A model generated the notes under the pieces. The model was not told where the DNA came from, searched no databases, and worked only from the letters and a program-made list of their open reading frames with translations. DNA of 64,000 nucleotides from Chlorokybus atmophyticus (lineage: Eukaryota > Plantae > Mesostigma and Chlorokybus algae): the NCBI GenBank assembly GCA_009103225.1, contig RHPI01002990.1, forward strand, positions 109,034-173,033. Reading direction: 5' to 3'. Numbering within the stretch: position 1 is the first letter of the stretch; the number at the start of each line of letters is the position of its first letter. Shown in pieces: positions 1 through 64,000 of the stretch. A program made the translations under genes and the position numbers.

Positions 1-2162
1 TTGACCAATGCCCACTTGTGTCCGTAGCTGCATTTTTCAGCTCTTGCAACACTTTTATACCCTCCGTGTCTTCACGAAGCACTTGCCGAATCTGGTCGGT
101 CCACTCGGGCTGCACTTGAGCCAGGGCCTCAATTGCATTAAGCCGGCTCAGCGCGTCAGCAACACCATTTGACGTACCGGGCTTGTACTTGATATCGAAG
201 TCAAAAAGTTGAAAGAACTCAAGCCATCGAGCTTGTCTGCGACTTAGATGAGGTTGTGTTTGTAAGTACCTCAGTGGAGAGTGATCCGTCTCAAGCACGA
301 ACTTTTTGCCCCAACAAACAATGCCATTGTCGTAGCGCCATGACTTGCGCTAAAAGTTCCTTCTCGTGCACGGGGTAATTCAGCTCCGCACCACTCATCT
401 TCTTGCTGAAGAATGCTACTGGTTGAAGGCCGTTGCCATGGTCTTGCTGCAAAACAGCTCATACGGCTGTGTCGGACGCGTCGCAAGCCAAAATAAATGT
501 CTTTTCCATGTGGGGGTGAGCCAGGACTGGTGCCTCCGTTAGCGCCTTCTTCAACGCAGCAAATGCATGTTCCTCTGTTGCTGACCAGCTCCAAGGCTTT
601 CCCTTCTTGAGTAGGGCAGTCAAGGGAGCAGCTATGCGCGAAAACCCCATGATAAACTTGCGATAGTACCCCGCAAGGCCTAAAAAGGACATCACCTCCT
701 TTTCGTTGGTTGGGGAAGCCCACTCGCGCACCACCTGCACTTTGTTGGGGTCCGGCTTGATGCCTTCATGCGACACGATGTGGCCTAGGTACTCCACCTC
801 TCGAAGCAAGAATTTGCACTTTTATAGCTGGGCGTACAACTTGTGTTCGCGCAAACGCTGCAACACGCGCCGTAGAAGTGCCACGTGCTCCTCCTTGGTT
901 TTCGCGTACACCAAAATGTCGTCGAGGTACACGAGGATTCCCTTACCAATCAAGTCAGCAAAAACGCTGTTCATCAGCGTTTGAAATGTTGCCGGTGCGT
1001 TCGTAAGTCCGAAGGACATGACCAACCACTCGTAGTGCCCATAACGTGTGTTAAAAGCTGTTTTCTCCACATCCTCGGGCGCGATGCGAATTTGGTGATA
1101 ACCTCCAGCAAGATCAGATGTTGTGAAGTACTGCGCACCTTGCAATTGCTCCAGCAACTCGTCGATACGTGGGAGTGGAAAGCAATTCCTCTTCGTGATG
1201 TTGTTGAGAGCTCGGTAGTCGACGCACATGCGCAAGCTCCCGTTCTTCTTTCGTACAAACAAAATAGGTGCACCATAGGGGGACTTACTAGGCCTGATGT
1301 AGCCTCTTTCCAGCAAGTCCGCCACCTGCCTCTCGGCCTCTTCCAGTTCCAAAGGTGACAACTTGTATACGGGTCGATACGGTGGCTTGTGCACGCCCTC
1401 AATCAGCTCCACACGGTGGTCTACGCTCCGTGGAGGTGGTAGACCAGATGGAAGTCCGTCCACCATGATATCTTGGTATTCTTTAACAAGTTTACACACC
1501 TCGGGGTCCATAGTAGCCGTCTGAACATCGTCACTCAGCTCCGGTGCTGACTTTGCAGTGTTTTCGCGCACCACGCACAACCATGCAGCCTTTGCCTTCC
1601 GTGGAGACAATAACTTCCTCAATTGCACATAAGAGATCTGGGCAATTGTCGTACCACCTAATTGTGCGTGCCGCGCCTCGATGACGTCCGATGCAGCTTG
1701 AATGGACTCTCCACCGTTTCGCTCGATGGTGAGCACGCGCTTCCTCCAATTGATGGCTGGATTATGTTGCCATAGCCACGGTAGTCCCAAAATCCCATCA
1801 AACCCGTTCCGTAGGGTGATGCAGCAAAATCGCATGCTCTCCTTCATCTTCCCAATGCGAACGCACAACTCTTTGGTCATAAACGCAGCGCCATCACCTC
1901 CAGAGGGTGGCTCTCCATCAGCGAGCTTCACTTCACCTCCTCGTAATGACGAAAGCCAACCGTAACGCCGCGCAATATCAATACTCATAAAGTTGCTGTT
2001 GGCACCGCTATCAATCATGAGCTTACACTCTCTCCATCGTCCTTGGTCATCGCAAATGTGTGCTCGAAGCCCGAAGTACTTTGTTGTCTCCTCGTTTGCA
2101 TAACTCACCACCATTGGCGCGTTCAAAGCCATCTCTTCTTGCTTCTTTAATGGAAATGTCAC
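1..2162 (-). pseudogene. pol: pol (protease, RT, RNase H); protease-RT open for 446 aa, then frameshift and stop
   Basis: MIDSGANSNF, MCVDYRALN, YEWLVMSFGLTNAP, VYLDDILV, ACDASDTAV; frame break near 810-822 and a TGA after DTAV. Confidence 0.92.
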
Positions 2163-2194
2163 AGCATCCGTCCGTGCATGAGGCTCCTTCCTAT

Positions 2195-2237
2195 CCCCAG
2201 CAGTAGCCTCCTCACCTACTGGGGGAAGTCGTTTTCC
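2195..2237 (-). promoter_or_regulatory. Candidate -1 ribosomal frameshift signal: G_GAA_AAC, 6-nt spacer, stem-loop
   Basis: pol frame is -1 to gag and open across the gag stop; CCCCAG(TAG)...CTAC(TG)CTGGGG hairpin at 2224-2195. Confidence 0.7.
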
Positions 2238-3295
2238 TGCTCCACGCCATTTTGCTCCATGGTGTTGACGCGACGATCACGGCGAGGGTTGCCATCCGGT
2301 GTTGGCCTTTGCGTGCTTCGTTTGGAGCATCCGTACGTCAAATGCTCCGTCGACCCACACGCATAACACTTGCGCACACCTTTACCTCTTTCACCACGTC
2401 CGCCGTGCTTCGCCTCACTTCCATGCGTGTGTATGGCACCCACCTCCATTGGTGCAGGCCCAGAGTCAGCTCCACCTCCATTGGCAAGTGCTGAACTTGG
2501 TTCTCCTCGTCTCCATGCATGTTGAAAGCCTCCCCGGGGCTGATCACCATGCCTTTGCCTCCAGTCAGTGTTTCTTGTGGTGGACTTGAAGTACAACGCG
2601 TCGAGACGCTCCGCGATGCGTATAGCCTCCGCGAGTGTCTTCGGGTCCCGTAGCTCCACTTCTTTACGCCCCAAAAGTTTTAACCCACGTGTATACCTGT
2701 CCAGCTGCTCCTCCTCGGTTATATTGGGTATGGACATCACCAATCGCTGAAACGCGGCCATGTACGCCATCACCGACCCCATTTGCACAAGGGCTGCAAC
2801 TTTGTCGCGTGCGGCCTTTACGCTCTCGACGGGAACAAATTGATGCCTGACCTCCAGTGCCAACTCTTCCATGGTGGTCAATGGTAGCGCCAACCCGTTT
2901 GCAACACGCGTACACCGATGCCTCCACCACACAAGTGCTGCACCTTCAAGCAATGTCGCTGCAACCTCCACGTGCAGATGCGTGGGCACCTCCGTGAGCT
3001 TCAACCAAGACGATACTTGAAAAATCCATTCATCCACTGCATCTCCATCACGTTGACCCCTGAATGGCTTGGGCTTTGGCACCTTCACATGCACGCGCGA
3101 GCTTGATACCATGGGAATTTGTACACGCGCCATCGCATGCTCATACGCCTCGCGTTGTGCTTGTGCCGCCGCTTGCGTGTGATGAAGCTCTTCTCTTAAT
3201 GCTAAGATGGCAGCTTGAAGCTCTTCCATGCGAGCATCCTCCATCTCCACTAACACACTACACTCCGCTTCCGAATGAAAAGTGTAAACGCCCAC
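2216..3295 (-). CDS. gag: Gag (Ty3 capsid plus CCHC zinc knuckle), intact 359-aa ORF
   Basis: PKPFRGQRDGDAVDEWIF and LVQMGSVMAYMAAF capsid motifs; knuckle CYACGSTEHLTYGC. Confidence 0.93.
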   Translation of the reverse strand: MGVYTFHSEAECSVLVEMEDARMEELQAAILALREELHHTQAAAQAQREAYEHAMARVQIPMVSSSRVHVKVPKPKPFRGQRDGDAVDEWIFQVSSWLKLTEVPTHLHVEVAATLLEGAALVWWRHRCTRVANGLALPLTTMEELALEVRHQFVPVESVKAARDKVAALVQMGSVMAYMAAFQRLVMSIPNITEEEQLDRYTRGLKLLGRKEVELRDPKTLAEAIRIAERLDALYFKSTTRNTDWRQRHGDQPRGGFQHAWRRGEPSSALANGGGADSGPAPMEVGAIHTHGSEAKHGGRGERGKGVRKCYACGSTEHLTYGCSKRSTQRPTPDGNPRRDRRVNTMEQNGVEQENDFPQ

Positions 3296-3324
3296 ACACT
3301 TCCTCTCTCACCTTCGTAAACCGC

Positions 3325-3336
3325 GCTCCGATACCA
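3325..3336 (-). promoter_or_regulatory. Primer-binding site TGGTATCGGAGC (tRNA-iMet type)
   Basis: Lies 2 nt downstream of the LTR end; one base differs from the usual plant TGGTATCAGAGC. Confidence 0.9.
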
Positions 3337-3338
3337 GT

Positions 3339-4006
3339 TGTGACGGTGCTCGTGCCTTGTCACCTGTGAGTTGGTCCAATCCACAACCCTCTCACCAAGA
3401 CACGGTATTCACACCGGAACCTTGCCCCCTCTGCCAAGCACACACGCGCGCCCCGCCACTCGCGTACGCACGCGCATGCGCTCGAAGCTACACACCGACT
3501 TGTGTAGCGCCTTGGATCGTCACATAAGCAAGCACACACCAGTGGACACACGCTAGCAACCCCTTATAGCCACCACCAAGCTTGCACACAAGAAACTAGG
3601 GAGCTAAAGGTTGTATTGCAAATTGTAGAATGTCACTTTTATACCTACCAGTCTGCACATGCTACTGTCTAGACGATTCTAGCGCTAGACGGAACTAGAA
3701 GCTAAGATATAATTGCAGAATCTTGTAGTACACTTCTAGACCTTTCCAACGCACCAAAGATCTCTTGATTTGCTGCTCATATGGTCAAGTTATACTTGGC
3801 GCCAGGCCCTTCCAGAAATCTGGTCGAGCCCTTCTCGACTGGCCCTCCGTTTTCTGGCACCTTCCGGACTGGTCTTGGGGCCCCGGTCGATATCCGCGGC
3901 AGACTCATAACTTGCCGATATCCGCCACAAGTCATAAAAACATGTACCTTACAAATAAGGCCTAAAACGGCCATGAAAATCATAAAATTTGGCCTTGACT
4001 GTTACA
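3339..4006 (-). repeat. 5' LTR of family A copy 1 (668 bp)
   Basis: TG...CA ends; homologous to 23273-23941, 6821-7505 and 28238-28921; TATAAAAG at 3636-3643 on the minus strand. Confidence 0.93.
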
Positions 4007-5516
4007 CCGGTGCTGCGTTTACAACCAAGGAGTTTGTGTTCACATGGGGAAGGTGGAGGAGAATATGCGTTTCTGCTGCATCACCCTACGGAACGTGTTT
4101 GATGGAATTTTGGGACTTCCGTCGCTGTGGCAACATAACCTATCTATCGATTAGAGAAAGCGTGTGCTCATCATCAAGGGAAACGATGAAGAGTCCATTC
4201 AAGGTCTACGCGCATGCTCCATCGAAGTGGACGACCACTCTTGCGAGGCAAGCAAGAAGGACTTTGTCATAGCTGCGTTGGACGTTGCTAAGGCAAGTAT
4301 GCGCACGTCTGTTGAGCACCTGCAGGGGGATACAAGCACCGGAAAGGCACGTCACGTGCAATCCGGTGGGATTAGCATTGCTCAAGCTCCCTATGTGCAA
4401 TTGAGGAGGCTGCTTTTCCCACAAAAAGCGAAGGCTGCATGGTTGTGCGTGGTGCGTTAGAGCACATTAAAGTTTACACTGAAGCTGAGTGACTGCACTG
4501 AGATTGCCATGATGGACCCCGAGGTGTGCAAACTTGTCAAGGGTTACGAAGATATCATGGTTGATGGTCCAGCTGGTCTGCCACCCTAACGGAGCGTTGA
4601 TCACCGTGTGGAGTTGATTGAGGGCGTGCACAAGCCACCCTACAGCCCTTTATATAAGATGACACCTCTGGAATTGAAGGAGGCCGAGAAGCAGATAGCG
4701 GATCTTCTAAAGAGAGGTTACATCCGGCCAAGTTAGTCCCCTGTGACCACCCTACTCAAGAAAGGGAAGTCTTAGAGCTGGTCTACAAAGGAAGAGCATG
4801 CATTTGTTGCGTTAAAAAAGGCGTTGACGGAGGCACCCGTCTTGGCTCACCCCGACATGGACAAATCCTTCATTTTAACTTGTGACGCATTCAGCACAGC
4901 TATGGGAGCTGTGTTATAGCAAGACCAAGGCATGGGTCTTCAACCTGTAGCGATCTTTAGTAAAAAATTGAGTGGAGCTGAGCTGAACTACCCTGTGCAC
5001 GCGAAGGAGCTATTGGCGCAAATAATGGCGCTGCAACAATGGCGATGCTTTCTTGAAGGCAAAAGGTTCGGCTGGAGGCGGACCATTCCCCATTGAGGTA
5101 CTTACAGGCACAACCATATCTGAGCCGGAGATAAGCCCGGCGGTTGGAGTCCTTTTTAATTTTGAGATCAAGTACAAGACCCGGTACGTCTAATAGTGTG
5201 GCCGACGCGCTAAGCCGTTGAATGCGATTAAAGCACTCGCTTAAGTGCGACCGGAGTAGGCCGACCAGATCCGACAAGTGCTTTGCGACACAAAAGGCAG
5301 GTGAGTCTTGCGGGACATGGAGAGCACAGCAACGGACACAAGTGGACATTGGGCAAAGCAAGACGGCCTACTATGGCATGATGGCCGCTTGTACATCCCC
5401 AATGTTGCACATGTACGCGTTCAACTTTTGAAAGAAGCTCATGACGTACCCATTGCTGGCCATCAAGGAGTGGAGAGGACGTTGGTAAGCTTGAGCAACG
5501 CTTTTACTGGCGGGAG

Positions 5517-6227
5517 ATGCATTGTGATGTACGCGACTATGTGGCGTTGTGCGACGCATGTCAAAGGGTGAAAGCAAGCAACCAAAAGCCAGGTGGGTTG
5601 CTGCAACCTCTTTCCGTGCCATTGTCCAAGTGGGAGCATGTTACTATGGACTTTATGACGGGGCTGAAGACAACAGAAGGGTATGATGCAATACTCGTGG
5701 TTGTAGACAAAATCAGCAAAATGGTACGCTTGGCACCCTGTTGTGAGTCTTGCACGGCACCAGAGGCAGCAAGCTTGTTTATGAAGCATGTCTTTCGTTC
5801 CCACGGACTACCACAAAGCAGCGTAAGCGATCGTGTTCCTTTCTTTACAAGTAAGTTTCGGGAGGCGCTGCATAGTGTATCGTGTATTACCTTAAAGTTT
5901 AGCATGGCTTTCCACCCGCAAGTTGATGGCCAAACGGAGCGAGCGAACCGTGTGATTGAAGATATGTTGCGTTGCTACGTGAATGCACGGCAAGACAATT
6001 GCACGGAGTTGCTGGAAGTGGTGGAATTTGCCATCAACAACCACATCAGTGCAAGCACGGGTGTCACCCCCTTTTTCATAGACTACAACCAACACCCGCT
6101 GACGGCGTGGACCCCGCGATGCAGCGATGTTAATGTGGAAGCAGTAAGCGATTTTCCTACAACGTGTGTGGAAATTAACAAGGCAGCGAGAGAGGCGCTA
6201 TTGGTGGCACAAAATAAACAAAAATAG
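5517..6227 (+). pseudogene. Integrase core fragment
   Basis: CDACQR zinc finger, TMDFMTGL, VVVDKISKMV, DGQTERANR; ends in TAG where the duplicate at ~27645 has CAG. Confidence 0.9.
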
Positions 6228-6820
6228 TATGCGCATCGCCGACACGTCACATTTCGAGAAGGCGACACGGTATTGCTTTTTGCGAGGAACTTACAGGTGC
6301 GTGCTGGAGTTCGCAAGTTAATTGAGCGCTAGCTTGGGCCATTTAAGTCATCAAAGTGGTTTTGGACATGGCGTACAAGTTGCAATTGCCCGACTCTATG
6401 CACATCCACGGTGTCTTTCACATATCCCTGCTGAAATCATATCGAGGAGACCCACCATTGCGTCCACTGCCTGAGTTGGCTACGGAAGGTCATTTGGAAT
6501 ATGAAGTGGAGGACATATTTGGTGAGAAGATGGTGCGCAACGTGCGCAAATATATTTGGAGAAGTGGAAAGGCTAACCGGTGCATGAGGCCACTTGGGAA
6601 CCGGAGGAGCACTTAGCCAATGCACAACATATCCTGCAACAGTATTTGCAACAACGACCCGAGAATCCTCGAGAGCTTCGAGGACGAAGCTCACCTAGGG
6701 GGGAGTGCAACAGTCGAGGCCAAGTTTTATGACTTTATGACCTTTTTTGGCCCATTTATCGAGCAACGACGACCAGAGCATCCTCGAGAGCTTCGAGAAC
6801 GAAGCTCACCTAGGGGGGAG

Positions 6821-7505
6821 TGCAACAGTCGAGGCCAAGTTTCATGATTTTAAGACCTTTGTGGGCCCATTCATGTAACCCTAATCCTGGTGAGGCACCA
6901 CGTTTTTATGACTTGTGGCAGATATCGGCGAGTTATGAGTCTGCCGCGGATATCAACCGGAGCCCCAGGACCAGTCCGGAAGGTGCCAGAAAACGGAGGG
7001 CAAGTCGAAAAGGGCTCGACCAGACTTCTAGAAGGACCTGGCGCCAAGTAGTATACCTTGACCATATGAGCACCTGATCAGGAGATCTTTAATGCGTAAG
7101 AAAGGTCTAGAAGTACAACAAGGTTCTGCAATAATATGTTAGCATCTAGTTTTGTGTAGCACGGGAATCGTCTACACAGTAGCATGTGCAGACTGGTAGG
7201 TATAAAAGCGACATTCTACTATGTGCAATACAACCTTTAGCTCCCTAGTTTCTTGGGTACAAGCCTGGTGGTGGTTAGCAGGGGTTGCTAGCGTGTGTCC
7301 ATTGATGTGTGCTTGCTTGTATGACAATCCAAGGCGTTACACAAGTCGGTGTGTAGCTTCGAGCGCGTGCGTGTGCGTACGCGAGTGGCGGGGCGCGCGT
7401 GTGTGCTTGGCAAAGGGGGCAAGGTTCCGGTGTGAATACCGTGCCTTGGTAAGAGGGTTGTCGATTGGACCAACTCACAGGCGACAAGGCACGAGCACCG
7501 TTACA
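6821..7505 (+). repeat. 3' LTR (685 bp), family A subtype 2
   Basis: TGCAAC...GTTACA, directly after the PPT; duplicate at 28238-28921. Confidence 0.92.
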
Positions 7506-9626
7506 GCGTTGCACCAACCAGGAGCTCGTATGTGTGAGACCAAGTTTGGTGTCTTGAAGCATGAACACACCTTCCCCCTTGAGGAGGAGTGCCCTCAACC
7601 TCAAGAAGACGACATCCTTGCATGATGGACCCGCGGAGGTGTGGTCGCTTCCTAATCCCCGAACCGTTTATGACTACGTATGGATGTCCAGAGAGAGGGA
7701 GGGGAGCTTCATTTCTAGCCAAGCACTACCCCCCAAGAGTATGGCTCACCGGGAATGTCTTGATTGTGCTGAAAAAGCCATGCGTCAGCTGAGGGCACGG
7801 CGGGAGTGGTGGCCATGTTAGGTGCTCTCTCCACCCGCTAAATAACATCAATCATCGCTTGATGGAGAAGTGTACGTGGGCCTCCTCTCACCCCAGCGAT
7901 GAGAGCGGTGTTCAGCCACAGTATGTCAGCAGTGTCGGCCACATTTACGGGGGTGACTGCCTCCTCTTCCGAACTGAACAGATTCCAACTACGGACATAG
8001 ATTGTGCCACCAGAATTCGTGCCGTGTGTAAAGCTAAGCGCGTCCAAGCTTTGCATGTCAGATGGATTGTCTGGCTCAAGGTCAAGGGAGCGGACTGTAA
8101 GTTCTTCAGCAGTTTGTGTTGAGGGGGGACTCCGCACCAGAGTCACCATTGGTATTTGTAAGTGAAAGGAGGAGCTGCGAGACGCGCCCAACCACCATGT
8201 GCCTTGTCTCCAACAATAGAGCATAGCTACAAGACGGGTGTGCTGGGGAGGACTCCTCGCCACCTGTTGAAGAGGGGGGAGTCGTTGGGGTGAGAGCAAG
8301 ACGTTGTGCACGAGGGAGGCGTGCACGGGGAGAGGAGGGGGCAGTGTGGGATTGCTGTGGGGAGGGAGAGCTCATGTGTGTGTCAGGGTTAGCGCTCTGG
8401 CAGCAGAGGAGAGCGCTAACCCTGACACCCCATAGCGGTGCCCTTTTCTACGGTCTCCATTGCCTCCTCTTGCAGTTGCTCATTCTCTGTGTGTTGTTGG
8501 TGCCCTTGCGGAGCATGTGATGGCGAGGAAATTTGTGCATGCCAGTGTTCTTCCACCCACCCATTGGCAGCTTGCGCGAGCTGACCCCTGGTGATGTGGC
8601 CTAGGATTAACTTTGTTTGTTTGTCGTGTCATAGCACCTGCACTGTCGAACCACTAGTTTAATGTCGTCCATTCTTGGGCCTTGCGCAAATCATCGCCTG
8701 GTGTTCAACGATGAGCGAGCAGTCCAAAAGCAGCACGAGGTGATTGCTTTTACTGTTGATGACTGGAGTTGCGCAGAGGAGTATAAACTCTAGCTTCATC
8801 CCCAGCGTCTCTGCATCATCCACTCTCGCTTGTTGCAAAGTTGCGCGAAAGACAGCTGCGGCGTGTGTAATAGGCGACGACTGAGCGGAAGGGGTTGGGT
8901 TAAGGGAGCCGAATGCTAGCTGGGTACGTGTTTTCGTAATGTCCGTAAGCAGTACACAATTGGGGGGGATGTTTTCCGTTGCTTAGGACATGATCATCGG
9001 CATTAGGTGGGCTGACTCTCATGCTCCGTGAAGCGCTGTGACCCAACGTTGCTGTGATGGTCTTTAGATCCAGCGAGGGACAAAGTGACGCCGAGGCTGA
9101 TGGAGACGCCGGGTTGGTGGGGGGAGAATGATGTCCGCTTCTTCGTCCGTCCAAGCATGCTCTTCTTTTCTAAGCATCCGCTTCTTTCAGCTGGTCAAAC
9201 CACAGCTTTGATGGTGTACGGGTGGTTGAAGACTATGGGGGAGCTGGAGATGAGAGAGAAGGGTTCGATTGAATGGTGCGGTGTGTTGCAGTAGTGGGGG
9301 GTACAGCGGTGGTGGGAGGCTGTGAAGATGGGGGTACAGCTGGGGCAGAGCGTGGTGGGGGCGGTGAAGGCAGCATGTTGCATGCCTTGTGAACACTTGC
9401 TTCGATAGTGGTCAAAGGTGTTGCATCTGTAGCAGAAGGGCGGGTAAGACTGCGGACACATGTTGTTGTGGTTTGTCTTTAGTAATTGCATGTGATGTTA
9501 AGGGTGGAGGGGAGCTTAGGTGCGTTCTCTTTGAGTGTGAAGCGATATCTTGTGGAAGTGAAGAAATTGCGGTGAAGAGGGGGGGGCCAATCTCTCCATC
9601 AATCACGAGCGCGCGCGCGCGCGCGC

Positions 9627-9715
<89 letters not shown>

Positions 9716-9716
9716 N

Positions 9717-9747
<31 letters not shown>

Positions 9748-10330
9748 AGGTAAGATGCGGGGGTGGTCTCCATGGAAGGCAATCCATGTCTCGTTCACTC
9801 CGGAGTCGGACCATGGGGAGACGCGTACAGCTTTGTCACCGAGCCTGGGCAGTTTCCCTGCCCGAGCACTTGCAATGACTATCTCATCAGCATCTGATGC
9901 AGAAAGGATCACTTGGATCTTCCCCTTACGGGGATAGTGTGTGGAGACAGTGCCATAATCACGAGATAACTCCACACAAACGGATGCTATGTGTGTCAAT
10001 CTCATGAGGAGTGTCTAAGATTCTACAAAGGTGAATTGAAATGTCAATGCACAGTCCTCTAGTACACGCTGCCAGTCTGAGAAAGATGGATGTATCCGAC
10101 ACCACGTCAATAATGTCTGCTGCCTCGCTGAATGACTGTACCAGAGTGGAATATGTAGAGGAAAAGGAAAGAAGATTGGCAGAGCTAGCATGATTACTGA
10201 CTTAGCTTAAAGAAAAGAATAGGGAGGGGAGGGTCTGACTGCTTGTGCCCATGTCGATGGGGGGAGAGATGAGCGTAGAATGGGCGCAGTCGCCGCTGGG
10301 GGACGTGTTGCTGTTGGAGGTAGATTGGAA
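7506..10330 (-). mobile_element. Degraded L1-like LINE: ORF1 remnants and start of ORF2 endonuclease
   Basis: VSPWSDSGVNETWIAFHG and YPPFCYRCNTFDHYRSKC resemble the L1 ORF1 zinc knuckle region. At 7712-7510, MKLP..S*TVRGLGS...VFMLQDTKL resembles APE motifs SWNVRGL and LQETK. Many stops. Confidence 0.55.
9609..9742. repeat. Compound microsatellite (GC)n-GT-(GA)n
   Basis: About 9 GC units then about 57 GA units (one N); source of the RE/SL-repeat ORFs. Confidence 0.98.
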
Positions 10331-10417
10331 GGGATGAGAGGGATGGGTGTTTGGGAGGGGGTTGTGCAAGGGGGGAGAGTGGTGGGGGGGGGGGGGGGTG
10401 GGGCCTGACAGGGGGGG

Positions 10418-10533
10418 NNNNNNNNNNNNNNNNNNNNNNNNNNNNNNNNNNNNNNNNNNNNNNNNNNNNNNNNNNNNNNNNNNNNNNNNNNNNNNNNNNN
10501 NNNNNNNNNNNNNNNNNNNNNNNNNNNNNNNNN
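10418..10533. other. Assembly gap (116 N) flanked by poly-G
   Basis: N run. Confidence 0.99.
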
Positions 10534-10601
10534 GGGGGGGGATCAATCCCCCGCGCACCCGTCATTGCCGACGCCAATTACGTGTATCAAGAGGCTGTCA
10601 C

Positions 10602-10939
10602 TGTAACGGTGTGCTACCTTCATGGAGGTTCCCCGCCCTTATTTATGATTAAATAAGGGTCCCAACGGGAATATACAGCCTATTAAGCCATATTAGGGCC
10701 GTTAACCTATGTTAAGGCCCTAACGAAGTGTTACTTGTCTGTAACACTGATATCGACATGAGACATGAGTCTCATGTGGATATCAGCCGCATGGCGACGC
10801 TGCTAACGCAGCGGCCGCCATAGCCAGGGGATCTTCTGCTTCGGCAGTTGCCCCTAGCGGCGGCGGCGTGGGTGACCTGGCTGGTGGTGGTGTTGGGGTA
10901 GGGGATTAAAGGGAGGAGTGAGCACCCCCTCTCCTTACA
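10602..10939 (+). repeat. 5' LTR family B (338 bp)
   Basis: TGTAACGG...CCTTACA; roughly 92% identical to the 3' LTR by manual comparison. Confidence 0.97.
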
Positions 10940-10940
10940 T

Positions 10941-10952
10941 TGGTATCGGAGC
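10941..10952 (+). promoter_or_regulatory. PBS TGGTATCGGAGC
   Basis: 1 nt after the 5' LTR. Confidence 0.92.
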
Positions 10953-11354
10953 GCTGGCGGCGAGGGGCCTGTGGGAGGGGCGGCGGCAGGTGGCAGGCGG
11001 CAGCGACTGCAGCGGCGGCGGCAACTAGCAGCCGCTACCCACTAGGGTGGGTAGTGGCGGTTGTTAGCTAGTTGTTGTTGTTGTTGTTGTTATGGTAGTT
11101 ATAGTTGATGCTGGTGCTTAACCTAGCTTAGCCTAGTTTGCTTGCCTTGCCCTGCCTTGCTTAGCCAGGCTTGTTAGCTTGCGTGAAGGGGAGGCGGCCA
11201 CTCAGGCAGCCCCCCAAGCATTGCATGCCCAGCACATCACTTGTAATCACATTATTGTGATAACAAAACTGTGCTTGTGCTTGTGTGCTTGCCACCACGT
11301 GGATTCGTGGTGGTGTGAAGGGTGTGAAATTGTATTCACAAAACCAACCCTTGT

Positions 11355-11530
11355 GAGGCAGTCCGGTGGCAACATCGGCTGCCGTTACCGCAAGTCAGTG
11401 CGGTGAGGCCGTCAGAGTCACTTTGTGCGGCCGAGATTTAACAATTGAGGCAGTCCGGTGGCAACATCGGCTGCCTTTACCGCCAGTCAGTGCGGTGAGG
11501 CCGCCAGAGTCACTGTGTGCGGCCGATATC
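11355..11530 (+). repeat. Two tandem ~92-bp units in the family B 5' leader
   Basis: GAGGCAGTCCGGTGGCAACATCGGCTGCC at 11355 and 11447. Confidence 0.9.
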
Positions 11531-11878
11531 AAACTCACAACTCACAACTCGCTGATATCAGCCTGTAGGGTTGATTCAGCGAAATTTTGGCACCCTGTGT
11601 GTCAATTACAATTGTGGGTTGAGCTGAGTTGTACAAAGTAAAAACTTTAACAAGTTGTAACTTGTGAACCGCCGCGTGGATTCGCGTGCGGTTTGTTTCA
11701 AAGTGAGTGTCTAGTTGAAAGATGTGTGGAGAGTTCTTGTTTGAGCTAAATACTCCACGTAAAGCACTTGAAACTTGACGAGACAAAATCTATAGATTTT
11801 GACACTTTTGCAGTGCACAACTTGTGTGTTTTGTGCACTTGCACACTTCTACTATTGACGGCTTCTATTCTTGGGCAG

Positions 11879-13314
11879 ATGTCTAGCCAAGGAGGGGATG
11901 ATGTGGAGAAGTCCACATCATATAAGCCATCGAGTGAAGAGGAAGTGAACTACTTTAACATGAGTGAAAGCTATAAGCTCACGGACGGTGAGAAGGAATG
12001 AGCTAAGCAAGACAGCGAAGCTTCTCCCAACCAGTCTTCTCAAAGTGGACCAGCTGCAGTGGATACACAGAGTGTCATTGGCGGGGCCATTGAGAAGTAT
12101 GCCTCAGAGCGTAAAGCTCCACTTGCTGCCCACCCTCTGCTTCGTCAGGAAACGTGGGATGCATGGGCGCAGACGGTTCGTGATGGCTATGACAGACTTT
12201 GCCACACTTCCTCGTGCAAGCAAGGAGAGATGGTGATCCGCATGCTCGAACATGAGCTGACGAACAACATCCCGCCACTCGTGCGAGATGATCCAAAGGT
12301 GGCTGCTATCATGACCGTATATTATAAGCCTCTCCCTTACCAAGGCAAGCGGATGGCGTTTGAGGCTTTGGCTAACTTGGGAGTGGAAACCTCACCGCGT
12401 TGCAAGGATGTGTTCTGGTACTTGGGACCTAACTTGGAAGATAAGTTGACTGGCCGAGTGCAGTTGACGGCACGCCTCGATGCTATGCAGTCTGAGTTGG
12501 TGGCGCTGCGCCAACTGGTGGCGGGTGCTACTTCAGCAGGTCTGCCGGTGACAGCGTTGAACAAGCCTGAGAAGTTCAAGCCTAACGGCAGCGTCAGCAT
12601 TTACGACTGGGTGGTCACTGTCGAGCACTACTTGACGGCACTCAAGCGCCCGGTTAATGAGCACATTGCTGTTGCTGAGTTGCTCATGCCATCTGATGCT
12701 CTCGCCGAATGGGCGAGGCAGACAAAAGATGGTGCTGCCAAGACAGTGGAGGCACTTTTTCAGTTCTTGATGGCACGCTATGGTGGCATGGACCCGGCTA
12801 TTCAGGCTCGCAACAAGCTCAGCAAGTTGCGCCAGAATGGTCGGGCGGCCTCAACCTATCTGCAGGAGTTTTAGGCATTGGTGGGTCGTGCAAACAGCGG
12901 CCTCATGCTTATGGGCAAGGCCGAGCAGTTTGAGTTGTACAAGCGCGGCTTGGATGCGCGTGTGCGTGATCAGCTGCAGTACAACACGGCAACGGGACTT
13001 CCTTGGGTTCCAGAGGACTTGGCTAAGGTGCAGAAACTGAGCGTGTACCTGTACAATGATGACACAACGGTGCAGGACAAGTCACATGTGGCAGTTTCGG
13101 CCAAGCCGCCGGGGGTGGGAGGAAAGCGTTTCTCTCATCCGAGTGCACACCCGGCAAAGAAGGCGAAGACATTTGGTGCTTCTACCAGTGGCGCACCTGC
13201 TGGTGGTGCCATGCCTGCTGCGGCTCGCACCTGTTGTACGTCTGTCATCACCCTGGCCACATCGCAAAGAACTGCCCAACCAAGGGGAAGGGCAAGGCCA
13301 AGAAGGTCGAATAG
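11879..13314 (+). pseudogene. gag: gag of family B
   Basis: ATG at 11879; KPEKFKPNGSVSIYDWV capsid motif; frameshifted knuckle (CHHPGHIAKNC); internal stops at ~12000 and ~12873; TAG at 13312. Confidence 0.85.
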
Positions 13315-13660
13315 GACTACGCCGTGGCTGATGTAGAAGTGGTTGATAACCAGTTGCTTGTATTAGTAGCAAACTGGTTTGATGAGCTGTTCCAAGTGCA
13401 TGTAATGACACATGCATGGCAAGCACATAGCAAGTTGCCACTTTTTGATGTTGAAAAGGTGGAAGAGAATGCTTGTGTGTTGGTACATGTGGAGTTTAAC
13501 ATGCTTACCGATGTGTTGCACACGTTGACCGAGTTGCAAAGTAAGCACAGAACCTTAAGTGTGGTAGTAATGGTGCCTAAATATCATGGCCCATGGTTGA
13601 AACACACTCGAGGGGGAACTGTTTTGAAGCAATTCAACAAGCGTGAAATCAACAGGGACA
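13315..13660 (+). other. Extra ~115-120-aa domain between Gag and protease, possibly a degenerate N6-adenine MTase (Dam-like) fold
   Basis: Open frame in register with the gag stop; ...VLVHVEFNMLTDVLHTL...LSVVVMVPKYHGPW...GGTVLKQF; pattern similarity only. Confidence 0.45.
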
Positions 13661-16600
13661 GTACGATTGTCAGCAATTTTACTCAACCCTCGCATTAGTC
13701 ACGGACTCTTGGCTACATTTCAAGGACGGGTAGTACCTCTGTTGTGGACATTTAGTGGCACAATGCAAGGTGTAAACGGTTCATTCTTGATTGACACTGT
13801 TGCAACACACAATTTGGAGGAACAATGGGTTGTGCGATAAGATAGCGTGTAAACCCTCTGCATTTTCAGCTGCCGGTGCGGGGGGTGCGTTGCCAGTGAA
13901 AGGGGAAATAGAAATGAAAATAAAGATTGATAATTATCATGCCACGCTTACTTTCATAGTGGTATCCATCGACATATCAGGTGTTGATGTGGTATTAGGA
14001 CAGGAATGGCAAGAGAATGTCAAAATGACATTAGATACTGGCGCACGCTTGTGCACAGTAAAAAAAGGTTGTAAGCGTGTAACATTGTGTGTGAAAGGGT
14101 CACATAGCTTGGACCACAAGTAGCCCGACCCTGCGCTACTTACTGCACTGCAAGTGAAACGTGCGTTGCGCAAAAACACACCGGCTTTTCTGGTACACTT
14201 GACGTCGTCGAACGACTTTGTGCCGGGAAGTACAGAAGGTGTTGCATACATCATTGAGAAATATCAAGATGTGTTCTCAGATGAGTTGCCAGGTTTACCC
14301 CCTGATCGAGGTGTCGGACACACAATACCACTCATTCATGATAGTGAGCCTCCGTTTCGGCCTATATATAGGCTGAGCCCCCGAGAGAGGGGGGAAATGA
14401 AAACTCAAATCTAAGAGTTATTGGAAAAGGGGTTGATTGAACCGAGTTCTTCACCCTTTGGCGCGCCCATCTTGTTCGTGATGAAAAAGAATGGAAAGCT
14501 GCGCATGTAAGTGGATTACCGTGCTCTGAACAAGATTACGGTAAAGAATCGATACCCGTTGCCCTGGATGGATGATGTGTTTGATAAACTGTCGGGAAAT
14601 GCGTACTTTAGTACGTTGGACTTGACAAGTGGGTATCATCAAATCCGGATTCATCCTTCTGATGTTTACAAGACAGCATTCAGAACACCTTCGCGCCATT
14701 ATCAATACAAAGTGTTACCTTTTGGATTGACTAATGCGCCCGCAGTGTTTCAGAAGGAAATGAATAAGATTTTTGGTGGCATACTTGGCAAGTATGTTAT
14801 GGTTTACTTAGATGACATCATTGTCTTTAATAAAACTAAGGAAGAGCATAAGCAGCACTTGGAAGCGGTGTTTGTCTTGCTACGTACACATCGCTTGTTT
14901 GCCAACTTGTCAAAGTGTGACTTTTGCAAGACAGAGTTGCCATTCTTAGGGCATATTGTGGTGCGGGTGTCAAACCTGACCCTCGCAAAGTGCAAGTGGT
15001 AAAAGATTGGCCTCAACCTAAGAATATCCATCAGTTGCGATCATTCTTGGGGTTGGCAACCTACTTTCGCAAGTTTATGATGGGGTACTCTACAGTTGTG
15101 GTGCCTTTGACAAAACTGTTGCGAAAGGATGCCCCATTCTCTTGGACAGCGGCACAAGAAGCTGCTATGCAACAAGTGAAGCTGGCTTTGACTTCGGCAC
15201 TAGTATTGGCATTGCCAAATTGGGATAAACACTTCACTGTGATTAGCGATGCCTCCACCCTTGGGTGTGGTGCAGTATTGCTACAGGATGGCCGACCATG
15301 TGCTTATGAGAGTAGGAAATTCATCCCAGCAGAGGTGAACCACACTACCACTGAGCAGGAATTGCTTGGTATAGTGCATGCTCTTGAAACATGGCGATGT
15401 TACTTGGAGGGAGTTCAGTTCACAGTAGTGACTGATCACAACCCGTTGGTGTACTTCTTAACACAGCTAAACTTGTCGCGTAGGCAAGCTTGCTGAAATA
15501 TATTCCTGTCGCGATTTACCTTTGAATGGGTATACCGGCCGGGCAGAACCCACGTGGCAGATCCTCTGAGTCGCTGTCCGTCATTGTTGGCAGTTATGCG
15601 TGCGCAGTTGCTTGCAACGCAGGGTACATTGCCTCCTCCTGATGAGTTTGTGCAAGTTGTTTTATAGGGGTATGCATTAGACCCATGGCTCTCTATACAA
15701 GAGAATGTACAAAAGCTTGACAAAAGAGACAACTTGTATTATATGAGCGCCAGCATGGTGATACCTGACCATGCTGGGTTGCGCATAAAATGCATAGCTG
15801 AAGTACACAATCCACCGTATGCTGGGCACTTTAGGGGTCGCAAGACTACTAAGGCAGCGCGACAGTTGTACTGGTGGCCATCGTTGCCTGTTGACGTGAA
15901 GCATTATGTTGACACGTGTGACAAATGTCAGCGTGACAAGCCGTTACGTTAGAAACCCGCTGGGTTGCTGCGACCTTTGCCTGTTCCTAATGGCAAGTGG
16001 GAAAGTGTGAGTATGAACCTAATTACTGAGCTCCCGGAGACAGCATTAGGGCACACTGCGGTTGCAGTTTTTGTGGACCGTTTAACAAAAATGGTTCACA
16101 TTGTTCCTTGCCGCACGAAAATAGGCTCCCGTGAGTAAGCGATGGTTTTTGTCGCCTCTGTGTTTAAGTTACATGGCTTGCCTCGTAACTTCGTGTCTGA
16201 TCGCGATCCGCGACTTTGTAGCTCAGTTCTGGAAGACGCTATGCAACTTTTTACATATTCAACAGAACATGAGCACAGCTTACCATCCACAGACGGATGG
16301 TCAGACAGAGCGCGCCAATCAAGTGATTGAGGAAACCATCCGGCATTATGTGAATCCGAACCAATCAGATTGGGATGTTTATCTCCCAATAGCTGAGTTC
16401 GCGATTAACAATGCATGGCAAGAGAGTGTGCAGGAAACTCCGTTCTTCTTGAATTATAGAGTGCATCCACTGAGTCCTGCAAACATTAAGTTGCCCGCTA
16501 CCGACATAACTCGCGTACCTGCAGCACGCGAGATGGCTTCGGCCATGCAGGATAGGTTAGCGTTGGCAAAGGACTGTTTGCGCGCAGCGCAAGACAGACA

Positions 16601-17060
16601 AAAAGCCCATGCTGATGCGCATCGTAGAGAGGCCGACTACGATGTGGGCTGTTCGGTGCTTCTCAGCACCAAAAACATATCCATTAAGGAAGTGGGTACC
16701 CGCAAGTTTTTTCCTCGCTGGATAGGCTCGTTTAAAGTGATTGATCGGGTCGGCACTCACGCGTATCGTTTGGACTTGTCAAAATCGATACGCATTCACA
16801 ATGTGTTTCATGTGAGTACTGAAATCGTAGCGTTCTGACGGTCGGGTTCAACCTCCTCCACCCCCCGTTGCAGTGGATGGCGACGATACTTTTGAGTATG
16901 AGGTGGAAGCAATCCTGAGTCATCGTAAGCCTCGACGCGGACGCGCGCCGTCTTACTTGGTGAAATGGAAAGGGTATGGTGTTGAGTACAATTTATGGGA
17001 GCCCGAAAGGAATCTTACCAACTGCCAGGAGTTCTTCGGGGGTACTGGAGTACTGTGTCC
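13643..17060 (+). pseudogene. pol: pol of family B (PR, RT, RNase H, IN, chromodomain) with stops and frameshifts
   Basis: [55 protein letters not shown]...YLVKWKGY...WEPERNL. Confidence 0.95.
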
Positions 17061-17197
17061 ACACGCGGACGGTAAAAGGGTGCTGGCAGACATCTTTACC
17101 GCTTCGGCCATGATTCTCTTACTACTTTCGTTCCTTTGCTCGTGGGGGGGCTTTGCTAACCCTTCAATGAGGACATTGAAACTTAAGTGGGGGGGAA

Positions 17198-17532
17198 TGT
17201 AACGGTGTGCTACCTCCATAAAGGTTCCCCGCCCTTATTTAAGATTACATAAGGGTCCCAACGGGATCATACAGCCTATTAAGCCATATTAGGGCCGTTA
17301 ACTTATGTTAAGGCCCTAATGTAGTGTTACTTATCTATAACACCGATATCAACATGAGACTCATGTCTCATGGCAATATCAGCCGCATGGCGACGCTGCT
17401 AACGCAGCGGCCGCCATAGCCAGGGGATCTTCTGCTTCGGCAGTTGCCCCTGGCGGCGGCGTGGGCGACGTGGCTGATGGTGGTGTTGGGGTAGGGGATT
17501 AAAGGGAGGAGGGAGCACCCCCTCTCCTTACA
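17198..17532 (+). repeat. 3' LTR family B (335 bp)
   Basis: Follows PPT AAGTGGGGGGGAA; followed by the TSD. Confidence 0.97.
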
Positions 17533-18151
17533 GTCACCGCCGCCGCGACTCGAGTTTTGCGTGCATGCCTTCTAAGGGGCAGTTGTCGTCATGGTAAGGT
17601 TGTAGAAGTAGTTTTTAAGTAGCATCCACGCGCATGACTTGGCACGGTGGAAGTCGATGAGTTGTGGCTGTGGTGGATGACTTGCATGTTGATACATGCT
17701 TGCATATACACCTCCATTACCCATCTTTCGTACACGCATAGATAACGTGATGGCGCATCACATCCACGAGGACCTGAACTCGAGTTTTAAGATAAAACCG
17801 AACCCAAGCACTGTAAAATGGCTACAAAGACCCACCACGCAACCAGCTGTTAGCGCACCGTGCGCATGTACGCTATGTGTCTGTAGTCTGCAGTTTGAGC
17901 AGTACTAGTAAAGCACTGTGCGCAGGTATGCTCATTGCATGCGCGCATATGATAGCACAAAGTAAAAGTTTAGACGGTCTTACAAACTGTTTAGTTCTAT
18001 TCATCATATGCATATTCAAAGAGGTGCCGCACCTTATTGAGTGTCTATGGTGGTGTGGAGCCAAACTTGGCAAGGTGTGCGAGTGCCCACTTGCAGAGTA
18101 TCAAAACCATGCATGCACGCTAGCATACCTAGCATGCCTATAAGCAAAGAT

Positions 18152-18178
18152 TGATACAATCTGAAGTAAGAGTAAGCA

Positions 18179-18210
<32 letters not shown>

Positions 18211-21200
18211 CACATATGATTAATAATGTTTAATTCATGCAAGTTGGTTGCCATGCGGCCTTAAGCAGCAGCAGGGTTGTTGCAATGGGTAGATACTAGG
18301 TCGAGCAGCGGCATGCCATCCACTTGAAGATGGTGCCGAGCTTCAGCGATACTGATGGTATAGTCCGCAACTGGCTGACCATGACGATGATGATGGCTCA
18401 AGTGCCGTCAATAAGTTCAGAATTTTCATGTGCGCATCTGATGGAAAAAATCGTGATACCTCATGTCTAATGACAATACAAATGCATGCCGAGTTGTGAA
18501 CAATACCGCGCTATTGACATCAAACTATGACTTTTTATAAGCGATTAATATGATGGATTACATTATATAGTTGGCCAAGCTAAGAGATGATACGGCAATT
18601 AAAAACGTGTGTGTATTGATGCAAATTGCCTCAACAAGTCAATGACAAATTGCGAGGAAACGGTTTTTATACTCAGTACACCCTTTGTGTTATTGCCCAT
18701 GGGTGGGGGCTTGGAAAACTATAAACCTCATCAAAACCTCCACATGTAATTGCCTTCTGCTCACATGGCCTAGTGCTAGGCCATGTGCTGATGGAAAATG
18801 CTTAATGTTGGAGTTTGACATGGTGGAGGAAGGTCCTTTCTTAAATGCTACATTAGAAATAAATCTTTGTTCAAGGGTCATTGTCCTCACCTCCTAATGG
18901 TGCTAGCATGGAGCTGTGACGGAAGAAAAGGCGAGAATTGAAGCTACACCAAGCCTTGAAGGGAATAATGCACAACATTTAAGAACTCAGCAATGCAAAG
19001 TTTCGCATTTGCAATCCAAGTTTGACAATTGTTGAATTTACTTTAACGTTTTCACTAAGTTAGCAAAGCCATATCAGCTTCTTATGCTTCAAAGTTAACC
19101 ACTTGAGTTGCTTGAAAAGCCCTACGTATGACGCAAGTGCTGCATAAATGTCACGATTTTATTAGTAGTATACTTCAAGTGTGTTGAAAGGATGGGAGAA
19201 AAGCTGTTCTTTATGAACGAGCAATGGGTTGAAAGATTCACAACACTTACCAGTGCGTACGCGCGCAAGTGTAAAAACTATATGGCAGCATGAGCTTAAA
19301 ATCATTTAGAGTCGTCCTCAATTGTCCACCCCAAGTGCACAATCGACAAAATAAACAACAACAACATTATATATATATATACATATGAGGCTGACGCTTA
19401 GTATTCTTGTAAACCGATATAAGCAACAAATGTGCAAAATTGTAAGTCCATTGACTCAGTACATGAAGTTGCAATTTGGTAAGCATTGATCCAAAATACT
19501 CAATATAGTATCAGTCCGTATAGTATAATATACACTTATGCATACGGTTATGCAAGGTCATTTACAGCATTTGTATAGCCTAATTAAAATAGTTAAACTG
19601 TTAAAAATATTGCAGCATTGAGTGTTCCAATAGTCAGAAGCGCGTCGTATTGCTCACATTGAGTGGGAAGAACATAAGTTCTACTCGGTCGCTTACAAGC
19701 TCCTTGTCATTCAGCGTCTTGAATTGTTATGAAAAATAAGGCATATTTATCAAACCGTAACATCTATCACAAAGCTAGATCAAAGGTGTATGCACTTTAT
19801 AAAAAGTAAACCAATAGGTTGACCGATGGTGCTGATGATTATTAGGTCAATAATTACGGGGTTATGTGCTGGTGAAGTTGCAAGTGTTGTGAGTGATATA
19901 AGGTACCAGCGACTGTCCATGGTGACATAATGCGTGAGAGTTCTGATCGCACTATGGCAAATATGTTGGCAAAACTAGTTTGTAATGTGGGACCAACCTG
20001 CTATGATGTCACTTACGAAAAGGTGGTTTGAACCCAAGTGCCTACCATGAGGAAAGCAGCTAAGAGAAAGAGACGTGAGGTTTCATTCCAGTGAAGCCTT
20101 GGAATTGATTATAAGCTCTCCTTGGCCCACTTCACTGTCATGATTCGAGCATTTTCAATTGTAAGTAGGGACCAATCCAAGATGGTAACAATGCGATTGG
20201 ATTAAGTGATGAGTCATCATTCGGTTGTGAGGACGGTGCTGGAGGTGTTTAGAACAATGCATCAGGTAAAACTCATTACCACATTTGTGCAGGCGCGCTC
20301 TTCCAAGCATAGCTCATGTGTGCAAGCTGACCAGCACGGTTGTTGCAAGCTTTCATGGTGCGGAATTGTTAGAAGGAGCGAAGGATTCCCCGAAAGATTG
20401 GGCTTTGGTATAATTATAAGGGCGCAAAATTATATTGCATCATACGTTGATCGAAAGTGAATCAATTAATGAGCATTAGGGCCGAGTAGTTATCAATTAC
20501 TTTGATGCTGTTAGTGGAAACATAAAATTCCCTTGCGATCATTGGAGTCCGCGGCCATAAGTGAGAGCGTTTGAGTCGAGAAATTTTCGGGAAGTCATAA
20601 AAGTCCCAAGTTCTTAGCTTCCGCTTGTACGCATACTGTCGGGTCGAGGGGAGTCGAGGGTCACACTGTCTCGGGCCGCTACAAGAAGAGACATGCTGGC
20701 TAGCCCTGTCGCTGCAACATGTTATAATATGTTGCAACAGTAAAAGATAACCCAGCTCGTATGACGAGGAGTGCTTGGTGGAGCTGTTCCGCTGCCGCTG
20801 GGTCACATGGACATGTGGAGGCGGTGCCCTCCTTAGTGTACATGCTGTGCTGTAGGACACATAGTCAACAAGCCACTACTATAGGTAGTGCTGTTTACAC
20901 AGTTCTTTGCATGAGCGGAACATGTGTCACACTGTTAAGTGAGGTGAATGAGCAAGCAACACGTGGATACTATGCTCTGACGGATGCCAACAAACACACT
21001 GTAACCAGGCACACCAAGCTCACAGTGATGACGAGCACGATGCACACACCAGCATGCACATGCTCTCACACAGTGAGGGGGTTCTTGGTAACCGGGATGG
21101 CGTGTTCGCAGTTCAAGTCGTTTCACAAGCTCTTAGCTTTCTCACTCACAGTGTCACCAGCTGATCCGGTGAACACTATGACTACTTATACAAGTCAAGT

Positions 21201-21285
21201 CATGACTGACTGAGAACATAAGCTAATGGTCATATCGAGGCTATTTCCACAGCGATTGTCACTCGATATAGAACACAACTTATAA
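18152..21285 (+). repeat. Duplicated block B, copy 1 (non-coding, partly AT-rich); copy 2 at 29791-32929
   Basis: Colinear near-identity starting at TGATACAATCTGAAGTAAGAG; includes a (CACG)n(CA)n microsatellite at ~18176-18213. Confidence 0.95.
20637..20875 (-). repeat. 239-bp LTR module of the DNMT-Ty3 family (also 32281-32519 and 33115-33353)
   Basis: TG...CA ends; the 33 kb copy directly abuts a PPT. Confidence 0.75.
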
Positions 21286-21469
21286 AAGAAATCACAACTG
21301 AACAGCTACGCACGGTGCCTATGTAGGCTTTGTTCGTGAGCTACTCTAAAGTCATGGCCTAGCTACTAGTCCGTGACGCGCGCGCGTTGGTATGCTGGTA
21401 GGCCGGGCGACGGTTTCGATGTAGACATGCCCGATGAAGGCTGGTATGTGTGGGCACTAGGCATGACAG

Positions 21470-23272
21470 GCAGGATGTGCAAAGAACGCGAATGCGGCTG
21501 ACGAAGATGATGGCAAACTGCAATGTGAGCATGTGGATAAAGGTTACAATAGTAATAATGTGTTACCTTGCCACCGGTGTTGCAAAGGGCCTCCAAGCCG
21601 CTTTCAATCCCGCCGAGCAGCTTCAGCAAGGTGATGCCTTGTTGGCGTCGCGCTGCACCAAAGTCCACGACTCTGGTGGCGACGGTAAATTGTTCTGCAA
21701 TAGGAACATTCTCGTAGTCGTCTAAAATGCAAATAGTGAGATTGCATGGTGGTTGTTGATCAACCATGTGAGTACTTGAGCCCATTCCCGGGGCTGCGAT
21801 GTGGTCGCAGCATCCCTTTGAGTGTGGCGCCTTCGAAACCTTGTTATTGCAACATTCTTTCAAAGGCATTGTGCATCAGGCGTGTGTGCAACCGCTGCTC
21901 CCCATGCGTTTGCTGACCAGGCCACTGAGGGTGTGCTCCTTGTTCAAGATACCCCTTCCATAGTTGGCGCTGGTTTGCTGGCCAGTTATTGGTCATATTG
22001 ACGCCGAGGGCAGCGATTTCCCCCTTGAAAAATCTGCTCAACGCCTTCGTTTGAGGAAGCATGCTGCGCTCCCAGTCCTCGTCGGTTGGGTGCTGTGGTC
22101 TGTTCACTCAAATGTTGCCATAAGCTTCAGCGCGGGCGTCATTGATGACAACACTAGGTGGCGCTTTCTCGATGTCCCGCTGCAGATCTTCTTAGTTTTG
22201 CTCGCGGCGGCGGACCACGTATTCTTGCTGTTAATGAAAGTGACGAGCCTGATCTAGCGCGTAGAAGCGGCGACACTGCTCACGCCATGAGCACGTAGCC
22301 AATTTTGGATCGCTGCCCAGCGAACCAGCAGCAAATGCTCTTAACAGTTGAACCATCTCCAAGTCTAGGCCGTCGAAGTGATCCAGGTTAGATGGCTCTT
22401 GATCGGGTGAGGGCAGCATTGGGGGATGCTATGGAGCCAACCGATGACGATTTAACAGGTCCCAAAACATGGTGAGGGTCTCGTCGATGATGCGAAGGGT
22501 GCGGCAGTCGTGGCCCAGCTCCTGGCGGTGGAGAGGGCATTGTTTACACCATGTAGAATGGCATTCTCATCAACGCTACATAAACCGGTCCCCCCCAATG
22601 TGCGCAGGTGTGATGGGCATGTGTGTGGTGGACGTATTGGCTCATATCTAAGCCAAGGGGAAAGAAGTTGCTGGCACCTCGGCTGCGGCGGTTGTGGACG
22701 AGGAGGGCCCTGCTCCTATGGTAGCCATGGTAGTCGTGGATGGTTTGGCCATGGTGGTTTCCAAGGCAGGCGTGCTGGCTTGGGTGGTAGCTACAGCGCG
22801 TGATGGCTAAGCTGTAGTGTCATTAGCGGCGATGTTTGCTGCCGATGAGGTTGCTGCAGCAAACTCGGCAGCGAGGACAGTTGAGGTCGCAGCGATGGTG
22901 CCGCAAGACTTTCAGTGATGGCGGCTGCAGCTGCTGTCGTTGCTGCTTGTGTTGCAGCAACTATTGTGGGGTCGGCAAAAGCTTCCACCGACGCAAAATG
23001 CAACTCCGAGGCATCAGCAGTGGCAGATGATGAAGCCGTTGTTGTTGCTGCTATTGTCGCCGGTTGGCCAGCAGAACCAGTTGCGCCACTTGTCGTGGAT
23101 GGGTCGGCGTCCTCTCGAGCACGTCGTGGTGGTTGTATGCGAGTTGGCGGAAAGACTTCTGTAAACTTCACTCCCATTGCTATCTACCTTGCTGTGTGAC
23201 ACGCGTGGTACTCCTCTTCCCTACCCTTCAGCATCACGTGAATTTCGTTCATCCGTGCTCTGAGAGCCGCAT
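21470..23272 (-). pseudogene. Internally deleted remnant of a second, divergent DNMT-Ty3 element (pre-protease domain plus DNMT N-terminus)
   Basis: RRQQGITLLKLLGGIESGLEALCNTGGKVTHYYYC matches 43.7 kb RRQQGITVLELFGGIGSDLAAVLNTGATLTKYFYC. QTKAL..GEIAAL..NQR..KGYL matches 45.6 kb QTRAL..GVIAPL..DQR..RGYL. Confidence 0.8.
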
Positions 23273-26200
23273 TGTAACAATCGAGGCCAAGTTTCATGAC
23301 GTTAAGACCTTTTTTTGCCCATTTATTGAACACCACGTTTTCATGACTTGTGACGGATATCAGCAAGTTGTGAGTCTGGCGCAGGTATCGACCGGCCCCC
23401 AGACTAGTCTAAAAGACGCCAGAAAACGGAGGGCCAGTCGAGAAGGACTCGACCAGATTTCTGGAAGGGCCTGGCGCCAAATAGTACAACTTTGCCATGT
23501 GGGCATCTTTTGAGGAGATCCTTGGTGCGTAGGAAAGGTCTAAAAGTGTACTACAAAGGTTTTACAAGAATATCTTTTGATTTCGTCTAGCTCGAGAAAC
23601 GTCTACACAGTAGCATGTGCAGAGTGGTAGGTATAAAAGCGACAAGCAACATTCTACCATGTGCAATACAACCTTTAGCTCCCTAGTTTCTTGTGTGCAA
23701 GCTTGGTGGTGGTTAGCAGGGGTTGCTAGCGTGTGTCCACGGTGTGTGCTTGCTTATGTGACGATCCAAGGCGCTACACAAGACGGTGTGTAGCTTCGAG
23801 CGCATGCGCGTGCGTACGCGAGTGGCGAGCGCGCGTGTGTGCTTGGCAGAGGGGGCGAGGTTCCGGTGTGAATACCGTGTTTTGGTGAGAGGGTTGTGGA
23901 TTGGACCAACTCACAGGTGACAAGGCTCGAGCACCGTCACAGCTGGTATCGGAGCTCGGTTGACGAAGGTGAGAGAGGAAGTGTGTGGGCGTTTACACTT
24001 TTCATTCGGAAGCAGAATGTAGTGTGTTACTGGAGATGGAGGATGCTCGCGTGGAAGAGCTTCAAGCTGCCATCTTAGCATTCAGGGAAGAGCTTCATCA
24101 CACTCAAGCGGCGGCACAAGCACAGCGCGAAGCGTATGAGCATGCGATGGCGCGTGTACAAGTTCCCATGGCATCAAGCTCGCGCGAGCATGTGAAGGTG
24201 CCAAAGCCCAAGCCATTCAAGGGTCAACGTGATGGAGATGCAGTAGACCAATGGAATTTGCAAGCATCGTCTTGATTAAAGCTCACGGAGGTGCCCATGT
24301 ATCTGCACGTGGAGGTTGCAGCGACATTGCTAGAAGGTGCAGCACTTGTATAGTGGAGATATTGTTACGCGTGTTGCAAGTGGGTTGGCGCTACAATTGA
24401 CCACCATAGAAGAGTTGGCTCTGGAGATCAGGCATCAGTTTGTTCCCGTGGAGAGTATACATGCCGAACGCGATGAAATTGCAGCCCTTGTGCAAGCGGG
24501 GTCGGTGACGGCGTACACGGCTACGTTTCAGCGGTTGGTGATGTCCATACCCAACATGACCGAGGAAGAGTAGTTGGACAGGTACACACGTGGTTTAAAA
24601 CGTTTGGGACGCAAAGAAGTGGAGCTACGGGACCCTAAAACTTTGGCGGAAGCTATATACGCATCGCGGAGCGTCTCGACGCGTTATACTTCAAGTCTCC
24701 TGCAACAAACGCTGACTGGAGGCGTGGGAGCAAGCAAGAGCGGGGTGATCAGCCTAGGGGAAGCTTTCAACATGCATGGACACGAAGGGAACCAAGTTCA
24801 CAACTTGCGAAAGAAGGTGGAGCTGATTTTGGACCATCACCAATGGAGGTGGGTGCCATACACACGCGTAATGGCGTGGCAAAGCACGGTGGACGTGGTG
24901 AGGCAGGTGGTGGCGTGCAAATGTGACATGTGCGGTTCGACCGAACATTTGGCGTTCAACTGCTTGAAGCGGCGCACGCAAACGTCCGCATGCAGCTGGC
25001 AACACATATCGCGCGCGATGCATCAACGCAATGGAGGAAGATGACGTGGAGGATCAGAGAAACAACTCCCCCAGTAGGTAAGGAGGCTACTGCTGAGGAC
25101 GAGGGGGAGCCTCACGCACAAACGAAGAGTGTGTCATCGCAATTGAGGAAAAATTGGAGGTGGCTATGAACACGCCCATGGTGGTAAGTTATGCAAGTGA
25201 GGAGGCAACAAAGTACGTTGGGCTTCTAGCACGCATTTGCGATGACCGAGGACAATGGAGGGCGTGTAACCTTATGGTTGATAGTGGAGCAAACAGCAAC
25301 TTCATAAGTGAGGAGGTTGCACGGCGCTATGGTTGGCTTTTACTATTACAAGGAGGAGAAGTGAAACTCGCTGATGGGGAACCACCCTCTTAAGGTACCG
25401 GTGCTGCGTTTACAACCAAGGAGTTTTGTGTTCACATGGGGAAGTTGAAGGAGAATATGCGTTTCTGCTGCATCACCCTACGGAACGTGTTTGATGGAAT
25501 GTGGGGACTTCCGTGGCTGTGGCAATATAACCCATCTATCGATTAGAGAAAGCGTGTACTCACCATCAAGGGAAACGATGAAGAGTCCATTCAAGGTCTA
25601 CGCGCATGCTCCTTCGAAGTGGACGACCACTCTTGCGAGGCAAGCAAGAAGGACTTTGTCATAGCTGCGTTGGACGTCGCTAAGGCAAGTATGCGCACGT
25701 CTGTTGAGCACCTGCAGGGGGGATACAAGCACCGGAAAGGCACGTCACGCGCAATCCGGTGGGATTAGCATTGCTCAAGCTCCCTATGTGCAATTGAGGA
25801 GGCTGCTATTCCCACAAAATGCGAAGGCTGCATGGTTGTGCGTGGTGCGTTAGAGCACATTAAAGTTTACACCGAAGCTGAGTGACTGCACTGAGACTGC
25901 TATGATGGACCCCGAGGTGTGCAAACTTGTCAAGGGTTACGAAGATATCATGGTGGACGCTCCAGCTGGTCTGCCACCCTAACGCAGCGTTGATCACCGT
26001 GTGGAGTTGATTGAGGGCGTGCACAAGCCACCCTACAGGCCTGTATATAAGTTGACACCTCTGGAGTTGAAGGAGGCCGAGAAGCAGATAGCGGATCTTC
26101 TAAAGAGAGGTTACATCCAGCCAAGTTAGTCCCCTGTGACCACCCTACTCAAGAAAGGGAAGTCTTAGAGCTGGTCTACAAAGGAAGAGCATGCATTTGT

Positions 26201-28921
26201 TGCGTTAAAGAAGGCGTTGACGGAGGCACCCGTCTTGGCTCACCCCGACATGGACAAACCCTTCATTTTAACTTGTGACGCATCCGACACAGCTGTGGGA
26301 GCTGTGTTACAGCAAGACCAAGGCATGGGTCTTGCTGTAACACAGCTCCCACCTGTAGCGATCTTTAGTCAAAAAATGAGTGGAGCTGAGCTGAACTACC
26401 CTGTGCACGCGAAGGAGCTATTGGCGCAAATAATGGCGCTGCGACAATGGCGATGCTTTCTTGAAGGCAAAAGGTTCGGCTGGAGGCGGACCATTCCCCA
26501 TTGAGGTACTTACAGGCACAACCATATCTGAGCCGGAGATAAGCCCGGCGGTTGGAGTCCTTTCTACTTTTTAATTTTGAGATCAAGTACAAGACCCGGT
26601 ACGTCTCATAGTGTGGCCGACGCGCTAAGCCGGTTGAATGCGATTAAAGCACTCGCTCAAGTGCGACCGGAGTAGGCCGACCAGATCCGACAAGTGCTTT
26701 GCGACACAAAAGGTAGGAGAGTCTTGCGGGACATGGAGAGCACAGCAACTGACACAAGTGGACATTGGGCAAAGCAAGACGGCCTACTATGGCATGATGG
26801 CCGCTTGTACATCCCCAATGTTGCACATGTACGCGTTCAACTTTTGAAAGAAGCTCATGACGTACCCATTGCTGGCCATCAAGGAGTGGAGAGGACGTTG
26901 GTAAGCTTGAGCAACGCTTTTATTGGCGGGAGATGCATTGTGATGTACGCGACTATGTGGCGTCGTGCGACGCATGTCAAAGGGTGAAAGCAAGCAACCA
27001 AAAGCCAGGTGGGTTGCTGCAACCTCTTTCCGTGCCATTGTCCAAGTGGGAACATGTTACTATGGACTTTATGACGGGGCTGAAGACAGCAGAAGGGTAT
27101 GATGCAATACTCGTGGTTGTAGACAAAATCAGCAAAATGGTACGCTTGGCACCGTGTTGTGAGTCTTGCACGGCACCAGAGGCAGCAAGCTTGTTTATGA
27201 AGCATGTCTTTCGTTCCCACGGACTCTACCACAAAGCAGCGTAAGCGATCGTGTCCCCTTCTTTACACGAAAGTTTCGGGAGGCGCTGCATATTGCATCG
27301 TGTATTACCTTAAAGTTTAGCATGGCTTTCCACCCGCAAGTTGATGGCCAAACGGAGCGAGCCAACCGTGTGATTGAAGATATGTTGCGTTGCTACGTGA
27401 ATGCACGGCAAGACAATTGCGCGGAGTTGCTGGAAGTGGTGGAATTTGCCATCAACAACCACATCAGTGCAAGCACGGGTGTCACCCCCTTTTTCATAGA
27501 CTACAACCAACACCCGCTGACGGCGTGGACCCCGCGATGCAGTGATGTTAATGTGGAAGCAGTAAGCGATTTTCCTACAACGTGTGTGGAAATTAACAAG
27601 GCAGCGAGAGAGGCGCTATTGGTGGCACAAGATAAACAAAAACAGTATGCGCATCGCCGACACGTCACATTTCGACCTGGCGACACGGTATTGCTTTTTG
27701 CGAGGAACTTACAGGTGTGTGCTGGAGTTCGCAAGTTAATTGAGCGCTAGCTTGGGCCATTTTAAGTCATCAAAGTGATTTTGGACATGGCGTACAAGTT
27801 GCAATTGCCCGACTCTATGCACATCCACGGTGTCTTTCACATATCCCTGCTGAAATCATATCGAGGAGACCCACCATTGCGTCCACCGCCTGAGTTGGCT
27901 ACGGAAGGTCATATGGAGCATGAAGTGGAGGACATATTGGGTGAGAAGATGGCGCAACGTGCGCAGATATATTTGGAGAAGTGGAAAGGCTAACCGGTGC
28001 ATGAAGCCACTTGGGAACCGGAGGAGCACTTAGCCAATGCACAACATATCCTGCAACAGTATTTGCAACAACGATCAGAGAATCCTCGAGAGCTTCGAGG
28101 ACGAAGCTCACCTAGGGGGGAGTGCAACAGTTGAGGCCAAGTTTTATGACTTTATGACCTTTTTTGGCCCATTTATCGAGCAACGACGACCAGAGCATCC
28201 TCGAGAGCTTCGGGGACGAAGCTCACCTAGGGGGGAGTGCAACAGTCGAGGCCAAGTTTCATGATTTTAAGACCTTTGTGGGCCCATTCATGTAACCCTA
28301 ATCCTGGTGAGGCACCACGTTTTTGTGACTTGTGGCAGATATCGGCGAGTTATGAGTCTGCCGCGGATATCAACCGGGGCCCCAGGACCAGTCCGGAAGG
28401 TGCCAGAAAACGGAGGGCCAGTCGAAAAGGGCTCGACCAGACTTCTAGAAGGACCTGGCGCCAAGTAGTATAACTTGACCATATGAGCACCTGATCAGGA
28501 GATTTTGGTGCGTAAGAAAGGTCTAGAAGTACAACAAGGTTCTGCAATAACATCTTAGCATCTGGTTTTGTGTAGCACGGGAATCGTCTACACAGTCGCA
28601 TGTGCAGACTGGTAGGTATAAATGCGACATTCTACCATGTGCAATACAACCTTTAGCTCCCTAGTTTTTTGGGTACAAGCCTGGTGGTGGTTAGCAGGGG
28701 TTGCTAGCGTGTGTCTACTGGTGTGTGCTTGCTTGTATGACAATCCAAGGCGTTACACAAGTCGGTGTGTAGCTTCGAGCACGTGCGTGTGCGTACGCGA
28801 GTGGCGGGGCGCGCGTGTGTGCTTGGCAAAGGGGGCAAGGTTCCGGTGTGAATACCGTGCCTTGGTGAGAGGGTTATCGATTGGACCAACTCACAGGTGA
28901 CAAGGCACGAGCACCGTTACA
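23273..28921 (+). mobile_element. Family A chromovirus copy 3; apparently full-length but chimeric, RT-deleted and defective
   Basis: 5' LTR 23273-23941, PBS 23944-23955, gag 23985-25080 with stops, pol remnants, 3' LTR 28238-28921; no matching TSD (CGCAT vs GCGTT). Confidence 0.92.
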
Positions 28922-29792
28922 GCGTTGCACCGACCAGGAGTTCGTATGTGTGAGACCAAGTTTGGTTTCTTGAAGCATGAACACACCTTCCCCCTTGAGG
29001 AGGAGTGCCCTCAACCTCAAGAAGACGACATCCTTGCATGATGGACCCGCGGAGGTGTGGTTGCTTCCTAATCCCCGAATAGTTCACGACTACGTATGGA
29101 TGTCCAGAGAGAGGGAGGGGAGCTTCATTTCTAGCCAAGCACTACCCCCCAAGAGTATGGCTCACCGGGAATGTCTTGATTGTGCTGGAAAAGCCATGCG
29201 TCAGCTGAGGGCGCTGCGGGAGTGGTGGCCATGTTAGCTGCTCTCTCCACCCGCTAAATAACATCCACCGTCGCTTGATGGAGAAGTGTACGTGGGCCTC
29301 CTCTCACCCCAGCGATGAGAGCGGTGTTCAGCCACAGTATGTCAGCAGTGTCGGCCACATTTACGGGGGTGACTGCCTCCTCTTCCGAACTGAACAGATT
29401 CCAACTACGGACATAAATTGCCACCAGAATTCGTGCCGTGTGTAAAGCTAAGCGCGTCCAAGCTTTGCATGTCAGATGGATTGTCTGGCTCAAGGTCAAG
29501 GGAGCGGACTGTAAGTTCTTCAGCAATTTGTGTTGAGGGGGGACTCCGCACCAGAGTCACCATTGGTATTTGTAAGTGAAAGGAGGAGCTGCGAGACGCG
29601 CCCAACCACCATGTGCCTTGTCTCCAACAATAGAGCATAGCTACAAGACGGGTGTGCTGGGGAGGACTCCTCACCACCTGTTGAAGAGGGGGGAGTCGTT
29701 GGGGTGAGAGCAAGACGTTGTGCGCGAGGGAGGCGTGCACGGGGAGAGGAGGGGGTAGTGTGGGATTGCTGTGGGGAGGGAGAGCTCATGTG
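25398..29792 (+). repeat. Duplicated block A copy 2 (copy 1 at 4007-8378), including the LINE flank
   Basis: Same element end followed by the same flank GCGTTGCACC in both copies. Confidence 0.95.
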
Positions 29793-29817
29793 ATACAATC
29801 TGAAGTAAGAGTAAGCA

Positions 29818-29849
<32 letters not shown>

Positions 29850-32800
29850 TATGATTAATAACATTTAATTCATGCAAGTTGGTTGCCATGCGGCCTTAAG
29901 CAGCAGCAGGGTTGTTGCAATGGGTAGATAATAGGTCAAGCAGCGGCATGCCATCCACTTGAAGATGGTGCCGAGCTTCAGCAATACTGATGGTATAGTC
30001 CGCAACTGGCTGACCATGACGATGATGATGGCTCAAGTGCCGTCAACAAGTTCAGAATTTTCATGTGCGCATCTGATGGAAAAAATCGTGATACCTCATG
30101 TCTAATGACAATACAAATGCATGCCGAGTTGTGAACAATACCGCGCTATTGACATCAAACTATGACTTTTTATAAGCGATTAATATGATGGATTACATTA
30201 TATAGTTGGCCAAGCTAAGAGATGATACGGCAATTAAAAACGTGTGTGTATTGATGCAAATTGCCTCAACAAGTCAATGACAAATTGCGAGGAAACGGTT
30301 TTTATACTCAGTACACCCTTTGTGTTATTGCCCATGGGTGGGGGCTTGGAAAACTATAAACCTCATCAAAACCTCCACATGTAATTGCCTTCTGCTCACA
30401 TGGCCTAGCGCTAGGCCATGTGCTGATGGAAAATGCTTAATGTTGGAGTTTGACATGGTGGAGGAAGGTCCTTTCTTAAATGCTACATTAGAAATAAATC
30501 TTTGTTCAAGGGTCATTGTCCTCACCTCCTAATGGTGCTAGCATGGAGCTGTGACGGAAGAGAAGGCGAGAATTGAAGCTACACCAAGCCTTGAAGGGAA
30601 TAATGCACAACATTTAAGAACTCAGCAATGCAAAGTTTCGCATTTGCAATCCAAGTTTGACAATTGTTGAATTTACTTTAACGTTTTCACTAAGTTAGCA
30701 AAGCCATATCAGCTTCTTATGCTTCAAAGTTAACCACTTGAGTTGCTTGAAAAGCCCTACGTATGACGCAAGTGCTGCATAAATGTCACGATTTTATTGG
30801 TAGTATACTTCAAGTGTGTTGAAAGGATGGGAGAAAAGCTGTTCTTTATGAACGAGCAATGGGTTGAAAGATTCACAACACTTACCAGTGCGTACGTGCG
30901 CAGGTGTAAAAACTATATGGCAGCATGAGCTTAAAATTATTTAGAGTCGTCCTCAATTGTCCACCCCAAGTGCACAATCAACAAAAAAACAACAACAACA
31001 TTATATATATATATATACATATGAGGCTGACGCTTAGTATTCTTGTAAACCGATATAAGCAACAAATGTGCAAGATTGTAAGTCAATTGACTCAGTACAT
31101 GAATGCAATTGCAATTTGGTAAGCATTGATCCAAAATACTCAATATAGTATCAGTCCGTATAGTATAATATACACTTATGCATACGGTTATGCAAGGTCA
31201 TTTGCAGCATTTGTATAGCCTAATTAAAATAATTAAACTGTTAAAAATATTGCAGCATTGAGTGTTCCAATAGTCAGAAGCGCGTCGTATTGCTCACATT
31301 GAGTGGGAAGAACATAAGTTCTACTCGGTCGCTTACAAGCTCCTTGTCATTCAGCGTCTTGAATTGTTATGAAAAATTAGGCATATTTATCAAACCGTAA
31401 CATCCGTCACAAAGCTAGTTCTAAGGTGTATGCACTTTATAGAAAGTAAACCAATAGGTTGACCGATGGTGCTGATGATTATTAGGTCAATAATTACGGG
31501 GTTATGTGCTGGTGAAGTTGCAAGTGTTGTGAGTGATATAAGGTACCAGCGACTGTCCATGGTGACATAATGCGTGAGAGTTCTGATCGCACTATGGCAA
31601 ATATGTTGGCAGAAACTAGTTTGTAATGTGGGACCAACCTGCTGTGATGTCACTTACAAAAAGGTGGTTTGAACCCAAGTGCCTACCATGAGGAAAGCAG
31701 CTAAGAGAAAGAGACGTGAGGTTTCATTCCAGTGAAGCCTTGGACGAATTGATCATAAGCTCTCCTTGGCCCACTTCACTGTCATGATTCGAGCATTTCC
31801 AATTGTAAGTAGGGACCAATCCAAGATGGTAACAATGTGATTGAATTAAGTGATGAGTCATCATTCGGTTGTGAGGACGGTGCTGGAGGTGTTTAGAACA
31901 ATGCATCAGGTAAAACTCATTACCACATTTGTGCGGGCGCGCTCCTCCAAGCATAGCTCATGTGTGCAAGCTGACCAGCACGGTTGTTGCAAGCTTTCAT
32001 GGTGCGGAATTGTTAGAAGGAGCGAAGGATTCCCCGAAAGATTGGGCTTTGGTATAATTATAAGGGCGCAAAATTATATTGCATTATACGTTGATCAAAA
32101 GTGAATCAATTAGTGAGCATTAGGGCTGAGTAGTTATCAATTAATTTGATGCTGTTAGTGGAAACATAAAATTCCCTTGCGATCATTGGAGTCCGCGGCC
32201 ATAAGTGAGAGCGTTTGAGTCGAGAAATTTTCGGGAAGTCATACAAGTCCCAAGTTCTTAGCTTCCGCTTGTACGCATACTGTCGGGTCGAGGGGAGTCA
32301 AGGGTCACACTGTCTCGGGCCGCTACAAGAAGAGACATGCTGGCTAGCCCTGTCGCTGCAACATGTTATAACATGTTGCAACAGTAAAAGATAACTCAGC
32401 TCGTATGACGAGGAGTGCTTGGTGGAGCTGTTCCGCTGCCGCTGGGTCACATGGACATGCGGAGGCGGTGTCCTCCTTAGTGTACATGCTGTGCTGTAGG
32501 ACACATAGTCAACAAGCCACTACTATAGGTAGTGCTCTTTACACAGTTCTTTGCATGAGCGGAACATGTGTCACACTGTTAAGTGAGGTGAATGAGCAAG
32601 CAACACGTGGATACTATGCTCTGACGGATGCCAACAAACACACTGTAACCAGGCACACCAAGCTCACAGTGATGACGAGCATGATGCACACACCAGCATG
32701 CACATGCTCTCACACAGTGAGGGGGTTCTTGGTAATCGGGATGGCGTGTTCGCAGTTCAAGTCGTTTCACAAGCTCTTAGCTTTCTCACTCACAGTGTCA

Positions 32801-32929
32801 CCAGCTGATCCGGTGAACACTATGACTACTTATACAAGTCAAGTCATGACTGACTGAGAACATAAGCTAACGGTCATATCGAGGCTATTTCCACAGCGAT
32901 TGTCACTCGATATAGAACACAACTTATAA
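29791..32929 (+). repeat. Duplicated block B copy 2
   Basis: Joins block A at a 2-bp TG microhomology (29791-29792). Confidence 0.95.
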
Positions 32930-33428
32930 GTGAACTCACAACTGAGCAGCTACGCGCGATGCCTATGTAGGCTATGTTCGTGAGCTACTCTGAAGTCATG
33001 GCCTAGCTACTAGGCCGCGACGCGCGCGCGCTGGTATGCTGGTAGGCCGGGCGATGGTTTTGATGTAGCCATGCTCGATGAAGGCTGGTATGCATGGGCA
33101 GTAGACATGACAGCTGTCGGGTCGAGGGGAGTCGACGGTCACACTGTCTCGGGCCGCTACAGGAAGAGACATGCTTGCTAGCCCTGTCGCTGCAACATGT
33201 TATAACATGTAGCAACAGTAAAAGATAACCCAGCTCATATGGCGAGGAGTGCTTGGTGGAGCTGTTCCGCTGCCGATGAGTCACACGGACATGTGGAGGC
33301 GGTGTCCTCCTTAATGTACATGCTGTGCTGTAGGACACATAGTCAACAAGCCACCCCCCCTGAGCTTCTGGGGAGGTTCCAGCTCCAGAGCTCAGCTATT
33401 AACGCAGGTGAGGAGGACCGTTGGTGCG

Positions 33429-33563
33429 GCAATCGTCGCACCAGTACTCCTCCATGGGTATTGCGTCCAATGGGGGCTCCATCCAGTAGCAATGCAGGCC
33501 CTTGTTGCACACATCGCAGAGCATCATGAGTGCGTCGTCGCCGGCACTGCCTCAGCGCTCACA
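33429..33563 (-). pseudogene. PHD finger at the integrase C-terminus (two Cys lost)
   Basis: CER*GSAGDDALMMLCDVCNKGLHCYWMEPPLDAIPMEEYWCDDC fits C4HC3 spacing, with the 2nd Cys codon now TGA and the Cys after His now TGG. Confidence 0.85.
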
Positions 33564-34337
33564 ACGTGTGCTACGGGCGGGGCGAGGGTGCTGAATGCGC
33601 GCGAAGCCCGCTATGTAAGGGAGGTGACATGGCACGCAGTTCACCATGTTGTCTTTCAACCTCTCGCCATTCTGACCAAGGAGGTCCAGCACTCCTGTGG
33701 GGTACACCTTGAGTACCTTGTAGACGGTGTGGCCCACGGAGGTGTCGAGCGTGTCCTTGGTGGCCGCCATGCAATAGGCAAAGTCCCCTGCTTAAAATTG
33801 CCGTTGGCGCTCCTTGTAGAAGCCGCTCCGCAAGCGCTCGTAGCGCAGGGTGTCGCGGTGCTGTGCGATGCGCAGGATGTTGAAGGCCATCAGGACGGTG
33901 TGCTCGAACAGCGTGGCGCGTGTGGTAATGTCGTCGTGCATCCAGGCGGGATCGTCGAGGTTGTTTACACGGTCTACTTCCTGCTGTGCACGAAAAGGAA
34001 GCAACGGCGGACGTCCAAACAGCAGGGCTGTACTCGCGCAGAGCCGCCTGCTTTGACAATCGGTAACCCAGAGCCACCCATGGAAGGTGGTCGTCCCAGG
34101 TGTTCTTCTCATACTCCAGCACGTACTTGCGGAGTGCCTTTTTTATAGTCTGTACTGTCCGCTCGGCGAGACGGTCGGCTTGAGGGTGGTCAAGCAAAGT
34201 ACGGCGATGATCGATGTAGCATCTGTTCAGCAGGGTGTCGAACTCCCCTCTGAACTTAGTGCCCTGGTCGGTGATGACCTCAGCGCAGCTGCCGAACAGG
34301 CTGAGGACATGGGAGAGGAAGGCTTGAGACCCCCCCC

Positions 34338-34389
<52 letters not shown>

Positions 34390-34835
34390 NACCAGGATGT
34401 AGCGGTTGCCCTGTGCCGAGGGTGCCAAGTCTCCCAAGATGTCGAGTCCCCAGCGATAGAACAGCCCAGAGCTGGGGAGAGGGTGCAAGGTGGCGCTGTG
34501 TGTGTTGAGGCTGGCGCGTATCATGTCACACTGCTGGCAGCGACTGACGAACCCCTGCACCTGTTTGGACAGTCTATACCACCAATATTGCGCCCTTACC
34601 AGGCTAACGGTACGCTTGACACTGAAGTGTCCAAGCTCATTGTGGAGGGCAGCAATGATGCCCTCGCGTGTGGCTGGTGTTGGCACCTCTTTGTCCTCGT
34701 CCTGGACGTGGCGGTACACCTTGTCATCCGCCCACCGATAGTGGCGGGTGCGCTGACTGACACAATCTTTCTCTCGTGCACTCATATTGGAGGGAAGCTG
34801 GCCACTTTGAAGGAAGAAGAGTAATGGCTTGTCCA
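33564..34835 (-). pseudogene. Integrase of the DNMT-Ty3 element
   Basis: LHNELGHF, CQQCD, RWGLDILG, VITDQGTKF, HPQADRLAERTVQTIK; interrupted by a poly-C/N artefact at ~34330-34390. Confidence 0.92.
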
Positions 34836-34843
34836 GCCGTATG

Positions 34844-37706
34844 CACAGTCACATAGTAAGCGACTTTTAGCCAAAAAGTACGTAAAAATACGCGTATATG
34901 CAGCGGTTGTCCAAAGTACGTTGAAAGTACGGTCAATCGTACGTTAATTATAATATATATGATGTTTTCTGCTATGTTAAGGTACTTAACGTCTTACGAG
35001 CAGAAGTTAAGCTAGTTAAGGCGGCTTGACTCACTACCTAAAGAAATTAGGGTTTGTCTGGCAGGGCGTCAGCTGCGGCGTCAGCTACGGCGGTGGTTGT
35101 GGCGACCATATTGTCGTCAACAGCGGCGTGATCCTCAATGGAAGGGGCTGGTCATCTGCTAGTGCACTTGGACGCAACATTAAACAAGTAAGTTTAGTGT
35201 GGCACGCATCAACAAGCAATTCTGAGCATGCACACACATGTTGTAAGCACATTAATGTTGCGTGCACTGTGAATGAAACACTCAAAGCACTTGACAAACA
35301 GTAGTGAGCTACGTGTGGCTTGCATGACAGGCCAAAATGAAGGGGCCTGAGTGGAAGCATGTGAAGATTCTTGAGCAAAAACAGCACCGCGATCGCGAGG
35401 TTGAATGCGTGTACTGTGAGCACACTTGGTGTGGAGGTGTTGCTCGCATTCGAGCTCACCTTTTGGGCCAAGCAGGCGTCTCCAAGTGCAAGTCCTCCTG
35501 ACGCTGTAGTTGCTAAACTCTCCATTGTTGTCAAGGAGAAAGAGAAGGCAGTTGACAGGAAACGCAAGTTGAAATTGCTTGATCAACTGACTGCTTTTAA
35601 CAGTGCCAGTTCTGGTGGTGCTAGTTGCTCAACTGTGGTCTTAGACAGCACGCAACCTACACTAAGAAAGAGCTATGCCCGTGGTGACAAAGGCCATGTT
35701 GATGCAGGCATTGCTCGTTTCTTCTATAGTAATGGCATGTCATTCAACATCGCGCGTTCACCATACTACACGGAAGCATTCAAGGCTGCTGCGGCTTTTG
35801 GGCCCTCATACATTCCGCCATCCTCGGAGATGCTGCATAAGAAGTTGTTGGAGAGCGAGTGGACTACAGTCAACACTCGACTGAGTGATGTGCGCTCATC
35901 ATGGGAGGCTACAGGCTGCACAATTACGAGTGATGGTTGGTCCGACGCACGCAACCATCCATTGCTCAATGTTCTGGTGATGTCGCCAAAAGGAGAGGTG
36001 TTTGTGAGGGCTGTCAACACTGAGGGGGAAGAGAAGAATGCTTCTTACATTGCCGCGCAGTTGATAACGGCAATTGAAGAGGTCAGTGCATGTGACTGTG
36101 CAGTTGTGGTCAAGCAGCACTGGCATGTGCTGATGCTTGCGCGTGTGTGAGCATATGTAGCATGCGTCATCTGCAGGATGCACATGCTTCTTGAGCAGTC
36201 GGAAAGAGTTACTTAGTTGTGCTTGTATACATGTAGGTTGGATGCAAGAAGGTTGTGCAGAATGTGACGGACAATGCTTCAAGTTGCGTAGCTGCTGCGC
36301 GCTTGGTGGTGGCCAAATACCCGCACATTACTTGGACGGGCTGCACTGCGCACTGCCTGGACTTGTTGCTTGAACACTTCGGCCGCTTGTTACTGGTTTC
36401 GGATGTTGTAACCAATGGCAAGCGCGTGGTCAAGTTTGTCACGAACCATCATCGGAGTCTTGCTATCTTCAGATCTAAGTCAGAGTTGAAGCTGCTCAAG
36501 CCGGGAGACACACGATTTGCAACATCGTTCATAACATTGCAGCGCGTGAGTGAAGTGCAGGATGCATTAACAGAGTGTGTGGCTTCAAGGGAGTGGTCAA
36601 CATGGGCAGACAAGTCCACTCATGGCGACGAGGCCGAGGAAGTGCGTGCCTTGGTGCTCTCCCCAACATTCTGGTGCAGCATAGGCCTCGTCACCACCAT
36701 GGTTGAGCCCATTGTGCGTCTGCTACGCTTGGTAAACGGCCCCTCTCCGACCAGCGGCAAAGTTTATGCGTTCATGGCTGGAGAGGAGTTGAAAGCCATG
36801 ACGGGGCTGACTGCCACACAAAAGAAGAGTGTGGTGGAGTGCTGGAAGTCGCGGTGGGCGATGCAACACAGTGACATGCATGCTACTGGCTACTTACTTG
36901 ACCCCAAGTAAAGGCACCACGAGCAGCAAACCAACGACAAAGTAATGCATGGCTTGTGCAATATGCTCCACAAATTGCTTGAGGACGATGACAAGGTGGA
37001 TGCGGCCATGACACATGTATGCTCACAATGCTATGCTACTTCAAGTCTTGCAGTGTTGCCCGATACATGTACCTAAGTGTACATATGCATGCTTACACGA
37101 ATAAGGATGGGCTGTTTGGGAGGGAGGCAGTGCAAAGAGCTGCAACAAACATGTCAGCACATGCATGGTGGAGAATGTATGGAGGAAGTGTTCCGGAGCT
37201 GCAATTTATTGCGGTGCGTGTGCTTGCACAGGTCTCTTCAGCATGTAGCTGCGAGCGGAACCGGAGTTCTTATGACTTCGTTCACACGAAGAAGCGCAAT
37301 CGCTTGCACCCTTCACGCGCGGAGAAGTTCGTGAACGTCTTCACAAGCCTGCGGCTGTTGAAGAAGATTCAGAACCCTGCATATGAGGAGCAGTTTGTGC
37401 AGTGGGAGTCGGATAGTGATGTATCTGTAAAGTCAGAGCAGGAGGATGAGTGAGTTTTAGCAAGGGTAGTGAGTACTAGCAAGGGTGTAGTGTAATAACA
37501 GACTTGGCAGCTTGTTGACCTCTAATGATGGGATGGTTCTCGTGTTAGCATGCATACCACATCCTTGTGCATGCTACTACAAGTTGCTAACAATGTTGGC
37601 CTAACATGGCATAGAAGCAAGCTCATGCTTACGTACTGGCCTACGTACTGACAAACATGTACGAAAAAGTACGCGTATTTTGCATACTGCGTTCTGTGTG
37701 ACTATG
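34844..37706 (+). mobile_element. hAT DNA transposon 1 (defective)
   Basis: TIRs CACAGTCACATAG / CTGTGTGACTATG; 8-bp TSD GCCGTATG / GCCATATG (1 mismatch); removal restores host pol DIW-LDKPLL. Confidence 0.93.
35337..37453 (+). pseudogene. hAT transposase (BED finger, DDE core, dimerization domain); frameshift near 35490, stop at 36909
   Basis: CVYC..W....RIRAHL, TITSDGWSD, VTDNAS, CTAHCLDL, SACSCER; intron 36082-36236; probable intron 37017-37084. Confidence 0.92.
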
Positions 37707-39272
37707 GCCATATGTCCTGCCTGGTGTCGGTGGGTGCCAGCTCGGTGTCATCGACTTCGATGTCGACAGCGTGGACCTCCCCTAGGGGTGTGGTCATTGT
37801 GGGGTGGGTAGACTTAAGAGCAGGAATCTCCTCTGTCGTTGAGGTGGTGTTGATCCGGCGCCCTGACTGTAATGCGGCAACAGCAAACATGGCCACGGTG
37901 GGAGCTGCTGCTGCGGGGCCGAGCTCATGCCAAGCTCCAGTTGCATCGTTGGTGCTGCGGTGAGGGTTGCAACTAAGGCCATCAGCGTCCTGGTTAGTGA
38001 GGCCGGCGCGGTTGTCAATCTCGAAGTCATACTCCTGCAGCAACAGAGCCCAGCGAACAAGTTTCCCTGTCAAATGTTGGTTGGTCATCAACCACTTGAG
38101 TGGCTGATGATCGGTGATCAGCTGGAATTGTCGACCAAAGAGGAAAGGTCTGAGAAGGAGATAGCCCATACTGCAGCGAGGAACTCCCCCTCGTAGCTGC
38201 TGTAGTTGGCCTCAGCGCTGTTGTTGCTTCGGCTGGCGTACGACACCACCCGCTCCTTCTTATTCTCATCGTGCTGTACCAGCACAGCCCCCATCCCAAG
38301 CTTGCTCCAGTCGGTGTGGAGGATGAAGGGCTTGTTGTAGTCAGGACGTTGCAGGATGGGAGCGGTGGTGAGCCTGCCCTTTAGCTCGTCAAACGCCTGC
38401 TGTTGTGGCTCCTTCCACGCAAACTCCACCTACTTCTTCAGTAGCTCGTTGAGGGGTCGCGCGATCTTTGCAAACTCCTTCACGAACCGGCAATAGTAGT
38501 TGGCAAGGCCCAAAAAGGCACGCAGACGCGTAAGGTTTGTGGGAGCAGGGATAGCCGCCAAAGCCTCCACCTTTGCCTGTTGTACGTACACACCGTGGGG
38601 CACAATTATGTGCTCTAGGTAGGGTACCTTGCGAGTGAAGAAGGTGCACTTGTCGGGTGCACTTTCATCCCCACCCCCTTAAGTCTTTCCAGCACTTCCT
38701 TGATGTGCTGCAGGTGCTCGTCGTTACTGCGACTGAAGATGAGAATGTCGTCAATGTAGCATCGCGCGAAGTCCAGCCCCTCCAAGGCTTTGTCCATGAC
38801 GCGCTGGAATTTGGCAGGAGCGTTCTTCAGTCCGAAGGGCATGACCTTCCACGGGTACAGCTGCCGGTTGCCCCAGAAAGAGGTCTTGTGCTTGTCCTCC
38901 TCCTTGGCGATCTGGTTGTACCCTTGTCGCATATCCAAGATGCTGAAGACGATGCAGTCTCCTACATCATGAAAGATACCCTCTGCAGTAGGCATTGGAT
39001 ACTTGTCTTGTTTGGTCTTGTTGTTGACGGGGCGATAGTCGCCGCACATGCGCTGGTCTGTCCAATTGCCTGCTGAATTCTTCTTCAGGGGCATGACGGT
39101 CGCGGCCGAAGTCCGATATGGACTCCTCAATCAGGCCTGCACCTAGCAGAGCTTTGCACCTCTGCTCCACCAAGTCTTCTTTCAACTTGAAGAGTCGGTA
39201 CTGTCGTCGAAACACCGGTTCGGTGTCCACCAACTCGATGTCCATGTGGTAAACTGAGCAAACACCCGATTC
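37707..39272 (-). pseudogene. RT and RNase H of the DNMT-Ty3 element
   Basis: MCGDYRPVN, MPFGLKNAP, CYIDDILIF, LHTDWSKLGMGAVL, NYSSYEGE, LITDHQPLKWL. Confidence 0.95.
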
Positions 39273-39728
39273 CATGGTCACAAGGTACGCGACTTTTAGA
39301 CCAATAGTACGCGTTTGGACGCGTACAGAGACCCCGCGTACCTAATACGCAGTCTGTACGCAGTCTGTACGCCAGTGTAACTGGGTTACGCTCCAGTTAC
39401 GCTGAGATACAGCTTAGCACTGTATCTCAACCGTAACTGGTTAGTCTAGTGTAACTAGGCGGCGGTGCAGGCAACATAGTTGGCGGCAGCGGCGGCGTTA
39501 GCGGCGGCAGGCAGGTGGGAACGGCGCTCCTTTAGCTGCAAGCTTCATCTCTCAAGCTACTGTAGCTGCGCCTGATAGCCATTAGCTACAAGGTGTGTGC
39601 GTGGGTATGCACTGGTTGCCCGCATGCTTGGCTATGCGCCCATCATACATCATGCAGCCTGCAAGTCATACCATCAACGTGCTATATGTGATTTGCATGT
39701 GTTCATAATAGTGTTTGTTTATGTTAGA

Positions 39729-42247
39729 ATGACGCAAAGTGCGCTGTGGAAGCACGTCGACATAATAGAGAGAAAGCCTCATGGCAACTTTCGTGTGAGG
39801 TGTGTTTATTGCGAGCACGAGTGGACAGGAAGTGTTTCACGTATTGGTGCCCATCTGAGTGGTGAACGTGGAGTCACCAAGTGCACAACCCCTCCCGAGG
39901 AGATCGTCTTGCAACTTACACAAGCCAAGAAAGACAAGGAGAAAGAGGGTGAGAAGAGGAGGAGGTTGGACTTGCTAGATCAACTCACATCCGCCATTGG
40001 GGATGCTGGTGCAGGTACTTGAATGCATGCGTGCATGCATTGAAGCTTGGCAAGCAGTGGTGCTGCTCATCACGCATCAAATCAATCACATTGTGCTATA
40101 GATTCAAGCGCCACCGTTCCTTCTAGTCAACAACAAACTCTTGATGCAACTTTCAAGCGTGGGGATAAAGCGCATGTGGATGAAGCCATTGCTCGGTTTT
40201 TCTTCAGCAATGGCATCCCCTTCAACGTGGCAAGGTCCCCTTACTTTATCGCAGCAATGAAAGCGGTTGGCAAGTTTGGCGCTTCATATACCCCTCCCTC
40301 ATCCGAGGCGCTTCGCACAACCTTGTTGGAAAAGGAGTATGCTAGGGTGAATGGCGAACTTGCAGTCATCAAGGACTCAACACGAGAAACCTCATGCACA
40401 ATTGCTAGCGATGGATGGTCGGACACGTCCAACCGTCCATTGTTGAATGTGCTCATGGTGAGTCCTAAAGGAGAAGTTTTTCTTCAAGCAATCAACACGG
40501 AAGGGAAGGAGAAGACGGCGGAGTATGTATCCGAGCAGCTGATCTCCACCATTGATGAAGTAAGTGGTGCACTCGTTCATTGCCATTATAGATTGTGTAC
40601 ACAACCATGCTAAGTAAGACATGCAAGCACTGACTGGCAGCACTTTATGAGCACATGCATCACACGCGCATGCTCATGCTCGCACCCGACACAAGTACGC
40701 ATGCGTGTGACACATGCATGCACTGACTGGCAGCACTTTGTGAGCACATGCATTACACGCGCATGCTCATGCTCGCACACAACACAAGTACTTATGCGTG
40801 TGACACATGCACGCACTGACTGGCAGCACTTTGTGAGCACATGCATCACACACGCATGCTCATACACGCACACAACACAAGTACTTATGTGTGTAACTTG
40901 CAGGTGGGGTCCGCGAATGTGATACAAGTTGTCATGGACAATGCAAGCGTGTGCGTAGCTGCTGCACGTCTGATCACTAGCGAATACCCGCACATCACAT
41001 GGACGCCGTGCACCGCGCATTGCTTGGACTTATTGCTTGAGGATATAGGCAAGTTGGAGTGGGTTAAAAGCGTGGTGGCTGATGGCAAACGCATAGTGAA
41101 GTTCATTACCAACCACCATCGTTCCTTGGCCATCTTCCGCTCCAAAGCCAAGCTAGAGCTGCTCAAGCCAGGTGAAATAGCATGCGTGCATGTGTGTAGT
41201 TAGAGATCAACTTAGTACAAGCGCAAGATTAATGGTAGACAGCAACCATGTGAAATTGCAGCTGATTGCCCGCGCATGCATGCATGCTCATGTCATGCGC
41301 GTGCTTGTTTGCTCATAGCTACTTGTTGTGCAGGAGATACTCGCTTCGCAACGTCATTCATAACTCTTGCAAGGCTAGTCGAGGTCAAAGACGCTCTCGA
41401 CGAGGTGGTGGTGAGCAGGGACTGGAAGGCTTGGGCCGACAAGGGTGTGCATAAGCAAGAAGCTGCTGCAGTCAGAGCGTTGATCTTGGCACCAGATTTC
41501 TGGTCACAAGTGGCATTAGTGAATGCGGTGTCGGCCCCCATCGTGGATCTGCTGCGTTTGGTTGATGGGAACTTGCCCACCATAGGCAAAGTGTACGCCA
41601 AGATGTTTCGTGTTGGCGACCAGCTCAAGCATCTGAAGGGCATGACTGAACAACAACGACTTGATGTGCGCGCCTGTTGGAGGGACAGGTGGATCATGCT
41701 GCATAGTGACATGCATGCAGCAGGCTATGTGCTGGATCCCGAATATTGGGGTCATGAGCAGCACACCAATGAGGAAGTTATGGAAGGCTTTGCAACGATG
41801 GTGGAGAGGGTCCTGCAGTCCCATGACAAGGTTGACTTGGCGTTGCAACAGCTACACATGTACCGAAGTAAGATGGGGCTGTTCGGCAAAGAGGCAGTGC
41901 AACGAGCGGCTCTCACAATGCCCGCGCATGCTTGGTGGCACATGTATGGTGGTAGTGTACCCGAGTTGCAGCAGCTAGCGATGCGCGTGTTGGCTCAACC
42001 ATCATCAGCTTGTAGCTGTGAGAGATCCTGGAGCACGTACGACTTCATCCACTCAAAGAGAAGGAATCGGCTGCAAGCACGCAGGGCAGAGAAGTTGGTG
42101 TTTGTCTTCACCAACTTGAGGCAGCTGAAGAAGATCCACAACCCACATTATGTGCAGGAGTTTGTTGAGTGGGAGGCAGACTCTGATGTGGACGTGTTGT
42201 TTAGTAATGATGATGAGGGGGGCGAGTCTGATGATTACTCGGTGTAA
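39729..42247 (+). CDS. hAT transposase, 4 exons (39729-40014, 40102-40559, 40904-41171, 41334-42247), 641 aa, no stops
   Basis: GT-AG introns with compatible phases; BED finger CVYC..W...AHL; catalytic residues in IASDGW, VMDNAS and SCERSW. Confidence 0.9.
40627..40890 (+). repeat. 93-bp minisatellite, ~2.8 copies, inside hAT2 intron 2
   Basis: GCACTGACTGGCAGCAC at 40627, 40720 and 40813. Confidence 0.95.
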
Positions 42248-42739
42248 CTAGGCAGACACATGTGATGGGCTATGTCTGCACACATGCTTCGCTGTAACAT
42301 AGTGTTCTCTGCTCATTGTTTACTGTTGTGCACATGTACGCAAGTAGCATGCTTGATGCTCGTGAAGCAACACGACAAAACTGCCACTGTAGCGTACTGC
42401 CACGTACTGGCATAAATGGGTACATGTATGTACGCGTACACCACCGCTCACGTACTAAACGCGTACTGTGTACCATGTGACCATGCCCGATTCCCTTACG
42501 CTGAAACTGAACTGACTTCTCCACTTGTTGAGGAGAGCCTCCAGTTGCTCTCGCGTCCGGCCAATAGTCAGTGGTCCAATGGCATGGGACCAAGAGGTAG
42601 CGTTGGCGACCACTGGGATGTCCTCCACAGTGACTGCTGCCTGCTCCTCCATATGGGCGTTTTCGAGGGCGGTGTGTGCCGCTTTGGTCTCTTGCACGCG
42701 ATCGGCCCACCCCCCTGCCAGGTGTTCAAGCTCCTGGAA

Positions 42740-43760
42740 GAACACATGGCAGTCTTGAAGAGCAAAGCACACTTTCAAAACCCATACCATGCTGTTCTGA
42801 TACATGGTGCGTCCCAACCATTGGCATTGCCGATTGTCGGTCAGCGTGGAACCTGTGATACTGCCTTGAGAGAAGCCCATGGCGCGTTCGCGCTCACGTG
42901 CGTTGGGTTCCTCTAGCTGGCCTGTGTTGGAATCCAACACCATGCATGCGCCGTGGTTGCGGAAGGCGTATGATCCCGGGTAAGACACCAGAGTGGGGAG
43001 CGCACGACGTGGTTGACCAGGCTGGTTGCACTGGTAGAAGTGCTGGTGATCGTGTCGGGTGACTGGTTGTGCTGTGCGCCCAGAGTTCACAATAGCGTCG
43101 ACGGTTAGATCGCGTGAACGACTGCTGTGCAGATATTCAGCAGCAAAGAGATCTTCGACTGTTGCCAGGTTGATCCACTTAGCGCGCAGACACGATGAGC
43201 ACGGGAGCCATGCCGCGCTGCGTTAATTCTGTGAGGATGCCTCAGTAAGGAACACACCCGTCGAAAGCTGTTGGCCACGTGATGGCGCTTAGCGTCCTTA
43301 AAGTGCACATTCTCAATGATGTATCCTGGAGGCCTGGACAGCTGGTTGCTCTGCAGAATTTTGATGACCCGCATTAGTTCCCAGAACACTTGTAACCGAG
43401 GATCAGCGAGCCCTTGGTCGCTGCCTGCTCTGGAATGTCCTTGACACTCCCATCCTGCTATCAGCAGGTCGATGTTGCCCACCAAAAGGAGGTGATCCAC
43501 AGTGATTAAATGGATGTCCTGTGGCAGTGCCTTCAGACTGCCTTGCAGTGCCGATAGCGGCAGTCGCTGCGGGTAGCATTTGTGTAGGTGGCGCAGGTGG
43601 TGGCCTAGGGCAATCTGTGCTTGTGGATTAGTGTCACAGTAGAAGTACTTGGTGAGCGTCGCGCCGGTGTTGAGGACAGCGGCGAGGTCACTACCTATTC
43701 CTCCAAATAGTTCCAGCACGGTGATGCCTTGTTGGCGACGGAATACGTGAAATTCCACTA
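42740..43760 (-). pseudogene. C5 cytosine DNA methyltransferase domain inside pol (one frameshift near 43.1 kb)
   Basis: Motif I ELFGGIG (~43695-43715), motif IV GWECQGHS (Cys at 43444-43446), motif VI ENV (43306-43314), GSRAHR, ERERAMGF, LGRTM. C-terminal frame continues into RT across the hAT2 TSD. Confidence 0.92.
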
Positions 43761-43953
43761 CTCCAGTGGCCACCTGGTGTTGTTCCTGGACCGCAGCTTG
43801 GTCCTTGTAGAGAGGGCACTGTAAAGTGAGCCGTGGTCTGGTCAGTAGTAGATGTGCAACCACCTGTGCACGCCAGCGGCGTTCCGCTGGTTTCAAGTGG
43901 GCCACTTCTTCAGTGGCATCTTTCTGAGACTTGTCGTATGGGATAGAAGAGTC

Positions 43954-44480
43954 TTAGTCCGAGTTGTGGGTGACCACCGCAGATGATCTATCAGTGGTTG
44001 TCAAACCCGACACATGGGTGGCTGTCGCAGCTGACCTATTAGTGGTTGCCGACAACGACCTGTAGGTGGCTGTTGCAGCTGACCTCCGGTGGGAACGAGT
44101 GCGAGCCACCAGCTCGAGAGGCAGATATCCTTGAACCTCTCCGTCCTCCTCATCCCAATAAGGACGAAACCAGGCCTTTTCTGTCCAGCAGTCCAGCCCC
44201 ATGCCAACAGGGAAGTTGAAGTTCTGTCCCAACAACAGGTCGAAGGATCCTGCGTCGGTGACCACAACTTCTGTATGACCTCAGTGCTGTGGGACGGGTC
44301 CACTCCTGTCAAGCGAATGCAGAGGGCTTGCTTGGTGATACCGATCACCTTGTCACGGCTGCCGATTGCGGTGTCGAGCACGTATGGGCACGGCATCAGC
44401 TCAGCGCTGGTGATGCCAAGGTCACGTGCGAGGTAACGTCCGATGATGTCAGGGCTCCAGAGTCCAGCATCACCCGCTTG
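43954..44480 (-). pseudogene. Aspartic protease remnant of the DNMT-Ty3 element
   Basis: RVMLDSGA at ~44475-44452; SFDLLLG; frameshifts. Confidence 0.8.
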
Positions 44481-47146
44481 GGTGCTCGCTCATTAATCGT
44501 GACATGCTTGCCTTGGTTGGCGATCATGGTCGCGTTGGCGTGGATGCGCAGCCGCTTGAATCGTCGGTAGCGTGTGCGTGGGGTGTCTGCTGCTGCAGTC
44601 TCCTCCGGTGGTGTCGAGCGCAGTGCGGTAAGCGCCCCTCGACCAGCTGGTTCTTAAGCACCTCCTTGAACGCGGCCTGGCCCGAACCGTCCTTGTTTTG
44701 GGTGTTGATAAACACGCTGTGGCCTGGGTGCTAGCGGTGCTGCCTGCGGCTGCCCTGGTTGCGGCACAGGGGGATTGCGTCTCTATGTGGCCGGGGTCAT
44801 TCCTGGCCGCGTAGCCAGTGGCTGTTGGGGAAACCCTGGAGGACGGGGTGTTTGTGGGCCCGCCTCCCGTGCAGCTTGTTCTTCCACATAAGTTCAGCGT
44901 ACTGCATGAGTTGCCTCCCTGACCAGTGTACCTTCCCATGTGGCTGTTGGGTTGTTGATCGCGTCACTCCAGCGATGATTGTGAGGCATGGGCTGGAGTT
45001 ACACTGCGCGCAGAAGCCGCGCTTTTATGTTGTGGGTGATAATGGGGACCCTTAAGATCTCTGCCATATAGGCATCCCATCTGCCATTGACCACTCCCAC
45101 CTCCAACATCGTTGTTGCTCGCGCCCGCACAGTGAGGTAAATCTCTGGCTGTTGGGCATGCTGCTCGTAGGCAGCTGCGATGCGTCTGCGTTGCCGCGCT
45201 GCTTCTACCCCTGGCAACCTCAGTATGGCCTCTTGTGCTCCTTCTAAGGTGTCAGTGGCTGCCGAGGCAATCTCGTTATAGGCTTGCCGTAGCGAGCGGA
45301 AGAAGACGACCAATTAGAACAACCTGGTGCCGAATGCGAACAGGGGAACTGCGGGGTGATTGGTAATTAGCCAAGTCACTAGTCTTACTCGAGCTGCATT
45401 ACCACCTTCTCGTATCCCCAACATCCGTCTTAGGCCGATGCCTTCTCGTAGGTGCAGCATGGTTGCCTGTCGCAACAAAGCAGTGCGAAGTTGCTTTTTT
45501 CCGATTAAACCTGCTCCATCTCGTTGTGTCCACCCTTGCGGTGTGAGGTAGCCTCTCCCTGGATCCCGTTGATCTTTAGGCAAGTCTTCTAACAAGGCGG
45601 GTAGCAGCGGGGCGATCACCCCCCTAGTTTGTTGGGTCAGCGCCCTCGTCTGGTCAATGTCGGGCCCACCGACGAGAGGTGTTGTACTGGATGATGGGCC
45701 AGCGCTTGTGGGTTGAAGAACGCCAGCGTGAGCATTGGCAAGGGCGCGCGCTCTTGCGTTGATTGCCGCTGCTTGATCATGTCGCCAGGTGAACGCGTGT
45801 TCCAGTGCGGTGTAGCGCTCATGAAGTCGAACGGTATTCAGGGGCCTCAGTGCTTCGTTGTCACCCACAGGCATGTCGGCTATATCAGCAATATGCTGCT
45901 GTACGTTGGGTTGCCGGTCCCAATACGTGTCTTGTGGCTGGGCTTAAAGGGTTCATGACGGATTGGTGCGGGTTTGTGTGGCGCCGTCTGCATATCGTTA
46001 TGCAGAGTCCAAAACCACTGCAGTGCCAGCTCCAGTACAACAGGCGTCTGACAAAGAAGACACGGTCTTGCTTGGGAGGTGCCGTGCCGGCGAGGAATTC
46101 ATCCTCCAGCTGTCGCTGAGTCTGTTCTAACAAGTGTGATATTTAGGCAGAGGGAAGACTCGGTCACTGCGTTCAACGCGTGTTGTGCGCTCCCCTCCGC
46201 GCCCAAAAGCAATGGTAGTGGGATCTGCCCCACGCATGATGGTCTCCCAAGCACACTCAGCTTGCTGACCTCGCGGGACAGCTTCAGTGACGTCGAGGGC
46301 GGGCAATGTAGCTGCGCGTGTTGCTGCGGTGGCAGCAAGCTCAACGATGGCACTGCCATTGGTGGGGAAAGTGCCGCTCAACGGCGCGAGAGTGGTCTCA
46401 ATGCTTGCTGACACAGGTGGCTTTGCCATTGGAGCGGGACAGGCGCGACCTACTGCTGCAGGGTCGGTGACAGTAGTGGCCGCGGCCTGCGTGTTCACCA
46501 GTGTGGGCGTTACGGTGCTCACTGGTATACCACCTTCTGGTGAGATTGGAGCAGTTGCTGCTGACGTTGACGGAGTCGACGTCATAGCCGGTGTAACTGT
46601 TGCTGCTGGTGCAGTACCACTAATGGCTTTAGAGGAGGTGGCTGCTGACGATGTTGCGGCTTCCCCTCGAACTCGTCGGTATGGTTGCATACGCGACGGA
46701 GTGCTGGTGTCTCTCGTGCGCTTTGGAGCCATCAGTGCCCACCGGGCAGAGTAACAGGCGCGGTAGTCCTGCTCCTTGTCTTCCTCCAAGCGTGCCATAC
46801 GCGCCACGAGGGCAGCCATATGGGCAACAGCTGGCGTGTTGGCTGGAGCCTTGGCGGCAACAGCAGCAGCGCGCGGACGTTCTTCCAGTCCCTTACGCTG
46901 AGGAGAGCGATTCTTCCCCCTGTAGCCTTGCTCTTCCTTGCGAGCGTTGGCGTAGTTAGTGGTGTTGTTATCATAACAACACCAATCACAGCAATCACAC
47001 CGGAGGCCATGATGGCCTCCGGTGTGATTGCTGTTGTAGCCACTAGAGTCGTTGCCGTTGTGGCCTCCAATGTTGTTGCTGTTGTAGCCACCCAAGTTGT
47101 TGCCGTTGTAGATGTTAACGGGTCTCAACTCAGGGAACTTGAGCCA

Positions 47147-48320
47147 GCAGACTGAGACCAAGTGGCCTGTCTTGTGACAGTAGTCGCAGATCTGAATTGA
47201 GTACTCTTCACTGCACTCCTTTTTATAGTGCCCATGCCGTCCTCAGTGATGACACAGCACAGGGGCAGGCAAAGCAGTATGCGCTGACAATTTCTCTTTA
47301 TCGCGTGCTGGTGGAGTGTCCCGGCCGCGTGCGCGGCGAGGTGGCTGGACAATTGTGCTGGCTACAGGCCGTGAGGCGCTGCGGTTGGTGTCTAGCACTG
47401 CCTTCTCATACACCAAGCGCTTATGGATGGCTTGTGCGGTCTTAAAAGCTTCCTTGAGCGTGTAGCCAAGGGGTTTGCTGTAGTTCAGGGTCAGGCGCGT
47501 CGACTCGCTTAGAGTAGCATCAAACTCATTGACATATATAACTGCAGCAGCCTCGTCACTGACAATCTTGTAGTCAGTGTCCTTCAACAGACTTTCCAGT
47601 CTGGAGTACAGGCGTAGGGGGTTCCATTGGGCTTGCGCCGGAACCGCCTCAACACCTCCACTTTGCTAATGGGCTGCGGTGGGAAGGTGCAACGAAGTGC
47701 AGCGTACAGATCTTTGAGTGGAGAGTCAGAGATGGCAGCACCTACAGTGATGGCTGGTGCGCGCAGTGCAATTGACCCGAGGGTAAAAGCACTGCCTCTC
47801 GCACGAGAGCCAGGTGTTGCCATAGGTAGGGGCGTGCCCACCTCAACGGATGCAGTTCGTTGTTCTTCAAGGATGGCAGCAGAATGGTCCAGGATCCGCA
47901 CCCGTCGCGCGGCCGTCTTGATCTCAATCTCTGCAGGGGTCAGGTAAACGATCACCAACTCCGGTTCCTCCTCCTCTGCTCTGTCAATGGCTGCCGCTAT
48001 TGACAACCCGATAACTGCAGCGGGAGTGGCAGGTGGAAAGACGATCGCTGGACTGTGCAGTGATGCAGGTGCTATGGTACTGGCGAGCTCGCCATACCCA
48101 TCAACTCGATGCAGTTCAGCAACACACTTCCAGACATCATGGGCTTCATGGTCCAGATACTGAGCAGCAATGTGAAAAGAGATGTCATCTGACCAGTCTT
48201 TGTTCTTCGGAGCCTGCCGTCGCATCTCGGAGTGGAACTTAATGATGAAGTCGTCCAGAGAGGTAGTGCCAGCACGTCCGGAGAAGCTCAGGGACGTGGT
48301 TGAGCTGGAAGACTCCATCT
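47147..48320 (-). pseudogene. gag: gag of the DNMT-Ty3 element with CCHC knuckle
   Basis: FSGRAGTTSLDDFI...YLDHEAHDVW; knuckle CDYCHKTGHLVSVC at 47188-47147. Confidence 0.75.
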
Positions 48321-48370
48321 CGCAGTCGTCACTATCAAACGAGAGTGGGGAAGCTCTATGCCGAGGAGTG

Positions 48371-48795
48371 TGTTGAAGGACTAGTATGCACATGTAGTTG
48401 AGGCAAGCATAGACACACAGAGACAGAGCTACCGCCACCAAAGCATACACAAGTCACATCACATTTATCTATTACAAGTTGTCCGCTGGTTCTTATACCA
48501 GCCAGTTACACACACGTCTACGTTTGCAAGTACTGCGTAAGCTATAATCAGCCTTTTAACGCGCTCTAAGTTGCGTTGTCTTTCTTACAACAAGAGCTTT
48601 CCAACAAGCTCTTACACGCCTAATATGAGTAAGTATACGCGGAGATACGAAGCAGTTAGTAAGGCTCCAGTCTGGAGTCCGGAGTCTGGTCCGACGACAC
48701 CATCTTGCTAAGTCCGGACCTAGTGCTCGTCCTTACGACCTTCTACTCCTGTGTGGAGGGTCGATGCTGATCGTATGTAGGAATGACTCTCAACA
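48371..48795 (-). repeat. Copia 3' LTR (425 bp)
   Basis: TGTTGA...TCAACA terminal inverted repeats; partner LTR absent from the window. Confidence 0.8.
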
Positions 48796-51755
48796 CTCCC
48801 ACGCGAGCAGCTTGACCTCCAACGCTTGCTCCTGTAGTCAAACATAGATGCCAAGTCCTGCGCAACAAGTCTTGAACTTGAGCGGTGACAATGGCTTTGT
48901 CATGAAGTCCGCCAGCATGCCCTCAGTGTTGCAGTACTCGAACTCCACCTCCTTCCTTGTGACTCTAGCACGCACAAAGTGATGCATGACATCAATGTGC
49001 TTCGTCCTTGCCGAGGCGATAGGGTGCTTCAACAACTTGATGGCTCCTTGGTTGTCACAGTTGATGACGATGCACGCCATGGGGTGCTCCCAGTCTGCCA
49101 TGAGCTTGCGAAGCCAGAGTGCCTCCTTCACTGCTGCTGCCGCTGCCATGTACTCAGCCACTGATGTAGATGCTGCTGTTGTTGGCTGCAGCCTGCTGTT
49201 CCAGCTCACCACGCCTCCATTCAGCTTGAAGACGTAGCCTGTAGTGGACCTCCTGCTGTTGAGGTCACCAGCAAAGTCCGAGTCGCATTAGCCCTCAAAC
49301 TTAGTGCTCCCGCTCCCAAACTTGATGCCAACTGTTGCGCTCCCAGCAACATAGCGTAGTACTCCCTTTGCTGCTCTCCAGTGCTCCATGCTCGGTGCAG
49401 ACATGTAGCGAGCAAGTACTCCCACAGCATGTGCAACATCGGGACGTGTGCACACTGCCAGATAGAGCATGCTGCCTACCAGCTCACCATATGGATCCCG
49501 AGCCTTGTCGAGTACCTCCTCATCCTTTGCGTTCATGAAGGCAGTGCCAAGTGCCAACGGTGTGGTCTTGATCTTCGCTTCAGTGAGCCCAAACTTGGTG
49601 ACGAGTCTTCTCACCATTTGCTCCTGACTGATCTTGATTGTGCGTGCAGCCCTGTCGTGCTCAATTACCATGCCAAGGAACCACTTGGCCTATCCAAGAT
49701 CACGAACTGAGAATGCTTGCTGTAGAGCAAGTTTCGTCTCCTGCAGGTGGTGCACCTGCCTAGCGGTGATGATGATATCATCAACATACACGAGCAGCCA
49801 GACCTTGTTGTCTGCATGGATGAAGAGCCCAGGGTCTGCAGAGGATGCGGTGAAGCCAAGTGCCTCCAGCTCCTTGGTGAGCTTGATGTGCCACATACGC
49901 GGTGCCTGTCGCAGCCCGTACAGTGCCTTGATCAGCTTGCAACCTGTGCCTCTCTCCCCTTCCTCATATCCAGCTGGTTGCTCGATGAAGGTCTCCTCCT
50001 CCAGCTCTCCGTAGAGGAAGGCGGTCTTCACGTCGAGGTGATGCAGCTTGAGGTCCTCAGCAGCAACCACAGCTAGCAGTGCACGGAAGGTGGTATGCTT
50101 ACTTGCAGGTGCGAACACTTTGTTTAAGTCCACACCTTCCTGCTGCAAGAAGCCCTTTGCCACCAGTCTTGCCTTGTAGCGCTCAATGTTGCCCTGACCA
50201 TCACGCTTCACCTTGAAGACCCATTTCACTGGAATGGTCTTCACTCCTTGCGATAACTGCTCCAGTGACCAAGTGTTGTTGGCATGGAGTGACGCAATCT
50301 CCTCGTCCATAGCACGCTGCCATTGCTCCGCATCCGGTGCTAACAATGCCTCCTCGTAGGTGCTTGGCTCCTCATTGTGCACACTGGCGACGTGTGCCTT
50401 GTGTAAAAAGTCAGGTGCCTTTCTCTCCTCATTGGGTATCTCCGAGCTGCGTGCTCCTGCAGCAGGTGCGGCTCCTCCTGGCCTGCTACAGCTGAGTCCT
50501 GCTCACCCTTAATGTCGATGATGGCCTTGCCTGCAACTCCCTCTTTCGTAGGAAGTTCCTCCGGCTGTGCTTCATCTTCATCTCGAGGAAAGAAGCCTGC
50601 TTCTGGTTGTAATAATCCCTTGTGGAAAACCACCTCTCTGCTCAAGATGATCTTCTGAGTGTCCTCGAGCAAGATCCTGTAAGCTTTGGAACCCGGTTCA
50701 TAGCCAACGAAGATGCCCTTCTTGCTGACCGGCTCCAGCTTGTGTCTGAGATGTTTAGGCACTAGTGCATATGCCGTGCATCCAAACACACGCATACCAC
50801 TCACATCTGGTGTGGCTCCATAGAAGTGCTCCCACGGAGTCTTCTGCTCTGAGCTCACCGGAGACCTGTTACGGATGTAGTTGGCAGTGAGTACCGCCTC
50901 CTTCCACAGACTGTCTTCCATCCTTGTGTCGTTGAGCATGGCTCGAACACGCTCCAAGAGTGTCCTGTTGAGGCGTTCAGCTGCTCCATTCTGCTGCGGG
51001 GTGTAGGGTGCCGTTGTCTCGTGGCGTATGCCCTTGCTGGCGAAAAACTCCTTCAACTCCTTGTTGATGTACTCCCCTCCTCGGTCACTCCTCATTGCCT
51101 TCATCTTGTTGCTAGACTGCGTCTCCAACAAGGCCACAACGGTGCGCCCAGCTCTAGCAACTTCTGACTTGAGCGTTATTGGGAAGATGATAAACAGCTT
51201 GCTGTAGTCGTTGAGGAATGCAGCAAAGTACCTGACCCCTCCCTTCGCCACAATGCGCATAGGGCCACAGACATCCATGTGCACAAGCTCGCAAGGATGC
51301 TGACTGCTAGAAGAGGATGATGGGAATGGCATAGCATGCTGCTTTGCAACCAGGCATGGTTCACAAAGTGCACCTGATGCATTCTTGAGTTCTTCTGTGC
51401 TGAGATGGATGCTCTTGACCATCTTCTCAGCGACAAGGCGAGTGAGGTTGACGTAGCCGAGATGCCCGAACCTTCGATGCCACAATGTTGGCGACTCCTT
51501 GTCCTTCACCACTATGGCTTGAATGTCAATGTCCTTAGGGTGCTGCTCCACGTGGTAGAGCCCTCCCGAATCAGCGATTCCAACCATGTGCACGACCCCA
51601 TCAAGGATGACTATGCAGCCACCCTTCCAAAATAGGATCTCCGCGCCTAAGCGCTCCGCACTTGGTAACACACTACGCAAGGTGTTGTTACGTAACGTCC
51701 TGCATGTTCCTAAGGCTATTGCGAGTCTATTCTCTGTGAGGGTTGCGGAGCGCTT
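48371..51755 (-). mobile_element. 5'-truncated Ty1/Copia retrotransposon (IN-RT-RH plus 3' LTR)
   Basis: WHRRFGH, ELVHMDVCGP, RSDRGGEY, PQQNGAAER, YKARLVAKG, VYVDDII, CDNQGA..TKHIDV; PPT GCGTGGGAG before the LTR. Confidence 0.96.
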
Positions 51756-51829
51756 GCACCATGTATGGCCCGGCCAAGTTGTTCGTGTCAGGACCAGGTA
51801 GCGACCGGGCAGCAGACCAGGGACCAAAT

Positions 51830-52091
51830 CATAAAATCATGAAAATTTAATCATCCCTAATTTGGCCAACGGACAATGAATCGAAACTTTTACGAATACC
51901 AATTGAGAGTAAATGCCTCAATAGTGGCCTGATCTTGTGTTTACGGTACCAAGCCCCTACGGGCCGTAGGCTACAGCGCACGAGGTCGCGGCCTTTTTGA
52001 AATGATTCATTAAAATTACAAGCATTCACAAAAATTTGAACCTACGACCTCTAGCTATGAAACGACGCCCTAACCACTAAGCCACAAGTGC
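51830..52091 (-). mobile_element. tRNA-derived SINE-like element or tRNA pseudogene
   Basis: 52091-52022 reads GCACTTG TGGCTTAGTGG (A box) ...TTCATAG... AGGTC GTAGGTTCAAAT (B box), about tRNA length with broken stems; followed by a ~190-nt body and an AT-rich tail. Confidence 0.6.
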
Positions 52092-53116
52092 ACGTACCGG
52101 TGGGCACGGCAAATTCGTTGAATCATATAGTTTGCAACATACCGACAGCCGCTTTGCGATTGTTAATCGATATGCCCATGCATAAGCCGAGCTCATGCAG
52201 TGCATGCTGTAAACATGCATAGGCTGTACCAGTATCACTTTATGCAAATTCGAAAATGGACAGCCGCAACTTAGCGGCTGCTAGGGTTCTTGTATTACAC
52301 CATTAGTCGAGGGGCCATTCTAAATGTGCCGGCAATTTTCTTGGAAGCTCTCAATGATAGCTCGTGTGATATAACCACAAACATACATACACATATACAT
52401 ACCGGTATATATACGGCTACGGCTTGTTAAGTGCTATTACAAGTTTGTAGTCCCCTACACTATCATAGCCTTTTAGCAGCTGCTTGTCTTTGATAAAGTG
52501 CAAGTTTAACAAGATACTGTAATATATACAATGTATAGCGCATGTGAACGTTCAACACTTGCGCAAAACAGCAGTATAATAATACGCACGTCAATACTAT
52601 GTGTACAGAGTATGTCATTTTATGGTATAATAGATAACTGTACATAATGTATATGTATATGTACACATCAATGCAAGAATGTATAAAGAACATGTTAATA
52701 ACAACAGATTAGCAACGTCGTGCACATGCAATCATGGTAGTTATAATAATTGCACAGGCAGCCCCTCACAACTTAATTGACAGCCCGGCTGTCATTTAAC
52801 CGCCGACTATTTGCGGCTGTCCATCTATCGGTGAGCATCCTTCGACAGTCCGGGCGGCCTGTCAATTAGGTCAGAGTTATAGTTGTGCAACCATTCTATG
52901 CATCTTAGGTAGGTACTACTCATGGTAGCGGCAGGGTGCGGCGTACGTACTTTTAATTTGTAACACGGACCAGCACAGTCACTGGTCCTTGCCGCACCAT
53001 GCAAGGTTAGGACGGACCGGGTACGGTGCGCGACAGCAGGACCGCAGGGCCGCGGGACCGTATCTGGTCCGCATCAAAGAACCAGCGTCACTGACTGGTC
53101 CGTGCCGCACCATGTA

Positions 53117-53561
53117 CAGTCTACCCCTTTTCAGAGCATACCGTTTATCCTCCGCTATCTTATGCTCTTGGCGGGGTAATTCTCTTGATGTCCAAGAGCA
53201 TACTATGCTCTTGAATGTCAAGAGCATAAATATGATTTAAGCGCGGTTTCATCACGCCCATCACGCCACGCCCGTCGCGCCATCACGCCCGTCACGCTAA
53301 CTGTGCGTCACACCTCAACCATCACGCCCTATTCAATACGCGCGTTACGCGTTATGCCACACCCGTCACGCACTACCCCCCCGATTTTGGAGTATCGCTC
53401 ACAAAAACTTGCGAGAATTATATGAAATTGAAATATGCTCGTTGCGGTTAGTCATGTTCTCTTAGGCACCAATATATGCCTGTATTCCGTTTGATAATCT
53501 CATTTTTTATACTATTAGCGGGGTTATTCTCTTGGAGCGAAGTCTTAGCGGGGGTAGACTG
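53117..53561 (+). mobile_element. MITE with CAGTCTACCCC TIRs and TA TSD (Tc1/mariner-like)
   Basis: TA|CAGTCTACCCC...GGGGTAGACTG|TA. Confidence 0.88.
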
Positions 53562-53833
53562 TATGGTGCGGCACGAAGACATGGTGCGTGACTGCGCACC
53601 AGACTCGGGGCCGCGAACGGACCAGGAACAGTCTTGGCCCGCGGGGTTCGTCAAAGGACCATACCTGGTCCTTGAACGTGAAGCCGCGTGACACCCTTCG
53701 TGTTATGGTAGTCGTTGGGTAGGGGCTTGTACAACTATGTCTTAGCGGGAAATGCTTAACGTAACACTTTGACGTGATGGAGGAAGGTTCTTTCGGCTGT
53801 TGACCATAATTTGGCTGTTGACCATGTTTGATG

Positions 53834-54330
53834 ACGCAGTAACTATAGCGTGTAATCAATTAGCGTTAAAGGGTAAAGTGGATTAGTTAGAACAAGGGTG
53901 AGTAGTGGCGGCATGTCTTTGGGGTATGGGGCCTGCCCCGACCTCGTACCGCCAAAAACGCGGCCGTTTTAACCACTAACTGTGCCGCAATTGCACCAAA
54001 TCCCTAGCAATTCTGGGTCGCCGTTGGTAAGCGGTTGCCGCTGAGATATGTTTCAGCATATTTAACGCATCTTTGCAATGATTGGCCATTTCGCTGCCTT
54101 TTTGAGCAACTAGCTGTTGTCACCGTTGCGATCCCATTTAATCAAATTCATGCGTGACCAAATGGTGGCCTAACGATGCAAGTTTTCGTTTAGTTGAATC
54201 TTAACGTTAAGGTAATTCATGTTAGCATTATTTTGATGGTCATAACCTTAGTATTATTTACTGAATATCGCAGCACGTACCGTGGCGTGAACGTTACGTT
54301 GGTTATCAAGTTTTGAAGCACTTAACAGCA
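53834..54330 (+). repeat. ~500-bp direct repeat, diverged copy at 56243-56790
   Basis: Shared GTAACT..AGCGTGTAATCA and ATGGGGCCTGCCCCGACC; roughly 80% identity by eye. Confidence 0.85.
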
Positions 54331-54679
54331 TTTGCTAATCATATCGCACCATGTTGCACCATATTACACCATATTTATCAGTATTACAAATGTAACACAT
54401 TAAAATGAAGCTATAAGCGGCCATGTATGCAGAACTCTGCTTAATCTTACATTTATTTATTGGCATGCACTTAAAAAATTGGATGTGCTCTGGACGGCCA
54501 CGGTCGTGTTTGAGCAGATCCAACGGTGTAACGCTTGTTCTCGCCGCCTAGCCAATGAGAAGCAGGCGGGCCGCACATACTGCCGCGCAGCCCTGCAGTC
54601 GCGGGTGCCGTGTGATGGCCCTAGCGCGTGATGTGTGATGTAGGTTGAATGCCGACAGGCCGGCCGGCCCGACCAATAG

Positions 54680-54801
54680 GCGTGATGGGCGTAATGAATC
54701 TGCGCTTATAGCATATATGCTCTTAACGTTTAAGAGCATAACCCTGCCAAGAGCATACGATTTTTGAGAATAATAGTATGCTCTGACAAAAGGGCAGACT
54801 A
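54680..54801 (-). mobile_element. Truncated left end of the same MITE family
   Basis: Reverse complement matches the start of 53117; shares a TA with the next MITE. Confidence 0.65.
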
Positions 54802-54803
54802 TA

Positions 54804-55330
54804 TAGCCTACCCCCGTTACAAGACTTCGGTTTATGAGAATAACCCCGTTAAGATCATAGATTTGCAAAAGACTAATGGTTTTACAGGCAAATATCATCG
54901 CTTAGTGGAATAGTTTTGTACGCAACAAGACTACAACGGAGGGTTAATCTTTTGAGTGAGCTCAGTCTTGTTACGGGGGAATACCTCGTCAATGGCATGT
55001 TTATTTTAATATTATAAGCAAAAACATGTTAAAAGACTCATATATAGTTACGTAGACTCATATATAGTTACGTAGACTCATATGTAGACTTATATATAGT
55101 TACGTACATACTATTAGTAATCAATTTATTGTTGACTATTGCTAATTTAATTTATGCCACGTTACAATATAATAACGTGGCTTACGGTTATTTCGCAATG
55201 CCCCTGCTAACAAAATATATATTATGTAAAGAATAAAATAGTATATATTATTGTAAACGCCAAGAGAATAACCCCGTTGATGGAATGAAAGCTAAAAGAT
55301 ACACGTCATTTGTATAGCGGAGGTAGACTG
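54804..55330. mobile_element. Related MITE with internal 20-bp tandem repeat (AGACTCATATATAGTTACGT, 55034-55105)
   Basis: TA|TAGCCTACCCCCG...CGGAGGTAGACTG|TA; subterminal AATAACCCCGTT. Confidence 0.75.
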
Positions 55331-55380
55331 TACAGTTAAGGTACATAGTTGTGTCTAATTACATTGAAACACTTATCGTA

Positions 55381-55798
55381 CAGTCTACCCCTTTTAATAG
55401 CGTACTGTTTATTTTTAAAGATAGTTTGCTCCAAGCGGGGTTATGCTCTTGGCGATAAATAGCGTAATACGCTCATCACGCCCATTTCATCACGCGCATC
55501 ACGTCTATTATGCCATCACGCTCATTACGCTGATTACGTGTTGCACTGTATCCCATCACGCCTTGTCCATCACACTCATTACGCCTGATGACAAACCCGT
55601 CACGCGCTACTCCCTCAATGTTGAGAATATGCACACTTACATTTGCAAAAATGTCATGAAAAATATAATATGCTCTTCGCGGTTAGTCATATTCTCTGAA
55701 GCACTAACATTTGCCTGTAGCATCGTCGGTGATCTCAAAACGTATGCTACAAGCGGGGTTATTCTCCTGGAGCAAAGTCTTTTTGCGGGGGTGGACTG
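55381..55798 (+). mobile_element. Second copy of the CAGTCTACCCC MITE
   Basis: TA|CAGTCTACCCC...GGGGTGGACTG|TA; internal CATCACGC repeats as in 53117. Confidence 0.88.
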
Positions 55799-56964
55799 TA
55801 TAACGTACACATGACGCATATGTGCACCGTGCGAGTTGTGCTTAAAATGTATTTCTTTTATTCATTCGCATACTTTGTGCAATTGCACGACATGGGGATG
55901 TGCTTTGGAAGGTTGAGATTTGATTAACACAAATCGAATGGCCGATAGCTGATACACGTCGCATAGCCAATGAGAGGCAGGCGGGCTGCTCTGTATGCGC
56001 GGCATGGGGATGAGCTTTGGACGGTCAAGATTTATTTTGACAGATCGAACGGCCGATAGCTAATTATTGCCGCGTAGACAATGAGAGGCAGGCGGGCCGC
56101 GCATACCGCGCAGCCCGGCAGTCGCGGGTGCCGTATGTCACTGGGCCGTCGTGCGTGGTGCGCGTGTGATGTGTCTTGTGCCCTAATGCCGGCCGGCCGG
56201 CCGGCCCAATCACACGCCCAATCAGCCGCACCGCTAGTTAATGACGTAGTAACTACAGCGTGTAATCATTTAGCGTTAAATGGTAGACGGGATTAATTGG
56301 AACGAGGGTGAGTAGTGGTGGCATGTCTTTGGGTTATGGGGCCTGCCCCGACCTGGTACAGCCAAAAAAAGCGGCCAATAATCACTAACTGTGCTGCAAT
56401 TGCACCAAATTGCTAGCGAATTTGGGTCGCCGTTGGCAAGCAGTTGCTGTCGAGATAGTTTTTAGCATCTTCTATGTATCTCTGCAATGATTGGCCACTT
56501 CGCTGCTTTTTTCAGCAACAGCTGTTGTTACCGTGGCGATCCCATTTGATCAATTCGCGTGTCTTTCGCTTAATTATATGTTAACGGTAAGGTAATTCAG
56601 GTTAGCATTATTTGTGCAACGGGAAGGTACATTACACTACCACAAATCGACCATAAAAGCACCAAGTCTTTTGTGGTCAAGTGGGCCGTGACTATTTTGA
56701 TGGTTGTAAGCATGGCATTACATACTGAATATCTTTGCACGTACCGTGGCGTAAACGTTACGTTGAATACTAAGTATACTTTGTAACACTTAACTGCAGG
56801 TTGGTAGCTGTATTGCACCATATTGCACCATTTTTGACCATTCGGTTACGCTGGATATCGTCCATTACGCTCATTCAGCATAATCTCGATCCAGTACAAC
56901 GCCCTTCTTTAAAATGGAGTGCCCCCAAATACAATTACCCCCATATATTTTTTTGGGGGGGGNG

Positions 56965-57190
56965 GGGGGGACTGTGTTGGAAGGGGGGCACTGTGAACGG
57001 GTAAATACGGTTTGCATAATTTATCGCCATAAGTGTCCATGTGCACACCGTTTGTCCTCGTACTGTGTTTTATCAACTTTGGGGGGGCACTGTGTTGGGA
57101 GGGGGGCCCTGTGAACGAGTAAATACAATATGCATAATGTACCGCCATCAGTGTCCATGTGCACACCGTTTGTACTCGTATTGTGTTTTA
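56965..57190 (+). repeat. Two tandem ~118-bp units
   Basis: CTGTGTTGG..GGGGGG..CTGTGAACG at 56972 and 57090. Confidence 0.85.
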
Positions 57191-60100
57191 TAAGCAAACA
57201 TGAGCAATATTGTGATGTTGGGATGTGCTCTGGATGGCCGATGTATATAATAAAATTCAACGGCTTGAGATTGGTAGTCACCGCAGCCAATCATTGGCTG
57301 CCGCTCATGATGAGCGGACGCATACAGCCGCGCAGCCCGCCAGTCGCGGGTGCCTATGTGTGATGGGCCAGTGGGCTTTTCGCACTGTTCGTCGCGTGGG
57401 GATACGTGTGTAATGTGCCGGCCGGCCCGACAAAACAGCCGCACCACTAGTTCTTGACTATACGATAATGGTACAGCTTTGTTTAGGGGGTCATTGTCCT
57501 CATGTAATCCTCATGAAATGGGGGTAGCACGAAGCTGTGACGCAAGAAAGACGAGAATTAAAGCTACAACAAGCCTTGAAGGGAACAATGCACAACGCCA
57601 ATAAACACAGCAATGCAAAATTTCGCACTCGCAACACAATTACAATTGATGAGATTACGTTAACGCTTTCACCAAGTTGGCAAAGCCATACCAAGTATTT
57701 AAGCTTCAAGGTTAACTGGTTGAATTGCTTAACAAGCCCTTAAGGTGTAATGCAAGTGCAGCATGAATGTCATGACGTCATGAGTATTACACTGCAAAGG
57801 CGGGTGCTGCGTGGAATGAAAGAAGCTGTTGTTAACGGAAAAGCAATATGTTGAAAGATTTGCAGCACTTGCCATTGCGTTCACGTGCCAGCTTGAAACT
57901 TGTAAATACGAAGCCCACTGTTATATTGGTGGTCTCATCATTAAAACCGCAACATCATAGTCGTATTTTGCAATGCTTAACATTTGCGTTTTGCTAGATG
58001 GATTGCATCAACATAAGCGTTGACCCTTAGGAAGCACAGTTGCGGACGTTGCAACCGAGGAGGACGCAATGCTCGCGATGCAATGAGCCGCGTTGTGTGC
58101 GGGACAATTGTGAGTGGTTGTCTGCGTGTGCCAATGGCATTATGTTAGCGAGCTTCACGCGCAACACTTGCAAATTCGCACATATCTATGACATATGTAT
58201 CTTACCATATACATCACGATGAGATTCATATTTGCATACGACGTTACAACATAAATATCAACAATGCTGTGCTAAGCAGGGCTTTATAACTGTGCACCGA
58301 AGTGTACGTTGACGAAAAATAATGTGCAAGCAACAAGAGTACATTCACGGTCCGTGAACTTAAGGTCAACTATTATGCACACCTTTGATATGAGCAAAGG
58401 TGTGCATAATATGAGCATTATAACACAAGTTGAACAAGATGTATATGAGCAAATTCGCATGGCTGTTGTATATTCTATTTATGGGTATCGTTTTTGTAAA
58501 TCTGCTACATTAGAACATAATACCGCCGGGAACCGATGATACCTAAGAATAATGTTATTGGTTGTGGGTACAACCAGTATGCTTGTAAACATCAAGCGTA
58601 TTAAGGGAAAATCTTGCAAGTTTAGCAGGGAGTATGCATAGGGGCGTGAGCCGGAAGACGCCTCGAGCCGTGACATCAGAGGGTCGCTGCGTGACGCTCA
58701 TCCGTTGCGTGACGTTGCTGCTGCGCCAAGCCTGTGCGTCAGGCGGCCGCGATTCCAATATTTTGATACAAGGCCATGATTGCCCGAAGCATGTTGCTAC
58801 AAGCATGCATGTTGGTTATAAGCATATTGTTCTTGTAGAAGGTATACTGAACAAGAATTTGCTCGTTCGGAAGTGTATACCACACTTACATTATGAGTGT
58901 CCTTGATGCTTATGTATATATGTTCAAACATATCACACGCTTATACGGAGGTAGACATAAATACGTTATGCACATGTATATGTGTGTGCCGTACAAGCTT
59001 ATGCATTGCATGTTGTCAAAGTGTAATAGTTGAGTGGGGAGGGTCGGGTTTCCGCTTGCGTGTGTGTGCGAGCGCGAGTGTGTGCAAGTGCCTGCATGTG
59101 CGTGCGTGTCGGTGCAAGTGTCTGCGAGTGTGTGTGCGTATGCGTTGTCTGTGATGTCGTCTGTTGTTGGCATCTGGACTAAGCACACCAACATTATCCC
59201 TTGTGTTCTTGCAGTTCTTGATGCACGGCATTGATTACCAGTTAATCTTTGTGGTCGACAGCACATTGGTGTATACATAGATTTCGTAATCTATCTGTTG
59301 TTGTCGTTAATTGGCGCCCAGGCCGTCACGGTCACAGCACCGCGCTTCATCACCGCCTGCGCCCGCTGTAGCGCACAGGCGACGCATTGCTGGCAGACAG
59401 GCAGGGAGACATCCACCCGGTGCAGCTCCGCCCCATGCGCCGCCACAAAGTAGCTGTGCTACGCTTGCAAACAGTGAACAAGCGACACCAACACTCCACA
59501 AGCAACGCTCAGCACCAAGTGGCACCAACACAATTGCACCAGAAAGCGGCATTGAGCACCAATGTACAAAGGGGTATGCTGTGAAGTGTCAGACTGCCGT
59601 GCTACACTGCATCTATGCAAGCTAGTCAGCACAATCAAGTGCACGCTTAGTCAGCATCTAGGGTAGGCAATAACCTATAGAAATAACCTGGCAACAACAG
59701 CACTAAACTATACACAAACGTTACTATATACAGACGTACACGTCCTCACCGCGTCTCGCTCGCTGCAGTATACCACACCCTACTACACCACTCACACCCT
59801 ACACCAGCAGCTAGCACAGCCTGTTTACACCCTCCTCGTTTTGCTCCGCTTGCACGCCCTCCGTCTCTTCGTCATCAATACTACAGCGTCTCGCCTGTCC
59901 AGCAGTGCACAAATGTGCGTGCATGCATGCTCACGCGTGTTCAGGGTTCAGAAGGACTCGAAAACCAGGAACTGTGCGTGCACATGCGCATACGTGCAGA
60001 GCGGGTGCATGTGGTTGTGGACTTGATCTATGCATCCAAAGCACCTTTCAACATACGGCACCCGACACCGCGCTCATCATCATCATCATGCAAGCCCACC

Positions 60101-60426
60101 AGATGCAAACATGCAATAGCAGACGCCTCTTCTGGGAATGCCAGTCTGAACTGACTCGACGATGCATGGTTTTCTCGCAGCATCCCTTATTTACCTCCCG
60201 TGTGCCAGCTGATGAACTTTGGTGCTCTAGCATAGGAGCCACTTGCGGCGAGTCTGCTGCCTGCTTCTCGTTGCTCACCCCGGAGAGCACCACATCAGCC
60301 GCAGGTGCTGTTGCTTCCGCAGCACACGTCTCATCGCCACTCGGATCGGCTCGCTCCCAGCTGAAACAAGCAAAGACAGCATGAACACAGAGTCTCGGGC
60401 TGGCTGGTTCAACGTCTGCTATACAC

Positions 60427-63400
60427 TCACCTGCTTTCGTATTGCAGCCCAGTTGCACGCCGAGAGAGGCGGCGTGCACTCATGTACCGCTGCGAGCGCT
60501 GTTTGGTGAGGTTGTAAACGCTGTGGAGGGCAACGAGGCCGGTGCCAAGGACGGCGCCGGCAACAGGGCCTACAGCTTCGCGCAGAGCGTCCGCGATGTC
60601 GTCTTTGGCAATGTGCTCCCTGCGCCCGACATTGAGTTTCTGCTTCCTGATGCCGGTGGTGATCTCCGTGGAGAGCAGCACGAGGAAAAGGAGGATGGAG
60701 CCGAGGTAGATGAAACCAAAGGCGATGGAGAGGACGAGTCGGAGGGCTTCGGAGAGGGGGAGGAAGAAGAGCCATGCCATGTAGAGCAGGACGCAGCTGG
60801 ACGCCCATGCAATGGTTTGCATGTTGCAGAGCTTCTCTGAGGCGAAGGGTGCAGCCGCGCGTGACATGAGCGTGAAGACCCACGTGAGGCCGAGAGACAC
60901 AAGGATCTGATAGTCTGTGCCCAGCTGGCTCATGAACACGCGCACGAGGATGAGAGCAAGCTTCTGCAAGCACACGACGCACTCCCAGTAGAAGAACTTG
61001 CGTTTGTATCCTGCGTAGAGGAAGCCGTAGTACTTTGCTGTTGCTTGCATATACAGAAACTTGCGCTTTCTGTAGAGTATGATAAACGTGACGAGGGGGA
61101 TGCCGACGCAGAAGATGATGGCGCCCGGTATACCGACAATGGCGACCATTGCCATGTGCACCCCCTCATAGCAGCGTTGGTTCATCGCGCGCTCCCAAAA
61201 TGAACCCACTGCTGATTCTGGAACGTAAGAGCCTGCAGTATTGACGTTTCTGCAGGAGAACAATGTCACAATGCGCGTGGTGACTGCTGGCCACAGGAAG
61301 AACTGCACCGCAATCACGCTTAGCGCGAATCGCGGCTGGAAGTACTCCCCGAAAGTTGAAGCCCTCAACCCACGCATGCTCAGGGTCAGGGTCAATGACT
61401 GCCATGTTGCAACAGCATCAACATATCATTGATGACGACCTTCTCGACACAACAAACGCTCATGCCATTCCTGTGTTGTCGTACCTGTTTGACTCGAAGG
61501 TAGTGCCAGCGTGCAGTCCAAAAGAGGGCGGGGAGGGCGGTGGCAACAAAGGGCAGGGCGGCAAAGACGATCATGACCTGGAACGAGGTGTCGAAGCGGT
61601 TGCCATTGCCGAGGAGGCAGTTCGGGGAGAGTAGTTCACCGCCGATGGTTGACACGCTCGCAACGGCTGCTATAAGATGAGACATGAAGGATGGCCACCT
61701 AAACTGAACCCCAAATGCGATGGAGTTGACCTGCAGGTAGGACACGAGCAGCTTCACGATTGCGGGGACCATCATCCCCAACGTCATTCTCTCCTCGTCA
61801 ATCGCTTCAAAGGGCAGCTGTGACGCGGACCGGATGATCAGCACGATCGCCAGCACGGAGATCAGTGTTAACCCTGTCAGCGCCAATGCTGTGAGCGACT
61901 TCATCCCGCAACGTTTGCACTCTAAGCTTCCCGCCTGAACATCACAACGTACATGAACAGTCAACAACCCCTGACGAAAGGCTGCTCAGATCAGCACGCG
62001 CGCCGAACGAACAAAAACAGCAATGAGCATTGCTCACCTGCCCGGACAAGCCGTAACCGTCGCGGCAAACAGCACACAGATTGCCGTTGTAGCCTTGCGC
62101 GCACTGATCATCAGGCTTCCAAGTGCGATTTGCAAGCTTCTCCTTCAAACTCTGCACGAGTCAATGGAGGCAGGCTGTGACACCACAAGCAATGCACCGA
62201 CGAGCATGGCTCCAATCACTCACATCGTTACGTTTGGTATACGAGCACGCCTTTTCGTTGAGGCACTGCACAAATTGATCGACCAGCAAGGCAGACTGCC
62301 AGTAGCCGTCATTTACCACAACCTGTGAGGAGAGAGCGCCACATCAATCATGCACATATGTACACAGTGCGCGCAAAATAACCATGCCACGAGTGCTGAG
62401 CCTTGCCTGCGCGCCGCCATAGCAAGTAGCAGCATTGGACGGGCAGGCCGTACAATTCGTTGCATTTGGATTGAAGCTGGTACAGTACCCGCACAACGCG
62501 GTGCCAATGTCAGTGCCAGGATCTCGGGGATACCATAACAACAATTTGCAATGCCATGAAGTGCCACGCAACATGCAGTGCCACATAATAATAAAGCCAG
62601 CGCGCGCACACACACCTGTACGAGGGCTGTGTGCAGTCCTCGCACCGATCGCCTTCCGGATTGGTGTGCTCTCCCTGTAGGTACACAGTGAGGCAATGCA
62701 CGGTGGCAGACATGACGAGATACAAAGTGGGAGAGGGCTGCAGCCAGAGTTGATGATGGGGAGACGTGAGGTTTGCATAATCACCGGTATGCAGGCTCGA
62801 ATTTCAACGTGGATGCGTGTTGACAGCCCTTCAGGGGTGGATATGGCAACCTCGTTAATGCCAGGAATGGACTGCAGCGCCAGTGCAAACTTGGCAACAC
62901 CGCCTTCCGAATGCAGGTCAGATTCGGCGACAGCAACAGCGCAGATATCAGAGAGCTACGTGACAAATGCAGTCATCCACAGCTGCTTTGTAGTTCACTC
63001 AGAAATACAGGCCTTCGCTTTCTCAAGGCGTGAGTCACTCACCTACATAACCATGCATTTGTGTGCTATGTGATCTAGTTTAGGCAATAACACGAAGATA
63101 CACAAAGGGATGACTCCTTCACACATGTCATTATCATGCAATGCTCGGTGCATGCTCACATGCAACTGACTGCTCTTATAGCAAAGCAAGCAGCAACCGT
63201 TTCATCCATTCAAGTGGACCCGTTGATGCAGTGCTGTTGGACTTGGGTCACCTGAGGCAACGGTAGCGGCTGGCGAAACAAAACGCGCGCCGCGCTGGGA
63301 TGAGTTCGACAACAGTGTGGCCTGCAGCGCGAGTGATGCATTCGGCCCACTGGAAACCACCTGGCCGAACTGGTCGTGCACACTCACTGTGAGGTTCGGT

Positions 63401-63830
63401 AGAGCAGAGACCGACACGACATCGCTGCAAGGCTTCAAGTGTCAGTCTGATGCCAAATGGTTCGTTGCATTTGCAGGCTGTGTGCGAGAACCTCCACCTG
63501 AAGTTAGTTTGAGAAGCTTGCAAGTAACGAGCTGAGGTAGCCATCACATTGCCGTACCCGCCGTCTGTGGCCTCATTTCCTTCCCACGCGTCGCAACCCT
63601 GTCGCACCACACCTCCAGTAAGTTGCAACTACCAAAGCAAAGTTAACGTCGTGGCATTGTTGTACGCTTTGTAACATCGCTTGCCTGGAGGCTGATTGTA
63701 TTGTTGCCATCAGGGCAGGTGATGTTGGGTAGGTCAGACGACCCACAGAACAGCGCCCCTCCACCTCCCCGTTCAGCTTTGTTGTCACGGAACATTACTG
63801 CCACAATATGCGGGCAAGGTCCAGCAGCCC
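60427..63830 (-). CDS. Host multi-exon gene: POMP/pectin-lyase-like repeats, Cys-rich stalk and multi-pass TM C-terminus; 5' end beyond the window, 3' exons (to ~59.3 kb) uncertain
   Basis: FRDNKAERGGGGALF, WEGNEA..GYG..MAT, CTAC..ATCYGG|VVVNDGYWQS, CAQGYNGNLCAVC, KLLVSYLQV, YGFLYAGYK..FFYWECVV; exons 61398-60431 and ~61930-61485 are open. Confidence 0.82.
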
Positions 63831-64000
63831 CACAACCTGACGGTTTACAACAACAATAAACATGCTGCGAACGATGACGTGCTCATCATGCTTGTAATCA
63901 TGTCTGTGCGCTGGCGTACTTGTCGTTGCGCCACCGCCAGAAGCTGCGGTATTTCTTATGATATTTGAATTCGCAAAGGTGATGCGAGCAGCCGAGTCAC

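Follow-up and report, generated by a model that had tools for sequence, protein, structure and literature searches.

A dead Ty3/Gypsy retrotransposon of Chlorokybus atmophyticus with a DNMT3-like methyltransferase domain between protease and reverse transcriptase

Why would a transposon carry a silencing enzyme? The question is raised by a 64,000-nt stretch of Chlorokybus atmophyticus DNA (contig RHPI01002990.1; the window, below), in which a preliminary description made from the letters alone had placed a C5 cytosine DNA methyltransferase (DNMT) in the pol of a Ty3/Gypsy element, between protease (PR) and reverse transcriptase (RT). Chlorokybus is by its taxonomy an early-branching streptophyte alga, and one host gene in the window (60430-61425) matches EukProt entry jgi/Chlat1/2887 at 100% identity, Chlat1 denoting the Chlorokybus genome. 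On the minus strand we read, in order, a gag-like region, PR, DNMT, RT, RNase H (RH), integrase (INT) and a PHD finger. The element is a dead, broken Ty3/Gypsy copy, and we compared it with P0011, an ENA protein of 2300 aa in one open frame that has the same domain order and is collinear with the window from PR to PHD finger.

The methyltransferase domain lies at 42770..43740 of the minus strand and was matched to PF00145 in a Pfam search of the window ORFs (E 2.6e-10, 40.7 bits, cut-off 22), so the profile check that had been proposed for it returned a DNA_methylase hit. All of the motifs named in the preliminary description were present on that strand where it had put them: motif I, ELFGGIG, at 43713-43693; motif IV, AGWECQGHS, with the Glu codon at 43449-43447 and the catalytic Cys codon at 43446-43444; motif VI, ENV, at 43314-43306; the motif VIII-like GSRAHR, ending near 43192; and ERERAMGF, which is motif IX, at 42895-42872. 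A motif-X-like WLGRTM follows at 42820-42803. The copy is indeed frameshifted, as had been claimed; a break near 43190 splits motif VIII and leaves ERERAMGF in the next frame, and the copy has several more frameshifts and stops besides. The C-terminal piece of the domain had no Pfam match on its own and aligned to P0011 at 42%, and the window domain as a whole was 43% identical to that of P0011 over 322 columns. When a family profile was compared with the PDB, DNMT3C, DNMT3A and DNMT3B scored best (E 1e-19 to 4e-18), ahead of DRM (2e-12) and HhaI (3e-9); with the N-terminal half of the window domain alone, HaeIII came slightly above DNMT3, both matches being weak. With the P0011 domain modelled by AlphaFold (pLDDT 87.8), each of the 30 Foldseek matches listed was a DNMT3, with a TM-score of about 0.69. 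By profile and predicted fold, and with its motifs in unrearranged order, the domain is thus DNMT3-like and belongs with the Dnmt3 group.

The preliminary description had also noted that the catalytic Cys was kept while the Pro before it had become Glu, and both halves of that observation stood. DNMT3 and bacterial enzymes have Pro, not Glu, in motif IV. Among 93 homologues, in an alignment from which 7 of 103 rows had been dropped for short or split domains, the residue before the Cys was Glu in 47, Pro in 38, another residue in 5 and a gap in 3, so the exchange is a trait of the family and not decay. On a tree of 45 rows the Glu/Pro label switches at least three times. The Glu-Cys homologues keep the Cys and EN in 47 of 47 and RxR and the motif I Gly in 46 each; for the 38 Pro-Cys homologues the corresponding counts are 38, 37, 36 and 36. 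In the alignment, catalytic residues other than the Glu or Pro itself are equally well kept in the two types. The window copy retains motif I, Cys, ENV and RxR and departs at motif IV (Pro to Glu) and at motif X, where it has Tyr in place of the Asp found in 85 of 93 homologues.

The remaining parts of the element vary in how well they are preserved. The broken gag-like region (46130..48318, minus strand) has Cys/His knuckles, and its start, MESSSS...FSGRAGTTSLDDFI, resembles by eye the P0011 start FSGRRGTLPLTDFI; it had no Pfam match and no tblastn match to the P0011 gag, so the assignment is weak. A 5'-truncated Ty1/Copia element lies beyond it at 48371-51840, its 3' LTR (48795-48371, recognised by TGTTG...CAACA ends) abutting gag and ending 53 bp before the gag start. 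The aspartic protease (44100..44490, minus strand) is frameshifted and lies upstream of the DNMT, with MLDSGA at about 44470; its C-terminal half aligns to P0011 residues 711-770 at 30%. RT and RNase H, likewise frameshifted, were recognised at 37945..39264 of the minus strand (RVT_1 E 3e-24, RT_RNaseH_2 E 2.5e-31) and are 55-56% identical to P0011. The DDE integrase and C-terminal PHD finger lie at 33400..34835 of the same strand (Integrase_H2C2 E 1e-13), collinear with P0011 residues 1817-2299, the integrase being 45% identical. A run of G with an internal N at 34324-34389, inside the integrase core, is probably an assembly artefact. The PHD finger of the window (about 33570-33420) has a stop in place of one Cys codon and as a separate piece had no Pfam or PDB match; that of P0011 matches PF00628. 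In 70 of 82 sequences the finger has Gly, not Trp, two places before the His, and a PHD finger of that kind would be expected to read histone H3 with unmethylated K4.

Two hAT DNA transposons interrupt pol. The first (39273..42485, plus strand; zf-BED, DUF659 and hAT dimerisation domains; 10-bp terminal repeats CATGGTCACA) separates RT from the DNMT-RT linker (42494..42769, minus strand), which is in frame with the DNMT C-terminus. It is flanked by an 8-bp target duplication (42493-42486 and 39272-39265), and once it is removed the flanks read SVRES|GVCSVYHMDIEL, so the frame runs straight into RT as had been proposed. Logan contigs from runs X1 and X2, which belong to two studies, join 39260 to 42501 with no hAT between them, and the X2 contig extends back to 42818, into motif X. 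Contigs of both runs also join 34835 to 37707 across the second hAT (34836..37706, plus strand), which sits between RNase H and integrase; versions without either hAT therefore exist. Read depth in run contigs is not a measure of copy number, and domains were not ranked by it; no RNA run was among the holders listed in the sequencing-run search. The first hAT seems to hold introns and has a 93-bp tandem repeat at 40614-40897; it shows 1-3 differences over 1.5-1.7 kb from contigs of both runs and so looks like a member of a young family.

The arrangement is not peculiar to this copy. P0011 and a second intact relative, P0146, keep the DNMT in pol, and of the 80 loci fetched, 67 have RT downstream of the DNMT (12 were too short and 1 had another layout), the search pattern for these loci favouring a DNMT-then-RT layout. 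Spacing between the two domains is near-constant, about 440-560 bp in most loci. As the preliminary description had it, the DNMT lies between PR and RT, and because it is collinear with both in the open pol of P0011, with the window copy read through its breaks, it is not a separate insertion. The linkers that flank it are only 21% and 27% identical between window and P0011.

A second member of the element's family, a diverged remnant, occurs in the window at 21470..23270 of the minus strand, with the N-terminal part of the DNMT at 21700-21498. The two copies are 66% identical in DNA over 185 bp, and their 62 differences fall 16, 11 and 35 times on first, second and third codon positions. Between loci L001 and L002 we calculated dN 0.031 and dS 0.26 (dN/dS about 0.12); L009 and L011 gave a weaker signal (dN 0.018, dS 0.051, dN/dS about 0.35). 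By codon positions and dN/dS, the DNMT domain is under purifying selection. Other Ty3/Gypsy elements in the window, at 143-3300, 5445-6263 and 12000-16840, had no DNMT match, and two of them served as outgroups.

Links between DNMTs and RTs are reportedly treated by Iyer and colleagues in 2011. The preliminary description had pointed, correctly, to de Mendoza et al. 2018 (PMC5890265), whose text describes KnitGypsy-Dnmt3 of Klebsormidium nitens, a Dnmt3-type DNMT in a Gypsy pol with DIRS-like repeats. We take the K. nitens protein KFL_009030040 to be a copy of it, and this protein has the order PR-DNMT-RT-RH-INT. On that account the window element is of the same kind and its design is already published: both have an intronless Dnmt3-type domain in a Gypsy pol of that order, purifying selection and a streptophyte algal host. 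They differ in that the window element has Chlorokybus as host and Glu-Cys instead of Pro-Cys, and its DNMT is 36-41% identical to that of KFL_009030040. The Chlorokybus element has a C-terminal PHD finger; in the K. nitens protein, which is partial, and in the text of PMC5890265 none was seen.

Other known systems are less close. SymbioDIRS-Dnmt3 of Symbiodinium, as the text of PMC5890265 describes it, shares a Dnmt3-type domain in the RT ORF and repeats ordered A-coding-B-A-B; it has the tyrosine recombinase of DIRS elements and a dinoflagellate host, whereas the Chlorokybus element has a DDE integrase and its relatives have 4-bp target duplications. By Pfam, Integrase_H2C2 and rve domains were found in the element and P0011, in place of the tyrosine recombinase that marks DIRS. 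The accessible text of bioRxiv 10.64898/2026.05.21.726589, which names "streptophytes (Gypsy-DNMT3)", describes EpiLTRs of Cymbomonas and Euglena that likewise are LTR retrotransposons whose pol includes a cytosine methyltransferase and differ in having DAM, a chromodomain and a DNMT4-sister domain; neither DAM nor a chromodomain was matched by Pfam in the element ORFs or P0011, and the best DNMT match was to DNMT3 rather than to a DNMT4 sister. Gypsy-7a_cRei of Chlamydomonas, compared by description only, is a green-algal Gypsy polyprotein with a PHD finger and, unlike the window element, no methyltransferase among the domains in its legend (PMC9940879). What we add is the presence of DNMT-Gypsy elements in Chlorokybus, Mesostigma, Closterium and a liverwort, Glu-Cys as a family trait, a chlorophyte layout and, in relatives, TG...CA ends with 4-bp duplications around the split repeats. 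Our literature search found no paper on the Chlorokybus copy, the chlorophyte layout or Glu-Cys, and the figures and main supplement of PMC5890265 may show domain order, PHD or motif IV.

The ends of the element bear on how it integrated. In the window the 3' end, on the minus strand, reads polypurine tract, B, A, B. Repeat B1 (241 bp, 33114..33354) directly follows a G-run polypurine tract and ends CGACA, repeat A (593 bp, 32521..33113) begins TGTCATG as in relatives, and repeat B2 (32280..32520), 94.6% identical to B1, forms the 3' end. No 5' copy of A was found within the 64-kb window, so only relatives show the split repeats in full; the repeats of KnitGypsy-Dnmt3 are described as DIRS-like, A-coding-B-A-B (PMC5890265). 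A 20-bp match between the pre-gag region and repeat B was discarded as not significant, 7 of 100 shuffles being as good. A segmental duplication of about 97% identity (4006-8378 with 18152-21469, and 25397-33113) takes in both repeat A and repeat B2 together with 2.5 kb of flanking sequence and breaks exactly at the start of A.

Loci L011, L017, L032 and L057 have the full A-coding-B-A-B pattern. We scored 27 fetched loci with a PHD finger after the DNMT, 4 of which were too short; of the other 23, 3 showed A-coding-B-A-B, 3 B at both ends only, 2 a 5' A only and 15 neither, three unrelated tandem repeats being counted as neither. L057 was too short in this scoring and showed the full pattern in the other repeat analysis. 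In the window and the relatives examined, A starts TGTCATG and B ends CGACA. Target duplications of 4 bp flank four of the five loci in which both ends were read (L011, L017, L028 and L057, not L032), so that with TG...CA termini the ends are of integrase type. The internal CA-NN-TG is present in the split-repeat loci (L011:5090-14414, L017:4728-14400, L057:5319-14533 and L028), and the window has it where B1 meets A, in a form that resembles a circle junction. No TGG primer site followed the 5' repeat in the four loci read. L045, which has the chlorophyte layout, had no repeats, so split repeats are seen only outside that branch. A two-LTR circle, with an LTR made of B plus A, would yield split repeats if it were cut at the internal CA-NN-TG junction, and from the repeat sequences we infer integration from such a circle cut inside the LTR. 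Programs that look for LTRs would probably miss elements with such split repeats.

We searched 1.84 billion representatives and obtained 377 hits at E up to 1e-10. We examined 231 proteins: the DNMT lies between PR and RT in 16 (layout A) and between RNase H and integrase in 136 (layout B); another 78 were too short to tell and 1 had no hit. The named members with layout A are streptophytes, Klebsormidium KFL_009030040 and Closterium; Mesostigma and Calypogeia proteins have, by eye, protease-like sequence upstream of the DNMT and fall in the A group of the DNMT tree. Named layout-B members are chlorophytes: Tetradesmus (P0040, a complete transcript ORF), Cymbomonas and Pleodorina, in which the DNMT is degenerate. 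The large chlorophyte-side lineage reads RT-RH-DNMT-INT-PHD (P0040, P0091, P0021, P0030 and others; L045:648-5090). P0116 (2529 aa) matches query residues 55-105 in 23 stretches, owing either to repeat expansion or to an assembly artefact, and P0057, a layout-B element filed at NCBI under a bacterial MAG, is probably eukaryotic contamination. No relatives were found in viral contigs.

Trees were built after 54 of 231 proteins, and 13 of 92 RT-bearing proteins, had been dropped for short or split domains. Support in the DNMT tree was 90/88 for the A group and 81/80 for the B group. In the RT tree it was 81/69 for A, 100/99 for B and 100/99 for A and B together against P0234 and five true DNMT-less RTs; L034, L051 and L064 are pieces of DNMT-linked elements split by insertions. 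The window element is not placed as sister to the K. nitens element; it shares the broad A group with it, at moderate support, in both trees, and a shared clade of the two was not rejected (AU p 0.435). P0234 and P0108 have the chlorophyte layout yet belong to neither group in the DNMT tree, nor does P0234 in the RT tree, and Haematococcus P0088, with no RT match, falls in the chlorophyte DNMT group. In chlorophytes there is a sister lineage with the DNMT shifted to a place between RNase H and integrase, and the unity of A and B against this small outgroup makes one ancient capture of the DNMT likely. We offer a wider scheme tentatively, as possible rather than probable: DNMT3-Gypsy would be one ancient green-plant lineage that predates the chlorophyte-streptophyte split, combines a DNMT with a PHD reader, holds the DNMT in a different slot in each branch and tolerates the Glu, its streptophyte branch integrating by DDE integrase from a permuted two-LTR circle and leaving split repeats.

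What, then, would the enzyme have done? The reading we prefer, and think fairly probable, is that this dead Ty3/Gypsy copy with a DNMT3-type methyltransferase between PR and RT descends from a live element that methylated its own new DNA copy. Made and packaged with RT and integrase, the DNMT would come into contact with the cDNA inside the particle or the integration complex. There it would methylate CG de novo, by analogy with the SymbioDIRS DNMT3-type domains, which methylate CG in yeast and are the only such domains shown active according to the text of PMC5890265. The PHD finger would read histone H3 unmethylated at K4 and steer integration to silent chromatin. Copies that arrive already methylated would be taken for host DNA or would remain quiet. 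The position of the domain in pol, its retained catalytic residues and the selection on it together point to a likely cDNA-methylating enzyme delivered with RT and integrase. Against it stand the non-canonical Glu, the K. nitens Gypsy DNMT domain, which showed no activity in yeast, a result its authors call inconclusive in the text of PMC5890265, and the absence of extra CpG loss. CpG observed/expected was 0.70-0.77 in the element, 0.73 in the neighbouring hATs, 0.55 in Copia, the lowest measured, and 0.75 and 0.93 in two DNMT-less Gypsies, the element being below only the latter; as a mark of self-methylation, no CpG depletion was seen in the element relative to the neighbouring hATs and Copia.

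These same three points would fit a domain that is conserved yet does not methylate, or has an altered chemistry: it might bind or flip cytosines of the cDNA, or act as a decoy for host DNMT3, the Glu-Cys of half the homologues marking the shift. We consider this unlikely, given that Glu-Cys members retain Cys, EN, RxR and the motif I Gly no less often than Pro-Cys members do; moreover, with Pro-Cys in the K. nitens protein P0100, the Glu need not explain the yeast result. An enzyme active on chromosomal DNA that, once the element is integrated, methylates the element's repeats or the site of insertion and thereby limits transposition would fit a PHD finger that ties pol to chromatin, and slowed transposition is an option raised in the text of de Mendoza et al. 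(PMC5890265); the place of the DNMT beside RT points instead to the particle stage, and no observation here points to methylation spreading into the flanks, which makes this account quite improbable in our view. That the DNMT entered by an insertion of its own, or is a host gene captured in this one copy, might be suspected in a nest of two hATs and a Copia element and is extremely improbable, being contradicted by the in-frame fusion in open, collinear relatives such as P0011, the contigs joined in two runs and the steady DNMT-RT spacing, and by the lack of an intron and of DUF3444 (PF11926, absent by Pfam from the window ORFs and P0011, present in P0111), unlike the stand-alone streptophyte host DNMT3 gene with its C-terminal DUF3444 (PMC6453930).

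For cDNA self-methylation, as for its alternatives, the merit of following up lies in the wider pattern, the window locus itself being a dead copy. Transposon pieces may account for some of the gene models called "DNMT3" in these genomes. The known range of such elements widens from one alga to early streptophytes, a liverwort and chlorophytes, and P0011 and P0146, with Glu-Cys, and P0040, with Pro-Cys, are intact natural candidates that between them cover both pol layouts and both active-site types, which makes it possible to test why a transposon carries a silencing enzyme.
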